From Sarea resinae (taxonomy: Eukaryota): a stretch of DNA of 64,000 bases. Positions 1 through 64,000 of the stretch are shown here, one piece after another. Position 1 is the stretch's first letter. Each line of letters begins with the position of its first letter. The stretch is taken from positions 124,001 to 188,000 of the forward strand of contig JAPEUD010000034.1 of the NCBI GenBank assembly GCA_026026165.1, given 5' to 3'. The position numbers and the translations under genes were made by a program. The notes under the pieces were generated by a model. That model ran no database searches and had not been told where the DNA came from. It worked only from the letters and a program-made list of their open reading frames with translations.

Positions 1-675
1 GATGAGCGCCTCCAAAGTGACACGCGCCTCTCGATGCAAAATTCCTCTCCACAGCGATCCCAATCTCTCACACCCAAGCCTGGTTTCCAGAGACCGCTTT
101 CCCAGTCTCAGCCTCGTCCTGCCTCGATGAATCGATATCCAAGCCTTACGTCCCTCAAAGACCGCAGACTCCACTACGAGACACGCGATGGAGCCGCGGC
201 GCAGTGGCCCACGAGCTCGCAGAATTACCTCTCGCACCGCGTACAGACGCCTCTCAGGAACGGGGTTGGAGTCGGCTCACCTAGGACCCCGTCATCGCAT
301 GGGAAAATCGGAGAAGCTGCACAGAGCACGAGCGATAGCGATGATCACGATGACGATGACGACGATGATAGCGATTCCGGGAGTGGTTCATCATCGAAAT
401 CCGGCGACAGCGACGACGACGACGACGATGCCGAAAGCGCGAAACAGCGTCAGCAGCTGGCGCAACGGAAAGCTGGTGGTGGACCGGGCTCGGGATCAAC
501 CGGGCTCAAGACGCCTCGGGGGAGTAGATACAAGACCATGATGAAGCGTATGTTTGGCTCTTTCCTCCACCCAGCCAGCTCCTGTCCTTGATCTTGCTTG
601 ACGATACCTTTCGAATTTGGGAGTTCTACTACTAAGACGCTCTTTCCCACTACAGTCAAGCCCCCGCATCTCTGA
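1..675 (+). CDS. 3' end of a low-complexity Ser/Asp-rich hypothetical protein (5' part probably outside the window)
   Basis: Open frame from the window start with acidic D/S runs. Probable intron 548..655 (GTATGT...ACTAAG...TACAG) gives the C-terminus KTMMKLKPPHL* ending at 675. Confidence 0.55.
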
Positions 676-1570
676 TCCGGACAGCTGCCGCAAACATCTA
701 TACGTACAGCTTATCAGATGGGACGATCGACACGTTCTTTCGAGGATGCAGCAAGGCTCATCCTATGGGATATTATAGGGCTGGAACACAGCGGCCGACC
801 GTCAACTCCTCTCTCACCGTTCCATCCCCCATATATATCCCATTCCTTGCGCCTTCACCCTCTTCTCTTTCCTTCCCATCTTTCCCCCCCTTTCATCTCA
901 TCCCATCTCATCCGATCTCAAGTCGATGTGACCTCACATTACCATTCCATCCCGACCATCATTCCCTCTCACAATTCACGCAGTCATATCAGCAAAACAA
1001 GCCCAACGTAAAGAAAGCGAGACCTCAAAGAAAAAGAATGCAGTAGGGGCACTTTCTCTTTTCTCAGACATATCTATCCCATATCTCTCTTACCTTTCTC
1101 ATACCTTATTTTTATTACTCTCGGCTTCCGGTTTTCGGCTTCCGGCTTCCGGACTCCTCGGTCATCTCTCGTCCGTCCAGTCCGGTCGGAGAAACATGAC
1201 AACATCTTGGGTCTCTTTGGTTCTGTCGGTTCGGGGTTTCGGGGGTTCGTTGATGATGGAGGGAGGAGGGCCCTAAGAGAAGTTGAAGGGGCAGGACTAG
1301 GGGCCAGGGCAAAGAGTAAGGGGCGAGGGGGAAGAGAGACTTCATGTCCATATCTATATCTTTCTCGTGTTATGTGTTTATGTATATGTATAAGGTATAA
1401 GGTATCAGGTATCAGGTATCCATCTATCCAGTCAATGGTGGAGGGAATCAAATTAGAGACGTGATGACCATGTAGATAGAGATAAGACGAGAGTTATGTA
1501 TAGGTACATCGGAGATCAAAACGTGAATTTGATTGTATTCCTATGGCTGCTTCGTATAGTACTGTCTGGA

Positions 1571-1620
1571 GCATGATGCATGATGCATGATGTTTGAGGC
1601 TTGAGGCTTGAGGCTTGAGG
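1571..1620. repeat. Short tandem repeats (GCATGAT)n and (TTGAGGC)n in the convergent intergenic region
   Basis: Visible 7-bp units: gcatgatgcatgatgcatgat and ttgaggcttgaggcttgaggcttgagg. Confidence 0.8.
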
Positions 1621-2201
1621 TTCGAGAGTATGGTTGTGCGGGCCTGAGCCTGAGACGTTCGACGATAAACGTTCGTATTTGAGATCTCGCTACTAAGGAT
1701 TTCATTTCGATAGATGAGGTAATTCGGCATGCCAAAGGCTATCACATAGGTAGGTAACAAACGACTCAGGCTATATATAACTTGGCTTCTACATATACTC
1801 GATATACCATTATGCACATATCTTAGTCGGGAAAGATTCAGAAGTCAGACAGCCAGCCAGCTAGCTACGAACAAAGCCCGAAATACCGAGAAGCATTTGC
1901 GATACTATGTTCCCAGATCTAAGCGGTTCATGCGAGATCCGTATAGTCGTGAGGTCCGAGAGCTGTGCTAAGTTCTGTACCCATTACATCGAAAGGATAT
2001 AGATACGATGCGAAAAGCCTGCGAGGACCTAGACGGTGCTGACCTTGTTCTTGACTTTACTCCCGTCCCGTCCCCGTCCCCGCCACCCTGCGTGAACGGC
2101 TAAAAAGTGTAATATACCGAAAATAGTAGTATAGAGCCTCACAGAGTCTCCAGACTGACATCCGACTAAACCCACCAAGAGCATCTCAGAGGGGATACCA
2201 T

Positions 2202-5200
2202 TCAGATCCCCAAATCACCAACCCACGCCTCCCTGATCCCGAGTCCCAGAGTCATTGCCACACCCCTCGCGACGCTTCCAGCCACGATCCTCCAGCCCTG
2301 GCCTTCCGTACCGACCAGGATCTCGTGATCGGGGATTCCCTGCAACCTGCGCCCCTCGAGCACAGTCAGAAAGCGATCTTGCTCGTAATGCAGCGTGCGG
2401 CCTGAATTGTTACAGCCCTGGCGCATGCAGCTGCCTAGCGTAGGCGTGATCTTGTTACCGTCGTAGCGGCCCCAGGCGCGAGAAACTTTGAATTTGCGGT
2501 GCCTGAACGAGGCCTCATGTCTTTCGAGCAGTGGCCGAGGCAGGACCTTACGGTCAAAGGCGGTGTTGAGGGCTGACGTGGGCGGATACTTGGGAATGAG
2601 CCCGATGAGTGCAGTGTTTTGCGGTGTCAGCGTCTTAGGGTTAGGGGGCCGGTGATCCGGGTGGGAGAGGTAGAATTGGCTGCCAGAATCCGCATCGAAA
2701 GGAGAGAAGTCGGGGAATGGTGGTGGCAGATCCTGGATGGCTTCTTTGAGCGTAATGTGGTTAAAGGGGGTGGAGCCGAATTTCCGCATGCCAACTTGTT
2801 TACGGTTGGCGAGGCGTGATATGCATCTGCTGGGAGTGCCCTTTGGGTGACTATGTGATGGGGCTGGTGGAGGAGGTAGCTTACATCCTGGAGCGGCGAT
2901 AGAGATGTAGAGTCGGGACTGATTTGCTGCGCCGCCAAAGGACCAAGCATCAAGATTAAATTGCTGCACTTGGTATCCCATGCCTAAAAGGCAGCAGACT
3001 AGTTGCGCAAACACGTCCTCGCCCGGAACATGGCTCTTGCCAGCCAAGCAGAGGAGGTTCTCAATCAGAGCGTATTTGGGGCGGAAAAAGTCGATACAAG
3101 CGGCGACAAGAGCAACGAGGGCACGTCCTTCTTGAGCATTAACAGTCATTGTGTAGCGGTTAGCATTGGAAAAGGGTTGGCTAGGGGGTTCTGCTATTAT
3201 CATTTCCACTTCTCCTGCCTTCGGATATCCGGGCTTTCCAGCCATGCAACAAGCTAGAAAGTTGCTGATGTCGCCGAGATAAAACTGGGCCCCCGAATAC
3301 TTTGGTTTCGCATTCGCTCGTTGCGTATGAATCTCTGCTGATGATACGTCGACACACCACTGGACAGAAATGGCTCCCCCTTCTTCCAGTCCGCGACCAA
3401 AACTACCTCCGCAGCCCCACAGGTCTAGTGCTTTAAGTGGCGGGCGAGATGGCTGAGCTGTAGGATCAAAGCTCTCAACAAGCCCGGTAGGCATAGCCTC
3501 AAGTGGTTCGAGGCGTTGTGTCGAATTCTGATATCGATATGAGATATAGTATGCGTCTCCAGTGCCATTGCGATTGTATGGTGCGGGGATCTTTCTATCA
3601 CCTTGGTCTTTGGCCGAATAGAAGCGAACGAGGCATTTTCTTTCCACAAATTCAGCCGGAACCCAGAAAGTTGTCTCAGTGTAGAGAAGCTCATTCGGGG
3701 CAGCGTTGCTGCGGAGTTCTTGTGCAGGTAAAAGCCGTCTGCACAATACTTTCCTCTTCTTCTGGTTGAGCTCTAGTATCTCGACCGGATTGAGCGTATC
3801 AGAGCCTTTGTTTCCCACTAACACTGTATCCCCAACGCAATATGTCTCCTTCACTCTCTGAAAATCAGATTTGCATCCTCGATGCACACATTCAAAGTCG
3901 GGCGTCTCTAAATTCGCGAAGGCATGGTCGGTAGTTCGAAAAGTCCGACATACAAAGTATGATCCATTCGACTGAGAAGGGCAGGTAGAGATAGAGAACG
4001 ACACTGGAACTTTGCACATGACTCTTTCTATTTCGAGCTTTTCGGTGCACTGATCAGATAGAAAAAGCTCGTTCGGGAAAGGATAGAGCATTTTCCCGCA
4101 CGTTGTGTCGGCAGGCTTATATAGCCATAATACATGCAGAAATTGTCTCCCACGCTGATTAGTCAAAACATCTTGAACATAGGCAAACCATTGCTCTAAG
4201 TCTCTTCCGCCACCGACGTCAAGGCAAAGCACAACATCCCCTGCTTTGACCGGCTCTAGAAGACTGTCTGCACAGAGAGCCCTTTCTGCAATTGTCCAGT
4301 CGAATGACATTGGCACTGATGCTGGCGGCTCTAGAGACGTTTTGACGTAATTGCAGCGAGGAAGGATGCCCTGGAGGAAGCTTCCCCAAGATAAATGCTC
4401 GAAGCAGTCCTTGACAAAGGGCGTGACAACAATCGAGCTGACTCCTGGTTTGAGCTTTATTGCTGCATCCAATAATTCTGGGTGGAACTCCCCCCAAATC
4501 GAATGCCCTTCTAGTTCCTTTTCAATGTCTGTGGCCTCCTTCCACAAAAACCCTGGATTAGCTGTCAAGAAACTCCGGAAGTCGGTCCCAGAGAATCGCT
4601 GACACCATTTCTGAAATTCTTGATTATGCCTATGCAGAAATTTAGCCCATGCGTAGAATTTATCCTTGAAATCTACTAGCTTTGCGGAGCGATGGCTGGT
4701 CAGGAAGGAGGTGAAGTATTTTGAGAACGTAGCAATCCTGAGGAAGTGATTATAATAGTAGCTGTACTCTAAAAGCGGCCACTTCAGATTGTACCAGATG
4801 TTCCTGTCCTCGTTGAACGTTGATCGAATCCAAATTTGATCTCGAGAATGGTGTGCTTCGCCAATAGATAGTTGACTAAAAGGTACCCTCTGGACGTAAT
4901 AATTTCGTTTCGCATCACTGAGGACTCCATCAAAGTAATAGACCCGGTGTCCACCGAGTGTGCGGAGATTCTGCAGCGATGCAAGTTCAGCACTTGTGCT
5001 AGATAACGCCTCAACAGAAGAATCTCCTTTCCTCTTGTCCGACACCGGGCAGAGCCTATATATGCTGAAATGATGTAGCTCTATCTGCTCGAAGCTATCT
5101 TCAAAGTGGCCAGACAAAAAGTCGCCCTGCGGGATCTAAATCATGTAAATTAGCGATCGAATAAACTCGACAGGCAAACATCAGGTTACCTCGAGTTTCA

Positions 5201-6464
5201 GCAGGGCCGATTGCTCCGACATGATTGTAGATGGGGGCTTCCATCCAAGATACTCTGATTTGGGGCCTTTCAAGCGCGGCATGATACAGTCGATTTGTAG
5301 ATGCCTCTTCGGCCCTGAGAGCTCCCCCTGCTGACTCACAGTTGCCGTCGCTCTGACTTTAGCGTGGCGGGATTCTTGCACAGTATCGTCACTTCCATTG
5401 CCGTCTAGCGTAGCATACTGGTCAAATGCCCGTTTGCGAGGGTTCTTTTTCGAAGGTCTTGGAAATGATACGCCAATACAATCTTCTTGTGGGGCACTTA
5501 ACTCGTCCAACTCATCTTCCGACTGTATACCAGTGAGGTCAATCACCTCGGATTGTGTGCTCACTCTTTGTGGCGTTTCATTGCGTTGCGTAGAACCCAA
5601 TTTATCCGGCTCCTCCGAGGATTTCGTATCATCCACAGTGAGATCGATCACCTCAGGACCAAGCACCTCTGGACCCTCTATAGCTTGTACATCTTCCTCA
5701 TCCCGTTCTAGTATGCCGACCTCGTCATCTGAATGTGGCACATTGTTGAGTCCAAGGTTGGTCGGATGAAGGCTAAGCTCATTACTGCAGCTTCCAATAG
5801 CTGACGATTCATGCCACTGCAATAAATCAATTTCCTCTTCGACATGTTCTGAGTCGTTCGTTGAAGTATTGAGAAACCAAGGACCACCTGCAATACGCTC
5901 GTTTTCCTGAGCTTGTGGTTCATTGCATGGCACGCGATCGCCTTCTAACGACTTTGCGGCCTGGACTGAGAGCTCAGTCAGTCTAAGACCATCCACAGGG
6001 AGGCCGCTTCGATAGGCTGGTGGTTTACTCGAGTAAGATATGTCATCGAGTTTCCTGTCCGACAAGTCTGCGGCCTCGTCTGGGAAGATGATCCACCTAG
6101 GGCCATGAACGAATCCTTGGTCTTCACTGCGGAGCTGTTCGTCTTCATGGGCTGGCACTTCGTTCAGGTCGGCGCAGATATGCTCGGAATCGAGGATTTC
6201 AGGATCTTCTCTGCTGTGAGTCGAGGTCAAGCCTCTAGGATCGAGCTCTTCCGGGCTCGATCTGTCGCTGTCTGAAGGGAAAGGCTCTTCGGGGGGTTCA
6301 ATTTCAAGGGTTTGGAGAGCTGCCAAATCGTTGATCCCTCCTCCTTGTTTGGTGTCAGGATCAATATCTTCGCCCCATGCATCCTGACATAGAACTTCGT
6401 CCAGCTCATTCCACAACACAAAATCATTGCCGAAGCCAAACGGGACCTGGCATTGATCGTCCAT
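2202..6464 (-). CDS. dim-2: DIM-2/Masc2-type DNA (cytosine-5) methyltransferase homologue with two BAH domains, about 1402 aa; catalytic motifs altered
   Basis: Exons 5190..6464 and 2202..5135 are joined in frame by intron 5136..5189 (GTAACC...GCTAAT...TTTAG). It has an acidic N-terminus, BAH-like segments (WFAYVQ...VLWLYKPADTTC...NELFLSD; PNELLYT), the IPAPYNRNGTGDAYYI block and an MTase fold (FGRGLEEGG, RPKYALIENL, LHYEQDRFLTVLEGRRLQGIPDHE). Confidence 0.9.
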
Positions 6465-8183
6465 TCTCTGATACCGAGGGTTTCCGCTTCCCTACGTTAG
6501 GACGTCCACTGCAGAAGCAGAAGCCGGAGTTCACTACATGGCGAGGATCCACATATATAAGCCCATTTTCGACTGGATTCGGGCTAGGTAAACAACGGAC
6601 ACGTAGCTAAGCAACGCAGAAAGCGAGAATACAGACGGTTGCCCGTTGCACAGAACAGGGATAGTAAAGTAGTAATCACGCATATCCTGCAAGTTCCAGG
6701 TTGCCGATTCCATACCGAAACGAGCTTGGTGGGGAGTTGCCAATCCATGTAATTGACGAATTACCTAGAGCTAGGCCAAGCCCACCAGGTGTTGGGTGCA
6801 ATCGCAATAACTTAAAAAAAACGATGTCAAGCTCTGAAGTCAAATATCCATTCCAGAGCAAGCAACGACAATCAAGCCAGGTGCTTTCGTGTCCAGCGTA
6901 GCGACCGGGGTTGGAGATCGCAGCACTGGACATGATGAAGTAAAGCCTGGTTCATGTTCTGTGGATTTTGGAAGATTGAGCGACCTCCCGAGCACGCAAG
7001 CCTGTCAGGGCTTACCCGCCGTAGCAGGAACGAGTGATTGCACTCATCATTCCCTCTTTGGCGAGAATTGAGAGCTTGCAGTTGGCTTGTCCCCAAGTAT
7101 GGCGCTATAGCTTGTGGTGGTCACCGCGGCATGGCGCGGATTGAGCGACTGTCAAATGGAAGTCGCCAAAGCCGACCAGCACCTCAATGTTGGGTAACCA
7201 ATGCTGCCATGGGCTGCAGAGTAAATTCTATGGTGTGTGCTCCTGCCTACCCATAAGCACGGACCGTCGCAACCGTGGGCGTGATAGTAATTATCGGTTT
7301 CTATCATCGTTGAGTTTCTAGTTGCTACCTTGGAGGAGTGCAGGAGCCAGCCCAATGTTGTCGTGGTTCTGAAGCGAGCTTATATACGCCTGTAGGAACA
7401 CTTCGCCGCGGGAATGGTGTCCTGACCTTTTTCGTACGGCTGCCTTCAAGCAGGCGGAAGCGGATACCAGAAGACATCCTATTCCTCTTCCAGATTATCT
7501 GATTGATGTACGTGAAAACGCTCGCCGCTTTCGGACCTCAACTCTGATCTGTCTGTCTCGCGTCTGCGAAAGCATGGCCGTCACGCGCCGGCGCACAGGA
7601 CAGGAAAGCGGATATGATCAAAGCGTCTAGGGCTAGGAGCATGTAGTGAAGGGGTAGAGTGTAATGCCTTGCTAAGAGAAGATCGCGATGCGAGATGACA
7701 GCAATGAGAAGAGAGGTGAGAGGCGGTGCTAGATAGGCCTTCCGCCACTGACTTGAGACGTCATCGAAGCCCTGGATCGTTCGACTTTGAATCCTGTATA
7801 TCGATATCTTCATGCACTGGTTGGAATGCGTTCGGCTGTCTTCATGGTATGGCATTTGTAACTATCGGGCTGGTATACATGGTGATTGACCCTTGGAAGG
7901 GACTTGGAGGAAGCAATTCTGGTGTGTGTTCTCACTGGGATAGATGGGCTCCCATCATGATGATCATCATCATCTTCTGAAAAGTGACACCAGACACTCC
8001 ATATCCATCCATCCGTCTCGTTTCCTATGACCCACAATTTGTAGCCAAAATTCATCTGAGGTCGTGCATCTGAGACTACACTGCTTCTGTTGGTTCGGAA
8101 ATCTCGTTTCTCTCAGCGCCCTCTTCAAACGGCTATATACCTGTTTCCTGGAAGTGCCCTAGAACGCAACAGCTATCATAACT

Positions 8184-9494
8184 TCATAACTTCCACACCT
8201 CCCATCGCGATAGATCGAGCGAGCCCAGAATGCCGCCGACCGGTCCTTGAATCTCCTGACCGTCGGACCATTTCTTGGGACCCGCAAAATGCTGCACAAA
8301 CCCGTCGGGGCCGGAGACGAGGATAATATTTTTTCCTTGTTGCTGATGCCCGCGGCCATGACACCTCCGGGCTGCTGCTTCGGCGGTGTTGTCGACAGAG
8401 CCGTTGAGGTGGTTGCTACGGGTGATTGACGTTTGGACAGTCCGGGCAGAAATGAATGTCCGCTCTTCGTCGACAAAATAGTCGATGCTTAGCTGGGAAG
8501 GGTAGAGCGTTTTGAGAGCGCTGAGATGAGCCACGATGGCGCCTTCATCTCTCTTCGTTGGTGGATGTGTGGCCAGACCGGCTGCTGACTTCTCGTCGCT
8601 ATCAAAGCCAAGCCTAGAAGTCAGGCCTCTCCAAATACCAAGCCCCGGAGAAGTGTCGGGGAAGTCGCTGATGCCGCCTACGCAATCCTCCCGTCGTCGA
8701 TTTGCCCATATTATATGTATCCGAGGAATTGATGGAGTCACTGTGTCCTGGCTCTTCTCCCCCGTTGTATTGGTAGATGTCCGATGCTCGAGCAAAGTGT
8801 GCGCCACTTGCAGCGCTGGCGCTATGCCCGTTCCACCGGCAAGAAACACGATGTTTTCGACGTTATCTGGGATATGGTAGCCCACGCGAGGCCCGCGGAG
8901 GTCGGCGGTGCTGTCGATGGCAAGGCGATGGAGGTAATTGGAGAGTTCACCGTGGTGCTCTCGGCGAACTAGGAGGCGGATGTCTTGTTCGGATTCATCT
9001 TGTTGTCCGGTTCTCGGGCTGGAGGCTGAGGTCGCGATTGGCGCTGGTGATGGGGGAAGCGGCGTGTAGGCTCGAGCGATCTGGAGCTGAGGCTGCTTGA
9101 CTTCAACACTCCAGGCTCCTGCATCCCACGGTCGTTGGGATTGAGGAATCTGCGAGAGTGACGGGCGAGGTTGGCGTAGGGTGAAGATTGTGCTTGTCGA
9201 TGAGACAGCTTCCTTTGAGATCAGGGTAAATGGAGTGAATGTGTATGGATTCAAATCCTTGTCATCGGATTGAGGTCTGGAGGCGTTGTATGCTGCAGTA
9301 ATGGCGAGGCCGATCGCAAACGCCGTGAGGTAGGAGGGCCATTTTCTCCGATTCGGGGATGAGGCTGGCGATGACGAGGTGGTCGACAGAACACGTCGAG
9401 AGGCAGGCCGATGCGAGAGCAACCGCCTTGATAACGAAAGATGGAAGCGACTGTGATGGAGAGAATGGGGGGTCGTCCCCGCGAAGAGACTCAT
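8184..9494 (-). CDS. CYC2: Mitochondrial cytochrome b5 reductase-like flavoprotein, Cyc2 family
   Basis: Arg/Ser-rich presequence plus TM helix; FAD motif KQPQLQIARAYTPL; NAD motif FLAGGTGIAP; C-terminal VSGPDGF and QGPVGGIL...VWKL. Confidence 0.85.
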   Translation of the reverse strand: MSLFAGTTPHSLHHSRFHLSLSRRLLSHRPASRRVLSTTSSSPASSPNRRKWPSYLTAFAIGLAITAAYNASRPQSDDKDLNPYTFTPFTLISKEAVSSTSTIFTLRQPRPSLSQIPQSQRPWDAGAWSVEVKQPQLQIARAYTPLPPSPAPIATSASSPRTGQQDESEQDIRLLVRREHHGELSNYLHRLAIDSTADLRGPRVGYHIPDNVENIVFLAGGTGIAPALQVAHTLLEHRTSTNTTGEKSQDTVTPSIPRIHIIWANRRREDCVGGISDFPDTSPGLGIWRGLTSRLGFDSDEKSAAGLATHPPTKRDEGAIVAHLSALKTLYPSQLSIDYFVDEERTFISARTVQTSITRSNHLNGSVDNTAEAAARRCHGRGHQQQGKNIILVSGPDGFVQHFAGPKKWSDGQEIQGPVGGILGSLDLSRWEVWKL

Positions 9495-9715
9495 TGTTTA
9501 CGGTGTATCGGGGCCATGGACAAGGATGGCGGAAGACGGGATGGATTGACGCGGTAGGGTTGCAATGGTTGGACCTCGGTAGGCGGACTTGCGGTAGGCC
9601 TTTCGATAAGGGCTCCGATAGGCAATCGGTGCATCTGCATTCTACACAACACTTTCTCGAAATATTTCATTTGAGTGCCCGGCTCCCCAGACCAGTGCTC
9701 CCTCCACAATAGGAC

Positions 9716-10828
9716 ATGGACAACGATGACGGGGGAAGCAGTCGAGGGGTCGAAGGTCAAGCTCCAGGTCAAGACTACACGCCATCCTCCGACCGCGGCA
9801 AGGCTCGCGCTGGCGACGCAAACAACAGCAATTTGAACCGCAGCCAGCAATCGCTTGCTTCCAGAATAGGCTCTTCAGCGTCGGGCCTGGCGCAGAATGT
9901 TTTGGGAAGCTCGAGCTCGAGGTCGGCCTCGGGATACGCAACAGGAGCGCTTGCATCCAGCCAAGCAAATGCCGGAAAGGACCACCAGTCATCCATCGGG
10001 TCATCTTCAGGATCGTCGACTTGGACGGAGACTTCCCTGGCGTCTAGCTCGGCATCTGCACCAGCAGCAGGGTCGGCTGGTGGGTTTCGATCGTCGTCCG
10101 TAGGGCTGCAGTCGGGCGGGGAGGAGAACGCAGAACAGGAATTCAACGACTTTCTCGACTATCGAAATTCCGAGTTTGCTAGCACGGGACAGGAAAATGG
10201 GCATGATCTAATGAATGGGGGAGTTTCGACTAGTAGCGCAGCATCAGGGCGTGCTATGCATAACGAATCTGCAATCCCTCCATATATGTCTGCTACAACT
10301 TCACAGCCTTACACCATGCACGATGCCGACCATATCCAAAGAGAAGATGGTGCAGACGTTGTGGCGCTGCTCTCAGACCCCAGCTTCACCACGGACGACG
10401 ATCCCTTCGCGCCCCTCCCCACAACGGATGAAGAATCCTCTTTCCCCGAAGAACAGCCATCGGCCGAATACACACAGCTGGCATCTCGTCTTGACCCTCC
10501 CCCAACACACCGCGCGCCCTCCCCAACCAACCCTCTGAATCTCATCCCGAATTTCGGCGAAGACTCACAGAGCTGGCTCTACAACGAACCACCGACCTCG
10601 GAAGCTCAACGGAATGCCTGGATCTCACACTGGGAATCTGTGCTCGATAGTTACACGGACGAAGTATGGGGCGATCTACTACCCAGCAAACGAGAAGCCC
10701 AGGCCGAGCTCGAGGAGATGAAAAATGATGGGCCAGACAATTCCGACCACTCATCCACGGCTGTTAGACGACTGGGTATGCTCCTCGGCCATCTGGGTCA
10801 GCGCCGTGCGCAACAGCAGCGGCAATAG
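9716..10828 (+). CDS. Fungal hypothetical protein (370 aa), divergent from CYC2
   Basis: Single ATG-started ORF with conserved-looking blocks DGADVVALLS, WESVLDSYTDEVWGDLLP and AVRRLGMLLGHL. Confidence 0.75.
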   Translation: MDNDDGGSSRGVEGQAPGQDYTPSSDRGKARAGDANNSNLNRSQQSLASRIGSSASGLAQNVLGSSSSRSASGYATGALASSQANAGKDHQSSIGSSSGSSTWTETSLASSSASAPAAGSAGGFRSSSVGLQSGGEENAEQEFNDFLDYRNSEFASTGQENGHDLMNGGVSTSSAASGRAMHNESAIPPYMSATTSQPYTMHDADHIQREDGADVVALLSDPSFTTDDDPFAPLPTTDEESSFPEEQPSAEYTQLASRLDPPPTHRAPSPTNPLNLIPNFGEDSQSWLYNEPPTSEAQRNAWISHWESVLDSYTDEVWGDLLPSKREAQAELEEMKNDGPDNSDHSSTAVRRLGMLLGHLGQRRAQQQRQ

Positions 10829-11751
10829 ACAATAAAGGACAAATACCATTACATATAGCCTTGGATGTGAGCAGTTCAAATGCTCACATCCATTTTCGCA
10901 TCTCCTTTTTGGGAACAGCAGGGAACAGCAAATCAACCGCCTCGCATCTCGCCCTTGAAAGATATGGAGATTCAACGGCGACCGCGACATCAAAGAAGTC
11001 GAATGCAATGTGAGCCCCCAAGCATTCGACATGGCGCACAAACTCCTTCAGCTCGTTTTCGCGCGAGCGCCAAAACAACATGAGCGAAATCAAAAACAAG
11101 GTCGAGGCAGGAATACTGGCCGAGGGAGAGAGAAGGACGATTTATGAGACGGATTCCTCAATAAAGTATGCGAGGTCGTAATGCGGCAATCTCCACTGCG
11201 GAGGTAGGGATTGATCGGACTGAGCTCCTGAAAGGGTATGATGATAGTGAAAAGTGTAAGATGCTTTGTCGGTCTTGGGGAACTGGAAAGTGAGAATAAA
11301 GGAGGCAGGGAAGAGAACAGATCTATTCCACGGAATTCAGACAGCGCAGTCTGATAGCCAATGCAGGAAATTTCCATGCACAAGCAAGGCTCTTCATAGA
11401 TCTAGGGGAGGTATCCTCACAGCGCCGCAGTAAGCCGAATTTGCCGCAGCAAGCAGCTGATCAGATCACATAAATCAAGATCAATGATATGTCATGCAAG
11501 AACATGCCCAGGTGTTTCGTAGCAAGACGCACTGATCTTGTAACAGCAGGCACCGAAGCAACATGAGGATGCTTGTGGCCAACCAAAGCTCTTCAATACA
11601 GGCCAACCTACCGTACCTGGCGAAGACCAAAAATCACGAAGTAGAGATAAAGCCCGAAAGAACTATAATTATCTCTCTTTCTAAGTAGTGTCTGCATCTT
11701 CATATTAATAACGGTAAGGTATAGAAGCAACATTTAAGCTTGTGTCTCACC

Positions 11752-11790
11752 GAGGGCGTCCACTGATCCCTACTCCACCGATCCCTACTC
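11752..11790 (+). repeat. 15-bp tandem repeat CAC(T/C)GATCCCTACTC x2 preceded by GAGGGCGTC; resembles a DNA-transposon terminus
   Basis: Units at 11761-11775 and 11776-11790; no inverted partner found by eye. Confidence 0.45.
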
Positions 11791-12770
11791 TGCTTCGAAG
11801 AAAACTCGCACTCGCGCCATCTTCATTCTCGCTATCGTGAAAAAAAAGCCCCGCACTAGTCCGTACCCCACCAACATGGGCCCCCCCTCATAGTCCGTCG
11901 AGCCCCTCGCAAAAGCTTTATAGGGTCGTCGGCTGCTCATCCAATTCCTCTGTCAGACATCATTTCACTTATGAGTATGATCAGAAATGCAGATTGCAGA
12001 AGACGATCGCGCCTGGTGTCTGCGATCCAGCATCTCTTTGTGGCTCTTTCATCGTGGCGCCAGTTCCTGACACCCTATTTTGACTTCCAATTGGTTTCGT
12101 TTCTCGGCCTCAGGGCTTGCAAGCGTACTTCGTACTCGTAAGCCCGACGGGACCCAGCAGAGATTCGCAGAGATTGGATAGATGGCGGTGACTGGATACC
12201 TCGCGTTCCGTAGCAATACCATGTACCTCGCACCTTCCTTCGGATATATATCAAATAAGGGGTACACCCTTCGCCTTCGGGCATTTGGTCAATTTGAAAC
12301 GATACAGAGAAGATTAGCAGTGAGCATTACGTTCGACTCTCGTGGTTCGCACTTTACTAATTGTATTTCCAGTGGCCCCTGCAGTACGTGATTTTGTAGC
12401 CTTGTACCTTTCTTCGCTTTCTAACGACAAATCTAGCTAAGGATGACGTTAGCATTCCCCCTCCCATCAACGATAGTACAAACTGACAGATAGTAGACGC
12501 TTCGCAAAAGAGATAGCTACCAATTTTTTTTGGTTTTCTTTTTTTGGTTTGGGTTTTATTATTATGAATGTTTTTTCGATTTGTAAAAGTTTCTCTCTAT
12601 GTATACCTTGATATATTGAGTGCAAATGTTCTAGGTAGCCTTATTTTCTTACCACTATATTTATGTATTTACTCTCTATAGCAGTGCTACTTGGTGAGAC
12701 AGATTAGAAAGGCGACTCTTGCAAATCCCAGTATGGCCATCGCTATCAGTCAACGAGCATTGCCACCAGC

Positions 12771-14300
12771 TTAACCATCAGCATCATCGGGGCGGTAGCC
12801 CTCATTGGCGCCGGATGGTGATACTCCACCATGCTCGTCGTCACCTCCCGTAGCAGCACTGCTATTCTTCTTATTTCTATCCAAATGCGGCTTATCTACC
12901 ACTGGGGAGCTCTTGGGCTTCTCCTTGGGCTTTTCCGGATCGCCGTCAGTCACATGACCTTCATCGCTTTCCAATCGACGTTCAATGATGCCTTGACGAT
13001 TAGACGCGAGCTTGGCCAATGTCTCATTGCCTACCGACGAACCAAGTTAGCAATGTCGATGAGAGATTGACAGTGATAGGGAGAGAGCTGCTCACCCAGA
13101 CAGCCAAGTGTGTTGAGAGGTAGCCCTGTTTCGTTGGCTTCAACTTGAGAAACCGCATGTAGGACAATTCGGCGAGCTACCTTCCCCTGGCCTTTCTCAT
13201 CCGACATCCCGAACAGGTGGGAGAATATCCTGGAGGGCATACCGCACGGCAATCCGGGCGTCTCGGACACGGCAGATTGATGCCAAAAGTCATCGGAGAA
13301 CGTTGACGAAGTGGATTTTTTCGCCCCATGGAGGCACGCTTAAATAAAGCAATGTAGTGAGTATTATCGACTACTTTGTCGACGAGGAACGCACTTTTAT
13401 CTCCACGAATGACATCTAATCTTCCATTGTCAACACGAACAGTTCCTCGAATGCCTCTTCTACGAACACCGATGCAGGAATCAGTCATGATCGCGCTGCG
13501 TTGTGCTGGCATCGGAGCTCCTGATGATGTTTCTGCCGACGATTGTGGGGAAACTGGGGATAGCGTTGATGCAATTCCGACCAACCAAGAGACTCCCTGG
13601 CCATCCAAGGCGTAAATGGTGATCCGTCAGTCCATCTGCACGAAAGATCTTTGGGCCTTCAGGCCGACAACAAATTGGTGGCGAGACAATCCATCGCTGT
13701 AAATAATAAAAGTGTAGCAAGTGTAAGAATAAGCACTCTTGTTCTAGACCAGCTGCAGGTTAAGCTGTTTAGCGTCAATCTCTAACAAATTTGCCAACTC
13801 TTTGCTTAAAGCTCCTTGACAGCTAATGTCAAATCCATAGGAGCCTCGTTTTGTGCTTGTGAGCCTAGCTAGTGGGACGACCAGAGGATCCCCTTTGTAC
13901 GCTGCACTTAATACCCTATATACGAAATTTTCAAACCTCTCGGCGTGCATTACTGTATGCGATGATATTAGATAGTCATCTTGAGTTTCCTGTCTAGCCC
14001 AAACGATGGGTAACACAAGTAGCAGGCTGGCTATTGTAATTAGGGGACGAAGCTGTCTTTTGCACATCGCATTCCAACCAGCGATGGGTCTATGCGATGG
14101 GTTATTAGTCATAAGACATTCGTCGAGAGATAAATTAGCAAGAGTATGCCACAACAAACTCATTTCTCGCGAACATATCGATCTGTGGAAAACGCGATAA
14201 GGCTTGTTGCGTCAAGCCCCAAAGGCTACTCTTTTCCTAAATGCTGTACCAAGTCGTATCTGCGTCAAGGTCAATTAGATCGGTGATTGGATATCCATGC
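12771..14300 (-). pseudogene. Disrupted gene of unknown function
   Basis: ORFs 13744..14163 and 13177..13608 share a frame and are separated only by TAG (13744) and one TGA. A frame-shifted acidic tail ORF follows at 12771..13019. Confidence 0.4.
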
Positions 14301-15079
14301 GTCCACCCGAAGGAAAAATGTGACTATAGTAATATAGGTTTATCTTTAACAGTCATCATATAAGCAAATAGATAATTCAAATCTAGCCTAGATTTTTATT
14401 ACTATTTGCTTATTGTTAATAGTGCTTATATACTGTAGATTCTTCTATAATATATGCTTCTATCATAGGTATGTCTGCAATCTATTAGTAGCTATCTTTA
14501 AGAATTGTAGAATTATTAGTATTCTATATTGCTCATGTTGCGGAGACTCTGCCAGGGGTTGTATCCAATATATAGATAAAGTATGAGACGAACGATGCCT
14601 GTGTCTTGACGCTTTCGTCTACAGTGAAGGCAATCGCTTCGGTGCATTCTTGTACGGCTAGATTGATTATCGTGCCGAAGGTTGGCTCAATGCTGAAATT
14701 CGTTGCGAAAGGTTGCTCCCGCTCAGGATAGGCGTCGATGAAACGCATTCTTAGTTGATCGGCAGCAGCTGCTTGTCACAGCTCGAGCACAGCAGGAATT
14801 GAGCGGCGTTTCGGTTGGCGATGAAGCGGCAGATCCCACGATGGGCGGATCGACAGATCTCGCACATGCGGGGGCTGTCGCCTCCTTGTACGAGGAGTGA
14901 GAGTAGCAAGATAACAATAACCACCAGCTGAGTCGGCGGTATGAGCAGCATCAGTAGCAGCGCTAGTCTAGTGCTCTTACCTGCCCAGTATCAGTAAGAT
15001 CAACAGCATTTCTGGCTGAGTTGTCTTTGTTGTTAGGAGGCTTATTTTTAGTTGATTCGCTGTTGACAGAAGAAGCTGC

Positions 15080-15495
15080 TTTATCCTCTGGGACAATTTA
15101 TCCTCGAAAACGATTATTGAAACGAGAGCGCCTTGAACTATTGACAACTTATGCACCGGCTGTTCAGAACATCGATGTAGTGGACACAGTAAGCGTCTTT
15201 ACTAGTCCCTGAGATTTTTTGCGCACTCTCTCCGGCTTCGAATACAATGTAGGATGAATCGGACATTGGATCACATGCTCCTAAGCCTTGCTGGAAGAGG
15301 AAAGCCTCGATAAGTTGTGGCAAGTCAATTCTAGACTAGAATCCGGCCCATTGCGCAGCTTGCCTCCATACGTCTGCACGCTCAGGAATTTAGCTATGGC
15401 CAAATGCGTATCAGTTCTGCTCGACTAGCTCGAGTATCGGGAATTGTTCATTCTTTATTCTAAGGCAGAGGTCTAGAGTAAAAGTTTCGTGCCTG
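15080..15495 (-). pseudogene. Fragment of a second, divergent SF1 (Upf1/Dna2-like) helicase copy
   Basis: Translates (with frameshifts) as LRIKNEQFPILELVEQN*..HLAIAKFLSVQTYGGKLRNG..LPQLIEAFL..AYCVHYIDV..RSRFNN, colinear with the 16.75-17.05 kb segment of the larger helicase relic. Confidence 0.65.
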
Positions 15496-15496
15496 A

Positions 15497-15568
15497 TTTC
15501 TAGTGAATAATTAGTAGTGAGTAATTTCCAGTGAAAAATTTCCAGTGAATAATTTCGCAATCGCTGTG
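15497..15568 (-). repeat. Four imperfect ~15-bp tandem units (TTCCAGTGAATAATT) ending in CGCAATCGCTG; possible DNA-transposon terminus
   Basis: tttctagtgaataatt agtagtgagtaatt tccagtgaaaaatt tccagtgaataatt tcgcaatcgctg; sits at the truncation point of the second helicase fragment. Confidence 0.5.
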
Positions 15569-15599
15569 CTCAATGTCCGTAATATGGCTATCCGCTGAG

Positions 15600-18500
15600 G
15601 CCTGCACGACACGAGCTTCAGGTCGTCTATCTTTAATCGCTACACTTAATCGCAGTAGATGTTACCATATTCAAGGCCGTTCTAGGTCGTCAACAGGAGT
15701 CTCAGGTCTAGCGACCTAGACTTCAGAAGAAGTAGGCACTTCATCACCATTGCTGTCCTCTTCTTCAGAGTCCTTAAGGTCTTTATCTGCATTAGCAGAC
15801 TTGAACATATTGATCGAATTGATCGGACGCTGCTCTTTTGATACAGGAGGCAACTTAATAATCGGCTTGGCTTGCTGATCATGACAGGCTGCTGATGTAG
15901 AGCTAGCAACTTAATGGTCAGTCTAATCTGCTCCTAAAAGAAGGCCTCTTTAAAGGTGGCGGCCTCTTTGATAGTCTGTTTGTTCACGATTGTTTCTTCG
16001 TCGATAGCAGGCTGCTAATGTAGAGCGGGCAACTTCCTAATTAGTTTAGTCTGCTTCTTAGATATAGCCTCTCTAGTAGTCACAGGCTCCCAGCCTCTTT
16101 AGTAGTCACAGCCTCTTTAGTAGTCGCAGCCTGTTTATTATTCGCAGCTTTATCAGCAATAGTGATCTCTTTGTCAAAGGCCAGCAAGTGACTATTGGTA
16201 GCCTAATCTCCCTCTGCAATAGGTAAAAAGTCCGTAGGCTCTGCCGCGAGCGCGTCTTCTGCAATGTCTTCTGTCTCCTTCGTCTCTTCAACCAAGATCC
16301 GTAATCTCACGGGTAGCAATGCCATCAAAGTCCGCAGCGAAGAATTTGAAAAATATTTGTCGCTGTTTGCAGTGCAGTGTGCATTGCACTTCTCTATAAT
16401 TGCGCCTCAACTCATCTTGGAGTTGCCAATGATCAGCATATTGTCTTGAGCCTCGGTGCACGCAACGTTCAGACAGTTCTCGTTATCAACGAATCCCTAC
16501 TCCTTCTTATTGTCACTGTCTGTAATCACCTGATCGAAGATGACTACAGGCGCTTCACTCCCTTAAAAAGCATCAAGTGTGTTAACACATGAGAAAACTG
16601 TTTCGACAGCTCCTAACTCTTTGGCTATCTCGTAGAATTGTTGGCCATAAAGGTTTGTTGTGCTTTGTACAGAGTGATAGTTTGGATATCGGATATATCG
16701 TATAAGGAATATACCTTCTGCGTGCGAATCTCAAGGAAATCAACCACCTAACACGCATTATTCTCATTAAAACGCGAGCGAGTTGTCTTGTTAACCTCGT
16801 AAAATCTGTTCTGAACGTCGACGTAGTGGGCCCAGTAAGCAGCTTCGTTAGATCTAGAGATTTTAAAGCGCTATTAAAGAAAAGCCTTTATAGCGTCTGG
16901 CAGTTCTCGAATGGAAATTAGACTATTGCACAGCTTGTCTTTGTAAGTCCACGAACTCGGAAACTTGGCGATGGCAGGATGCATGCGATTTTGTTCCAGC
17001 AGCTAGATTGTAGGGAAACGCTCCTTCTTCAGTCTTATAAATAGTGAACGCTGTAAAGTATTTATATGTTCGTTGAATCCTATGGCTTCACTCGCGGAAA
17101 GTACAGTAGGCTGCAGCTAATTCTTGTCGCCCGCCAGAATTAGGCCTTTAATACTGTCTTTCGCGCTAATCTTTATAATTAGGATCCATGCGTTGCTTTC
17201 TAGCTCCTTCGCGGTTTCGTCCTGTATGACAACGATGCCGGGCGCGATCAATCCAAAGACCAAACGGATATCTTCCCCTCCCATGTTATTGGCAGTGGAG
17301 ACAATGAGCCGAACATCTTTAATGACTTGTCGACGGAATCATTTGTACGCGTATGTGAAGTGCTTACGTTCTATGCGGTCCCACTCGTGCAGTCGAGTAG
17401 TTCTGAGCTTCTCAACAAAGGTGCGGAATTCTTGCCACATCTTAACCAGTGGACCTTCCTTCTTTCCTTCCTTGTCAGGCAGACAGGAGCACATAAGAAT
17501 ATGTCTTCGGCAACTTTTCTCTGGGCACGCTAAAGCGTTCTGCTGTGCAGAGACATGTTTGCAAGGCAGTAATTTCGGGTATAGAGTCTTGTCTTAATGG
17601 AGTTCGGGATCTCAAGCTCAAGAAGATTCACGTCCGGTTTGGGTGCCTTAAGTGCCTCAGGTGCCTTAGGTGCCTTAAGCTTATCTGCATTGTCAGCATC
17701 CTCAGTACGGTAGAGTGGCATCGGCAACGGCGACCGCCTTCTAAATATCCCAAAGCGAGCCAACTTTCGTATCATTTGACTTGATCACTATCTTGGCCTC
17801 CGCTCCGGTAGCCATTTCTGACCACCTTCTTAGGGTCATTTCCCTCCTGGGAAGCAAAGTTCCAATAGACTTTGGAACCTTGTAGATCTGCTGCCAAGGC
17901 CTGGCCGACTGAAAGCGGCGAATCTTCGTGGAATATCCTCCGTAGGTAGATCGCCTTGCCGCATCAGAGCCTGAGACTCGTTCTGAATTCTGTAAGCCCG
18001 AAGAGGCTCAGCACCGTTCGGATAACTAGCTGCGAAGGCTTCTGCGAGCGCATCTGAAGCAGCATGGCTAGAAGCATCAAGGATGACATGCAATCCGTAT
18101 CTGATGTGAAAATACGCCTCAGCTCAAACGGTAGCGGTCTTTCTAGTATCACCTAGCCCTGCGACTAGTTGTGCCCTGTAGCGTAGACGTCTGGCACCCT
18201 TGATTGCAGCATTCTGTTCTGCGTTCCACGGGCGGCTCTCAAGTATGCTCTTTTCATGTGTTCGTCGATCCTTAATTTGTCGTCTAGAACGTCGGTCAGA
18301 TTAATGATAGGAGCAGGCTCAGCGCGGAGATCCTGGTTGAGTAATACCGGCCACCAACGCTTGCTAAGTCGTTCAACAACATCGCAGGGCCTGGAGACCG
18401 CAGAGACTCGACGTTTCATGCCTGCGTCGTTCTGTTTAGATTGAAGCTCAAGATTAATATCAAAAAGAGGTTCTTTCTGAACTTGTATGCAGATTCCTTG

Positions 18501-19600
18501 GCACTGTCAGCGGAAGTTCAATCAGAACTAGCAAATATGCATGACTTACCTTTGAAATAGCCCGAATTTTCCCCCCATACCAAGCAAAAGAATGTTGCAT
18601 CCTTGACGGCAAATGAATTGTCAACCACTACTGCAGCATACTTGAAGATCTTTTCTTCATTCTGAACTTTGTATGTGAGTAGGAACTAAGTGTTCTTATG
18701 AATTGCGGCCCTAGTGTTTCCTCTCATTAGAATCTTGCTGAGCCTCACGCGGGCAATAACAGCAGAGTTGACAGCGATAAATGCTACCTTGTGCTCTCTC
18801 AGGTACAGCAGTGGCGCGCTCTAGCATCCACATGACTAGGAAATGGTCCACGCATAATAAATCGAGGATCTCTCACGCGGTAAGGGCTGCTGGTATTTTG
18901 TTTGAATAACTCGTACGCAACGCGCGCGGCATCTGGAAGCGACTCCGGTTCGAACTTCATGCAATCGGATACCTATGACATCTGTCATTTATCCGGTAGC
19001 TCTGGTGAAATAACCAACAGCTGCGATGGTTGGTTCATTGGCTGCTGAAGTGTAGAGAACGCCGTAATTGAGCTGAGATGTATTAGTAAACTATATCTGT
19101 ATCAAGTCCTACCAAAACTCAAACTTACCTTAGAGGTTCTTGTAAAGCGAAGAAAATGTTCGGAGGTTTTGTCTAGCCTTTCACTAAACGAGGCAAAGAA
19201 GTGAACCTCAATATCGGTCGCCTAGTCTTTGTTGGCAATAGCCATTAGTTGATCTCGTGTCTTCATTGCTCCCCATTTGGCTTGTGGCTCCCCTGTGTTC
19301 CATAAATACTGCCACCAAGGCACAGCTTGACCAGTAGAATTAGATACTTTCGGCAAAGAGTCTAGGACTTCTCGAATGGCAGCGTAGTAATCACCCTCGG
19401 CGTCAGCTTCCTTCGCCTTCGCTTTTCCTTTGCCTTTGCCTTCTCCTTTGCTTTGTTAAGCATTCAAGCCGACTTAACTCATTAAATAGTCTGTTGAAAT
19501 GTTTAGTGTTTAAATCGAAAGTGTGGAGCTGGAAAAAGAGCGTCCCCGAACTGATTTCTTTGTTTCGGCTATATATTTTTTTCCGTAAATTCATTGGTCC
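15600..19600 (-). pseudogene. Superfamily-1 helicase pseudogene (Upf1/Nam7/Dna2/Sen1-like AAA_11/AAA_12 core); outer limits approximate, core about 16400-18420
   Basis: Minus-strand motifs in order: degenerate Walker A GLGDTRKT (~18136-18159), Ia VILDASSHAASDAL, II IQDETAK, III LAGDKN*LQP (TAG 17117-17119), RSLFIRL, LLEQNRMHPAIAKFPS, V TLDAF*GSE (TAA 16563-16565), VI GFVDNENCLNVACTEA..LIIGN. Confidence 0.85.
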
Positions 19601-20439
19601 CTCAATAACCCTGAGATAGCGTCAGTCGACGTTTAGAGTAGTTTGGTCTCGAGAAGCTGCTTTGCTTGGTACCTTTTTGGCGTAGCAGAAAGCCCTGTAG
19701 GACGGACGCTTTGATGCCTTAGACAGTATCGGTTTGTCCACTGGTTCGATGGTCGAAAGGGTCCAGTCCGGCGGTCCTGCCTGTCACGATCCCGACCGGG
19801 CTAGGTATAAGAGACCGAAATCTGAATTGGATTTGTTACCATGCATGATGAACGAGAGGTTGTTTGAGGAAAAGAAGAAGCAAAGATAAAGGTGGTTCGA
19901 GCAGATATTTATACCTGCTGAGTTCTAGCGTCTAGAGGTGAATTGGCGTGAATAACATTGCACGATGGCAAGTGACTAACATTGCTGTGATAGAAAGGTG
20001 GCAAGTGCATGGGAAAGTTAACACGCGAGAAGAGCAGAGTTGTATTTCAGCCTATCAACTGTAATCCTCGGGGAGGTAGATGACTCAATACCATGGCTCC
20101 TAGATGACTTGAGTGAATATTCGCCGGCGGAAGACTTGGATGTTGGTAGTTGTTTGGCCGGCGGGGTGGCAACCTTACTTGCTACCAAGCAAGTGCCTGA
20201 ACTTCACGGAGAATCAAATTGCAATAATTGGTGTTCTACACGAACACAAGAGAATGACCTGCCCTTCCGAGTACGCCTTCTTTGGCCAGTTTGATTTCAT
20301 AGCAGGTTCCAAGTTCTTCCAGCCGTGTACTATCCCAAGGGGTACAGGCTCATCTGGAGCGAGTGAAGGCACTTAGAGCCCGCTAACGGAGACGGTAATC
20401 CAAATATGACGATCTTCTGAAGGCTAGCCTGCATTATAG

Positions 20440-20790
20440 ACTGTAGCTTCAGCATACGAATGAATGAGTGCAATGCGGTTACGAGCTTGAAATTGTGAAT
20501 GTGATACAATTGGTAAGACCACCGAGGTGGACAAGTGCTGCTAATCGTTGCCTTTGGACCACGATGGTCAAAACATGCGTATGTTCAAGGTGATAAAAGA
20601 GATCACGATCTTGAACGTTTGTGGTCTTGAGGGCGATGAAAATGATCAATCCACCGAGGTAGATGAGCGTCGCTAATAGTTGCCATTCGACCAACAGATA
20701 GCAGAGACGTAGATGCTTGGCTTTGACCGCAAGCTGGCCCAATAATCCAATAAAGAGGCTTCCATAATTACCCTTCGTGATCATCTAGCC
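20440..20790 (+). pseudogene. Small RIP-type mutated gene relic with an internal duplicated motif
   Basis: Frame reads TTEVDKCC*SLPLD...STEVDERR**LPFDQQIAET*MLGFDRKLAQ*; stops are TAA/TAG. The CCACCGAGGT...GCTAAT.GTTGCC block repeats about 132 bp apart. Confidence 0.35.
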
Positions 20791-20977
20791 CCATACAGAT
20801 ATGATGTTAGGGACATATCAGCCCAGCACTAATGCATTCCATGCTCATGGCACAAGTCTCTCCATTCGAGCTCTTGATAAGTATCCCTCGCCCTGCAGGG
20901 AATAGAGATGAGCTTTGAAAGGCCGTTCGATTGAGTTTGCTCCAGTAGCGACCTGGTTCAGTGACGGAAAGAACAGC

Positions 20978-21587
20978 TCATCGGTTGATGAATTCTGGCT
21001 TCTGTTCCATCGTCTGTGAAATAAACCCCCGCAATGCGGCCCATCGACTCGCCGTGGCTCCGCCTTCGGCTGCAGGAGCGCTCATGGCAGCGTCAGGAGC
21101 TGGTACTACAGCCTTGGTGTCCACCAGCTGTGCCATGTTCTTGCCGAACCGCTCCCTCTCCTGCTTCTCGAGCTTTTCTTTGCGCTTCATAGCGCCGGGC
21201 CTACTCTTCAAGCTCTTATGTCTGATCCTCGCGTCGCCGACGACGTGGCCGTCCCCATCTTCGGCTTCATGGTCTGGTAAAGCGTCGACCAAAGACTCGA
21301 GATCCGTGATCAGCTTTTTCGACGGCCGTCTCCGCTTCTTTGTCTTTCCGTTTCCTTTTTCGATCTTGGAGACAAAGGAAGAGTGCTTAATCGTGCGCTT
21401 GTCTTTCTTCGAGCTGCCGAAGCCGGTATCGACGGCGTTGAGAGACGGTCGTGGTTGGGGCAGGGCGCCGGAGCCCGAGCGAGCTGCGCGATCCCGGATC
21501 GAGGAGCGTTTTCCTTTGGTAGGCGCCTGCAAAGATATCAGCTCAAAGAATCTTTCGCAAGGAAAAGAGAGCGTAATGAGGTACCAT
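20978..21587 (-). CDS. SLX9: Ribosome biogenesis protein Slx9/FAM207 family
   Basis: SKKDKRTIKHSSFVSKI, KRRRPSKKL, LESLVDALP, SLKSRPGAMKRKEKL..ERERFGKNM, RWAALRGFISQTME. Probable ATG-only first coding exon (21585-21587) and intron 21527..21584. Confidence 0.85.
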
Positions 21588-21783
21588 GATTCTGTTCGTC
21601 TATGTGAAACTGTTCCGTCCAGCTGCTTGAGTCGTGAAGACTGACTTTCATATGGCGTCGGGTCTGTGCTTCGCGAATCTCTGGCGTCCCGTAGTCGGTG
21701 TAGATTTTCTTATCGATAAGAGCAGACCTCTCGATATGCCCCACCAGGCCTCACGAAAGGTGCACAATACTCTGGAGAGCAAA

Positions 21784-23388
21784 ATGGACCCGGCGAACAA
21801 GAGCGTTGATGTCTTGAGACAGCAGATAGCAGCCACGGAGCGAGACCTCAGCGCACTAAAGGAGGAGCTTGCGTGCGCCGAAGCCAACGCTGCTCGTAAT
21901 CGCGGGGATGACGCAGAAGAAGACCTGAAGACCCCTCACGAGGAGCACGAGAGACCATGGAGATGGCCCTTACGGGCAGAAGAATACCAAAGATACGGCC
22001 GCCAATTGATCCTCCCGGAAGTCGGTCTGCAAGGTCAGCGCCTCACTCACTCCTTTCTGCAGACCCAGCGCTAAAGTCATGTATCATGGCAGGCCAGCTA
22101 AAACTGAAGGCGTCGTCCGTACTGATCGTCGGAGTTGGGGGCCTTGGATGTCCTGCCGCCATGTATCTTGCCGGAGCTGGCGTGGGAAGACTCGGGCTGG
22201 TGGATGGCGATACGGTCGAGATTTCCAACCTGCATCGTCAGATTCTTCATAGCACGCCGAGGGTGGGGATGCGAAAGGTAGATAGTGCCATCACCGGCTT
22301 ACGAGCGTACGTCTCTGCTCTTGCAATGACCTCTTTCATTCCAATTGACTCGTCGCTCAAGTCTCAATCCAACTGTGCAATACGTTGCCCACCGAGAGCA
22401 CCTCACCCCCCAAACCGCCGTTGCCATCGTCTCCAAGTACGACGTGATCCTTGACTGCACCGACCATCCCACCTCGCGCTATCTCATCTCCGACGCGGCA
22501 GTGCTTTTGGGGAAACCCCTCGTGTCAGCATCCGCCCTTAAAGCGGAGGGCCAACTCATGGTTCTCAACACTCCGCCCACAGCCCCCGGTGAAAATCACG
22601 GAGGGCCTTGCTACCGTTGCGTCTTCCCCAAACCGCCACCTCCCGACAGCGTCCTCAGTTGCGGTGATGGCGGTATTCTCGGGCCCGTCGTAGGCACAAT
22701 GGGGGTGCTTCAAGCAATCGAAACTATCAAAATCCTCACCTGCAATACTCCCAACCCCTCGAACAACCCCTCCACAAACGCCTCCAGCCCGTCGCCTCCA
22801 ACGCTCCTGCTCTTCTCCGCCTACACATCCCCCCAGTTTCGTAGCGTCCGCCTCCGCTCTCGCAGACCGACATGCTTAGCCTGCGGGCCCCACGCAACCA
22901 TCACCGCGGAATCACTGACCTCGGGCTCTCTGGACTACATCCAATTCTGCGGCGTCGCCAACCCGGCCGCCTTACTCTCGGCCGACGAGCGGATCAGCGC
23001 GCGTGATTTTTCCCGAACAATCGAGCGGGCCGCGCACGACACCGAAGCAAACAAGCTTGTGCTTGTCGACGTGCGCGAGAAGGTCCAGTTCGACATCTGC
23101 CATCTCCCCGATAGCATCAACATCCCCTTCTCCCGTATCCAGGCCATGCAGACGGCCACCCAGAGCTCGTCCGCAGACGAGCCAGAGTCGCAGCAATTCC
23201 TCGCTCCCATCCTTGGCCCCCAGTTGCCCATCTACGTGGTCTGCCGTCTCGGCAACGACTCCCAGGTCGTCGTCAAGGTCCTGAAGGCCGCGGGACTCGA
23301 TGAGGGCGGGAAGCGGTATATTGGTGATATCCGCGGCGGCTTGAAGGCATGGAAGGAGGAGGTCGAGCCGGAGTGGCCTGAATATTGA
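21784..23388 (+). CDS. UBA4: Adenylyltransferase/sulfurtransferase Uba4/MOCS3 (ThiF/MoeB plus rhodanese)
   Basis: [44 protein letters not shown], rhodanese CRLGNDS. Introns 22034..22092 and 22307..22361. Confidence 0.95.
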
Positions 23389-23850
23389 GTCGGAGCTATG
23401 CATCTTATAGATGAGAAAGCCGTGTCGAAGTAGGATTTATCTGAATGAATCCAGCTCATATGATATCCCAAATCCTCGGTCTCCAACTGATTCAGCAGAT
23501 CAAAACAATATATACGAAGTGTTTAATGTCCTCGTAGTGAATTGCTAGTATATATTGATGTGGGATGATCTACTAGTCGTCGGTTCATGGCGCAGAATAG
23601 CGCAGAGAAATGTGCTCTACTGCAGAGTATACATAGATGGCCTAGCCAGCTCTTCCTTTTCCATCAAAACTGACAGAGAAGAGCCAAGCCCTCAAATCTA
23701 GAAATAGCAAGTGAAGGATGTTCTACACGCACACGGCCATTGACCGCGTGGGACATCTGACGCCAAAACAAGGAAAACAAGAACACCCAGAGGAACTCCC
23801 ACCAGAGCCAAGAACGCCGCTTGCAACGCCTCATCCTACAGCCGTCAATA

Positions 23851-25460
23851 CTACATCCAACGATTCCGAGCCGGTTCCCGGTACTTGACCTGCTCCGTGG
23901 CCCGATGCCTCTTCTCATTCTGAGCCTCGTGATAGCGCCGAATCATGTCTTGTACGCGCTCGAGGTTCGACACGGGCTCCCATGTGTTCTCGGACGACGG
24001 GTAGCCCGTCCATTTGATGAGATAATGGTGTTCGTGGCGGCCTTTGCTCAGGGCAACCATGCGGTCGTCGAGGATGGCTTCGATCTGGTATTCGCCTTTT
24101 TCTTTCTCATTTTCATCGTCGTCGCTTTCTTCTTCGTCATGAACTTTTTCTTCTTCTTCGTCGCTGTCTTCTTGATCCGAGTCGGGAATTATTTGGGGAA
24201 GCCTCGCTGGGCTTGGTTTAGCCAGAGGAATATGCGGAGTGCGTTGGACTTGGTGGTGTTTTCGAGGAGAGAAGAGAGCGCTAGAGGGCTTTCTACGGCG
24301 TTTGCGATAAGGCGGAGGGGTTTCTGTCTTGCGGGAAGTGGTGGTTGTAGCGTCTACGATGGAAGGTGTTGAGGAAATCTGGGCTTTGAGAGAATCCGAG
24401 AAGCGGCGACGCCTGCGTTGCTGGGGAGTATCGTGCGGATTGAAGATGTTGCTTGGTTTAACGGAGGGTGCCAGCTCTTCAGGATCGTCTGATCTAGGCC
24501 GACGTGGTGACGTAGACGTGGAAACGAAAGAGGCTGATTGTCTGGTCAGCGATGACCTAGTGGATGGGAAATTAGAAACGTACCAGAGCGAGGCGGCATC
24601 TCTCGGAGCCCGTATCCAAAGTTGCTGTTGAGAGCTGTTCTGGACGAGTTGCTCGATAGATGACCGTTGGCTAGGGAAGTTGGCGACCGAGACGACCAAG
24701 ACAAGCTGCTTCCATCTTCAACTTCGTCTAACACCCTGCTGAGCTTGCCGTCGACCGTCATTGCATCGACCAGGCGTCTTCGTTTAGGTGGTCGACCTAA
24801 GCGTATTCGAGCTTGCTCACCATGGCCACCACCACCGTCACCGTTGACAGCTAGCATAGGAGGAGCACCAGGAGCCTTCGTACATTTCCTCCGACCTTTT
24901 CCGAGCCTCTTCGCGTCCTCGATGGCAAACTGCTCGTTCTCGTAGTCCCGAAGCTGTCGTGCAGATATATGGTTGAGGACATCTTCTGGACCAACTTCCC
25001 TGTGAAAGACTCCGCTGGCTTGCTCTGTTCTTATGGAGTAAACGACGCGTCCGCCCTCGAGAGTACGCCTCGAAAGGATCGTAACCCGGGACGGTCCATC
25101 ATCGCTCGCAGAGTCTGCATCCGCGCCCGTGAAACGGATGGGTATGCTCTCAGTGCGCGGCGTATATTCTGGCTTTCGAGTCGTGCCTCTGGACTGTTTA
25201 GCTACCGTATTCGCGAATGGAAGGGGCGGTTTGAGCCGTGAATGCTCGGAAGTGATGCCGTGTCCCCTGCTGCGCAAAGGCGGAATCTCGACACGATCGA
25301 GCAGCAATCGAGTTGGAGGGCCCCCAGGCGACTCGGTCGGGTGATGGTGTCTCGCTGTTGCTATGGACGCCAGTTCAGAGGACGACAGCACCATGACTGC
25401 ATGGCGGGGAGGAGTCGACTGAGTTGCAGCTTGATGGGTGCGGGCCGAGACGGAGGACAC
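23851..25460 (-). CDS. Chromodomain-containing protein (C-terminal chromo domain); start codon uncertain
   Basis: Two ORFs joined in frame by intron 24534..24583 (GTACGT...GCTGAC...CAG). C-terminal YQIEAILD...YLIKWTGYPSSENTWEPVSNL. Confidence 0.8.
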
Positions 25461-26007
25461 ATGATATCCTCTGGCAACCGGGCAGTCATGGTTCCCTCGT
25501 CATCGCTGCATGGCTGGTTTGCGCGCGCAATTCACTGTTGTTGTCTGGCGGTCAAAGCCTCGCCCCAAGGAAGATTCCGTCCCCTTGGGCGCTTCGCGAC
25601 AGCTTCTCTGCTCTTCTCTTCTCTATTCGATGCTCAATGCCTCGATCGAGATGCCGTGCCACCGCCTGACGGGGTCTGCTTTACAGATAAGACTCGAGAC
25701 CGGTGAACGAGCGAATTCATCGCGCGATTCTCCGAGGAACTGACAGCGCTCTCGAACCCTGCGCCGCGCGTGTGCGCCTGTCGCGGGCGTCGGCGCGGTG
25801 CCACCAGTGGGTTACCCGGCGCCGCACAGGCCGCCAAGCCACCGCTCCGGCGACCTCAAGCCATCACGACGCAACTTTCACTTTCGCTTTCGCTTCCACG
25901 ACTCTCGACCTCACCTCGCTCACATCGACGCTCATCCTCGCACTCTCTCACACCCCAACTCCACTCCATCCTGCTGGACAACGATCTCTTCGACAGTCCA
26001 GGCAACG

Positions 26008-26883
26008 ATGCTAGCAACATCGACCATTTCTCCCCTCCGCGCCGCGGCCGCTCGCGGCTGCTGCAGGCTGCAGCCCGCCGTTGCTCTCCGCACGTCATAT
26101 GCGTATGCTGGAGCTGCACCGACGGCCGTCTCCACCACCACCACCACCTCGGCGGCGCAACCATGCCGGAAGCTCTCGCACAAGGCAGACTCGCCGCTCA
26201 GCAACGGCGGCAACAGCAGCCGAAGGGTGGCCAAAAGGGCCTTCTTTCAGCCCTCGCACACCCCGTTCGCCTTCCCAACCGCAAGCACCACGCGCGCGGC
26301 CTCCACCGCCTCCGCCTCGCCCGCGACATCTGCTTCCACCGCCTCTCCCGCGCACCTCGATTGGAACACATTCCTGCAGCTTCGCAAAGTCCGCCGACGG
26401 TATACGCTGGCGGCCTCGATTGCAACCTCGCTCGGCACGACGCTCATCGGGGTCCAATTCCTCTCCCACCAGGACATCGAGGCCTTGAGCGGCCAATTCT
26501 TCGGCCTGGACCCGTTCGTCGTGCTCGGCATCGCCACAGCCGTCTTTGGCGCCTCGGGCTGGCTGCTGGGACCCTTTTTTGGCGAGAGGCTGTTCTTGAC
26601 CGTGAACAAGAAATTCAAGCTCGAGATCGCGGCCGTGAGTCTCGTCAATCCCGTCATTTTCGGAACAGAGATGACATGAATTGATACTGACTGATCTCAT
26701 CAATGACAGAAAGAGAAAGAATTCTACAAGCGCATAAAGCGCTACCGGGTCGATCCGTCCTCGCAGTCCTTCTCCAACCCGGTGCCGGACTACTACGGTG
26801 AGAAGATTGGAAGTGTCAAGGAATACCGACAATGGCTCAAGGATCAGCGGGCGTACAACAAGAAGAGACAGCGGTTCCTGTGA
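26008..26883 (+). CDS. PAM17: Mitochondrial presequence translocase-associated motor subunit Pam17
   Basis: LDWNTFLQLRK, GLDPFVV, GWLLGP; intron 26635..26709; exon 2 KEKEFYKRIKRYRVDPSSQSFSNPVPDYYGEKIGSVKEYRQWLKDQRAYNKK. Confidence 0.95.
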
Positions 26884-27760
26884 GCGCGGCTGGGTATCTG
26901 TGGGCCTGAGGTGCAATATAATAGGATGGGATGGGATGACGTGGGTCCGAGGACATAAGATGTAAAGGCCCAGACGAGGTACATACGCCCGCAAATGGTG
27001 GCCCTTCGTTTCCATCTACACGTTTCACTTTCGCCTTGTTCTATTTGCTTACCTGCATCTCTTTCCATCTGCCTGGTCGGTCAGCTTCCTTACCGTGTCT
27101 CTTGTTTGTGATCCAAGGCGTTATCTGTCCTCTTCTATCTCGCTCGTGTAGAAATAAGATCAAGTGCACGCAACGTTATAATCCAGCAGAACATCCTCGC
27201 TCTTCTCCCTCCCGTCCCTTCTCCAGGACTCGTATTCCTCGTTTCACCTTCACGCTTCTGCCACGGACCAATCTACGACGAGGAGCCCTCGAGTCTCCGT
27301 TACCACGCAGTGAGAACATATGCAGATATTTGTTTTCTAATTTGAGGATTGATAGTACGCTCTAGCAGCACCACAAAGCAGACTGGCAAAGATGAAATAG
27401 GGATACCGTATGCATGCCGACCTCCTTCCCTCCCTTGAACGAAACGCTATCAATTTGGATCCTGGCAATCTGCATGCAGCCATTCACTGCTTTGGAATCA
27501 ATTTGGTCTCTCCGCTCCTTTCCCTCAAACCGAAGACATGCACATGCTTGAGATTGAACGCTCCGTGCCGACTGAAAATGCCACTTCTTGGATGCTAGCC
27601 TATGAAAACTCCTGAAGAAAAGCTAGGATGATGATCTGTTCAAGCTCCATCTGGTTGCTTCCATCCGCCTGTCACAACGTGAAGAAATATGAAAAGGACA
27701 ATGAGGGCACGATTAGCAACAAAGAAGACGTAGAGAAGAGAAGGGAGAGGCCTTCGGTCC

Positions 27761-30274
27761 CTACCAGGTTGACTCCACTGTTGCCTGGCGCTGCCATACG
27801 CCATTCCCGGGCCCGTCTCGCGTCTTCTTTTCATTGGCTAACACAGGGATAGCGGACCCTCCTTTGTTCTCAGTGCTGGACTTTTGGCCGGGCTGAGAAG
27901 CTGGATTGCCAATTTCCGAGCTGAGCTGCCTCCTTCTGATGATCTGTTTATCTCCGCGAGTGTCACCCTTATGATCAGGGTGTCCCTCCCGGTCAATTTG
28001 TCGCTGACCAGTCGGCTCTTCCTCTTCTATTTTTCTCTCGCCATCCGAGTTTCCGTTCCCGGTAGTGCGTCCCTCATCAGAGCATCCAACACCATCAGCG
28101 CGCCCCTTCAATTCGCAACCGCTACCCTCGATGAGAGTCCCACAAGGTAAGGCGCACGGATCGGGAGAGAAGTTGATTCGCGACCGGCAATAAGCTGGCG
28201 TCAACTTCAATATGGCGCGTGCCAAGACTGATGTCGCGACTGAAGAGAATCGCACTTCCAGGTCTCCGCTGAGCCCATCCTCTCTATGGTCAATAACATG
28301 GACTCCATAGTATTCGACGGGATGTAGTTTCTTTTTCAGCATGGCCACTGGAGCCTTTGATGGCAAGTCGTAGATTCTGAGGCAGCGTGAGTGGCCATGT
28401 TGCTCAATCCCATCTCTAATACATTGAGTGCTAGGCCACGTTGCAGTCTCCGCGAATGAGATCTGTGCCTGGGACCCCGCAAAAGTAATGCTATTGGTGG
28501 TGGCAAAGTCGATATAGTCAAGTGCGGCCGACTCTCGAAGGAAAGTGACCATCGCAGTTTGGGTGCCACAGATGACTTCGGTGCTTAAAAGCCTGGCGGA
28601 TACGACAAGTCCCCCACGTACCTTTTCGAGCACATCATGCAGAGCTACACCCGGTGGAATTTTCTGCATCATCACTGTACGAAACACGTCCGGATGATGA
28701 GCAAAAGGAAGGTATCGCACGCCGGAACAGGGAACGTCTTCGACCATATCAACGTCTGGGCAGTCGACCCATCGAAATTGTAGACGCCTTGGCTTCTCAA
28801 GAAATTCGTCAGACAACGAATCAGGACTGTCAGGATCTGCTTTGAACGTGGACAACGGCGATGTTTCCTGAGGAAAATGCTTGAGAGGCAAGCGTCCGCT
28901 TGGTGACCTAAATCCCTGTCGCGAGTTGTCCGGCTCGATGTTGGATGCCGAGGGCTTCTCAGATAAACTGTGAATAGCATCGGGTTGGGAATGCCGCGAT
29001 TTCGATTGGCCCATAGGTGATCCATCGTTCCGTGTCGGAATGCCAACCTGACCGTGAGCCGTCAAAGGATTGCTAGAAAAGCTACCACGAAACTCTTCAA
29101 AAGGATGTCGCAGAGGCGTCCTTTTGCTCGGCGATTCCGGTGACCATAGTGAGATGTCTAGTCCAGCTTGGACCACTGCAGGCCTCTCAGAAGGGTGCCG
29201 AGAACGGGGAGGCGACCGTTTTGGCGTCTGAGGCAGTTGTATGGAGCGCAAGCGTTCACCTATTTCCCGGCTGTTGCTCTCGAGGCCCACAAGTTCAGTA
29301 GTCTCCGTTTTCGGCTCCCTGAGATCCTCTGAGAAATGGTGAATATAGGTGCGAGAGTTTGAAGCTGCGGCAGCTCGTTGGTCGTTCAGCTCAGTGTTCG
29401 CTGGGTCGAGTTCCATTAAGGGGCTGGACTCCCACGTAACCACAGGGACGTCATCAAACAAACCCCTCAGCTCTTCTGGCACTCGCCTCGCAGCCTTTCG
29501 TGCCTTTTGGATGTTTCGAGAAAGCAGGATATTCTCATTTCCCGAGACCAAATCATGGTGCCCATCACTTGTCAGACTGTACGAGCTGCAATGGAGGGCT
29601 TCAATGCCTGGAAAATCCGACGAGTCGGTACTGAAGACATCGCTCTTCTTCATTGGACTGAGTGTAGCCCAAAGTGAGACGGGACTCGCCTCAGGGCTCA
29701 CGTAAATAAGGTCGCCACTGTCCTCAAAGCTTGATGACTTGGGTGTGTCAAACCGTTTCAGAGGCATAAATGCTTGAATCTGTGATGCCAAAGCTCGATT
29801 GGTCTGGAACTTTTGGAGCTTACTCTTCAATCTATGGTTCTCGTTCTTGAGAACAGCGACCTTTGACTGGAGATGCGAAATCTGGCGTATAGCTTTGCCG
29901 CTGTCTTTGGTATTGGCGGACTGAGAAAGTCTTCGAAGCAGGTAGTCATTTACTGTCCGTGCAGCCTGTCTCTCCTCTCGAGCCTTACGAAGGTCTTCCT
30001 CTAATGCAGCAGTCCGGCTCTCTAGTGTGGTGATGTATTCCTTTCGCATCGGGCTCGGCGTATGTGCTTGATTCCAATTAGGGTGATAGACGCCGGCTGG
30101 GAGCTGCTGAAAATTGCTAACAGGCCACTGAGGAGCAAACCCACTGTATTGATGTTGAGGATAGCTCGTGTTTGATATAATCTGCGGGCGGTAATCTAAG
30201 GCTTGAGGATTCATCCGCTTGTCTTGACAGTACGCCATAGATGATGAGACGAGGGCAGGTCTTCCGTCGGCCAT
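27761..30274 (-). CDS. Fungal protein with N-terminal coiled coil and C-terminal RRM-like domains (837 aa)
   Basis: Long ATG ORF with a heptad region near the N-terminus and RRM-like blocks RTVMMQKIP..VRGGLVVS..TAMVTF and SRCLRI..VRFSSV..DPCA. Confidence 0.7.
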   Translation of the reverse strand: MADGRPALVSSSMAYCQDKRMNPQALDYRPQIISNTSYPQHQYSGFAPQWPVSNFQQLPAGVYHPNWNQAHTPSPMRKEYITTLESRTAALEEDLRKAREERQAARTVNDYLLRRLSQSANTKDSGKAIRQISHLQSKVAVLKNENHRLKSKLQKFQTNRALASQIQAFMPLKRFDTPKSSSFEDSGDLIYVSPEASPVSLWATLSPMKKSDVFSTDSSDFPGIEALHCSSYSLTSDGHHDLVSGNENILLSRNIQKARKAARRVPEELRGLFDDVPVVTWESSPLMELDPANTELNDQRAAAASNSRTYIHHFSEDLREPKTETTELVGLESNSREIGERLRSIQLPQTPKRSPPRSRHPSERPAVVQAGLDISLWSPESPSKRTPLRHPFEEFRGSFSSNPLTAHGQVGIPTRNDGSPMGQSKSRHSQPDAIHSLSEKPSASNIEPDNSRQGFRSPSGRLPLKHFPQETSPLSTFKADPDSPDSLSDEFLEKPRRLQFRWVDCPDVDMVEDVPCSGVRYLPFAHHPDVFRTVMMQKIPPGVALHDVLEKVRGGLVVSARLLSTEVICGTQTAMVTFLRESAALDYIDFATTNSITFAGSQAQISFAETATWPSTQCIRDGIEQHGHSRCLRIYDLPSKAPVAMLKKKLHPVEYYGVHVIDHREDGLSGDLEVRFSSVATSVLARAILKLTPAYCRSRINFSPDPCALPCGTLIEGSGCELKGRADGVGCSDEGRTTGNGNSDGERKIEEEEPTGQRQIDREGHPDHKGDTRGDKQIIRRRQLSSEIGNPASQPGQKSSTENKGGSAIPVLANEKKTRDGPGNGVWQRQATVESTW

Positions 30275-31762
30275 AGTGGGGTGCGACAGCGCTTCAGAAA
30301 CAAGATCTGCCTTCAGGCCAACTCAGAAGGTAGCTTCCGAGAGCTTGAGAATTTGAGGCTAGTATCAGCATCAGCATTACCCAAATCTAGAAGGCTTCCC
30401 TTGGAGTGATACAAGAGCTTACTAAAGTTACCGGTGAGCTTTATGTGAAGAATATGATAGGAAGGTAGGTAGTGGGCGATGTTGATTTGTAAGATATCAC
30501 TGGCAAGGCCTTCGTACCTATGGTAAGGTAGACTCCCAGATGCGACTTGAGTCGAGACCAAAGAGATAGAAGGAGGATTCACTCGCAGATCACGTCTGAA
30601 GAGATAAAGCCTAGGACTAGGTTGGGTTTCGACGCATTGAGAAGATGAGGTGATGACTACCGATGACCCGAAAAGGCAGTCACGGTGAGGTATAAAGAAG
30701 CAAATCAGAAACGGTCGAGAGGTTGAACTTACCAACCTTCAACCTGGAATCCTCGAATGCCTGATGATGGTAAGCAAGGCAAGGGAAGATGAGAAGAGAT
30801 CTTCTACAATATAAGAGAGTGGATCGAGCGACGAGGATAGCCAAAGTCATCACCGACCTGCTCTGCAGATATTCCCTACAGTTCTGATATCTCCTGCTCT
30901 CTCATCCACCGCGAAGAGAATATTACAGAGAGACATCGGGAACCCTCTGAAGGGAACGCATACCGGCATCAGGGCCGGCCCCGTGGCCTATCTCTTTTCC
31001 GAAGGTGAACAGCGAGCGCCTTACGAGTCATACAACCAAAGTCAGGTTGCTTGAACATCCATCGCCCTCGACCGAGGCTTTGCAAGCTGTACGCACTGAT
31101 ACCCTCGTCCTTCCCATCCTCTTCACCACCCTAAGATACAGCAAAAAGTTCCACCATCAATGCCTGAACGCAAGACAGTCTCCAAGCTTCCCCTCATCGA
31201 AAGACAAGTGATTTCCCCCGCTCCCGTGACGTTCACCAGGTTCGGTCGATTGCGGCAGAAGAAACGATAGCGGGGGTGCCGCGGTAAGCAGATTGGGTAG
31301 GAGATGGATATACGCTTCGCTACATACCCTACGTACTTCATGTTTCGTCCCACGAGCTGTTCTTCGTATCTGGATGCAGCCGTGCGTCACTGTAGCAATC
31401 TTCTCTCTCAGAGTCCCTTATTGTGACGATCCCCCTACAGGAACGTCTTTGTCTGCGAAACGGACAAGGCCGACGGTACGCAGAGCCGAGAGGCTCATCA
31501 CGGTCGGCATTCTTCGGAGAAAAGGGTTCCAACATCTCAGACCGGCAAGTGCAGGGCCTCATCGAGGTGCTATGTAGAGCCAGGCACCCAACTAACGACG
31601 AAAGGAGAAGAGGCCACATATAATCCAGTCGGATGAAAGTGGATGCAGTCATGTTATGTTCGACTGCTGTATTCAAATTGACAGACATTTCAAGCCATGC
31701 TTTGACTCCACGAACCCACACAAAGCGCCGGCAATTCATGCTCCCCTGCTGATTTTATAATT

Positions 31763-32629
31763 TCAATGAACCCCAAACTCCATTTCGTCTCCGTTGTTGC
31801 TGTGCTCGGACCCATGTTTTTTCTTCCTCTTTTTCTTCCGCGGCTTCTTTCCCTCTTCGCCATCGTTTTCCACTTCGCCATCACCCTCCCTCTTCCTTTT
31901 TCTCTTTCTCTTTCTCTTTTTCTTTTTCTTCCTCGGCTCCTCACTCTCCTCGTCGGCTCCGCTCTTTTTCCTCTTCCTTGATTGGTTCTTTTTCCTCGAT
32001 TTCCCGGACTTGATCCTCGCATCATCGTCTGCAATGGCACTCCTCTCCCGCCCAGCCAACCCAACGACCAGATCCTCCTCATCCTCTCCCTCAACGAATA
32101 CTCCATCTCCTTCCCGCCCCAGAATCTCCCCCATGGCCTCCTCAAGCAAGATTCCCATCGCCAACAACGCCGTCTCATCCAGAGCTCCCCAATCCGCTTT
32201 AGCCTTCCCCCCAAACACGGTTGTGTAGAAATCGGACGCATAGCAATGCACGGCCTTGCACAATTCGCTATCGGGCAGGCGCTGCCCCTCAGGGACCGCG
32301 GCACTCTTCTGGAAGTAAACGTCGTCCTCTTCGTAGCGTATGGGGGCATTTTTGCGACGGAAGAGTACCTCTTCGGGCGGGACAGGTTTGCGCGAGGTGG
32401 AGAGCGTGTCCCGGTTTGACGATGGGACTGGATTGGCCGGGAGGAAGCGGTCGGAGATGATGCGTCCGGCTACGGCGTCGTAGATGTTTGAGATGCGGCG
32501 TTTGGGAGGCGCATCTTGAGTCGATGGTCGGGCCATCTCGGAGATGTTGGCATTGTCGGAGAGGATCTGGTGCTTGGGCGGTCGATTGACGACTGCAAGT
32601 GAAGACACCCGTGGACGGTTGGAAGACAT
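31763..32629 (-). CDS. Rrn10-like (Pol I upstream activation factor family) protein with Lys-rich tail; start may be 32536
   Basis: NIYDAVAGR, PPEEVLF, LPDSELCKAVHCYASDFY and LDETALLAMGILLEE blocks; NLS-like Lys/Arg runs. Confidence 0.65.
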   Translation of the reverse strand: MSSNRPRVSSLAVVNRPPKHQILSDNANISEMARPSTQDAPPKRRISNIYDAVAGRIISDRFLPANPVPSSNRDTLSTSRKPVPPEEVLFRRKNAPIRYEEDDVYFQKSAAVPEGQRLPDSELCKAVHCYASDFYTTVFGGKAKADWGALDETALLAMGILLEEAMGEILGREGDGVFVEGEDEEDLVVGLAGRERSAIADDDARIKSGKSRKKNQSRKRKKSGADEESEEPRKKKKKRKRKRKRKREGDGEVENDGEEGKKPRKKKRKKKHGSEHSNNGDEMEFGVH

Positions 32630-33984
32630 TTGGTTGCAGAGATACATGTAGCCTACCCCAGATTTCGCGTAAGTCCGATCCAGATACCTACTGTACTCCG
32701 AAGTACTCGTCCCATATGGATGTTTTGGATCTTCGATAGCCCGAGAGCATCCATGGATCCATTATCCATCGATGATCTGCCCTGCCCTCCACGGCAACAT
32801 CGCTACGACCAAAGAGGCCCCGAGATGCACGCCGTTGCCGGGTTCGTCATGCATCGGGTCAGACTGGTAGCCCGCAGCCAACTGATTCGTCTTGCGCGAG
32901 CGAGAGACGGATGCTATTCGCAGACTACGGGATTTTTACATGATAATGGAACTACGTCTCCATTTCGGTTGGAAGATTTCAGATACAGTCGGGCCTTTAC
33001 GAGGTGCGTACGGCGTCCTTCGTACATGAGCACGAAGCTTTGGTCATGTGCGACGCATCTTGGATGATCCGTTTCAGGGACGAGCCCGGATGAGTGCCAG
33101 CTGGCTCCTGATGGATTGTCTCTCCGGACGACACGACAAGTATCCCTCAGCTCGTGCGGATCTCATAAACGACCGTCGACGGCGCAGGCTGAGTATGGGG
33201 GCCAGGAGCAAAGTGGTGCGCACGTGCGGCTGTTATATCCATGGATCGAGGTGATATTGGACCTGCGGGCCTTGATATGCAGCGCAAGTAGTGCGATCCC
33301 ACGTCTGCGGTAATTGACTCGTGCGCTGTACAAGCGAGCATCAGCGTCCTATCGCTGCCAAATTCACCGCCCATGCCAGCAAAGCAACGATAGGGAGACG
33401 GTTCACCGAGTGACGCGATGAAGCACGCTTGAGAGCGAGAGTTGAACGGGCAAGATCTCACCTACCTGGGCCCACGGCCTGCGGAAGAACAAAGAACGGT
33501 CAAATGGGTGGGATTGCGCTCGAGAGACCCTCAGACTCTCGGACCCTCGTCTAGCTCTCTTCGCCCCCGCAACCCCGGTCGGCTATGGGTCGAAACCTGG
33601 AGAAATTACTACCTGTGGAGCTACTGGGTTGCTCGAATGCCATCAAATTCCATCGTTCCGTCGCATGACGTCCCGAGCGACAAGGACCACTCGCTCGCGA
33701 CCAGCCCGGATCTGTCGACCCATCTGTCTCCCTCCCTTTCGAACTTGCCTGAGGCGACAGCCATGTGCGCCACAGCAGCCAACGAAGACAAGACCGGGGA
33801 AACACAACCTTATCTCCTCCCCTTGCAGCGCTAATGTCCCAGTCCCCGCATTTTGTCCCCCGATCTTCATTCGGCCCCCAATGGAGGTTGCCATGTCCGA
33901 GACTGTGGCACCGGCACATATTTAATCCAACTTCCCACCTTCTTTCTAGCCAAAGTTTCTTGGGTTGCCACACTAGAGCTCAAC

Positions 33985-35724
33985 ATGGCACGTCATTTCA
34001 CCTCCAAAGCAGCAGAGGATGCTGGCGTCTCCTACGACGCCGAAAAGACCCTCGAGCCGGCCAAGTTCGAGCATGTGCCCATCGTCGATGGATCACTGCC
34101 GGATCCCGATGCTGGCTTGAGTGAGCAGGAGAGAGCACAGATCGTATTCTTCCTCAAGCTAGATGTTAGGGATACTACTAACACGATCAACAGGATAGGA
34201 AGCTCTTGTGGAAATTGGACGTGAAATTGATTCCTTGGGTACGTCGGCAAGCCAAAGGTCGAAAAAAGAGCCCCAATTGACAGGGCATTTTAGCTATGCC
34301 TGCTCTACCTCGCCTCGTTTCTCGACAGGACCAACATCGGAAACGCGAAGATCACTGGTCTAACGAAAGATCTCCACCTGACAGATGGGCAATACAACGC
34401 TTGCCTAAGCATATTTTTCGTCTCTTATTCGCTTTTCGAACCACTGACCAATGTCCTCCTCAAGCGTCTTCGGCCGCGCATTTTTATTCCATCGATCATA
34501 GTCGTCTGGGGCATCGTCATGGTCACCATGGGCTTGGTGCACGATTTTTCGGGGCTCATGGCGGCCCGGTTCTTCTTGGGTGTGGCGGAAGCCGGACTGT
34601 TCCCGGGAGTCAACTACTACCTGTCATGCTGGTATAAGCGGTCCGAGTTCGGGATCAGAGCAGCCTTTTTCTTTTCATCTGCTGCAATCGCTGGATCGTT
34701 TGGCGGTTTGCTTGCTGCGGCCATATCCAAGATGGAGGGCGTGGGCGGGAAGCATGGCTGGGCTTGGATCTTTGTGAGTGACCTCGTGATCTGCTTCCAG
34801 CGGCCTTGCCCTCCATCCTTGCCCTCCATCTTTGCTGCACGATAGCATCATGTTGATTTTGACACTAAACAGATACTTGAAGGCCTCGCCACTTTCTTGA
34901 TCGGCCTGGTCTCCTTCTTCATGGTCTACGACTTCCCTGATGAGGCACGCTTCCTTTCCGAAGAGGACCGTCTTCGGGTCATTCGTCGCCTCAAGCAGGA
35001 CCAACAGTCAAGTGCCGAACACGAATCCTTCAAGATGGCTTACTTCTGGGCTGCCTTGAAGGATTGGAAGACCTACCTCTCGATGGTCATCTACATGGGA
35101 GCAGACTGCCCTCTATACGCCTTCTCCCTATTTATTCCCACCATCATCAATGAACTGGGCTACACGTCAACAAGGGCACAGTTGCTCTCGGTTCCTCCGT
35201 ACGCTGCAGCAGCTGTTCTCACAATCATTGTCGGCTTCATCGCCGACCGCACCCGCCAGCGCGGCCTCTGCAATATCGCCGTCTCCTTTCTCGGAATCGC
35301 AGGCTTCGGCATGCTGATTGGAAGTTCTACGGCTGGGGTGCAATACGCGGGGACCTTTCTGGGCGCCATGGGCATCTATCCGTGCATCGCCAATACGATA
35401 GCCTGGGCAAGTAACAACACCGAGGGCGTGTACAAAAGGGGTGTCGTTCTGGGGTTTGTGATCGGTTGGGGCAACCTGAACGGCGTCGTCAGCAGCAACA
35501 TCTATCAATCCCGAGACAAGCCAAAGTACCGGCCCGGACATGGCGTGGTACTGGGATACATGATCGTCTTTTTGCTGGGCGGATCCATCGTCCAGGAAAT
35601 ATTATTACGTCGCGAAAATAAGCTGAGGCGATCCGGGAAACGCGATTCCTGGATCGAAGGGAAGACTGAGAGAGAGATTGAAATGCTCGGTGACAGGAGG
35701 CCTGATTTCTTGTATACGTTGTGA
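33985..35724 (+). CDS. MFS transporter, anion:cation symporter family (Tna1/Dal5-like)
   Basis: DRKLLWKLD, FLDRTNIGNAK, RFFLGVAEAGLFPG, WYKRSE, GWAWIF. Introns 34144..34193, 34239..34293 and 34774..34872. Confidence 0.92.
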
Positions 35725-36159
35725 CATTACCAATCGTGTGGTAGCATAATGTTTCCCTAGCTTTGAGAATTATAAGATAATATCAGAAGACATCTTTTCG
35801 CAGAACTACCTCTCGATTAAAAGTACCGTAGAGAGTCGCATTAATGATAGACGCGCCGCTTGGTGTTTCGTGTTCCGATCCATCTTTCGGCTCGCGTCTT
35901 CGACGGTCTGGAAGTTTTTCCAGCCCCTGCTGGTCCGAACGATGTAAAGGATTTTCCCGAACCAAAACATCATTCCGATCGACAAACGCCAAGCCTCCAC
36001 AGCTCTCCAGCTCTCAGCTCTCCAATCTTTCTTCTTGTCTCACTTTAATTATCATCTACTGAATCCTGACCATTGCATTACGAATGATCGAGGCATCCGA
36101 ACGGAATGATACTACGGACAATCTAACAATTAGCATCGCATCCGCCCATATCTGCCAAG

Positions 36160-38196
36160 ATGAAAGAGCGTCATGGTTCAAGGCAGCCAACGGCCCTGCC
36201 TAATGACACCCAGAAGACGCTCAAATCTCACGCTGAACCCAGTTCGAGTGGACTTCTTTCACCTCCAAGGCACCAACCAGATGACCATGACACCAGCGAT
36301 CCCGAGACCGAGGACGACGATGTATTCGATGCTTACAATCTGGAAGGGATGAGCAAGGAAGAATTTGCCGCCATGGTCGCAGCCGCTCCGCCAGAAGAGA
36401 GACTGCAGGTCAAGGCCCTCTCACCAGACCTCACCTCTGATGCTACGTCTGAGTCTGCAGACGAAGAAGACCCAGAGTCACCAATCTACCTGTCTTCTTC
36501 CTCAGAGGATGAAGAGGATGCCGAAGATGAGACGCTTCCCTCCGTCGATGCCTCTATGAGCTTGCCACCGGCTTCGGAGCCCCAAAGATCCGCCAATGGC
36601 CTCGTCGACTACTACATCGAGAAGCATCCCTTCATGGGTGATGCTCTAAATACGCATACGGTCTCAGATCGAAGGGCATTCACGAGAGACATCTACGATT
36701 ACGCTCGGGCTCGAAATATGACTAGTAGTCAGGCGTCGGAAAAGGTCGAGGAGGCTCGGGAACAGTTCGTCGAGAGGAGGGTCATGGCTCTAGTGCAGGC
36801 TGGCCGAGCCCCTGATCAAACGCTCGGAGATGACGGAACCAATTGGATTCGAGAAGAGACGCCGTTGGGGAGCGAAATAGATGATTCGGATATGGTATTA
36901 GCGCTGGCAGAAGGAACAGAGGAAAGGCCTCTTGCTAGGGCCATCCGTGGCATAGCAGAGCAGAAAGGGCGGGAGCTCGCGCAGCATAGCGACTCTGGAC
37001 ACGTCGAAGAGAAGCGTTCAAAGCGAGACACTCATGATACCACCCCGACAACGAACAGTCATCCGAGCAACTTAGGCGGTGGATTAGGAGGAGCAAGCAA
37101 TCCAAATACGGATACACACAAGTCAAAAAGGAAGCGAAAGCGGAAGTCTCTCGCTGATGGGCATGCTGCGTCCAATACAACCCAATCTCAACTGGAAATG
37201 CCAGAGGGAGCAAATCTGCATATAAGGAAGAGACAACGTAAGCTCGAGAAGAAACTTTCTGGATCACACTATTCCACCGCAGACAGCACTCAGAAAACGT
37301 CTTCGACATCCGAGTCTCCGTCACCCAAGACCCCGGCACCAATATCACATAGTTTACTGACAACGGAACCAAATAAGCGCACCTCTACCACCAAATCCCA
37401 AAGCACAAAACCCACCATCGCAAAGGTCACGCCAGCTTCTCAAAGTAAGAAAAAGAAGAAGCGAAAAAACAGATCGACCGCTTTGAATATTGAGAAAGCT
37501 CCAATAGCGTCACCGCTCTCAGAGTCCAAGAACGGTGGAGCTGAAGTATCCTCCCAGCCAACTTCTCGCTTCTCTTCTGCGCTTAATGGAACGGCCGTGA
37601 GCGAATCATTAGGTGAAGATCGCCGGAAAGCAAAAATGGAGAGACGCAAGAAGAAATCGGAGCTTGTGGACAAAGAGATGCCGGTTGATCTGTCATCGGA
37701 TATATTAACTAGGTCTGCGAGGAAAAGGGAGAGAAGAAAAGTGAGAAAGAGCGAAGGGGAAATGAAGACCAGTGGATCGATCGAGGGCAGCCCACATGAC
37801 AAGAGCCCAGGAGCGAAGGAAATCAAAACGCTCACGCCTGTCGAAAACGAGCACCATGAGAATTCAAAAAGTCATACAGAGCGATCGCTAAAGGATGAGC
37901 AAATGCTGGTGGACGGGTCCGAGCATAATCACTCTCTAGGAAATGACATTGATATGCCAGATGCCCCTCACACATCTCGTCCAAGCGAAGCCCACTCGGG
38001 GACGCTGATGAAGAGTCCTAGCGAGAAGGGTTTAACTCCGCCGAACATAAGGCCAAGGAAATTCGCAGAATTTGTCTCGAGTCCTGGTATTGGAGGCAAT
38101 CCTGATGAGACTGTCTCGGACATGGAACAGGCTGCTCAACCGACAACACCGCAGGAGCAGCAGGATTTTCACATTCCGAGGATTCACCAGGTCTAG
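36160..38196 (+). CDS. Lys/Ser-rich nuclear-like hypothetical protein (678 aa); probably the N-terminal part of the glycosylase locus
   Basis: ATG ORF with a small helical block (HPFM..DRRAFTRDIYDYARARNM) and many basic NLS-like runs; its last 88 nt overlap the open -1 frame of the next ORF. Confidence 0.75.
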   Translation: MKERHGSRQPTALPNDTQKTLKSHAEPSSSGLLSPPRHQPDDHDTSDPETEDDDVFDAYNLEGMSKEEFAAMVAAAPPEERLQVKALSPDLTSDATSESADEEDPESPIYLSSSSEDEEDAEDETLPSVDASMSLPPASEPQRSANGLVDYYIEKHPFMGDALNTHTVSDRRAFTRDIYDYARARNMTSSQASEKVEEAREQFVERRVMALVQAGRAPDQTLGDDGTNWIREETPLGSEIDDSDMVLALAEGTEERPLARAIRGIAEQKGRELAQHSDSGHVEEKRSKRDTHDTTPTTNSHPSNLGGGLGGASNPNTDTHKSKRKRKRKSLADGHAASNTTQSQLEMPEGANLHIRKRQRKLEKKLSGSHYSTADSTQKTSSTSESPSPKTPAPISHSLLTTEPNKRTSTTKSQSTKPTIAKVTPASQSKKKKKRKNRSTALNIEKAPIASPLSESKNGGAEVSSQPTSRFSSALNGTAVSESLGEDRRKAKMERRKKKSELVDKEMPVDLSSDILTRSARKRERRKVRKSEGEMKTSGSIEGSPHDKSPGAKEIKTLTPVENEHHENSKSHTERSLKDEQMLVDGSEHNHSLGNDIDMPDAPHTSRPSEAHSGTLMKSPSEKGLTPPNIRPRKFAEFVSSPGIGGNPDETVSDMEQAAQPTTPQEQQDFHIPRIHQV

Positions 38197-39863
38197 CCGG
38201 TGAGGAGGTAGTGAACGAAAGTATTCCTGATACTATAGCCCCGGAAGACATTGCAAAAGACCCCACAGCAGAGAGGGGTCTAGGTTATCGAAACAGAAAT
38301 TATTTACCAGCGTTGGAGATGAAAATTTCAGACTCGGCATGTTCTTCCAAAGACGAGATGCCACCACTAGAAGTTTACCCCGAGATCGTCAAAGAAGAGC
38401 TCTATACACATGATTCGTCGGCCGATAAGCAGCTTCCTCAATCCCAGGTCCTCATCGACAACTCTTCGCGCAAGACAGAATTGTCGGAAGCATTATACGG
38501 TTCCGATTCCGATAGCCCACTGTCAGATTTACCGCCATCGTCACCTACGTGGGAGGAAGATAGATCTGGTAGCGACATCATCGAGCTAACCTCTCGCAAA
38601 GAATTCCCAAGTGCTATCGAGACATGCACACGACCTCGCACGCGGTCGCAAACCGGCCAGGATAATATCACACTACCCCGAGAAATAAGACCCAAGACTG
38701 CCAAGAAGTCTCCTTACTTTGACACCCCATCCCCAGCGAAGAAAAAGCCATCCCTTGAAAAGAGAAGGCGGCCCCCACGCGGCACTGTCTCGTGCATCCC
38801 ATTCCCACCACTCTCCTCCCCTAGCTTCGGCCTCATCCAGGAGAAACTTGCTCATGACCCATTCAAGCTTCTCGTAGCCGTCACCTTTCTCAACCGCACA
38901 AAAGGCGCACAAGCTATCCCGGTTTTCTACCAACTTATGGGCGCCTACCCGACGCCCGCCGCTCTTGCCGGTGCCGACGAAAAAGACGTCGCGAGCCTGA
39001 TTCGTTCCCTCGGACTTCAAAACACGCGGGCGAGACGCTATATCCAACTCGCCAAAGCCTGGGTCGCCGAACCTGCTGCATCTGATCGTCGATATCGCAA
39101 GCTCCATTACCCTACCGCGGGCATGGGCAGAGATATCAAGCCCACGGAGATCCTCACAGATGACGACTCTCGCGACGGAGCGTGGGAAATCGCACACCTT
39201 CCTACTGCCGGTCCTTATGCGCTCGACAGCTGGCGTATATTCTGCAGGGACAAATTGCGTGGGGTGGCGGATGGTTGGAATGGCGAGGGGGTGACGGACC
39301 CGGCATTCGAGCCCGAGTGGAGACGAGTGGCGCCAAAGGATAAGGAGCTGCGGGCTTTCTTGAGATGGATGTGGCTGAGGCTTGGATGGGAGTGGGATCC
39401 GAAGACTGGTGAGAGGAAGATTGCCGGGGACGAGTTGATGACTCAGGCGCGAGTTGGGGGGATCGTTTGGGAGGAGGTCGAGGGTGCAGACGGGGAAGAG
39501 GTCAAAGAGACGGTCAATGGCGAGAGAAACGGCTCGGAAGTGGGGTCCGATGTTGAGGTCAAAGGGGAGGCTGAAGATGGAGGGCCTGCCGATGAGTCTC
39601 ATAGCACGGTCAAGGAAGAGGGTGGCCTGAGCGAAGAGATGGTCGACGTCGATAACGAAGACGAAAGCGAGGACGGAGGGGGAGACGCCGACGAAAATTC
39701 CGAGGAAGGCATGCAGTACGAGACTGCCCCCACCGCCGGCGCGACCACGACCGCGACCAACAGCTTAGCGGCGCCTTCTCCCTCCCCTCCATCCCCTCGC
39801 CCAGATCAAGACGCCGACGGGAAAGAAGCTCTTGTGAATTTCTCTGCGGCGTTGGCGCTCTAA
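38109..39863 (+). CDS. MBD4-like HhH-GPD DNA glycosylase (G:T/G:U mismatch family); coordinates give the open frame, true start unresolved
   Basis: FGLIQEKLAHDPFKLLVAVTFLNRTKG, LGLQNTRA and HhH LPTAGPYALDSWRIF with the catalytic Asp, then PKDKELRAFLRW. Frame is open from 38109; first ATG at 38319. Confidence 0.88.
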   Translation, partial: DCLGHGTGCSTDNTAGAAGFSHSEDSPGLAGEEVVNESIPDTIAPEDIAKDPTAERGLGYRNRNYLPALEMKISDSACSSKDEMPPLEVYPEIVKEELYTHDSSADKQLPQSQVLIDNSSRKTELSEALYGSDSDSPLSDLPPSSPTWEEDRSGSDIIELTSRKEFPSAIETCTRPRTRSQTGQDNITLPREIRPKTAKKSPYFDTPSPAKKKPSLEKRRRPPRGTVSCIPFPPLSSPSFGLIQEKLAHDPFKLLVAVTFLNRTKGAQAIPVFYQLMGAYPTPAALAGADEKDVASLIRSLGLQNTRARRYIQLAKAWVAEPAASDRRYRKLHYPTAGMGRDIKPTEILTDDDSRDGAWEIAHLPTAGPYALDSWRIFCRDKLRGVADGWNGEGVTDPAFEPEWRRVAPKDKELRAFLRWMWLRLGWEWDPKTGERKIAGDELMTQARVGGIVWEEVEGADGEEVKETVNGERNGSEVGSDVEVKGEAEDGGPADESHSTVKEEGGLSEEMVDVDNEDESEDGGGDADENSEEGMQYETAPTAGATTTATNSLAAPSPSPPSPRPDQDADGKEALVNFSAALAL

Positions 39864-40271
39864 GCGAGATGGATAGACGTCGACGTTCCTCTAGTCCAAT
39901 CCTATAGTAATAAATAAACTTCCTTCCATCCCTTCAATCTATCTAAGTCTCATCCCCGGAGACTGGGAGGGGGTGGGGAGGCTTAGATTGCTAACGTATA
40001 GTGTCATATGGTATGATGTGATGAAATATGATATGAAATTTTAGCCTTTGGCAGGTTGTGCTGAGCTACGCTATGCTATGCCGTGTTATGCTATGCCGTT
40101 GTGCTCTGCAGTGGTAAGATGGTATATGAGCTCAAGAAAGAACTGCCGAGTTGCCGAATTCGCAAGGAGAAAACAGAACAAGACGTGGGAGTGAATGCGA
40201 ATGCGATTCCGATTTTGGTTTGGCATGGCGTGACGAAAACAGATAACACGATAGGTATGGAGGGGTAGATA

Positions 40272-40322
40272 ATATGGAGGAGCGGACAACATGGAGGAGC
40301 AGACAATATGGAGGAGCAAATG
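40272..40322. repeat. Three ~17-bp direct repeats ATGGAGGAGC(G/A)GACAA in the convergent 3' intergenic region
   Basis: atatggaggagcggacaac atggaggagcagacaat atggaggagcaaat. Confidence 0.7.
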
Positions 40323-40558
40323 AATGAGAACGGCGCTTCGCTATGCATACAAACATGCATGCATGCATGCAATTTTTGGTTCATCACAAGCAGAAAGATA
40401 GATAGATGATGAACCCAAAGAAAGGGAAGAGAAGAGAAGAGGAAGACAACGTGACCGCCCGCCCCGTTTTCGTTCATCCCGTCGTGTCATTTCGTATGCG
40501 CGTCACATCACACATCACACAAGAACCGCTAAATCCGTCGACATCAAAGCATCCAGAT

Positions 40559-43321
40559 TCAGCCTCTCCTGCTCGCCCGTTCTTTAGCGCCCCTGCCCGC
40601 CCTTACTCGCTCCTCGTCCCGTTCGTCCTCGTCCTCGTCCTCTTCGTCCTCCTCCTCGACGGGCGCAGGAGTCCACCGCTCGTTCTTGCGGCGCGGCCGG
40701 CGGCCCCGATTCGCGAAGCCGAGATTACTGGCCGAGTCGTCGGGCGCGAGTTCGCTCAGCCCGTCGTCGAATCCGTCATCGTCGTCGTCGGCGCCGCCCG
40801 CTTGCTCGCCCCAGCTGCTGTTGGCGCCGCCGATGCAGCTCGCCGGCGTGTTCATCCGGACCTCGAGACACGCGTTTCCCGTGCCGCGCCGCGACTGCGC
40901 GAGAGCGAGGCCCGCGCCGCGCTGCCGCAGCGCCTGCCGCACGGCCTCGGCCTTGTGGTGTAGCGCCTCGAAGGCGTCCTCGAGCGACTCCATGCCCGTG
41001 TAGATCTCGCGTTCGATCTCGGCCAGCACGGCAATCTCCGTCTCTTCGTCGATGGGGATCGGCCCGCCGCTGCCGAGAGAGGGGGTTGCCAGTGCGCCGG
41101 GGGCGGCGGCGGCGGCTGGAGTGGGGCCGCGCGAGGAGAGGATGCCGGTGTTCGAAGAGGGGCGGAAGGGTGTGTTGCGGAGGGAGGGATTAGGGTTCGG
41201 AGAGAAGGGCGTGTTCGTTTTATGGCCGGGGCCTCGAGACGGACCGCGAGAAGAAGGTTCCTCGGCGCCGCTCCAGAGGAAGCCGTCGAAGCGGCCGGAG
41301 ATGAGAACGTCCCACTCGCCGGAGCTGACGGCCGCCAGGGTAGCCAATGCACCGTGTAAGTGGGGGTTGTTGAGGAGGAAGATGGCCGATTCTGGGTCGC
41401 GTGGAGCGGAGCTTAGGTGGTAGAGACGTTGCAGAGCGACTCCGGTCCGGATCAGCCAGTCTGGCCGTGGTCTGCCGAGAGGAGTGGGAGCTCTGGATCC
41501 GACCGAGCCCAATGCTCCTCGACCAAGTAAACCGGTAAAAGCTTGCTTCTGTGCTGGCTCGAGACGGGTCAAGATGGCGAACGTCAGAGTATCGTCGTCG
41601 ACCTCTGGCGGCGGACTTGATGGGTTTTCCGGCTGGCTCGCCAGCCATTTGTCCACGGAAGTCTTGGTCTTCTTGCTTTGCGCAATGTAGTGATGGCGAT
41701 ATTCTTCCGGCACGTCGATGTCGATATTCTGACAGGGCGTCGCACTTCGAGCGTTGATGCCCAGGCCAATCTCTTGCGGGTTCATCAGCGAAAAAGGTGG
41801 CCAGTCTGGCAGATCCCGGCGTCCAGAGGTTAATTCGAGCACCTCACCCCAGCTAACGCCAGTTTCATCTGGTGATTTGGTGGCGGGGTCTTCTGCCTCG
41901 CAAATTGGACAGTGACAGGTCTCAGACGATATATTTCTAGCAAAGACGGCCTCCAGCCGATCGAGAAGACGACGAGCCACCGACTTGTAGCCCGTCGCAA
42001 CCGCAAGGGAGCCCTTCTTCGATAAGACAGTAGTGTAGTCTTCCAGTAGATTGCTGAACGGGGCAAACACCGTTTCCATGTTGGCGGCGCTGGACATGGG
42101 CGCGGTGATCCCGGTCGTCCCAAACTGTGAATAGATTTGCTTACCCGCCATGAAACTCCGCGGCACGGTCTTCGAAAGTCCTCCGTTCTGCAAGAGATAG
42201 TCGACCCGCGGGACTGCCATCGGCATGGTGGGAGGTGGTGGCGGCGGCGGTGGCGGAGGATGGGAAGAAACCAACGAGTCGGGAGTCTCCCCACCTTCGA
42301 TGAACACATCCAGCACTGGCGTGCCCTTCCCGACGGGATCAATCGGCGGGAACTGGGCTTCTTGAGGCGTAGGGGTGCGAGGGGAAGAGTCCTGGTAAGA
42401 CGCCGGCGATGACTCTTCATCAGACCGAGCCGTCCGAGCGATCGGCGCGCGCGACGTTGCCTGGGAGTCTCGTGAAGAGCCTCTTGCCGTTTTCGAGTTC
42501 GCATCGGAAGAAGCGGGCGATTCGTCCCGAATCTTTGCGGCCAAGGTCGACGGCTTCTTCTCTACCGGTCTTTGATTCTCCTTTTGGGTTGGGATCCCCA
42601 GCTTGATGCGCGACGAGCGAGAGGAGAGCTTCGAGCCGACATCGTCCTTGGAGGGCTTCCTCAGACTCGACTTGGAAGAGGCGTCTCGTGGCCGCCTTGA
42701 GGTCCCGCTATCAACGCTTCTCCTCCCGTTCTCCATCTCGGCTCTGACATCTTCTGCGACCCTTCTCATACTACTCCTGCTGCCGACTTTCCTCACATCT
42801 GGGTCCACCGCGGTCAGCGGCGGACTCGGCGGGGCTTCCCCTCTCACCGCTCCGGGGTTGCCTTTCACCTTGTCTCCCACCTTGGACCCTCTCTTCCAAT
42901 CGACGTCGGTCGCATCGGGGGTGTAGACCTGCGGATTCGCGACGCTCTCTCGACTGCCCACCGCTTCTCTGCTATGTGCTTTGGAGAAGGTGGGATACGG
43001 CAGGCTGGTTTTGGAGTCGAGCGGTGAAGAGGCCGAAGCACGTCGCTGCAGTTCTGGAATCGGCATCGTCGCTCTCCTCCGGGAAGAGCTCGATTGCGAG
43101 GTGGTCGACCTCTCCGGCATGGCGGGACGATCTCTCTCTCGATCTTTCTCCCTGACCCGTTCTCGCTCTCGGTCACGATCGCCGTCGTCTCTCGAGGAGG
43201 ATTTGTGAGTGCGTGACGATTTGTGTCGACTCTTCTCTCGAAGCCCTGCCTTCTCTCGGTCCCGATCTCGTTCTCGATCTCGGTCGCGGTCGCGATCCTT
43301 TTCGCGGTGTTTGGAAGGCAT
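40559..43321 (-). CDS. Conserved-looking fungal hypothetical protein (920 aa) with RD/RE-rich N-terminus and CxCxxC motif
   Basis: Long single ATG ORF; PRVDYLLQNGGL, GSLAVATGYKSVARRLLDRLEAVFAR..CHCPIC, SGRFDGFLWSGAE and a C-terminal coiled coil. Confidence 0.85.
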   Translation of the reverse strand: MPSKHREKDRDRDRDRERDRDREKAGLREKSRHKSSRTHKSSSRDDGDRDRERERVREKDRERDRPAMPERSTTSQSSSSRRRATMPIPELQRRASASSPLDSKTSLPYPTFSKAHSREAVGSRESVANPQVYTPDATDVDWKRGSKVGDKVKGNPGAVRGEAPPSPPLTAVDPDVRKVGSRSSMRRVAEDVRAEMENGRRSVDSGTSRRPRDASSKSSLRKPSKDDVGSKLSSRSSRIKLGIPTQKENQRPVEKKPSTLAAKIRDESPASSDANSKTARGSSRDSQATSRAPIARTARSDEESSPASYQDSSPRTPTPQEAQFPPIDPVGKGTPVLDVFIEGGETPDSLVSSHPPPPPPPPPPTMPMAVPRVDYLLQNGGLSKTVPRSFMAGKQIYSQFGTTGITAPMSSAANMETVFAPFSNLLEDYTTVLSKKGSLAVATGYKSVARRLLDRLEAVFARNISSETCHCPICEAEDPATKSPDETGVSWGEVLELTSGRRDLPDWPPFSLMNPQEIGLGINARSATPCQNIDIDVPEEYRHHYIAQSKKTKTSVDKWLASQPENPSSPPPEVDDDTLTFAILTRLEPAQKQAFTGLLGRGALGSVGSRAPTPLGRPRPDWLIRTGVALQRLYHLSSAPRDPESAIFLLNNPHLHGALATLAAVSSGEWDVLISGRFDGFLWSGAEEPSSRGPSRGPGHKTNTPFSPNPNPSLRNTPFRPSSNTGILSSRGPTPAAAAAPGALATPSLGSGGPIPIDEETEIAVLAEIEREIYTGMESLEDAFEALHHKAEAVRQALRQRGAGLALAQSRRGTGNACLEVRMNTPASCIGGANSSWGEQAGGADDDDDGFDDGLSELAPDDSASNLGFANRGRRPRRKNERWTPAPVEEEDEEDEDEDERDEERVRAGRGAKERASRRG

Positions 43322-45779
43322 GGAAATTGGTGAGTGTCAGAAGCAGGTGCGGGTGCCTGGGATAGTGACGGGGCGGGACGGTGCTGGCGCTTAGCGGCGG
43401 CGACGATGCGGCGAGGATAATTGGACAACGGGAGAGCGCGCTTAGAACCGCCTCCGATGCTATAATAAGCCGGCGAGGCTTGGGCCGCCGACGAATTGAC
43501 GAATGACGAGGCGAATCGCTCTGATGGCTCCGCGATGGCGAGGTGATGGCTGTGCTGGAGCGACACGCCCGGTCAAGAGGCGCCGCGGTACCCGTCGACC
43601 ATGACGACGGCCATGATTCACGACGACGAGCAGAGGGGATGGCGGACGGAATGAAGGTCGACCGATGGAAGGATCGTGGAAAGTCACTCGCACGAGGGCA
43701 CCACCTCATCTCTCGCCTCCTGGCATGATCCGCCGCGACCATGTCGTATGGCACACCGACGTTTCACGATGGGTCCGCTACGGCGGCGCCGAGGCGTCCG
43801 GCCCGCCCTTGCCAGCTCACAGTGCAGTCGGTCGGTACCTCGACCCGGAACGAAGGACGAATGGGCACCGTCCGCCCGCGAGGGGCCTCCCGCACCTTCA
43901 TCCTCGACGCAGAGCAGCGTCGCGAGCGGGCATCACACGAGGAGGACAGCGTCAGAGGGGATTCCGCTCCGCGCGGAAGAAGGGTCCAGGGGATCGCGCG
44001 TCTCTTGAGACCGCGTCGATGGCGGTGGAGGGGGCGCGCTGCCGTCACCCGTATCGCTCAGAGCGGAGCGGTAAGCGAGGGCGTTGCGTCCGGGTCTGGG
44101 CGGGCCTGTGGAGCGGCACCGCGACCGCAGCATCCAGATCCGATCATCAGATATCGACGATCTCGCGCCGCCGGTGGCCCCACGGGGAAGACCAGAGGGG
44201 CGGAGAGGCCCCCCATCGTGCGTTGGTAAATATAATATCACCAGCGCTCCTGCTCGACCGGAGCACGGGTGCATACGTCAGAGGGTTTGGACCGTCCCTT
44301 GGTGCCTCTCTTCTGCTCCACGGTCGCAGGCTCGCCCACAGTCCGCACCGCGTGCACAGCATGGCCAGCAGCCGAAGATGCTTCGGTGCAGAGCACCGTC
44401 GAGCCTACGTCATCCCTGCGCGATGGGCGATGGATGGATGGGCATACGTGGAGATGCCCTTTCCACATCTCCCCAAATCCCCTCCCCAATGCCCCCAGAG
44501 CAGGCTGGCGGGAACCTCGGGAGCGTGCGGACAGACAGAGAGACAGACTGCCCGGGAGGGAGGGGGGTCCGGATGGAGTAGGGGGGACCTCCATGGGCGA
44601 GGTACTACTTACTCAGGGGAGACGTCACCTTCCATCAGATCCAGGTCGCGCTCGTTCTGGAGTGCCCACCACCACCGCAGAGCGTTCGGCTCGCCCAGCA
44701 GTTTTTATGCGTGCATACCCGCTCATACATCAGACGGTTCGTGGGATCGCCGGCGCCATACGCTGTGATCCTCTGATCCCCGACCCGGATGGGGCATGGC
44801 CCATATGCACCTTCGCCTATCCGTACTCGGTCCCCGCGTTTTCCATGGTCTCGTACTCTGATCCCCGTGCAGCTCCATCGCGAAAGCTTCACCTCCTTCG
44901 CCGGCGAGCAGGCACGCAGAGAGACCACCGGTCGTCGCACGTGTCGAGGGCGGACGAGGATGGGCGACGGGGCATGACGAGGCATGACGAGGCATGAGCG
45001 TCGCTGCTCCTCGAGAGCCTACCAGGGCCTCCGGGAAAGATCTTCGGATCGTGCTCCGCTCTTTTAGATTGAATTGGCTCCCGAGTATATTAACGCCTAT
45101 CATCGCGCACGCTTGGCGGAGACATAGTCTACGGACCATGGCCGGGCTCACATTGCGACCTCCCTGCCGGACGAGTCAATTCTCACGTCAGACGTCTGGA
45201 CGAGAACAAGGAATGAGCCCTGCCGGTCGATGCGCACTAGAAGCTGTCTAGACCGGATCGACGATGCTGATGAGAGCGATGGGTACGGGAGATCCCTCTC
45301 ATTCTGGGACCAGAGTATGCGGGGCTGATGGAAGCGGCGGCTGCTTCTGGCTGGCACTTGCAGAACGACGACCAGAGCGGTAAGGTGTCGACCAGATGCG
45401 ACGAGCCTGTCCACGAATAATTTCTCCGACGATGGTCAGACAGAGAGAGTGCCCGTGCTAACGACCAGACTAAATTGCCCGAGGGCCTTAGACGAAAGTG
45501 CGAGTAGCGGGCAGCCTGCGAGGGATGGCTTCGTTGGTGGGCTAGCGATCCCGGCCGTGGTTTCGAGTTTCGAGCAGGACGCGCAGCATATAAGTTCCAG
45601 GGAGGACGCCGAGCTGCTTCACATTCGTCTCCTTCATCATTATTCATAACGACACGAGCATAGAGCGTCTTCAATTTCATTCTACGTGTACTTGAGCTTT
45701 TCGCCTTCCGTCCACGCGACATCCTTATCTTATATATCTACCATTCTCCTAGAATATAAATTCTCAGCGTTATAGAAAC

Positions 45780-47258
45780 ATGGGCTCCACCGCACCTCTT
45801 CTCACGGATCTAGCATCCCAAGTCTCGCAGAACGCCGAGATCATCCAGAAATTCCTCGAAAAGAATAACATCGCCGACCTCAGCTTTGATGTCGATTCAT
45901 CTTCAAGCTTCCCAGTCGATCCGGAGAATCGAGACATCTACGCGGCTAGGTTTGCCCTCATCGACTCCGCCAAACAGATCCAGGATCTCGTCACCGGACC
46001 TGACGACACGATAAAATGGCAGACCATGAACGTGGGGATCTCGGTTGAAAGGCAGATCTGAACACTACTGACGATTCCAGTATAAACACATCACCGCCGC
46101 GTACCACGTCATCTATCACTTCAAGATCGCCCAGGCCGTGCCAGACAAAGGTAGCATCACCTTCCCCGAGCTTGCCAAAGCCACGGGCGTGCACGAGACG
46201 ATCATTGCTCGCGTCATCCGCGCGCTCATCCCGGGCAAGATCTTCGCCGAGCCCAAGTCGGGCCAGATTGCTCACACTCCCATGTCGAAGCTCCTCGCCC
46301 GCGACAAGTACATCCAGGCGTGGGTCGGCCACAACACCGAAGACATCTACGTGTCCGAGGCCCGATTCGTCGATGCAATCGAGAAGTTCGGCTTCACGGG
46401 CGAGCCGAGCCAGACGGGCTTCAACCTGGCCTTCAACACCAACGACACGTACTGGGAGTATGCCGCGAAGCATCCCCAGCTGCAAGCGAGATTCAGCGAT
46501 TCCATGATCGCGGCGGCCGGGAAGGGGGTCGGAGACGCGAAACATCTCGCGACGCTCTACCCGTGGGAGAAGCTGCAGAAGGGCAGCACGATAGTGGATG
46601 TGAGTTTTCTGTCTCTGGTCGATGTGGATGCATGTTGATCCCGCGGTCTAGATTGGCGGCTCCGTCGGCCACGTCAGCATCGCCATCGCCGAGCGCTTCC
46701 CCCATCTCAACTTCGTCATCCAAGATCTTCCGGACGTCGAGGCCAACGCGCACGAAAATATCCCCGAGGAGATGAAATCGCGAATGTCGTTCCAGCCGCA
46801 CAACTTCTTCGACCCGCAGCCCGTCAAGGCGGCCGAGGTGTACATCCTCCGACAGATCCTCCACGACTGGTCGGACCAGTACTCGATCAAGATCCTGAAA
46901 CAGATCCTGGCGGCCATGTCTTCCGACTCGCGACTGATCATCATGGACAGCGTTCTACCGGAACCAAACACCATCCCGGCGCCCCTGGAGCAATTCGTCA
47001 GGTCCGTCGCCTTCTTTTCCGTCTTATACTCTGCAAACGTAGTCTCCATACTGACCTCGCAACAGGAGTCTCGATCTCCAGATGCTCACGGTCCTCAACG
47101 CCTGCGAGCGCAGCGTGCAGGACTGGGAATCGCTCCTCGAGCGCGTCGACCCGGCCTTCAAGATCGAGGGCATCACAAGGCCGGATGCGAGCCAGCACGC
47201 CATCCTCGAGATCCGCAAGCACGACAAGGACGGCAGGCCCAACCAGATCATTGCCTGA
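45780..47258 (+). CDS. Class I SAM-dependent O-methyltransferase (Methyltransf_2, OmtA/B-like)
   Basis: Winged-helix dimerisation region, VDIGGSVGH, FVIQDLP, HNFFDPQP, LRQILHDWSD, NACERS. Introns 46032..46080, 46600..46651 and 47002..47065. Confidence 0.92.
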
Positions 47259-47430
47259 ACCGTTGCTCTTCGACTTATTTTTTGATTTCTTGTCTTTTTC
47301 TTTTCGTTTTCTCGCCCCACGACCGGGCTCCCATCTATGATATGAGAATATGATTCCTCCCCACACCCCAAAAAAATACCCGAGCGTCCCAAGAATCTAC
47401 GTCCATTTCTCCTATTCTGCTTGACGTGCA

Positions 47431-47570
47431 GCGTCGTCGTCGTCGTCGTCGTCGTCGTGTCTTCATTCTGTATTCCCCCGTTTCCGTACCATCTAAAGAA
47501 CTCATCACGGCTGCTCATGACAACATCTCCGGACTCCCCAATCCGTGCTGCTGCTGCTGCTGCTGCTGCT
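47431..47570. repeat. Microsatellites (CGT)~9 and (GCT)~8
   Basis: Direct inspection at about 47432-47458 and 47547-47570. Confidence 0.85.
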
Positions 47571-48800
47571 GTGTCCGTCATGTTGTGCATGCGTGTCTTA
47601 GTAGCCTGTCAACCTGTCGCCAGTCCGTGTATCTCGCTAAGGTCGATGGTAAAATATTCCTCGCTCAGGAGAAATAGGAGATATATGCATGGCACGTAAG
47701 AGCGCAACAAGATGCACGCCGATCGGGCGAACAGAGCCGCGGGGGGCCTGACCGGGACGGGACGGGCCGCGCCGCGCCGCGCCGCCATCAGCGTGATGTT
47801 ATGGTGCTGTAGTGGTAATACGGTACGAGTACTGTAGTGGCTCTTCGGTTTCTTGACTCTGGAGACGAGGGTAAATATTGTCGAGATGCAACATGTACTG
47901 TAGCCGAACAGAAAAGGTCACTTTAGGAGTGCGCTCTCTTTTCGGGTCTTGTCGTCTTATCTTGATCAGCGGGGTGACTACCTACCTACTGGCTAGCCCT
48001 ACGACCTCTACGACGTGATGATATTCCCTTCGATTATGCGAAGATTGGTCATAGTGAGATGGTGGCTAGAGAGATAGATAGATGGATAGGTACTCGGATA
48101 GATTTCTTTCAAGGGAACTCGACAATTTGGATTTGAGAAGCGACATTGGCAAAGGATGGTAAGCCGACGGAAAGGAGAGAAGAGCAAAGAACGAGCAACG
48201 AGACTCAAAGAGACGGAACTTTCGTTCTCTGGGGAGGGCCGGTGAGATATTGCACCCTCTCACGTCTTTCGTGTCACACCGTGCGGCTGTAGTGGGTGAG
48301 GAAGAGCTGGACTGGACGGAGCAGACAGAGTATCAGGGCAGGCAAGGAAACAGACTAAGCACAAGGAAAAGCAAGGGAAAATTATATGGGCAGCGTGAGG
48401 GTGGATATTAGTCGGTGATCAGAATTGTGTGCTGGAACGAAAGAAAGAATAACACCACCTTGCCCAGCCCTGCTTGCGTATAGCATCAGACATTGGACAG
48501 TTTAGACCGACAGGCAGGGGAGTGCGAAGGGGGTTGGGGACAGAAGAGAGGAGCAGAACGAGAGGGAAAGAGATGGATGAGAGAGACAATTCACAACTTA
48601 GACAATTTTGACAACGACACGAGAAGAAACAGGAAATGCGAAAGACAGGAGGATATTGCTTGCGTGTCTTGCAATTTCCTGCGCCTTCTGAAGTAGTACT
48701 TACTCCTTCGGTGACCGGACAGAATCCGCAGAATCCATGCATTGAGTATTTCGGACTTGCACTTTCAGGGTAACGTTTACGATCCTTCGAAAACTTCAGT

Positions 48801-51564
48801 TTACCCGCCCCCTTCCCACTTGTCACTCCTCGCCTTCCAAATAGAATCCGTCTGGCTCGTAGTTTCGGGCTCCAAAGCACTATTCACGATATCCCACACC
48901 GCTGCCCCCAGATCTCCAGCACCACTTGAAGACGCTTGCCCTGGTTCGCGCGTATTCTTTATGCGTTTCAATTTGCCTGACGATTTGGGGGCATTCGAAG
49001 AGGACAAAGATGGCGATGGCGATGGCGATGACGATGACGAGCTGTCCTTGCGACTGGCAAGGAGACGGTCGAGAACTGCGATTTGTCTCTCGGTCTTCGT
49101 ACCCGGCTCGCCCTTCACCGGAAGACTTGACCGACTAGATGGCGCCTCTGAGTCAGATTCGGAAGCAGATTCGTAACGATACTCGGAATCGCTGTCAGAG
49201 TCCTCACTATGATAATCAGGCCGGCCTGGTTTCTCCGGACTCTCAGGTTCTATCTTGATGGCCACACTAGGCTGCCGATACATTATGTCCGAGGGTGATA
49301 GATATCTGTTCATTCGCTCCGGACTCTCGGACTCTGCCTTTATCTTTGCACTGGCCCTTTTGAGCCTTGGATTTGCGCCTGGTTTAGGTATAGACTCGGA
49401 TTCCCCTTTGGACTCTTCATGTACAACAGCTTTTCCCTTCCTTTCCCCAATCCTGTCTCCTGGAGCAGATTTTGTTGGACCTCGGTATCCGTGCGATGGT
49501 TCACGTGGTTCGGGGGTGAGGAAGAGAGTATAATTGGGGTCGGCACGGCGTTGGAGCTGCAGCTGTCGCTGTCGTTGGAAAGAGTTGTCGTTCGGTTTTG
49601 CTTGGCTGTAAGGCGGAGATAGATGCTGAGCGTGAAGCGGAGATTGATGTCTACGCTGTGCTTGATCTTGAATTGCGGGCTGAGCTGTCGGAATTGCAGG
49701 ACCATAAAAGTTCCTAGGAGTTATGGTCTCATTTGAGCTCGACGAGGGGATGCTGTTAGCCGGGCGAGGAGGTAATTCGTTCGGAGGCTGTCGCCGCTCG
49801 AACATTAGCTGATTCTATTGATAGCTGTCAACAAAAACATCAATGCCATCGTGAAGATTTCGGACTTACTGCGCGGCGCGCTTCGAGAAGACCTTTGCAG
49901 TAAGAGATTTGAATTTGGTTGTGGCCCTTACATCTAGCGACTTGTGTAACACTTGCCCAGAAAATAGCAGCTGGGCCTGTAAAGTCGTTGACACTGGGCT
50001 CCATACACCAAGTAAAGTATCGAGGCAGAGCGTCACAATTGCAGATAGGCAGTGGCTTGGGAAAATCGACCTCTCGTCTCGAAATCCCTAGCGGTTGTCG
50101 CCGTCCGTTTTGTCCATGTGACTGCAGCTGCAATTGCCCTGTGCTTCGGGTATTACGAAACGGAGTTAGCAAATTTCCCCGGAGCTCAGGCCGATAGTAT
50201 GGTGGAGGACGTTGCTGTTCCTCCTGGGCTTCACGATCCAGCGCTTGCTGCAGTCGGTCTGGCTGCTTCGGTTTGACGTTCGGTCGTGGTTGGTTGCGCG
50301 GACCTTTTGGGATGACAATTCTTGGCTGGGATAGAGCTTGCGGGAGAAGTGGGGGCCTCTCGTCGATAAACGGTTGAGCCTTCGATTTGGCATTCGGCTG
50401 GGAGGAGGGCTTGTTAGACGTTTTGGACTGACGAGCCTGATCAATCTGATGAGCTCGACCGCCACGATGACCCTGGTTACCTTGTCGAAGGGTGAAACTC
50501 TCCTCTACTGCAGCCCTGCGTTTTAGGGTCCCTTGTAGCGGCTCCGTAGCCGCTCTCTTTTTTAGAGGGAGAGGGGATGGCGCAATAGGGAGCTTTTGGG
50601 TATTGCCTTTCACTGATGTCGAGGAGGCACCCGGCGATTGATTTTGACGCTCGACAGCAGGCCCTGAGAGCACGGGTAGTTGGCGTTGCTCTACCGACTT
50701 CTTTTCCAATTCCAGCTCGGATTCCCTCCTAGCATTAATTCTCAATTTTTGCCTATCGCGCTTTCGGGTTGCCTTCGTCTTCTTCTTTGTCTCCTCTAAA
50801 CTTTCCCTTTCCTCGCCCAGCTGCTCCTTGTATGTCCGTTCTGGCTTCTCTCTCTTTGCCTTCTTTTCCTTCCTGTTCTGCTCTTCTTTCTTCCTCTTTC
50901 TCTGCTCCGCCATCTCCCTCTTTCGACGCTCTTCCCTCTTCATCTCCCTCTGCTCTCTCTTCTGTGCCTCTCTCTGCTCTTCAATTTCCCTCTCCCTCTT
51001 TTCTTCTGCTTCTCTCTCTCTCCGTTCTTTCCTGTCTTTCTTTCTCTGCTCTTTCTTCAATCTTGCAAGGGCATTTTCCTCTGCCAATTTATGAGCTTGC
51101 TCGGCATGTTGGGCTTGCAATTTAGCGATTTTGAACTCGAGGCGGAAAACCTCGCTCCGTATCTGGCTTTCCTTGGATGTCTCTGGCAATTGCGCCTCGA
51201 CTTCGTCGCTATCCCGGCGTGAAAGCGCCACCTTTTTGCGACCTTTTGGTCTCTTCTTTTTCCCAGTACGATTATCAGAGCTATCATTCTCGTTGTCGAG
51301 CTGGTTTATCGGCTCGGTCGGTGTGGCTCCACGCGAAATAGGCATAGTTGGCCTTTCCCTCTGTTTGAGCTTCAATTTCCGCCTGGCCTACAGAGTATTA
51401 GATCCTGCGACAAACATGGGCAGATTCGTTGCGCACACCTTTCTAGTGCCTTTTGTGTCTAGGTTCTCGGTCGACGACGTGGCAGCCTCGTCTCCATTGC
51501 TTGCCTTCCTCGCGCCCTTGTGGGAGCCTTCAACGTGGACCGATTTTGGGCCCTTTGGAGCCAT
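48801..51564 (-). CDS. Hypothetical low-complexity protein with charged coiled coil and small Cys/His motif
   Basis: ATG at 51564; introns 51388..51438 and 49815..49869 link three segments in frame. E/K/R-rich helix and CNC..LPRYF..CKGH motif. Confidence 0.6.
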
Positions 51565-53193
51565 TGAGTAGACCAGCGAGAGACTGGGATCTGTTCGACA
51601 GGAGTAGAACTGGTTATTCGGAGAGGAGGGTGGTGGCGACTAGGTCGTCTGAAACCGCTACAAAATGATCCTGTATCATTCAGCTCAATTAGACAGCGTC
51701 CTACTATTCTTCAAGGACAGCAAGTAGTCTGCCATTGAACATCTTCGCGTCTCTTCTTCGACAGAAATGCGATGTACGCCGGAGAGGATTAGAGATCCGC
51801 GTGGGGTCTCCAGTCATGTTTCTCATCCAGCAAAGTACAAATGCATATTCACACTGCCGACTACCATCAGGCTGCCGCACAACAGACTCAATTCGAGCTA
51901 ACCCTCAAGGCAAAGAGAGCGAGCTTAGTCAAATCTCATCCTCGCGCCACCTGACATAGGTCAGGAAAGGCATTTCCGCAGAAAGAGGGTCGAGAATAGA
52001 AGCCTGATTTTTGATCCTTGAGCGATAGAGAGGCGGCTTCAGCTGGTCGGCTTGAATCGGCTTCCACGCCGTTTCACTCTCTCAATGCCGATTCTCGTAT
52101 TTTACAGTGCCTCTGAGATCTCAGCTGGAGTTTCACTTCTTCCCCTGAGGACCTGACCTAGCCTAGGCTTTGATGCAGTATACAGTCCTCATTGTTTCGT
52201 GGTTCAGTGAATACTCGTATGCTTACGTCTGAACAATGGACTATTTCGATTGAATGCAGACAGTAGATGCCAATGCCCACAGAGGTGAAGATAGAGTAGA
52301 AGGGGGAGGAGACTCACTTGACGCTGAGTTATCGGCCAGCCCTGATATTGTTAGGCATATCAAATAGCAAAGCCGAGCAGATGCCTGAGTAATTGGAGCG
52401 TGTCTCCAGTGGTGGGTGCTCACATCCATATCTTGTACAAACCACCAACGCAGATAGACCACCGTCATGCTTGTTGACAAAACATTGGTATCCAGCTCGT
52501 TGCTTAGGGAGACAAGATCTTAGACTCTGTTGAGCCGGACACCAACAGGCCCTGTTCCCGAACGTGGATGGGCTGGCAAGTCTCTGCAGATGCTGAAGTG
52601 TAGGGGCACATGGCTTGAATCTGAGAATGGCCACACCGCCTACCTGACATCTATATCCGTGAGGTCCGAGAGACTGAAGCTGGGGGAGTCACCATCCTGT
52701 CAAAGCCCAAGGTAGGATCCGGCAGCTACGCGTCCGCTCCGCCACTCCGGAAAGCTAGTACGTATCAGGGACACTATATAGGCTGAGACATTTATCATGC
52801 ATTTCGATCGACTGTCTGCCCGGGCAACAACAAAGTGGCCCCTTTATGCGGTTGATGGGTTTAAGATCGGCATGTTAGTGTCCGCAGGAACAACGAGCTG
52901 CCCGTACTCCGGAGTAGATTGGAGAATGCAGATCAACCGGGTCTGGGGTTACGGAAGGACGGGTCGCTTCTTCCCGCCTGCGTGAGGCGGAGCGGACACT
53001 TGGCGGGAAACTTAAAATTAGGCTGTTCGTGCGACGTTGGAGCCTCTCTCCCGCGATACTCTGTCCCAACGAGATTAGGCTATGGTAGAGCGTCGAACAG
53101 TACGATGTACGTATTGGCGTCATGACTCGGACACGGGCTTTGGTCTGAGCATCTCGAGAACATAAATATCAATGACAGTAGATACAGGCTTAC

Positions 53194-54308
53194 TCAGCTC
53201 TCGGCGCACTCTGCCAGCAGCCTCTTATGACTTGCCATAGCCTGCTTAGCAAATTCGATCATATCATAATCCTTGCCTTTGCCTTCTGGCCCAGAGTCAA
53301 AGATCTCCATCGAAAAATAGCCCCTGAAACCCGTTCGCAAGACCGCTTTAGTCACCGCTACAACAGGCAGGTAACCCCCATCGAATGGCATGGGACGGAA
53401 ATCATGACTCCACCGGCCCTTGGGCCTCGTCCCGGTCTCATCAACGTCCTTGCTGAACGGACGTTTCGGCTTGTAGGCATCGGAGATCTGCAGGAAATAA
53501 ATTTTGTCTTCTGGTATCGTCTTGGCCAACTTTTCCAGGCTCTGATTGAATTCGAGTTCTTCCTCCTCCTTGCCGCCACCGTGTTCGCCTTTCAGGAGCA
53601 TCATGCCCGTTTGCGTCGTAGGATCTGCCCACTCGCTACCTGCGGTCTGGAAGGTGTCGAGACATAGTCCAACATTTGGCTTGTCCACTTTCTTTACGAT
53701 ATCCCAAACACCATACCAGGTGGGAGCGTGCGTGGACCAGCACCAATTCTCGTAAGCCAAGCGGAAATTATGCTCCGCTAGCATATCAGCCAGGAGCCGA
53801 AGGTCGGAGACAATGTACTCGCGGTCGGTAATCATATCGGGGGAGTCGGATGAGCCAACCTTAACCACTCGTCTCAGTCTTTATCCAGCACGAGGAGGCA
53901 TCAATAAGGTTTCTGTACCTGGAGTGTATCCGTCCCCACGGCTTCCATGACCCGAATCCAGCCTTTCACCCGTCGAAATGCATCTTCTCTCTTCGGCGAG
54001 CCTTGTGGCCATCCCTCGAAATTCGAAAATGGCTGAAGTATGAATATCTTCAGGTTATGTTCTTGACAGAGTTTCTTGATTTGCTTTCCCACGTCACAGA
54101 TATCGTCGTAGTCGTAGGGTCCCACATCCTTTCTCAGCTGTGAGCTGGCAAACGAGAGGATATCAGGAAATGCTAATTCAATGGCGGAGAATCCAGCCCC
54201 CGAAATGGCTGCTAGCTTCTTGGGTAGAGTATCTGAGGCTCTACAGCCGATGGAGCAGCTAGCATAACAAGTGGGGATAGCAGATAGTGAGGGTGTAGTG
54301 AGAGACAT
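53194..54308 (-). CDS. Xylose-isomerase-like TIM barrel (AP_endonuc_2), 3-dehydroshikimate dehydratase/sugar-phosphate isomerase-like
   Basis: AGFSAIEL, LQPFSNFEG, LAYENWCW, GLCLDTFQ, LQISDA, GYFSMEIF. Intron 53860..53918. Confidence 0.85.
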
Positions 54309-55042
54309 CCTCAAGTTTCGGTTCGATTCGAGCTGTTAATAGCTGACGATTGAAAAACAAGAATTTGGGTCATGCTCGGATGCGACCTTGAGTACAATGA
54401 GGGCTCTTTTGTGATGTTTAGCTGGATGCTGCAGCGATGATGTTATGGTTACCTTACCTACCGCTGCGGTTTGTGTTGATGACGTCGCTGTTCATAGCTA
54501 ACCCTACCCTACCCAGCTACTTACCATACCTCTCTGCCTTCAGCTACTTCCTCACCAGCGTCACCATGTTGGCCTTCACTAATTTCGACGCGGCTGTTTG
54601 ACCTCGTAGTATGAGAGCATGCTATCTTCCGATGTCTATCGTAGAAGGGATTGAGATCGACAATATGATCCTTTGCAGTTTGGTCGGTCAACGTCATTTT
54701 TACCTTCGGTTTCTAATGATACTCTGTACCCCGTCTACGAAGTACCTTTAGCGGAATTATATGATCCCACAGTACGGTGTCTGATCGATCATCCAAAAGT
54801 AGAACGGTTGGGCCGGGCTCTTTACGGCTTCGCAGTGTTTTTGAACTGATACTGACTGTCAATCGACAGAGTATATACAGTCAATGGACAGCTAATTTCC
54901 TCCTTTCCGTGCTCTCTTAGTGGAAATGCCGTATCGATCACAAAACTCCCGCCAGGTAGCTACTCTAGGTAGTACTAGTAGTAATCACAAGTTACAGTAG
55001 AAGCCCAGTGTGTCGTATCCGTAGGTAGGAGGTAATCTCCAA

Positions 55043-56257
55043 TCAAACAGCCGCACCACTTTCGTCATAACGGTCTCTATGGCCTTTGGACCTTTTCGAT
55101 AGGCTCCATCGTGAAATACTTTGCGAACGGTCGCCTCCTTTGTATATCGTCCTTTCTCCTTCGCCAAAGATGGGTTTGAAAGTTGAGTCGTAGTTGGCCC
55201 ATGCAGCTGAGAATACGTGTGCGGTGAAGGCCATCAGCCACGCCGGGCTCCGTCCACTTTTATCTGCTAACAGCCTGTTGAGCAGCAAGATCAATGCGAA
55301 AAAGGGCGCCCAGGCTGCCACAAATATAGCCTGGCCGATCCGCTGTCTGGTTGTAGTGATCGTATAGGGGCGAATTTGGTGAAGATAGTCTCTGTATTCC
55401 TGCGGAATGCCGTTCTCATCGGCGCCATCAGTGATGAGCTTCAGATATCGTGCCGAGGCTTGTGCATAGCTGGGGTCTGGTCGCTGGAAGGCGCCGTCGC
55501 TCGGCGGCGAGTAGAGGGTGTGGGCTTTGAAGCTCGAGCTGGTTGGCTTCTGTGGGACCTCGGCCGCCCCAGAAAGTGGGTAACAGTCCACGAGAACGTC
55601 TTGATATGCCGTTCCTCCCCCCTCAGTCGCTATAATTCGCGCATAATCCTCCTTTGTCACCTCATAGACGACACCGACCATGCCTTTCTTCCATCGATCC
55701 TTGTGGTAATCTTGCCGCCAGTCTACCATCAGAGGCCCCTTCTCTGAGTCCGAGTGCCCGTGTGCCAAGGCGGGGTCTTGTACTCTATAGCTTGAGTTCG
55801 CGAAGCAAGGCTCGATGTATGGTATTCCAGGAAGGTCGAAGGTAAGGGTCAGCTCGGGGACGACAACATTGCACTGAGACAATGGCTTGATGCCGCGCCT
55901 GCCCTTGAACGTCTCGGCGGCCAGATTTGAGCCATATGCTAGATAAAGAACTGTATCCGCGCGGTGGCGAAAACGTCCGACGTTGCTGTCTTTCTCTCCG
56001 ATAACTGGCTTATCGGCAGGAGAGATGGATTGCCGGGTGATTTGAGGGCAGGCAGGATGACGCTTGGTCGCCGTAGATAGCAACGACTCGAGCGATCTAC
56101 GCAAGGAGTCGAGAGCTTGTTCACCAGTCCACCTCCGCTCCGTCGCGCGATTCCCGGTTGGGGTATCGACTTTGGCCTGTTCGGGAGTGAATGCCATGAC
56201 CGAAAGGTGGGTCGTGTAATGCGATTGTGGATGGGTATTGATGATGTGCTGGGGCAT
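55043..56257 (-). CDS. GliK-like gamma-glutamylcyclotransferase with C-terminal hydrophobic segment
   Basis: YLAYGSNL, FDLPGIPYIEPCFAN, GVVYEVT..DYARIIATEGGG, SARYLKLITDGA. Confidence 0.85.
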   Translation of the reverse strand: MPQHIINTHPQSHYTTHLSVMAFTPEQAKVDTPTGNRATERRWTGEQALDSLRRSLESLLSTATKRHPACPQITRQSISPADKPVIGEKDSNVGRFRHRADTVLYLAYGSNLAAETFKGRRGIKPLSQCNVVVPELTLTFDLPGIPYIEPCFANSSYRVQDPALAHGHSDSEKGPLMVDWRQDYHKDRWKKGMVGVVYEVTKEDYARIIATEGGGTAYQDVLVDCYPLSGAAEVPQKPTSSSFKAHTLYSPPSDGAFQRPDPSYAQASARYLKLITDGADENGIPQEYRDYLHQIRPYTITTTRQRIGQAIFVAAWAPFFALILLLNRLLADKSGRSPAWLMAFTAHVFSAAWANYDSTFKPIFGEGERTIYKGGDRSQSISRWSLSKRSKGHRDRYDESGAAV

Positions 56258-57677
56258 TTGGATGGTGCAATACAGAGTAGTGATGCTTGTAACTCCCTAC
56301 GAAGTACTTCGTACAAATATCGTGGGGGGCGGAGGGCCAGAAGGAAGTCTAGCGAGCCTCGGATCGCAAGAGCTTGGAAATGGTCCTACACAACCACCAC
56401 TGCTTCTACTCCGTATATAAGGTAGCCTAGAATTGGTAGACCCTGTCAGACTTCATTGAGCCGGAGGACTCCCCATGGGCCGTGAAGACTACCTGAACGC
56501 GATGTGTCCTAGGGTGTGGGAGATGAATGCTTCATTGTCTCTTGAACTTCCTCCTCTGCCTGAAGGGCCCATGTCATCAACTGAGCATCATCGCCGGCGT
56601 CGACGACGGGTGCGAATATCAACTGAGGTGTAGGCTTTGACGGCCTGCGACACGTTTGCCATCAAATTCTCCCGCAAGATTCCTACCTCCTCCATGCGCG
56701 GGCCCAGCGCCGAGCTCCACGCATATTCTGCCTCTGCTAGACAGCCGGCACAGACGGAATGATTGTTCGACTGCTATATACACTCGCTCTCTTTCCGTTG
56801 GCCTGTCCTTCGCCAGCTTCACAGCTTGTGATATAGTTCGGTGCTCAGGTCGACTTCATGATAGACGCCCCTGTGTTGTGGACGCAGGCAGAAACGCGCT
56901 GCATCTATATCAGATTCGAGCTGCCCTTTTGCGTGGGATCGCTGCGTCAGATATCATCTTCTTCATTTTATTGCACCGTGATAGGCAGGTCAGACATCTA
57001 CGCCTTGGATCATCATGTCCGAGGAACGAGATGGCACTATGCCCAGAAACAAAACGTGCTCCGTAGAACGCAACCGTGGGTACGGTACAGCCGCACCCAA
57101 ATCCGACTCTCCCCATTCCACCCCGAATTCCAACCCGATCCCAGCGGCCAAGTGTCGGGGGAGATGAGCGGGGGAGAAAGCAGGAACTGCCCGTGTAGCC
57201 CTCCCCCTTTCCGAGTGGGTGGGAGGGTGTGTTCCGCTCCTGCCTGTCATATTGGACGTGTTCATGGATAGTGGATGGAAGCTGCCTTGTCACCTCGTTT
57301 TGGACCTTCGATGAGAGCCTCCGGAAGATCATGCCGTTGAACAGAGGGCCACGCAGTCCATACCACGGCATTTTCCATCGATCAGATCCCTTGACTGTGA
57401 TCCCGCTCACGCTTTCGCCGCTGCTCGTCCTTCCAATGGTGATGAATGCCCACCCTGATGTCATGTTGGATGTGTTGATGCAAGAAAGTGTGCGTCTTTT
57501 ACGGTAATCTACTGCTGGCATCCCAGAGAGATGGATCATGTGAAAGCCCTCTCTCAATTCTCCGAGATCTCTGCATCCGTCCACCGAACCGCATACGTCC
57601 CGGCGTCGTGGGAGACTCTGGTGCTGTTTTTCATTCCTGTTTTTGTGCGAGCTTAAGACATTCGAACATCCTCGTGA

Positions 57678-60600
57678 TGTCCTTTCCATTTCCTACCGGC
57701 CCGGAGATGGAAAAGAGTGTCCGGGCCGTCGCTACCTGCCTACGATCTATCCCATCCGATATATCTGCTGGAAGGGAAATCGGGTGAGCTTACTCTTGAA
57801 GGAGTGTCGTTGAAGTCGCTGATGTGTCACGCACAGCATCCCGTCCCATTTGATTGATAGCATGCTAGGGCCAAAGACAGGCTTGCCGGCTGGACCAGAA
57901 CACGAGGTAGCCTTCCAAGGGATGCCTCGAGCTTCAATCCGTCAGCTGACGATAGCAAACCATAGCATCGCCTCGAAAAAGTATCGGTGTCAGAACTCGC
58001 CGCGGTGATCGACGATCTGGAGTATAGTGTACTCCATACTTTAGGGACAAAGGGCTTTTGCTTCCTCATCAATGTGTTCCTCCGCGCCCAGCCTTGCCAT
58101 GGACAGGAACGTGGGCTTTACCTTCTCATTGTATGGTCAATCATCCCCACGATACCGATGACAGGCTCACCCATTTCCACAGGAATCGCTGGGAGAGCTG
58201 GAATCTGACAGTACGCCACCTCCACCCCATGCTCCATACAAAGATGCCTCCTGGTGCGATCAAATGAAGAGTATAGTTGGCGATACTGCTCTTCTTCATC
58301 TCCTACAATTTTTCATCAATCCCGTTGAGCCTGAGACTAGTCGAAGATGGGTCCGCAGCATATATTCCAATTCAAAACCCTCTTGTGGAGAGCTGACTGG
58401 AAGTGGACCTTCAGGCAGGCTTGATCATACTCGAACTGATGAAAGACTGTGAGCACAACACCACAGCGCTGGCGGAATGGCCTGAATCATATCGGTATGT
58501 TCTCAGCGAAAGATTCTTAGTTTCGAAAGCTAATGTGGAATCATGTGCAGCCAAGCGGTTGGTCACATTATCATTGGGGAACCCGTCCAGACACTGAACC
58601 TCATTGCTGCTGCACTCGTGCGGCAGGCTATGACATATGGGGTGGATGAGACTGGATTCTGGCCTTTGACCATTGAAGGAAAATTCGAGGGATTCCAACA
58701 AAGTTGTTACGGAAGCTCTCAATGGCCGACGGATTTTGGGAGATTTCTTGAACAGATGAGTGCTAGTGGCGCATCAGACACCCGGTTTGTGGCCTCCGAT
58801 TATCCCTGAGCTTGACTGATATCGACAGAAACCCCGGGACACACTTTGCTGTAGATGTGCTCATAGATGGTCAGGCTATGTGCTCTGAGAATACCGGGCC
58901 CTTTATGGTCTTTGTATGTGACAAGCTCTCCGTCATGATATCGTCCTTCAAGAGATGTCCTGTTCAATACCTCGATATACCATGGCAAAGTGTCGCAGAT
59001 GTACAAGCACTAGAAATGACAGTACCAAGTGCAAGGAAGCGAGTGGCAGACGTGCCAGTCTGGGCCTTGTTTCTGAGAATCAACATTGCCAGCAGAGTCT
59101 CGTACTATCTCAACTCAGCTAAATGTAAGTGCAAAGAGATTCGTATCATTCTTGCGAGCGAGGATGACGGCCTTGCACTTTCAGAGGCCGTACGGATTAG
59201 AAAAGGACTCTCGGATCATGGTGGCGAGTTGTCGAAAATCAGCTTGAGACGAATGAGCGAATCAATTGAGCATATAGAGCTTGGCAAACCTGCCTCATCA
59301 ACGGCCTCCGAGGCTTCCGAGCCCAGTATTGGCAGCCAGAATACTGGACCAGGAAATCCCGCTGGGATACATCATGAAGATTTAAACCATCATCAGAACC
59401 CTCTGGCGGAAACTGCCGATGATAGGCAGATTATGAACGCACTACTGAGCAAGGGAGACTACACAAATGGATTTAATGGGAATCCTTCACATGAAATTGG
59501 CCAGTCGAGATTACAGGTTATACCGATCACCAAATCGTCTAGGTCAACAGGGAGCAATGAAAGTCAGTTTGACGCTGGCAGTCGGAGGCCGGGAAATGAG
59601 CGCGCCAGCCCTGTAGGGGGGAACTCTGAAGGACAGCCAACCATGCATAAAATTGGCCCAAGTGAGCGCGAACATAAACCCCGAGAAGCGGCAGCACATT
59701 CTACAACGAAACATATTATACCCACTGCAAACGATTGTGGTGATACAAGCATCTACGATTTTCCCGCTAGCCAGGATATTGGAAACAAGGAGTCTGTTCC
59801 AAGTAAGAGGCCTTCAGCAGCAAAAGAGTTTAGAGGTAAGTCCGTTTTCTTCCCCTCAATAGTTATACTGCTAAAGCCTACCCTAACACGAGTACAAAGT
59901 CGGTGCAGAGGCACCTCAGCCACGCTCCAAGAAGGCAGCCAAAGGTCCTGCAAATGAGTCAACGTCAGCACACGAGAGCAACTCCACACGTCAAGTTTCT
60001 GCTGAGAAGGCCATGAAGCGAACAGTGGCAGGCGAAACATTACAACATTCATTGGAGAGACTTCCTCTCAAACGAAGTAGGCGAGCGGCCGCTATCAGAG
60101 CCAACAGGAAGATCCAAGGATTGGACCTGTCAGAGGACAAAAATATAACCCAACCCTCCTGTTTTGCGGATGAAAAGGATGAAGATGAGTCACCGCTTAT
60201 AATATCCCAATCACTCGCTCAGAAGGAGAAAGTGGACGTCGAACGTGAGGATTCTCCACTAGGTCCAAGCAATGTGGTGGTAAATTCAGAAATTGGGTTG
60301 GAGAACGAAGCTTCAGCTTTGCCCATCCCAGAGGAACCCAAAAGGCAAAGTGGTTCATTTGGATCTCAGTCGGGCGCAGAGGTCGCAGCTGGCCCTGTCC
60401 AAGATCAAAAAATAGGGGCTGAAGAGAGGCCTAACGATATCCCACCCAGCCAGTTGGCTGATATCAAAAACTTCTCCTCGATCAGCGAAGCCGAAGATGT
60501 CGCGCATGCGACAGAGGTCAGTAGAAGCTATTTCTCCATTCATTATTGCCAAGCTCTGACTACTATTCGCAGGCTTTTGAGAGTCAACCCGAAAATGCTA

Positions 60601-62436
60601 TCATGGCCGTAGTAAATGAAGAGCTCGTAAATAATCGATCAGAACTCGAGTCAGGCGAGAGGCAAGAGCCTTCCTCTCCTTTCTTCGCTGGCCAGCCTCG
60701 CAAATCTCGAAAAATGGACAGATTTGCCCAGAAAGTCAAAATTGCTCTGGGATTCCTCGGTGGTAGCGGTAGTGACATGGAGCAACCAAGAAATATCTCG
60801 AGCGAACACGGATGGGCCCCCAAAGAGGCCGATAGAAGAGCAGGGAAGCGAAAAGCGCTCGCAGATAGCAGAATCGGTACCTCTGCCAAGAAACATAAGA
60901 AGTCAGGAGTTGACCAGTCAATTTCTCTTCCAGCAGAGCCGTCTGTGCAAGTGTCTAAAGTGGAAAGAGCAGTCCAACAGTCCCCCGGTGGGGCTCATAA
61001 TCTACACGGCGCAGCGGCAGCACGTGGGGAAGTCCATTTGCAAGCTGCTCCTGCCTTCAGTGATGAGCGACTCACAAGGAAACCGCCCTTGATCAGCTTC
61101 AACAGGAGCGGACCTCGGAATCAAGGAGCATTTTCCGCAGTTACCCATTCAAGGAACAGAAAGACGGCCAACTGCAACCCCGTCCGCAAACTTGTCTTCA
61201 GCGGGTCTGTAGCAGAGTCTCACTTCGGAGACACTGGTGAAAGCTTTCCCGGAGAACCCCAGACTCCCATGTATCCTGCTGGAAGACTTGAGCGGATTGT
61301 GCCTTTAATCGATGAGGACGTTCTGTTACGAGACAGCAGCAGCCATAGCCCCACCATTGTCGACTTTGTGAGATCTTGCAGCAGCGCTGGGGTAAGAGTG
61401 ACAGATGAAGGGAGCCCCATTCCGACTACTAGATACGCTGAGAAAGACCAGACGAAAACAAATCAACCTTCGGGCACCCTTGAGCCCGGTAATCAATCCA
61501 CCGGAATTATCGGCAAAAGCCCTGAAGCTTCCGTAGAAGGGCATAATCCCGGTCAACGCAACGTACATCTTACTGGTGGTCCTTCCCAAATTCCTGTGAG
61601 AACGACACCTACTTTGATCCCAGCATTGCCCGACCATGCGGCCCATCGTGTCAAACCAGATGGCACCTTAGTGAATGTATTATCTAGCACAAATGTGAGA
61701 CCTCTTCATCATCAACTTCAAACCATCGGCTCGGCTCATAAAACTAAAATCGCGGATACTGTTTTTGGAGGAAAAGATCTGTCCGATCCTGAGCCAGAGC
61801 ATTTCCTTCAATCCAAGCAAGGGGCACGAGGCTTTGCTGTACCTTCGCGTGAGGACCCTGAGAAGACCTTGATCAACGAAGATCCATCACAGGATTTACT
61901 CCCATCCACTAGCGATCTGTCAACCATTTTCCCGTCTTCACAGGTTACGAGCAGCTCTTCGCCTTCCAGAGGTGAGGAGGAACGAAGCCAGCCGACAAAA
62001 GCGTGGCGGGATGCACTCAAAACGCACCAGAATGGCTACTATGAAGCCTTACTTCAGGTCGTTGGGGTAGGTCCGAGTCGTTTGTGAGAGACCGTCCGCT
62101 ATGCTTACTAGTCTCGCACAGGAAATTACGCAGAACCTAGTTGATGAAGAGGCCGCCATCAATGATTCCATCATAGAATATCACAGACGGGGTATGCAGC
62201 TTGTTGAAGGACTTGCAGATGCACACCGAAAGCAACGGGCCGAAATGATCGTGAGGTTAGAACAGGAGAAAGATGCTCAAAAGGAGGCGTTTCTCGCTAC
62301 GATGGAAGCAGCGAAGACGGGAATGGGTCTCACGCGTTCGGCTTTCCTCCAAGTCGATTGTGGACAGAAAGTTGAGGCTCATCATTCTCGACTAAGGGGG
62401 CATCTGGGGACCTTGTCAGGATCTGTGGGAGAGTGA
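57678..62436 (+). CDS. Large multi-exon hypothetical protein: helical N-terminus, beta-rich (PH-like) segment, long disordered region, C-terminal coiled coil; 5' exons uncertain
   Basis: Chain of + strand ORFs (57987, 58812, 60013, 60546, 62101) separated by GT..CTRAY..AG intron-like gaps. Terminal WRDAL..EITQNLVDEEAAINDSIIEYHRRGMQLV helix. Confidence 0.6.
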
Positions 62437-63069
62437 GGATCAAGAAACTCGCCCGCGGCTGTTGCGAGCCGCCTGTTATTACTTTTGTCTGTTATTACTT
62501 TTGTCTCGCCTCTTCGAATTTTTCATTTTCCAATGTCCCAAATATATTCAATATTCGAAAACTCCAAAGATATCAGGACTTCGATAGCATATATCCGAGG
62601 TCTGGAGATGATCGTCAAATAAGCCGAACGATGCAATACTTGACACACGCCGTTACATCTACAGATTGCTCATCATCAAGGCAAGCAGCGGAGGTAACCC
62701 AGCAGTGTAAGCTCGCATAAATCGTCTTACCATCATTCAGGTTCGCATGAGGGCTCCGACCTCGGGTGCTAATCATACGAATATTTTTGGCGCAGGCCTT
62801 AAGCTGCCGGAGAATTATTATGTAATCTGCGCCTCGCTGCTCGCCCTACCTTATCTTCCTCCACCGACCCAATGACGTGCCAATAATCCATCCACTCTGT
62901 GCTTTGCTTCCGGTCATATCTAGCAATCATCGCGAGGCGTCGATTCAACTCTCTATTGTCTTCTCTCGTCAACAGCCGGTAGCGTTCCAATGTATGCCGC
63001 ATAGCGTTATCATACCGAAGAGCGTTGTGCATCTGACGAAATCCCACTCGGCCACCCCGCATCGAAAGG

Positions 63070-64000
63070 ATGTCCGGCTTCCACCCCTTCAAGGGACGGG
63101 TCAGTAGACACTTCGTCGAGACGGTATGACCGATTGTTGCCTTGCTCCTGGAAGCGTCCGCCCGACTTTCTGTCTGGTCTGCCATATGACGTCCGTCGGA
63201 CGCCGCTGCTGGCGGGAATCTTGGCTGATGTGCCCCGCGTCTCCTTAGCTGAGCCCGGACGATGCATATCTGAGCTGTGAGTGCATCTTAGAATTGCCAA
63301 TGAAAATGTTTCTAATCACTGGACCTAGACTTCGATGTCCGCTGTATGTACGCCGGGCCATGAAAACTGCCATGGAGCAAGCATTGATGGCAGCATAGTG
63401 ACAAAAGAAGACGTCGATACTCTGAAGAATGATTGGCTGACCGACAATGTGAGCGATCCCCCACGTACTCTGCCTGAAGCTCGTGCTGACTTGCTCCAGA
63501 TCATTTCGTTCTGGGAAGAGTACGTCTCGCCTGCTACGGCAATGGTGAATTCATTGCAGTCGAGGGACGTGCTGAAGCCTTACAGATATCTCGAGCGCGA
63601 GGAGCTCATCAAATTCCCCTCTTCCCACATTGTCCTCCTTCGTCCGTCCATGTGCTTTATGCTGAAGGAGACGGGAGATCCTCTCACTCTGAAAGATGCC
63701 CTCCCGAATTTCGCAAAAACAAGTCACATATTTCTCCCAATAAACGACAACCATAATGTTGAAGTTGCTGAAGGTGGTTCGCATTGGTCCCTGCTGGTTG
63801 TCAGTGTGATCGACGGCGTTGCATTCCATTACGACTCGCTCTCTTCTGCTAATCGAGAAGAGGCTTTTCGTGTCACTCAAAAGATGGAGCGTTTGCTGGG
63901 CAAGAAGCTCCGCTTTATCGATCTACGAGATAGCCCGCAGCAAGAGAATAGCTCCGACTGTGGGGTTTTTGTCTGTGTCGCGATGCAGCACCTGCTGCTC
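63070..64000 (+). CDS. DEN1: NEDD8-specific protease Den1/SENP8 (Ulp1/C48 family), 3' truncated by the window edge
   Basis: Exons 63070-63123, 63249-63276, 63329-63343, 63399-63448, 63500-63519 and 63586 onward give PDDAYLSYFDVRL..WLTDN, HIFLPIND, GGSHWSLL, HYDSL and QQENSSDCGVFV (His-Asp-Cys triad). Confidence 0.92.

Follow-up and report, generated by a model that had tools for sequence, protein, structure and literature searches.

A full-length DIM-2 paralogue with degenerate catalytic motifs in Sarea resinae: a candidate non-enzymatic chromatin protein

Both mammals (DNMT3L) and plants (DRM3) possess inactive paralogues by which active DNA methyltransferases are steered. DNMT3L is reported to lack catalytic activity, in contrast to the DNA methyltransferase of which it is a paralogue, and to retain a histone-reading module (PMC13297926), and Arabidopsis DRM3 is described as a catalytically mutated paralogue required by the active DRM2 (PMC2965745). 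In the case of Neurospora crassa DIM-2 (structures 9BAQ and 9BAP), the cryo-EM paper (PMC11315935) reports an HP1-binding peptide, an RFTS, BAH1, BAH2 and a methyltransferase (MTase) with its target-recognition domain (TRD), in this order, and names S924, P925, C926, E966, R1013 and R1015 as catalytic residues. According to the same paper, the nucleophile, which bonds covalently to the base, is the Cys thiolate, the motif VIII arginines R1013 and R1015 hold the flipped base, and L134 of the HP1-type motif was tested experimentally. Loss of function among additional DIM-2 genes has been described for Zymoseptoria tritici, in which extra dim2 copies were inactivated by RIP after amplification (PMC8016269). 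An inactive paralogue acting in the fungal DIM-2 pathway was not described in the literature searched, which was covered mainly at the level of abstracts.

Here we analysed a DIM-2-family gene on the minus strand (positions 2202-6464) of a 64-kb stretch of Sarea resinae DNA, referred to as the window. That such a gene is present, as proposed in an initial annotation, was borne out by Pfam domains and by a structure match to Neurospora DIM2. Exon 2 carries DUF7893 (E 9.6e-22), BAH in two stretches (E 7.1e-11) and a weakly matching DNA_methylase domain (E 5.1e-13), and the top match among solved structures is 9BAQ/9BAP (E 1.2e-128), with residues 50-254 and 312-975 of the query aligned. The top matches in the protein sets, among those listed, are named DIM-2 and show 41-45% identity. 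In the window no other PF00145 domain was found among the 20 frames scanned, mostly the longer ones of the 71 listed frames of at least 150 aa. Judged from these matches, the gene is predicted to keep the DIM-2 architecture of an N-terminal peptide, RFTS-like region, BAH1, BAH2 and C5-methyltransferase fold (Table 1), in the same order as in Neurospora, although it has no C-terminal tail past the methyltransferase fold.

The description of the gene as an uninterrupted ORF of ~1402 aa had to be revised. The region comprises two stop-to-stop frames (5181-6491 and 2202-5135), not one, and the length of 1402 aa is reached only once an intron containing an in-frame TGA is spliced out. This intron is a prediction based on the sequence and on how conserved segments are ordered to either side of it, with two introns of the Uba4 gene in the same window used for comparison. 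Its 5' splice donor, GTAACC, deviates from the usual consensus. Apart from this single intron, no stop or frameshift interrupts the 1402 codons. Exon 1 is acidic (D+E 21%) and has no Pfam domain; a comparison with solved structures gave 0 matches at E values up to 10, and its final ~40 residues can be aligned to the N-terminal peptide that is conserved in DIM-2 proteins. Exon 1 also contains two EVIDLT motifs, which we take to resemble SUMO-interaction motifs.

Table 1. Features of the DIM-2-family gene, in positions of the 64-kb window
Feature	Positions	Strand	Remarks
Exon 1	5190..6464	-	425 codons, ATG at 6464
Two EVIDLT motifs	5637-5654, 5532-5549 (region 5532..5654)	-	acidic residues after each
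LQIDCIMPRL	5271..5300	-	in register with the HP1 chromo-shadow-binding peptide of Neurospora DIM2 (I130-T-V-D-L134...L139)
Predicted intron, 54 nt	5136..5189	-	GTAACC...CTAAT...TTTAG, GT..AG, phase 0, in-frame TGA
Exon 2	2202..5135	-	977 codons (coding 5135-2205; P0001) plus stop 2202-2204; RFTS-like region, BAH1, BAH2, methyltransferase fold
RFTS-like region	4356..5108	-	Pfam DUF7893 at 4482-4745
BAH1	3876..4250	-	cage-residue equivalents mostly kept
BAH2	3501..3848	-	best Pfam BAH stretch
C5-methyltransferase fold	2205..3455	-	target-recognition domain 2421-2855; catalytic motifs degenerate
Motif I	3405..3425	-	DLWGCGG vs family DLFCGGG; Gly of 167/168 others replaced by Cys
Motif IV	3168..3200	-	IIAEPPSQPFS vs ISAGSPCQGFS; AGC (Ser) at 3180-3182 replaces nucleophile Cys (Neurospora C926)
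Motif VI	3054..3062	-	ENL vs ENV in 168/168 others; E692 and N693 kept
Motif VIII	2913..2927	-	ANQSR vs QSRSR; R1015 equivalent kept
Motif X	2271..2282	-	AGSV vs GNSV; G in 163/163, N in 162/163 aligned others

All motif changes named in the initial annotation were recovered. The sequence AEPPSQPFS with its AGC serine codon at 3180-3182 is exact when the minus strand is read; the altered motifs I, VIII and X were seen as well, and ENL in motif VI came to light as a further change. In an alignment of 169 sequences, 8 of the 14 positions taken as catalytic differ from the family in the window protein, whereas 155 of the 168 other DIM-2-family proteins show 0 departures at these positions and none carries more than 2 real substitutions. 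The motif IV Cys, which is present in 167/168 of the others, is preceded by Pro in the family and replaced by a Pro-Ser pair here, and the same motif contains G649E at a position that is Gly in 168/168 others. The glycines of the SAM loop in motif I follow the pattern FxGxG, of which WGCGG has the first Gly changed to Cys. In motif VIII, a Gln found in 166/168 others is Ala, and the equivalent of Neurospora R1013 (Arg in 167/168 others) is Gln. In the structure-match alignment, the six Neurospora catalytic sites read P, P, S, E, Q and R. The active site is dismantled, and the protein is very probably no longer able to methylate cytosine, because the exchange of Cys for Ser coincides with those of one of the two base-clamping arginines for Gln, the SAM-loop Gly for Cys and the motif X Gly-Asn for Ala-Gly.

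The gene had been regarded as the DIM-2 of this organism, and a second, intact dim-2 was to be looked for. We found one, P0314 ("hypothetical protein M1819_005769 [Sarea resinae]"), encoded on another contig of a public Sarea resinae metagenome bin (MAG). It aligns with the window protein over nearly the full length at 39% identity and has the same family membership and architecture. Unlike the window protein, it retains every catalytic motif (DLCCGGGNFGRGLEEGG, SAGSPCQGFS, ENV, SSQSRSRLF and VGNSVAR), the BAH1 Trp discussed below and a canonical HP1-type motif, ICVDVP. The window is connected to the same MAG annotation via its Uba4 exon, which is identical to protein P0170 of the MAG except for five residues; these are intron-derived and located at the edge of the raw ORF. 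As an intact P0314 exists in the same annotation, the window gene is to be read as a dead paralogue and not as the only DIM-2 of the species. It is apparently absent from the searched public protein sets, although these do contain the neighbouring Uba4. An orthologue sharing the dead state was found neither among the 150 listed of 1671 matches (best identity 45%) nor among the 6 metagenome loci recovered, which had only 32-34% identity to the window protein.

We then compared the reader parts with the H3K9me3-cage positions given for Neurospora DIM2 in the cryo-EM paper (PMC11315935). At these positions W102, W114, W198-K199-E200, W316, W337, Y339 and D343 of the window protein agree with the family consensus, so that most cage residues are shared with the Neurospora enzyme. 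W102 and W114 belong to the RFTS-like part and, like W198-K199-E200, are family-typical, while the four BAH1 residues are the equivalents of Neurospora W581, W609, Y611 and D615; Neurospora Y185 tentatively maps to F15. The statement that both BAH domains are kept holds insofar as both were detected, and in a 17-sequence alignment BAH2 breaks 0 of the 9 columns in which the 16 remaining sequences do not vary. On the other hand, BAH1 is not entirely kept: one loop is 3 residues shorter and lacks the equivalent of Neurospora W571, a Trp present in 157/168 other proteins, and the CNCG loop is shortened. The HP1-type motif is likewise altered. It can be placed in register with ICVDVP of P0314 as well as with the Neurospora peptide, but its +2 Leu, the position of L134, is Cys, and the next Pro is Ile.

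On balance, we favour the view that the locus is a two-exon, 1402-codon, strongly diverged dead DIM-2 paralogue which exists beside an intact copy and is likely held for a non-catalytic role. One DIM-2 paralogue would have lost its catalytic residues while the canonical DIM-2 persisted elsewhere in the same annotation, and the dead copy was probably held by selection, since a frame of 4.2 kb stayed open while more than half of the key catalytic residues were lost. The off-consensus donor, the absence from the protein sets, the deleted BAH1 cage Trp and the Cys in the HP1-type motif count against this view, as do the loss of conserved positions beyond the catalytic core, the failure to find an orthologue in the same state among the matches listed, and the metagenome-bin origin of P0314, which may have been binned in error.

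This raises the question if the gene is instead a decaying duplicate, i.e. a redundant and unused DIM-2 copy that has not yet acquired a stop or frameshift. We consider this less likely. The first three of the observations just named speak for decay, as does the intact P0314, which renders the window copy dispensable for methylation. Conserved residues are gone from all parts of the protein: of the columns invariant in the other members of the 17-sequence alignment, 18/52 are lost in the MTase lobes and 8/57 elsewhere, and of the conserved columns in the 169-sequence alignment 17/54 are lost in the catalytic core and 8/47 in the rest, a difference that is not significant (Fisher p 0.11) and looks weaker than that in the smaller alignment. 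Since conserved positions have disappeared outside the catalytic core too, the loss is not cleanly confined to catalysis. In addition, the window protein forms the longest terminal branch (2.51 vs a median of 0.7) of a quick PMSF tree, in which its row is unplaced. The rate itself, however, does not fit long neutrality. Relative-rate counts with five outgroups gave 57-64 window-unique vs 24-32 P0314-unique changes in the MTase core, and 76-110 vs 54-71 outside of it. Compared with the intact copy, the window copy evolves at about twice the rate, where long neutrality would predict a many-fold difference. Furthermore, when neutral decay of the MTase coding part was simulated up to 36% amino-acid change, the loss observed, 0/2000 runs remained free of stops (mean 7 stops); at 20% amino-acid change 33/2000 runs did. 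A frame that stayed open over such a length is difficult to reconcile with simple decay, and the protein also retains reader residues and many stretches typical of the family. We found no RIP-like dinucleotide skew in the gene either, with TpA/ApT of 0.60, (CpA+TpG)/(ApC+GpT) of 1.41 and a GC content of 0.507, all close to the values of the whole window. A very recent death following a long period of non-enzymatic function would fit the present data equally well as continued retention.

It appears improbable that the window gene is the only DIM-2 of the species and that the contig carrying P0314 stems from another fungus and contaminates the bin. P0314 does derive from a metagenome-assembled genome, and the window protein finds its best matches in neighbouring classes, among DIM-2 orthologues of the ordinary kind. 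However, P0314 and the MAG match of the window's Uba4 carry the same locus-tag prefix, M1819, and P0314 takes the expected place in the tree, a 7-row group with Xylona heveae and Leotiomycete and Sordariomycete rows (weak support, SH-aLRT 91), Sarea itself having been placed with the Xylonomycetes (PMC9157775). The unplaced long branch is that of the window copy, not of P0314. As to how the two copies are related, a tree with both as sisters had a log-likelihood 3.55 higher and is not rejected (p-AU 0.617). An excess of rare residues common to both Sarea copies was not seen: they share 11, ranking about fourth, and the long-branch Acrodontium row reaches 17.

Still less probable is an enzyme that remains active, be it through Ser as nucleophile, through a Cys that has moved elsewhere or on another substrate. 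In favour of it, motif VI still has its Glu and Asn, motif VIII its second Arg and motif II its acid D596, the overall fold is kept, and a review describes relocated catalytic residues in some "pseudoenzymes" (PMC10211241). Against this, the nucleophile of DIM2 is the Cys thiolate (PMC11315935), and the catalytic loop of the window protein, IIAEPPSQPFSNANRY, is without any Cys. Further losses concern the Arg equivalent to R1013, the Gly of the SAM loop and the Gly-Asn of motif X. A sequencing or assembly artefact can practically be dismissed: the stretch was found in one run only, X1, the probable source of the assembly, and runs X2 and X3 of the same study had no match to it at 80% likeness, but, in agreement with the initial annotation, eight separate changes of key residues, accompanied by many others, argue against a sequencing slip, as do the separately assembled Logan contigs of the probable source run (word depth ~340-370), which have neither a variant letter nor an indel within 2000-6700.

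Returning to retention for a non-catalytic role, our best guess is that the dead copy would bind H3K9me3/HP1 heterochromatin via its retained cage residues and would act on the active DIM-2 as its cofactor, its competitor or a scaffold for it, similar to what DNMT3L and DRM3 do for their active counterparts. With DNMT3L it would share the state of a catalytically inactive DNMT paralogue with histone-reading parts, and the analogy becomes more apt as the dead paralogue stands beside a live one: an active paralogue is annotated in the same metagenome bin, and the window protein has lost catalytic residues while retaining the fold. DNMT3L, however, belongs to the DNMT3 family and is short, with whole motifs gone, whereas the window protein is of the DNMT1/DIM-2 type with a full-length fold, and its partnership with the active enzyme is putative. 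DRM3 likewise retains its fold with key residues changed, but is a member of the plant DRM family and functions in RNA-directed methylation, whereas a comparable role of the Sarea gene is putative. As in Zymoseptoria tritici, we are apparently dealing with an additional DIM-2 gene copy without methyltransferase function; unlike the RIP-inactivated copies, it has neither a RIP-like skew nor stop codons. Taken as a whole, the initial observation is partly confirmed, and its interpretation as a chromatin reader or scaffold analogous to DNMT3L is partly supported.

If the gene were merely a slowly dying duplicate, it would provide a clean case of a large multi-domain enzyme gene decaying without RIP. 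Tentatively, Sarea resinae may instead have evolved a fungal counterpart of DNMT3L and DRM3, a dead DIM-2 that still docks on H3K9me3/HP1 and tunes, directs or counteracts its active counterpart. Were this true, it would be the first 5mC pseudo-methyltransferase of the fungal DIM-2/DNMT1 lineage within the literature searched, and a natural separation-of-function allele that could expose the roles of the RFTS, BAH and HP1-binding modules apart from catalysis. Rather than being mere junk, the window gene may encode a chromatin protein without enzymatic activity.

The DIM-2-family gene, with its earliest ATG at 6464 on the minus strand, had been described in the initial annotation as an uninterrupted ORF, which is incorrect: it consists of two stop-to-stop frames separated by an inferred intron of 54 nt (GTAACC...GCTAAT...TTTAG). 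Since this stretch contains an in-frame TGA, the frame is open only once spliced; phase-0 removal joins 425 and 977 codons and does yield the proposed 1402-aa product. The predicted splice is supported by alignment. The end of exon 1 (…LQIDCIMPRLKGPKSEY…SEQSALLKLE) aligns with a conserved N-terminal peptide of DIM-2 proteins, and the conserved FSIY segment begins shortly after the start of exon 2 (12 shown of 96 aligned N-terminal segments in both cases). The usual fungal 5' splice-donor consensus has a G at +5, from which GTAACC departs; the donors of the two Uba4 introns in the window are GTCAGC and GTACGT. If the GTAACC donor is poorly used, translation would end after exon 1 at the TGA (5181-5183). 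Exon 1 is disordered, without any domain found by Pfam, and carries two EVIDLT motifs, each followed by acidic residues, which we take to resemble SUMO-interaction motifs. Other DIM-2 proteins have similar I/V-rich acidic motifs in their tails (alignment A1).

Features of the DIM-2-family gene and of other genes in the window
Feature	Position	Strand	Basis
Stop-to-stop frame 1	5181-6491	minus	frame scan
Stop-to-stop frame 2	2202-5135	minus	frame scan
Inferred intron	5189-5136	minus	sequence
Splice donor (5') of that intron	5184-5189	minus	sequence
EVIDLT motifs	5532-5549, 5637-5654	minus	
Motif IV Ser codon (AGC)	3180-3182	minus	
Uba4/MOCS3-type gene, three exons, ThiF and rhodanese domains	21784-23385	+	sequence
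Frame of the large Uba4 exon	22330-23385	+	
HhH-GPD DNA-glycosylase frame	38109-39860	+	Pfam, E 1.8e-8

In exon 2, Pfam recognized DUF7893 and a BAH domain in two stretches, and it matched DNA_methylase weakly. The best match among solved structures is Neurospora DIM2 (9BAQ/9BAP, E 1.2e-128), whereas DNMT1 structures match far more weakly (about 1e-27). A word-indexed search gave 23 matches and an exhaustive HMMER search 1671 at E up to 1e-3 (best 150 listed); these are DIM-2 proteins of many ascomycete classes. The gene's own protein is absent among the matches listed in both searches, where identity does not exceed 45%; public protein sets seem to have left the gene unannotated or to have dropped it. 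The Uba4 neighbour, from a public Sarea resinae metagenome bin (MAG), does occur in the sets searched.

The protein was aligned (MAFFT) with 168 other family members and scored at 14 positions taken as catalytic (motif I GxG, IV GxPC, VI ENV, VIII QxRxR, X GNxV). It differs from the family at eight of them: Gly to Cys at 575 (motif I), Gly to Glu at 649 and Cys to Ser at 652 (IV), Val to Leu at 694 (VI), Gln to Ala at 737 and Arg to Gln at 739 (VIII), and Gly to Ala at 952 and Asn to Gly at 953 (X). Among the others, 155 show no change, six one and two two, while five end before motif X; the motif IV Cys is found in 167 of the 168. The changes reported earlier in motifs I, IV, VIII and X, including Ser in place of the nucleophile, are thus borne out, and apart from the uninterrupted frame that observation was right in substance. 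According to the cryo-EM paper on Neurospora DIM2 (PMC11315935), the flipped base is held by S924, P925, C926, E966, R1013 and R1015 and covalently joined to C926; the HMMER alignment places P, P, S, E, Q and R at these positions. This protein is very unlikely to be a cytosine methyltransferase. Key changes also occur in a few other members (P0160, Cys to Trp; P0086, Arg to Gln at the R1013 equivalent; P0069, Pro to Ser and Asn to Asp), which may be errors or further inactive proteins.

The reader sites are mostly kept, with family-typical residues. In PMC11315935, the RFTS cage comprises Y185, W261 and Y273; our protein has W102 and W114 there, with F15 as a tentative counterpart of Y185, and W361-K362-E363 is matched by W198-K199-E200. 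For the BAH1 cage (W571, W581, W609, Y611, plus D615), the equivalents are W316, W337, Y339 and D343; that of W571, a Trp in 157 of the 168 others, is missing from a loop three residues shorter. Both W261 and W581, whose double mutation abolished peptide binding, have equivalents. The HP1 peptide I130-T-V-D-L134 …L139 is met in register by L-Q-I-D-C …L, altering the position of L134, one of the residues changed in the binding-defective L134A/L139A mutants. Given these residues, heterochromatin docking is plausible but may be weakened.

A sequencing error, already doubted in the initial annotation, is contradicted by Logan's independent contigs from the one run that contains the stretch (probably the source), which span 2000-6700 at a word depth of about 340-370 with no alternative letters or indels. 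Two contigs break and overlap at 3541-3570, an assembly detail rather than biology; one tiny contig there ends in a 19-letter loose end resembling a transposase library adapter.

The large Uba4 exon matches P0170 (locus tag M1819_003643) of the Sarea resinae MAG, with only five edge residues differing because the raw frame runs into intron sequence. As the second-best match is only 61% identical, this is an isolated lineage. Searching with Geoglossum DIM-2 for an intact second dim-2, as the initial annotation had proposed, was positive: P0314 ('M1819_005769 [Sarea resinae]'), a protein of 1147 aa encoded on another contig, keeps every motif, carries the BAH1 Trp as well as ICVDVP, a canonical HP1-type motif, and is 39% identical to our protein over nearly its full length. 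The long glycosylase frame resembles an ordinary gene of base-excision repair; nothing was seen to connect it with the dead DIM-2 copy.

In a quick PMSF tree of 35 rows, our protein is unplaced on the longest end branch (2.51; median 0.7), and P0314 groups with Xylona heveae, Leotiomycete and Sordariomycete rows at weak support (SH-aLRT 91). Constraining the two Sarea copies together raised the log-likelihood by 3.55 (p-AU 0.617), so that a lineage-specific duplication is allowed; shared rare residues gave no support for their sisterhood.

Is the gene simply decaying? Among columns on which the other 16 members of a 17-sequence alignment fully agree, the protein breaks 13/35 and 5/17 in the two MTase lobes, compared with 0/7 in the N-terminus, 2/6 in DUF7893, 1/4 in the linker, 4/20 in BAH1, 0/9 in BAH2 and 1/11 in the TRD; any other sequence breaks at most 6/28 in one part. 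In the larger, 169-sequence alignment the excess core loss is not significant (17/54 vs 8/47, p 0.11). With the topology fixed, branch lengths were estimated anew for 49 rows: our protein plus one in three of those 144 rows (of 169) whose fill reached 85% or more in each partition. Our protein has an end branch of 0.87 in the non-catalytic partition, where the other rows have a median of 0.60 and a maximum of 1.05, and of 1.06 in the MTase part (median 0.40, maximum 0.81). Relative to P0314, with five outgroups, it evolved 1.3-1.9x faster outside and 1.8-2.7x faster inside the core. Constraint is altered across the whole protein, beyond the active site alone.

Random mutation of the MTase coding part (kappa 2, 2000 runs per level) left 266 runs stop-free at 10% amino-acid change, 33 at 20% and none at 36% (mean 7 stops), the level chosen to match the 18/52 invariant columns lost; only stops were scored, and frameshifts would lower these counts further. 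Thus catalytic residues were replaced while something held the frame open. RIP-like skew was absent from the gene. The non-catalytic retention suggested initially gains support from the open frame, whereas the reader or scaffold mechanism attached to it is a tentative, rather doubtful proposal. No description of a dead DIM-2-family member was found in the portions of the literature searched, including PMC13297926, PMC7862722 and PMC12366691. With the intact P0314 present, we read the gene as a dead paralogue that accompanies a live DIM-2 and whose retention probably reflects some non-catalytic role.

What the first reader, a model, noticed from the sequence alone, without database searches (positions are those of the whole stretch)
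38109..38240. Candidate programmed -1 ribosomal frameshift fusing a 670-aa basic protein to an MBD4-like DNA glycosylase
Seen: ORF1 (36160..38196) and the glycosylase frame (open from 38109) overlap by 88 nt, with the second in the -1 phase. Within the overlap, ORF1 reads CAG GAT TTT, an in-phase G_GAU_UUU heptamer at 38163-38169. About 5 nt later a possible stem-loop begins (TCC 38175-77 with GGA 38204-06; TCACC 38184-88 with GGTGA 38199-203), with the ORF1 stop in its loop. The first ATG of the glycosylase frame is only about 120 nt past the ORF1 stop, leaving little room for its own promoter. Established: G_GAU_UUU is a functional -1 shift site in dianthoviruses, and -1 frameshifting is very rare in eukaryotic nuclear genes. 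Inference: the locus makes a short ORF1 protein plus a minor ~1234-aa fusion carrying the repair domain. Competing model: a 152-nt intron 38087..38238 (GTATTG...CTGAT...TAG) would also give an in-frame fusion.
Basis: partly seen in the sequence, partly recalled or inferred. Interest (0 to 1): 0.82.

Follow-up and report, generated by a model that had tools for sequence, protein, structure and literature searches.

The report
Conserved -1 frame break in glycosylase gene
A fungal DNA-repair gene is split into two overlapping reading frames at a short motif where relatives from several distant lineages also stop, so the break looks old and must be bridged during expression, most likely by the ribosome slipping back one base.

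Summary
ORF1 (36160..38196) and the MBD4-like glycosylase frame (open 38109..39863) overlap by 88 nt in -1 phase, and GGATTTT lies in phase at 38163-69.

- **One gene.** At least 11 orthologues carry the ORF1 N-domain and the glycosylase in a single protein.
- **Old break.** ORF1's tail (DFHIPRIHQV*) is a conserved motif. Five other divergent ORF1 homologues also end 1-4 residues after [DG]F..PMI. Other lineages read through in frame, joined at three or four different places.
- **Where it lies.** The window fits the in-frame consensus F..P.[DE].P..[AS]G.EG if frame 0 is read to CCG (38176-78) and frame -1 from GAG (38178).
- **No good intron.** No canonical intron fits, and the -1 frame is coding-like upstream of its first ATG.
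- **Slip site.** GG(A/G)UUUU is a documented -1 slip site, and the [DG]F codons can spell it. A modest hairpin follows (dG -13.6, z -1.8).

Best reading: programmed -1 frameshifting, about 0.45. Rivals are a weak or alternative intron, or a true gene fission. No RNA, reads or orthologue DNA could be obtained.

The parts
36160..38196 (+). ORF1, frame 0, 678 aa. It is basic and mostly low-complexity, and it is the N-terminal part of the ancestral gene.
   Evidence: No Pfam family. It is held as a stand-alone 678-aa protein in the protein collection (P0121).
36265..36909 (+). Conserved N-terminal domain of unknown function (ORF1 aa about 36-250).
   Evidence: blastp/phmmer matches of E 1e-12 to 1e-25 to 30 other proteins. 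Many of these also carry the glycosylase domain.
38163..38169 (+). GGATTTT in the phase G_GAU_UUU. It is the only known type of -1 slip site between the start of the -1 frame and the ORF1 stop, and it encodes the D-F of the conserved motif.
   Evidence: [DG]-F occurs in all 14 motif-bearing relatives apart from the Pycnora model. GGAUUUU and GGGUUUU are functional in PEMV (PMC4737148).
38166..38190 (+). Block A. Frame 0 reads F-H-I-P-R-I-H-Q and frame -1 reads F-S-H-S-E-D-S-P. Each reading has a counterpart in other taxa.
   Evidence: Frame 0 resembles F..PMI[HQR] in 10 proteins. Frame -1 resembles Pycnora FSQSDDSP and the DDSP of Glutinoglossum.
38176..38178 (+). Pro codon CCG. Relative to in-frame relatives, one base is missing directly after it, so G 38178 would serve both Pro (frame 0) and Glu (frame -1).
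   Evidence: Comparison of the window's two readings with the in-frame consensus F..P.[DE].P..[AS]G.EG from P0009, P0124 and P0127. This is an inference.
38172..38213 (+). Predicted bipartite hairpin starting 2 nt after the heptamer. Its upper stem pairs 38183-88 with 38199-204.
   Evidence: dG -13.6 kcal/mol, z -1.82, 11 of 200 shuffles as stable. It is not significant in longer windows.
38194..38196 (+). Frame-0 stop TAG, two codons after the His of the motif and at the hairpin loop.
   Evidence: Five other ORF1 homologues stop 1-4 residues after P-M-I.
38196..38213 (+). Block B. Frame -1 reads A-G-E-E-V-V, in register with [AS]G.EG of the relatives.
   Evidence: Pairwise similarity after the motif is not significant on its own.
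38109..39863 (+). Frame -1 ORF (584 codons open) that carries the glycosylase. There is no ATG before 38319.
   Evidence: The stretch 38196-38318 has a coding log-likelihood of 3.87. That value is reached by 0.36% of intergenic frames and 1.9% of open intergenic frames.
38796..39375 (+). MBD4-like HhH-GPD glycosylase domain.
   Evidence: Pfam PF00730 at E 1.8e-8. PDB MBD4 chains at E about 1e-20. 68% identity to Pycnora praestabilis.
38087..38238 (+). It is rejected.
   Evidence: It would remove blocks A and B. Its donor is GTATTG, its T content is 21% against 29% in 13 window introns, and both halves are coding-like.

Best explanation
ORF1 and the MBD4-like glycosylase are one ancestral gene whose reading frame is broken by the loss of one base next to a short conserved motif. 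Several divergent lineages share the break, so it is old and tolerated.

I think ribosomes bridge it by programmed -1 frameshifting in the 88-nt overlap. The most likely site is G_GAU_UUU (38163-69), helped by the hairpin at 38172-38213 and the nearby frame-0 stop. Most ribosomes would make the 678-aa ORF1 protein, which ends in the motif. A minority would make a fusion of about 1234 aa carrying the glycosylase.

**Shown.**
- The two ORFs derive from a single gene.
- The ORF1 stop just after the motif is conserved.
- No canonical intron is available.
- The -1 frame is coding-like upstream of its first ATG.

**Inferred.**
- That a fusion protein is made at all.
- That the mechanism is ribosomal.
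- That the heptamer is the slip site.
For: **One gene.**
- Of the 120 listed long homologues of the glycosylase frame, 15 also match ORF1's N-domain.
- tblastn shows them collinear with ORF1 and then the -1 frame.
- Four more fused proteins (P0125, P0126, P0127, P0129) came from the exhaustive ORF1 search.

**The stop is conserved.**
- Of 31 ORF1 homologues examined, counting the window's own, 6 end 1-4 residues after [DG]F..P[MR]I. These are the window, P0123, P0128, P0131, P0133 and P0136. A seventh, P0137, ends at DFF.
- They fall in both major groups of the N-domain tree, on long branches.
- By my estimate, stops this close would be very unlikely in unselected out-of-frame sequence.

**Other lineages read through, joined at different places**.
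- Between P and D: Glutinoglossum DFHSPDDSPSKAGNEG, P0124 and P0127.
- After PMIH: Candelaria, two Candelina species and Trapelia.
- At or before F: the Pycnora model FSQSDDSP.
- By the genetic code, PMIH (CCG ATG ATT CAC) read one base earlier gives DDSP.

**Window fit.** Frame 0 D-F-H-I-P plus frame -1 E-D-S-P-G-L-A-G-E-E matches 7 of the 8 conserved positions of the in-frame consensus.

**No usable intron.**
- 203 phase-compatible GT/GC..AG pairs were enumerated, and none has a consensus donor.
- In 13 likely introns from the window, 10 donors have G at +5 and T content is 29%. The candidates have 16-23% T.

**Coding signal.**
- 38089-38166 scores 2.68 in frame 0. The best of three frames in intergenic windows reaches that 3.4% of the time.
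- 38196-38318 scores 3.87 in frame -1, upstream of any ATG.

**Slip site and helpers.**
- GGAUUUU is the PEMV slip site, and GGGUUUU gave 112% of wild type there (PMC4737148).
- GG(G/A)UUUU is reported as the putative site in fungal totiviruses (PMC6797558).
- The [DG]F alternation can be spelled as GG(A/G)UUU.
- A nearby frame-0 stop matters in PEMV (PMC5009743).
- The hairpin has dG -13.6 and z -1.82.

**Precedent.** A conserved -1 frameshift exists in the nuclear gene PaYIP3 of Pezizomycotina (PMC3777964, passages).
Against: - **No expression data.** There is no transcript, read or peptide evidence of any kind (one search listed no run).
- **Other taxa are known only as proteins.** No orthologue DNA was seen. 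Their frames, 'compensated' joints and stops are inferred from protein models. These could contain predicted introns, or be ORF calls running into ordinary introns.
- **Ordinary donors could explain some stops.** The last residues before the stop in five of the truncated proteins (Q, R, A, K, A) are compatible with a phase-2 GTRAGT donor.
- **The heptamer is not enriched**.
- **[DG]F is not specific to shifting taxa.** It is equally conserved in taxa that need no shift (P0009, P0124, P0127).
- **The missing base is elsewhere.** It maps after CCG 38176-78, where nothing slippery lies. Slipping on the heptamer would replace the invariant Pro of F..P.
- **The hairpin is marginal.** It loses significance in longer windows, and no covariation could be tested.
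- **No known RNA family.** Rfam finds none.
- **Weak similarity beyond the motif.** It is not significant pairwise.
- **The tree is poorly resolved.** 12 of its 27 inner branches are open.
- **Low prior.** Frameshifting by -1 in cellular genes is rare.
Confidence: 0.45

Rival explanations
1. Splicing bridges the break. A weak, probably alternatively used intron inside the end of ORF1 shifts the frame. One option is donor GTATTG at 38087 to a CAG acceptor at 38130, 38154, 38160 or 38163 (44-77 nt). Another is donor CAG|GTCTAG at 38191 to 38273 or 38318. Retention of the intron gives the ORF1 protein, and removal gives the fusion.
For: - Phase-compatible GT..AG pairs exist.
- Introns are by far the commonest cause of frame changes in fungal genes.
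- Donors without G at +5 occur in this window, for example GTAACC in the methyltransferase gene.
- An alternative intron would also explain why both frames of block A are conserved.
- It would explain why the Pycnora model reads the motif in the -1 frame.
- The truncated homologues could simply be ORF calls running into an intron.
Against: - No donor is near consensus, and there is no CTRAY branch close to the 38154-63 acceptors.
- The acceptors for the 38191 donor are GAG.
- The composition is exon-like, with T at 16-23% against 29% in the window's introns.
- The upstream candidates remove a stretch conserved in frame 0 with the sister protein P0123 (QAAQ.TPQ..Q[DG]F). They also give a fusion without the invariant Pro.
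- The 38191 candidates remove block B and 4 nats of -1-frame coding signal.
- In 2 of the 6 truncated taxa the residue two before F is Val, so no AG acceptor can be conserved there.
Confidence: 0.2
2. This is a true gene fission and no fusion is made. ORF1 is a stand-alone protein ending in the motif. The glycosylase is translated separately from ATG 38319 or 38358, from an internal promoter within the end of ORF1. Alternatively it is no longer expressed.
For: - The protein collection holds the two parts as separate proteins of 678 and 501 aa.
- Several ORF1 homologues without a glycosylase domain exist.
- A motif at the extreme C-terminus could be a functional tail.
Against: - The -1 frame is open for 70 codons before its first ATG.
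- It is coding-like there (3.87, reached by 1.9% of open intergenic frames).
- It still carries block B in register with in-frame relatives.
- There is no ATG or strong near-cognate start in that frame between 38109 and 38318.
- Only 123 nt separate the stop from the ATG.
Confidence: 0.15
3. Recoding occurs, but not on the heptamer. The ribosome changes frame at or after the Pro codon (38176-78), or at the stop. Possible routes are P-site slippage, a +2 shift or a short bypass. This would give a fusion that keeps F..P and then reads E-D-S-P.
For: - The missing base maps directly after CCG.
- The invariant Pro, present in all motif-bearing proteins read in frame 0, would be kept.
- The fusion would match 7 of the 8 consensus positions.
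- The stop is always close.
Against: - No known slippery pattern lies in CCG AGG ATT CAC CAG GTC TAG.
- No precedent for such a site was found in the papers read.
Confidence: 0.1
4. The break is an assembly indel, or a recent private mutation of this strain, in a normally continuous gene.
For: - A single missing base would explain the window on its own: T4 instead of T5, or G instead of GG after CC.
- No reads could be checked.
Against: - Five other divergent homologues stop at the same motif, and four more carry the same frame-0 reading P-M-I-H.
- Long ORFs elsewhere in the window, up to 977 aa, show no other unexplained frame breaks.
Confidence: 0.05

Closest known systems
PaYIP3 programmed -1 frameshift of Pezizomycotina (PMC3777964; passages read)
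   Same: - It is a nuclear gene of filamentous ascomycetes.
- A short product and a -1 trans-frame long product come from one mRNA.
- The slip site is non-canonical, with a structure 2 nt downstream.
- It is conserved over long times, and some lineages have changed the frame relation.
   Different: - PaYIP3 was shown experimentally (cDNA, tagged protein, reporter at about 1%). Nothing is shown here.
- Its site is U_UUU_UCC with a pseudoknot that shows compensatory changes.
- Its long form adds a novel extension, whereas here the downstream frame is the ancestral catalytic domain.
GG(A/G)UUUU slip sites of plant and fungal RNA viruses: PEMV2 (PMC4737148), totiviruses (PMC6797558).
   Same: - The heptamer and its phase are identical.
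- An A/G alternation at the third base is tolerated.
- A frame-0 stop lies shortly downstream.
   Different: - Those are viral polymerase genes with strong downstream elements and long-range pairings.
- In PEMV the stop is one codon after the site; here it is eight.
- The totivirus sites are predictions, as cited.
Compensatory frameshifting over an indel (review PMC5009743; abstract and passages)
   Same: A DNA-level indel in a gene is made good for part of the ribosomes by low-level frameshifting nearby.
   Different: The reviewed cases are mostly mitochondrial or viral. A nuclear fungal case retained across lineages is not among the passages I read.
MBD4 mismatch-specific DNA glycosylase (PDB 1ngn, 4ew4 and others)
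   Same: The HhH-GPD catalytic domain matches at E about 1e-20, and the Asp of the ..DS.RIF.. segment is present.
   Different: - Pfam detects no methyl-CpG-binding domain.
- There is a long disordered linker and a different conserved N-terminal domain.
- Activity is untested.
Ordinary short spliceosomal introns of Pezizomycotina
   Same: They can join two ORFs in different frames, and GT..AG pairs of the right phase exist.
   Different: The 13 likely introns of this window are 50-101 nt and T-rich, mostly with GT[AG]NG[TC] donors and a CTRAY-type branch 5-15 nt from the acceptor. No candidate at the junction has these features.

Membership tests
Programmed -1 ribosomal frameshift cassette | Slippery heptamer in the frame-0 phase, allowing tRNA re-pairing in -1. 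| tested here: met
   G_GAU_UUU at 38163-69 is in phase. The same heptamer works in PEMV (PMC4737148). It is not the canonical X_XXY_YYZ, and it is not enriched in the window.
Programmed -1 ribosomal frameshift cassette | Stimulatory RNA structure a few nucleotides downstream. | tested here: inconclusive
   A hairpin at 38172-38213 has dG -13.6 and z -1.82 (11 of 200 shuffles). Longer windows give z -0.29 to -0.89. There is no Rfam match, and no DNA from relatives was available to test covariation.
Programmed -1 ribosomal frameshift cassette | The two-ORF arrangement and the site are conserved across species. | tested here: inconclusive
   The frame-0 stop just after the motif recurs in 6 of 31 ORF1 homologues, and [DG]F is conserved. 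That the -1 frame continues was seen only in the window.
Programmed -1 ribosomal frameshift cassette | A trans-frame protein is made from an unspliced, unedited mRNA. | not testable with these tools
   No RNA run was listed, and no proteomics are available.
Spliceosomal intron (U2 type, Pezizomycotina) | A GT donor near GTRNGT, a CTRAY branch near a YAG acceptor, a length of about 45-100 nt, and a frame-restoring phase. | tested here: not met
   203 phase-compatible pairs were enumerated. The donors are GTATTG, GTCTAG, GTCCTG and the like. The only good 3' module (CTGAT..TAG at 38227-38) gives frame-restoring lengths only with the 38087 or 38081 donors, which delete the conserved motif.
MBD4-type HhH-GPD glycosylase | HhH-GPD fold with the catalytic Asp, and closest similarity to MBD4. 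| tested here: met
   PF00730 at E 1.8e-8. MBD4 chains are the 15 best PDB matches, and the Asp is aligned.
MBD4 (animal architecture) | N-terminal methyl-CpG-binding domain. | tested here: not met
   No Pfam family in ORF1 at E up to 0.1.

The most novel reading that the evidence does not exclude
An ancient programmed -1 ribosomal frameshift may sit in a nuclear DNA-repair gene of lichen-forming and allied ascomycetes. A one-base deletion next to a GG(A/G)UUUU site would have been kept for a very long time. It would set the ratio between a short N-terminal protein and the full-length MBD4-like glycosylase. Several lineages would have hard-wired the fusion independently with indels at different positions.
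Probability: 0.45. Interest if true: 0.85.

Novelty: new member of a known kind. Interest (0 to 1): 0.68.

Why it matters
Frameshifting by -1 in cellular eukaryotic genes is known from very few cases. In the papers I read, PaYIP3 is the only one in filamentous fungi.

A second, independent case would:
- show that such recoding is not a one-off in this group;
- link recoding to the dosage of a 5-methylcytosine/T:G mismatch repair enzyme;
- offer a natural series of lineages, some frameshift-dependent and some hard-wired, for studying how recoding sites arise from indels and are later lost.

There is also a practical point. Annotation pipelines split or mis-join this gene: the window's own entries are 678 and 501 aa, and the Pycnora model reads the motif in the other frame. 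The family may therefore need curated gene models.

Tried and rejected
- **RNA evidence.** No RNA holder was listed for 36160-39863.
- **Whole genome.** None is held.
- **Earlier notes of the scan.** Nothing was found by place, sequence or words.
- **Closer relatives.** Length-matched searches with ORF1 and with the first 230 residues of the -1 frame returned only the window's own proteins.
- **Orthologue DNA.**
  - The one metagenome scan gave a single distant locus (L001, 46% identity) with no ORF1-like part or motif.
  - A degenerate 23-nt block-A pattern scanned over the prokaryote genome collection gave 14 bacterial or archaeal chance matches.
Considered and set aside.
- **Two-intron solutions via the repeated GTCTAG.** These run into stops or need GAG acceptors (and reading).
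- **First motif search.** It found only Pycnora. I first read the break as a homopolymer error, and gave that up.
- **Brute-force intron scan.** Too noisy to use.
- **Change-point by codon usage.** It is flat between about 38130 and 38180, so it does not locate the shift.
- **Similarity after the motif.** Not significant pairwise.
- **Rfam.** No match.
- **Literature.** No paper holds 'ribosomal frameshifting', 'Pezizomycotina' and 'glycosylase' together. The search on MBD4 in fungi gave only plant and general papers.

Full report
**Observation.** The window reads as the finding says.
- ORF1 runs from ATG 36160 to TAG 38194-96 (678 aa).
- A second frame is open from 38109 to 39863 and lies in the -1 phase, overlapping ORF1 by 88 nt.
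- CAG GAT TTT places GGATTTT at 38163-69 in the phase G_GAU_UUU.
- The first ATG of the -1 frame is at 38319.
- The heptamer is not special by count: 8 in the window against 9.4 expected.
- The downstream fold is only marginal. A bipartite hairpin at 38172-38213 has dG -13.6 kcal/mol and z -1.82, and 11 of 200 shuffles fold as well. Longer windows give z -0.29 to -0.89.
- Pfam sees only HhH-GPD in the -1 frame and nothing in ORF1.
- The catalytic domain is closest to MBD4 glycosylase domains in the PDB (E about 1e-20), with the Asp of the ..DS.RIF.. segment kept.

**One gene.**
- A search for longer homologues of the glycosylase frame found 217 proteins, of which 120 were listed. They come mostly from Pezizomycotina, and the closest come from lichen-forming or allied fungi: Pycnora 68%, Candelaria 62%, Sclerophora 59% identity.
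- Fifteen of those 120 also match ORF1's N-terminal region, aa about 40-260.
- tblastn shows them collinear with ORF1 followed by the -1 frame.
- An exhaustive phmmer search with ORF1 found 19 proteins, including the window's own. Four of the new ones (P0125, P0126, P0127, P0129) also carry the glycosylase part.
- The two ORFs are therefore halves of one ancestral gene.
- The protein collection holds the window's own halves as separate entries of 678 and 501 aa.

**First reading, later abandoned.**
- No phase-compatible intron has a consensus donor (203 GT/GC..AG pairs).
- I collected 13 likely introns from other genes of the window, four of them anchored by Pfam domains split across ORFs. They are 50-101 nt long and 29% T, and 10 of 13 have G at +5.
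- The candidates at the junction are 16-23% T.
- A codon-usage log-likelihood trained on other genes of the window scores 38089-38166 at 2.68 in frame 0. No off-frame window of this gene reaches that, and 3.4% of intergenic windows do with their best of three frames.
- The same measure scores 38169-38240 at 3.15 in frame -1.
- At that point a lost T in the T4 run, an assembly error, seemed the simplest explanation.

**The turn.** The C-terminus of ORF1 is not random out-of-frame sequence.
- Five other ORF1 homologues lack a glycosylase domain and are each under 50% identical to the others, because they are cluster representatives. They end 1-4 residues after the same motif:

| Protein | C-terminal end |
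|---|---|
| P0123 | ..GFRSPMIHRQA |
| P0128 | ..DFQRPMIQ |
| P0131 | ..DFSSPMIR |
| P0133 | ..DFTHPMIQLA |
| P0136 | ..DFRAPMIPAK |
| window | ..DFHIPRIHQV |
| P0137 | ..QDFF |

- Annotated fused models carry the motif internally in the same reading: Candelaria and two Candelina species (GFHSPMIHQK..) and Trapelia (DFQSPMIHC..).
- Others carry an in-frame variant:

| Source | In-frame variant |
|---|---|
| Glutinoglossum | DFHSPDDSPSKAGNEGIV |
| P0124 | GFLLPSDTPYVAGVEGV |
| P0127 | DFEDPNETPPMPGVEGM |

- The Pycnora model has VFSQSDDSPNMSGVEGL.
- By the genetic code, CCG ATG ATT CAC (P-M-I-H) read one base earlier is .CC GAT GAT TCA (..D-D-S). The two forms are therefore the same nucleotides in two frames.
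- In the window, frame 0 gives D-F-H-I-P up to CCG 38176-78, and frame -1 gives E-D-S-P-G-L-A-G-E-E-V-V from GAG 38178.
- Together these meet 7 of the 8 conserved positions of the in-frame consensus F-x-x-P-x-[DE]-x-P-x-x-[AS]-G-x-E-G.
- Relative to the in-frame taxa, the window and all P-M-I taxa lack one base directly after the Pro codon.
- Candelaria/Candelina and Trapelia appear to be back in frame. They have 6 and 3 nt between CAC and the A/T-G/N-E-E block, against 8 nt in the window, Glutinoglossum and Pycnora. This is an inference from the protein models.
- Of the 31 ORF1 homologues examined, my patterns found no form of the motif in 15.

**What follows from this.**
- The break is shared by taxa in both major groups of an N-domain tree: the window with P0123 in one, and P0128, P0131, P0133 and P0136 in the other. 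The tree is weakly resolved, with 12 of 27 inner branches open.
- An assembly error or a private mutation is therefore very unlikely.
They would also delete a stretch shared with the sister protein P0123 (QAAQ.TPQ..Q[DG]F).
- An intron starting at CAG|GTCTAG (38191) would delete the A-G-E-E block and 4 nats of -1-frame coding signal.
- Between the ORF1 stop and the first ATG, the -1 frame scores 3.87. That is reached by 0.36% of intergenic frames and by 1.9% of open intergenic frames. This stretch seems to be translated although it has no start of its own.
- Translation must then enter the -1 frame from ORF1.

**Mechanism.**
- The only known type of -1 site in the overlap is G_GAU_UUU.
- Passages read in PMC4737148 identify GGAUUUU as the PEMV slip site. 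They report 112% activity for GGGUUUU and 36-40% when P-site re-pairing is prevented.
- PMC6797558 cites GGAUUUU and GG(G/A)UUUU as the putative sites of fungal totiviruses.
- PMC5009743 notes that a stop just after the PEMV site is needed.
- The residue before F is D or G in every motif-bearing protein read in frame 0. GAU and GGU are exactly the two codons that give GG(A/G)UUU.
- A nuclear precedent exists in the same subphylum: PaYIP3, a -1 shift with a structure 2 nt downstream, conserved, with some lineages changing the frame relation (PMC3777964).

**Against the heptamer.**
- [DG]F is also kept in taxa that need no shift.
- The missing base lies 9 nt downstream of the heptamer.
- Slipping on the heptamer would replace the invariant Pro.
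- The hairpin is weak.
- I therefore give 0.45 to frameshifting on the heptamer and 0.10 to recoding elsewhere in 38176-38196.

**Limits.**
- No RNA run was listed.
- No genome is held.
- The single metagenome scan gave one distant locus without the N-terminal part.
- A pattern scan of prokaryote genomes gave only chance hits.
- Cluster membership could not be read.
- All statements about frames in other taxa rest on protein sequences. Truncated homologues might be ORF calls that run into ordinary introns, and fused models might contain predicted introns.
- Supplementary files of the papers were not opened.
- The dianthovirus example in the finding was not checked.
- No paper in the searched library combines ribosomal frameshifting, Pezizomycotina and glycosylase.

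**Verdict.**
- The locus is a single MBD4-like glycosylase gene with an old, conserved -1 frame break at a short conserved motif.
- Programmed -1 frameshifting is the best explanation but is unproven.
- A weak alternative intron (0.2) and a true fission (0.15) are the main rivals.
- One RT-PCR across the junction and the orthologue DNA would settle most of it.

Noticed in passing
window 2202-6491 (-): A large cytosine-5 DNA methyltransferase gene, with DUF7893, BAH and DNA_methylase domains. Two long ORFs are joined by a 54-nt intron with the unusual donor GTAACC (5189..5136). It lies about 30 kb from the MBD4-like glycosylase.
   Followed up: partly
window 23851-25499 (-): A chromo-domain (HP1-like) protein gene with a 50-nt GTACGT intron (24583..24534). 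Three genes related to DNA methylation or heterochromatin therefore lie within 40 kb: the methyltransferase, this HP1-like gene and the MBD4-like glycosylase. This may be coincidence.
   Followed up: no
window 38200-38238 (+): A 39-nt module has good splice signals: G|GTGAGG, then CTGAT, then TAG. It lies in the -1 frame and its length is a multiple of three. If spliced, it would remove 13 codons, including part of the A-G-E-E block and the 3' arm of the hairpin, without changing the frame.
   Followed up: partly
window 38190-38196 and 38277-38283 (+): The heptamer GGTCTAG occurs twice, 87 nt apart. The first copy contains the ORF1 stop. The second gives the next frame-0 stop if 38191-38238 were removed.
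   Followed up: no
P0137 (protein): This close relative of P0128 ends at ..AQAQDFF, directly after the D-F of the motif, instead of continuing to P-M-I. I have no explanation for it; a different T-run length is possible.
   Followed up: no
P0131 and P0111 (proteins): Some homologues carry a KH_1 domain near the conserved N-terminal region. Either the N-terminal part has an RNA-binding module in some lineages, or these models merge neighbouring genes.
   Followed up: no
window 40050-40400 (+): The intergenic stretch after the glycosylase gene holds short tandem-like repeats: GCTATGC units, ATGGAGGAGC units and a CATG run.
   Followed up: no
window 21912-23388 (+), 25744-26679 (+), 20978-21709 (-), 33433-35724 (+), 46155-47353 (+), 53194-54335 (-), 63329-64000 (+): The neighbouring genes are ordinary by Pfam: a Uba4/MOCS3-like gene (ThiF plus rhodanese), Pam17, SLX9, an MFS transporter, an O-methyltransferase, a xylose-isomerase-like TIM-barrel protein and a Ulp1 protease that is cut by the window end.
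   Followed up: partly
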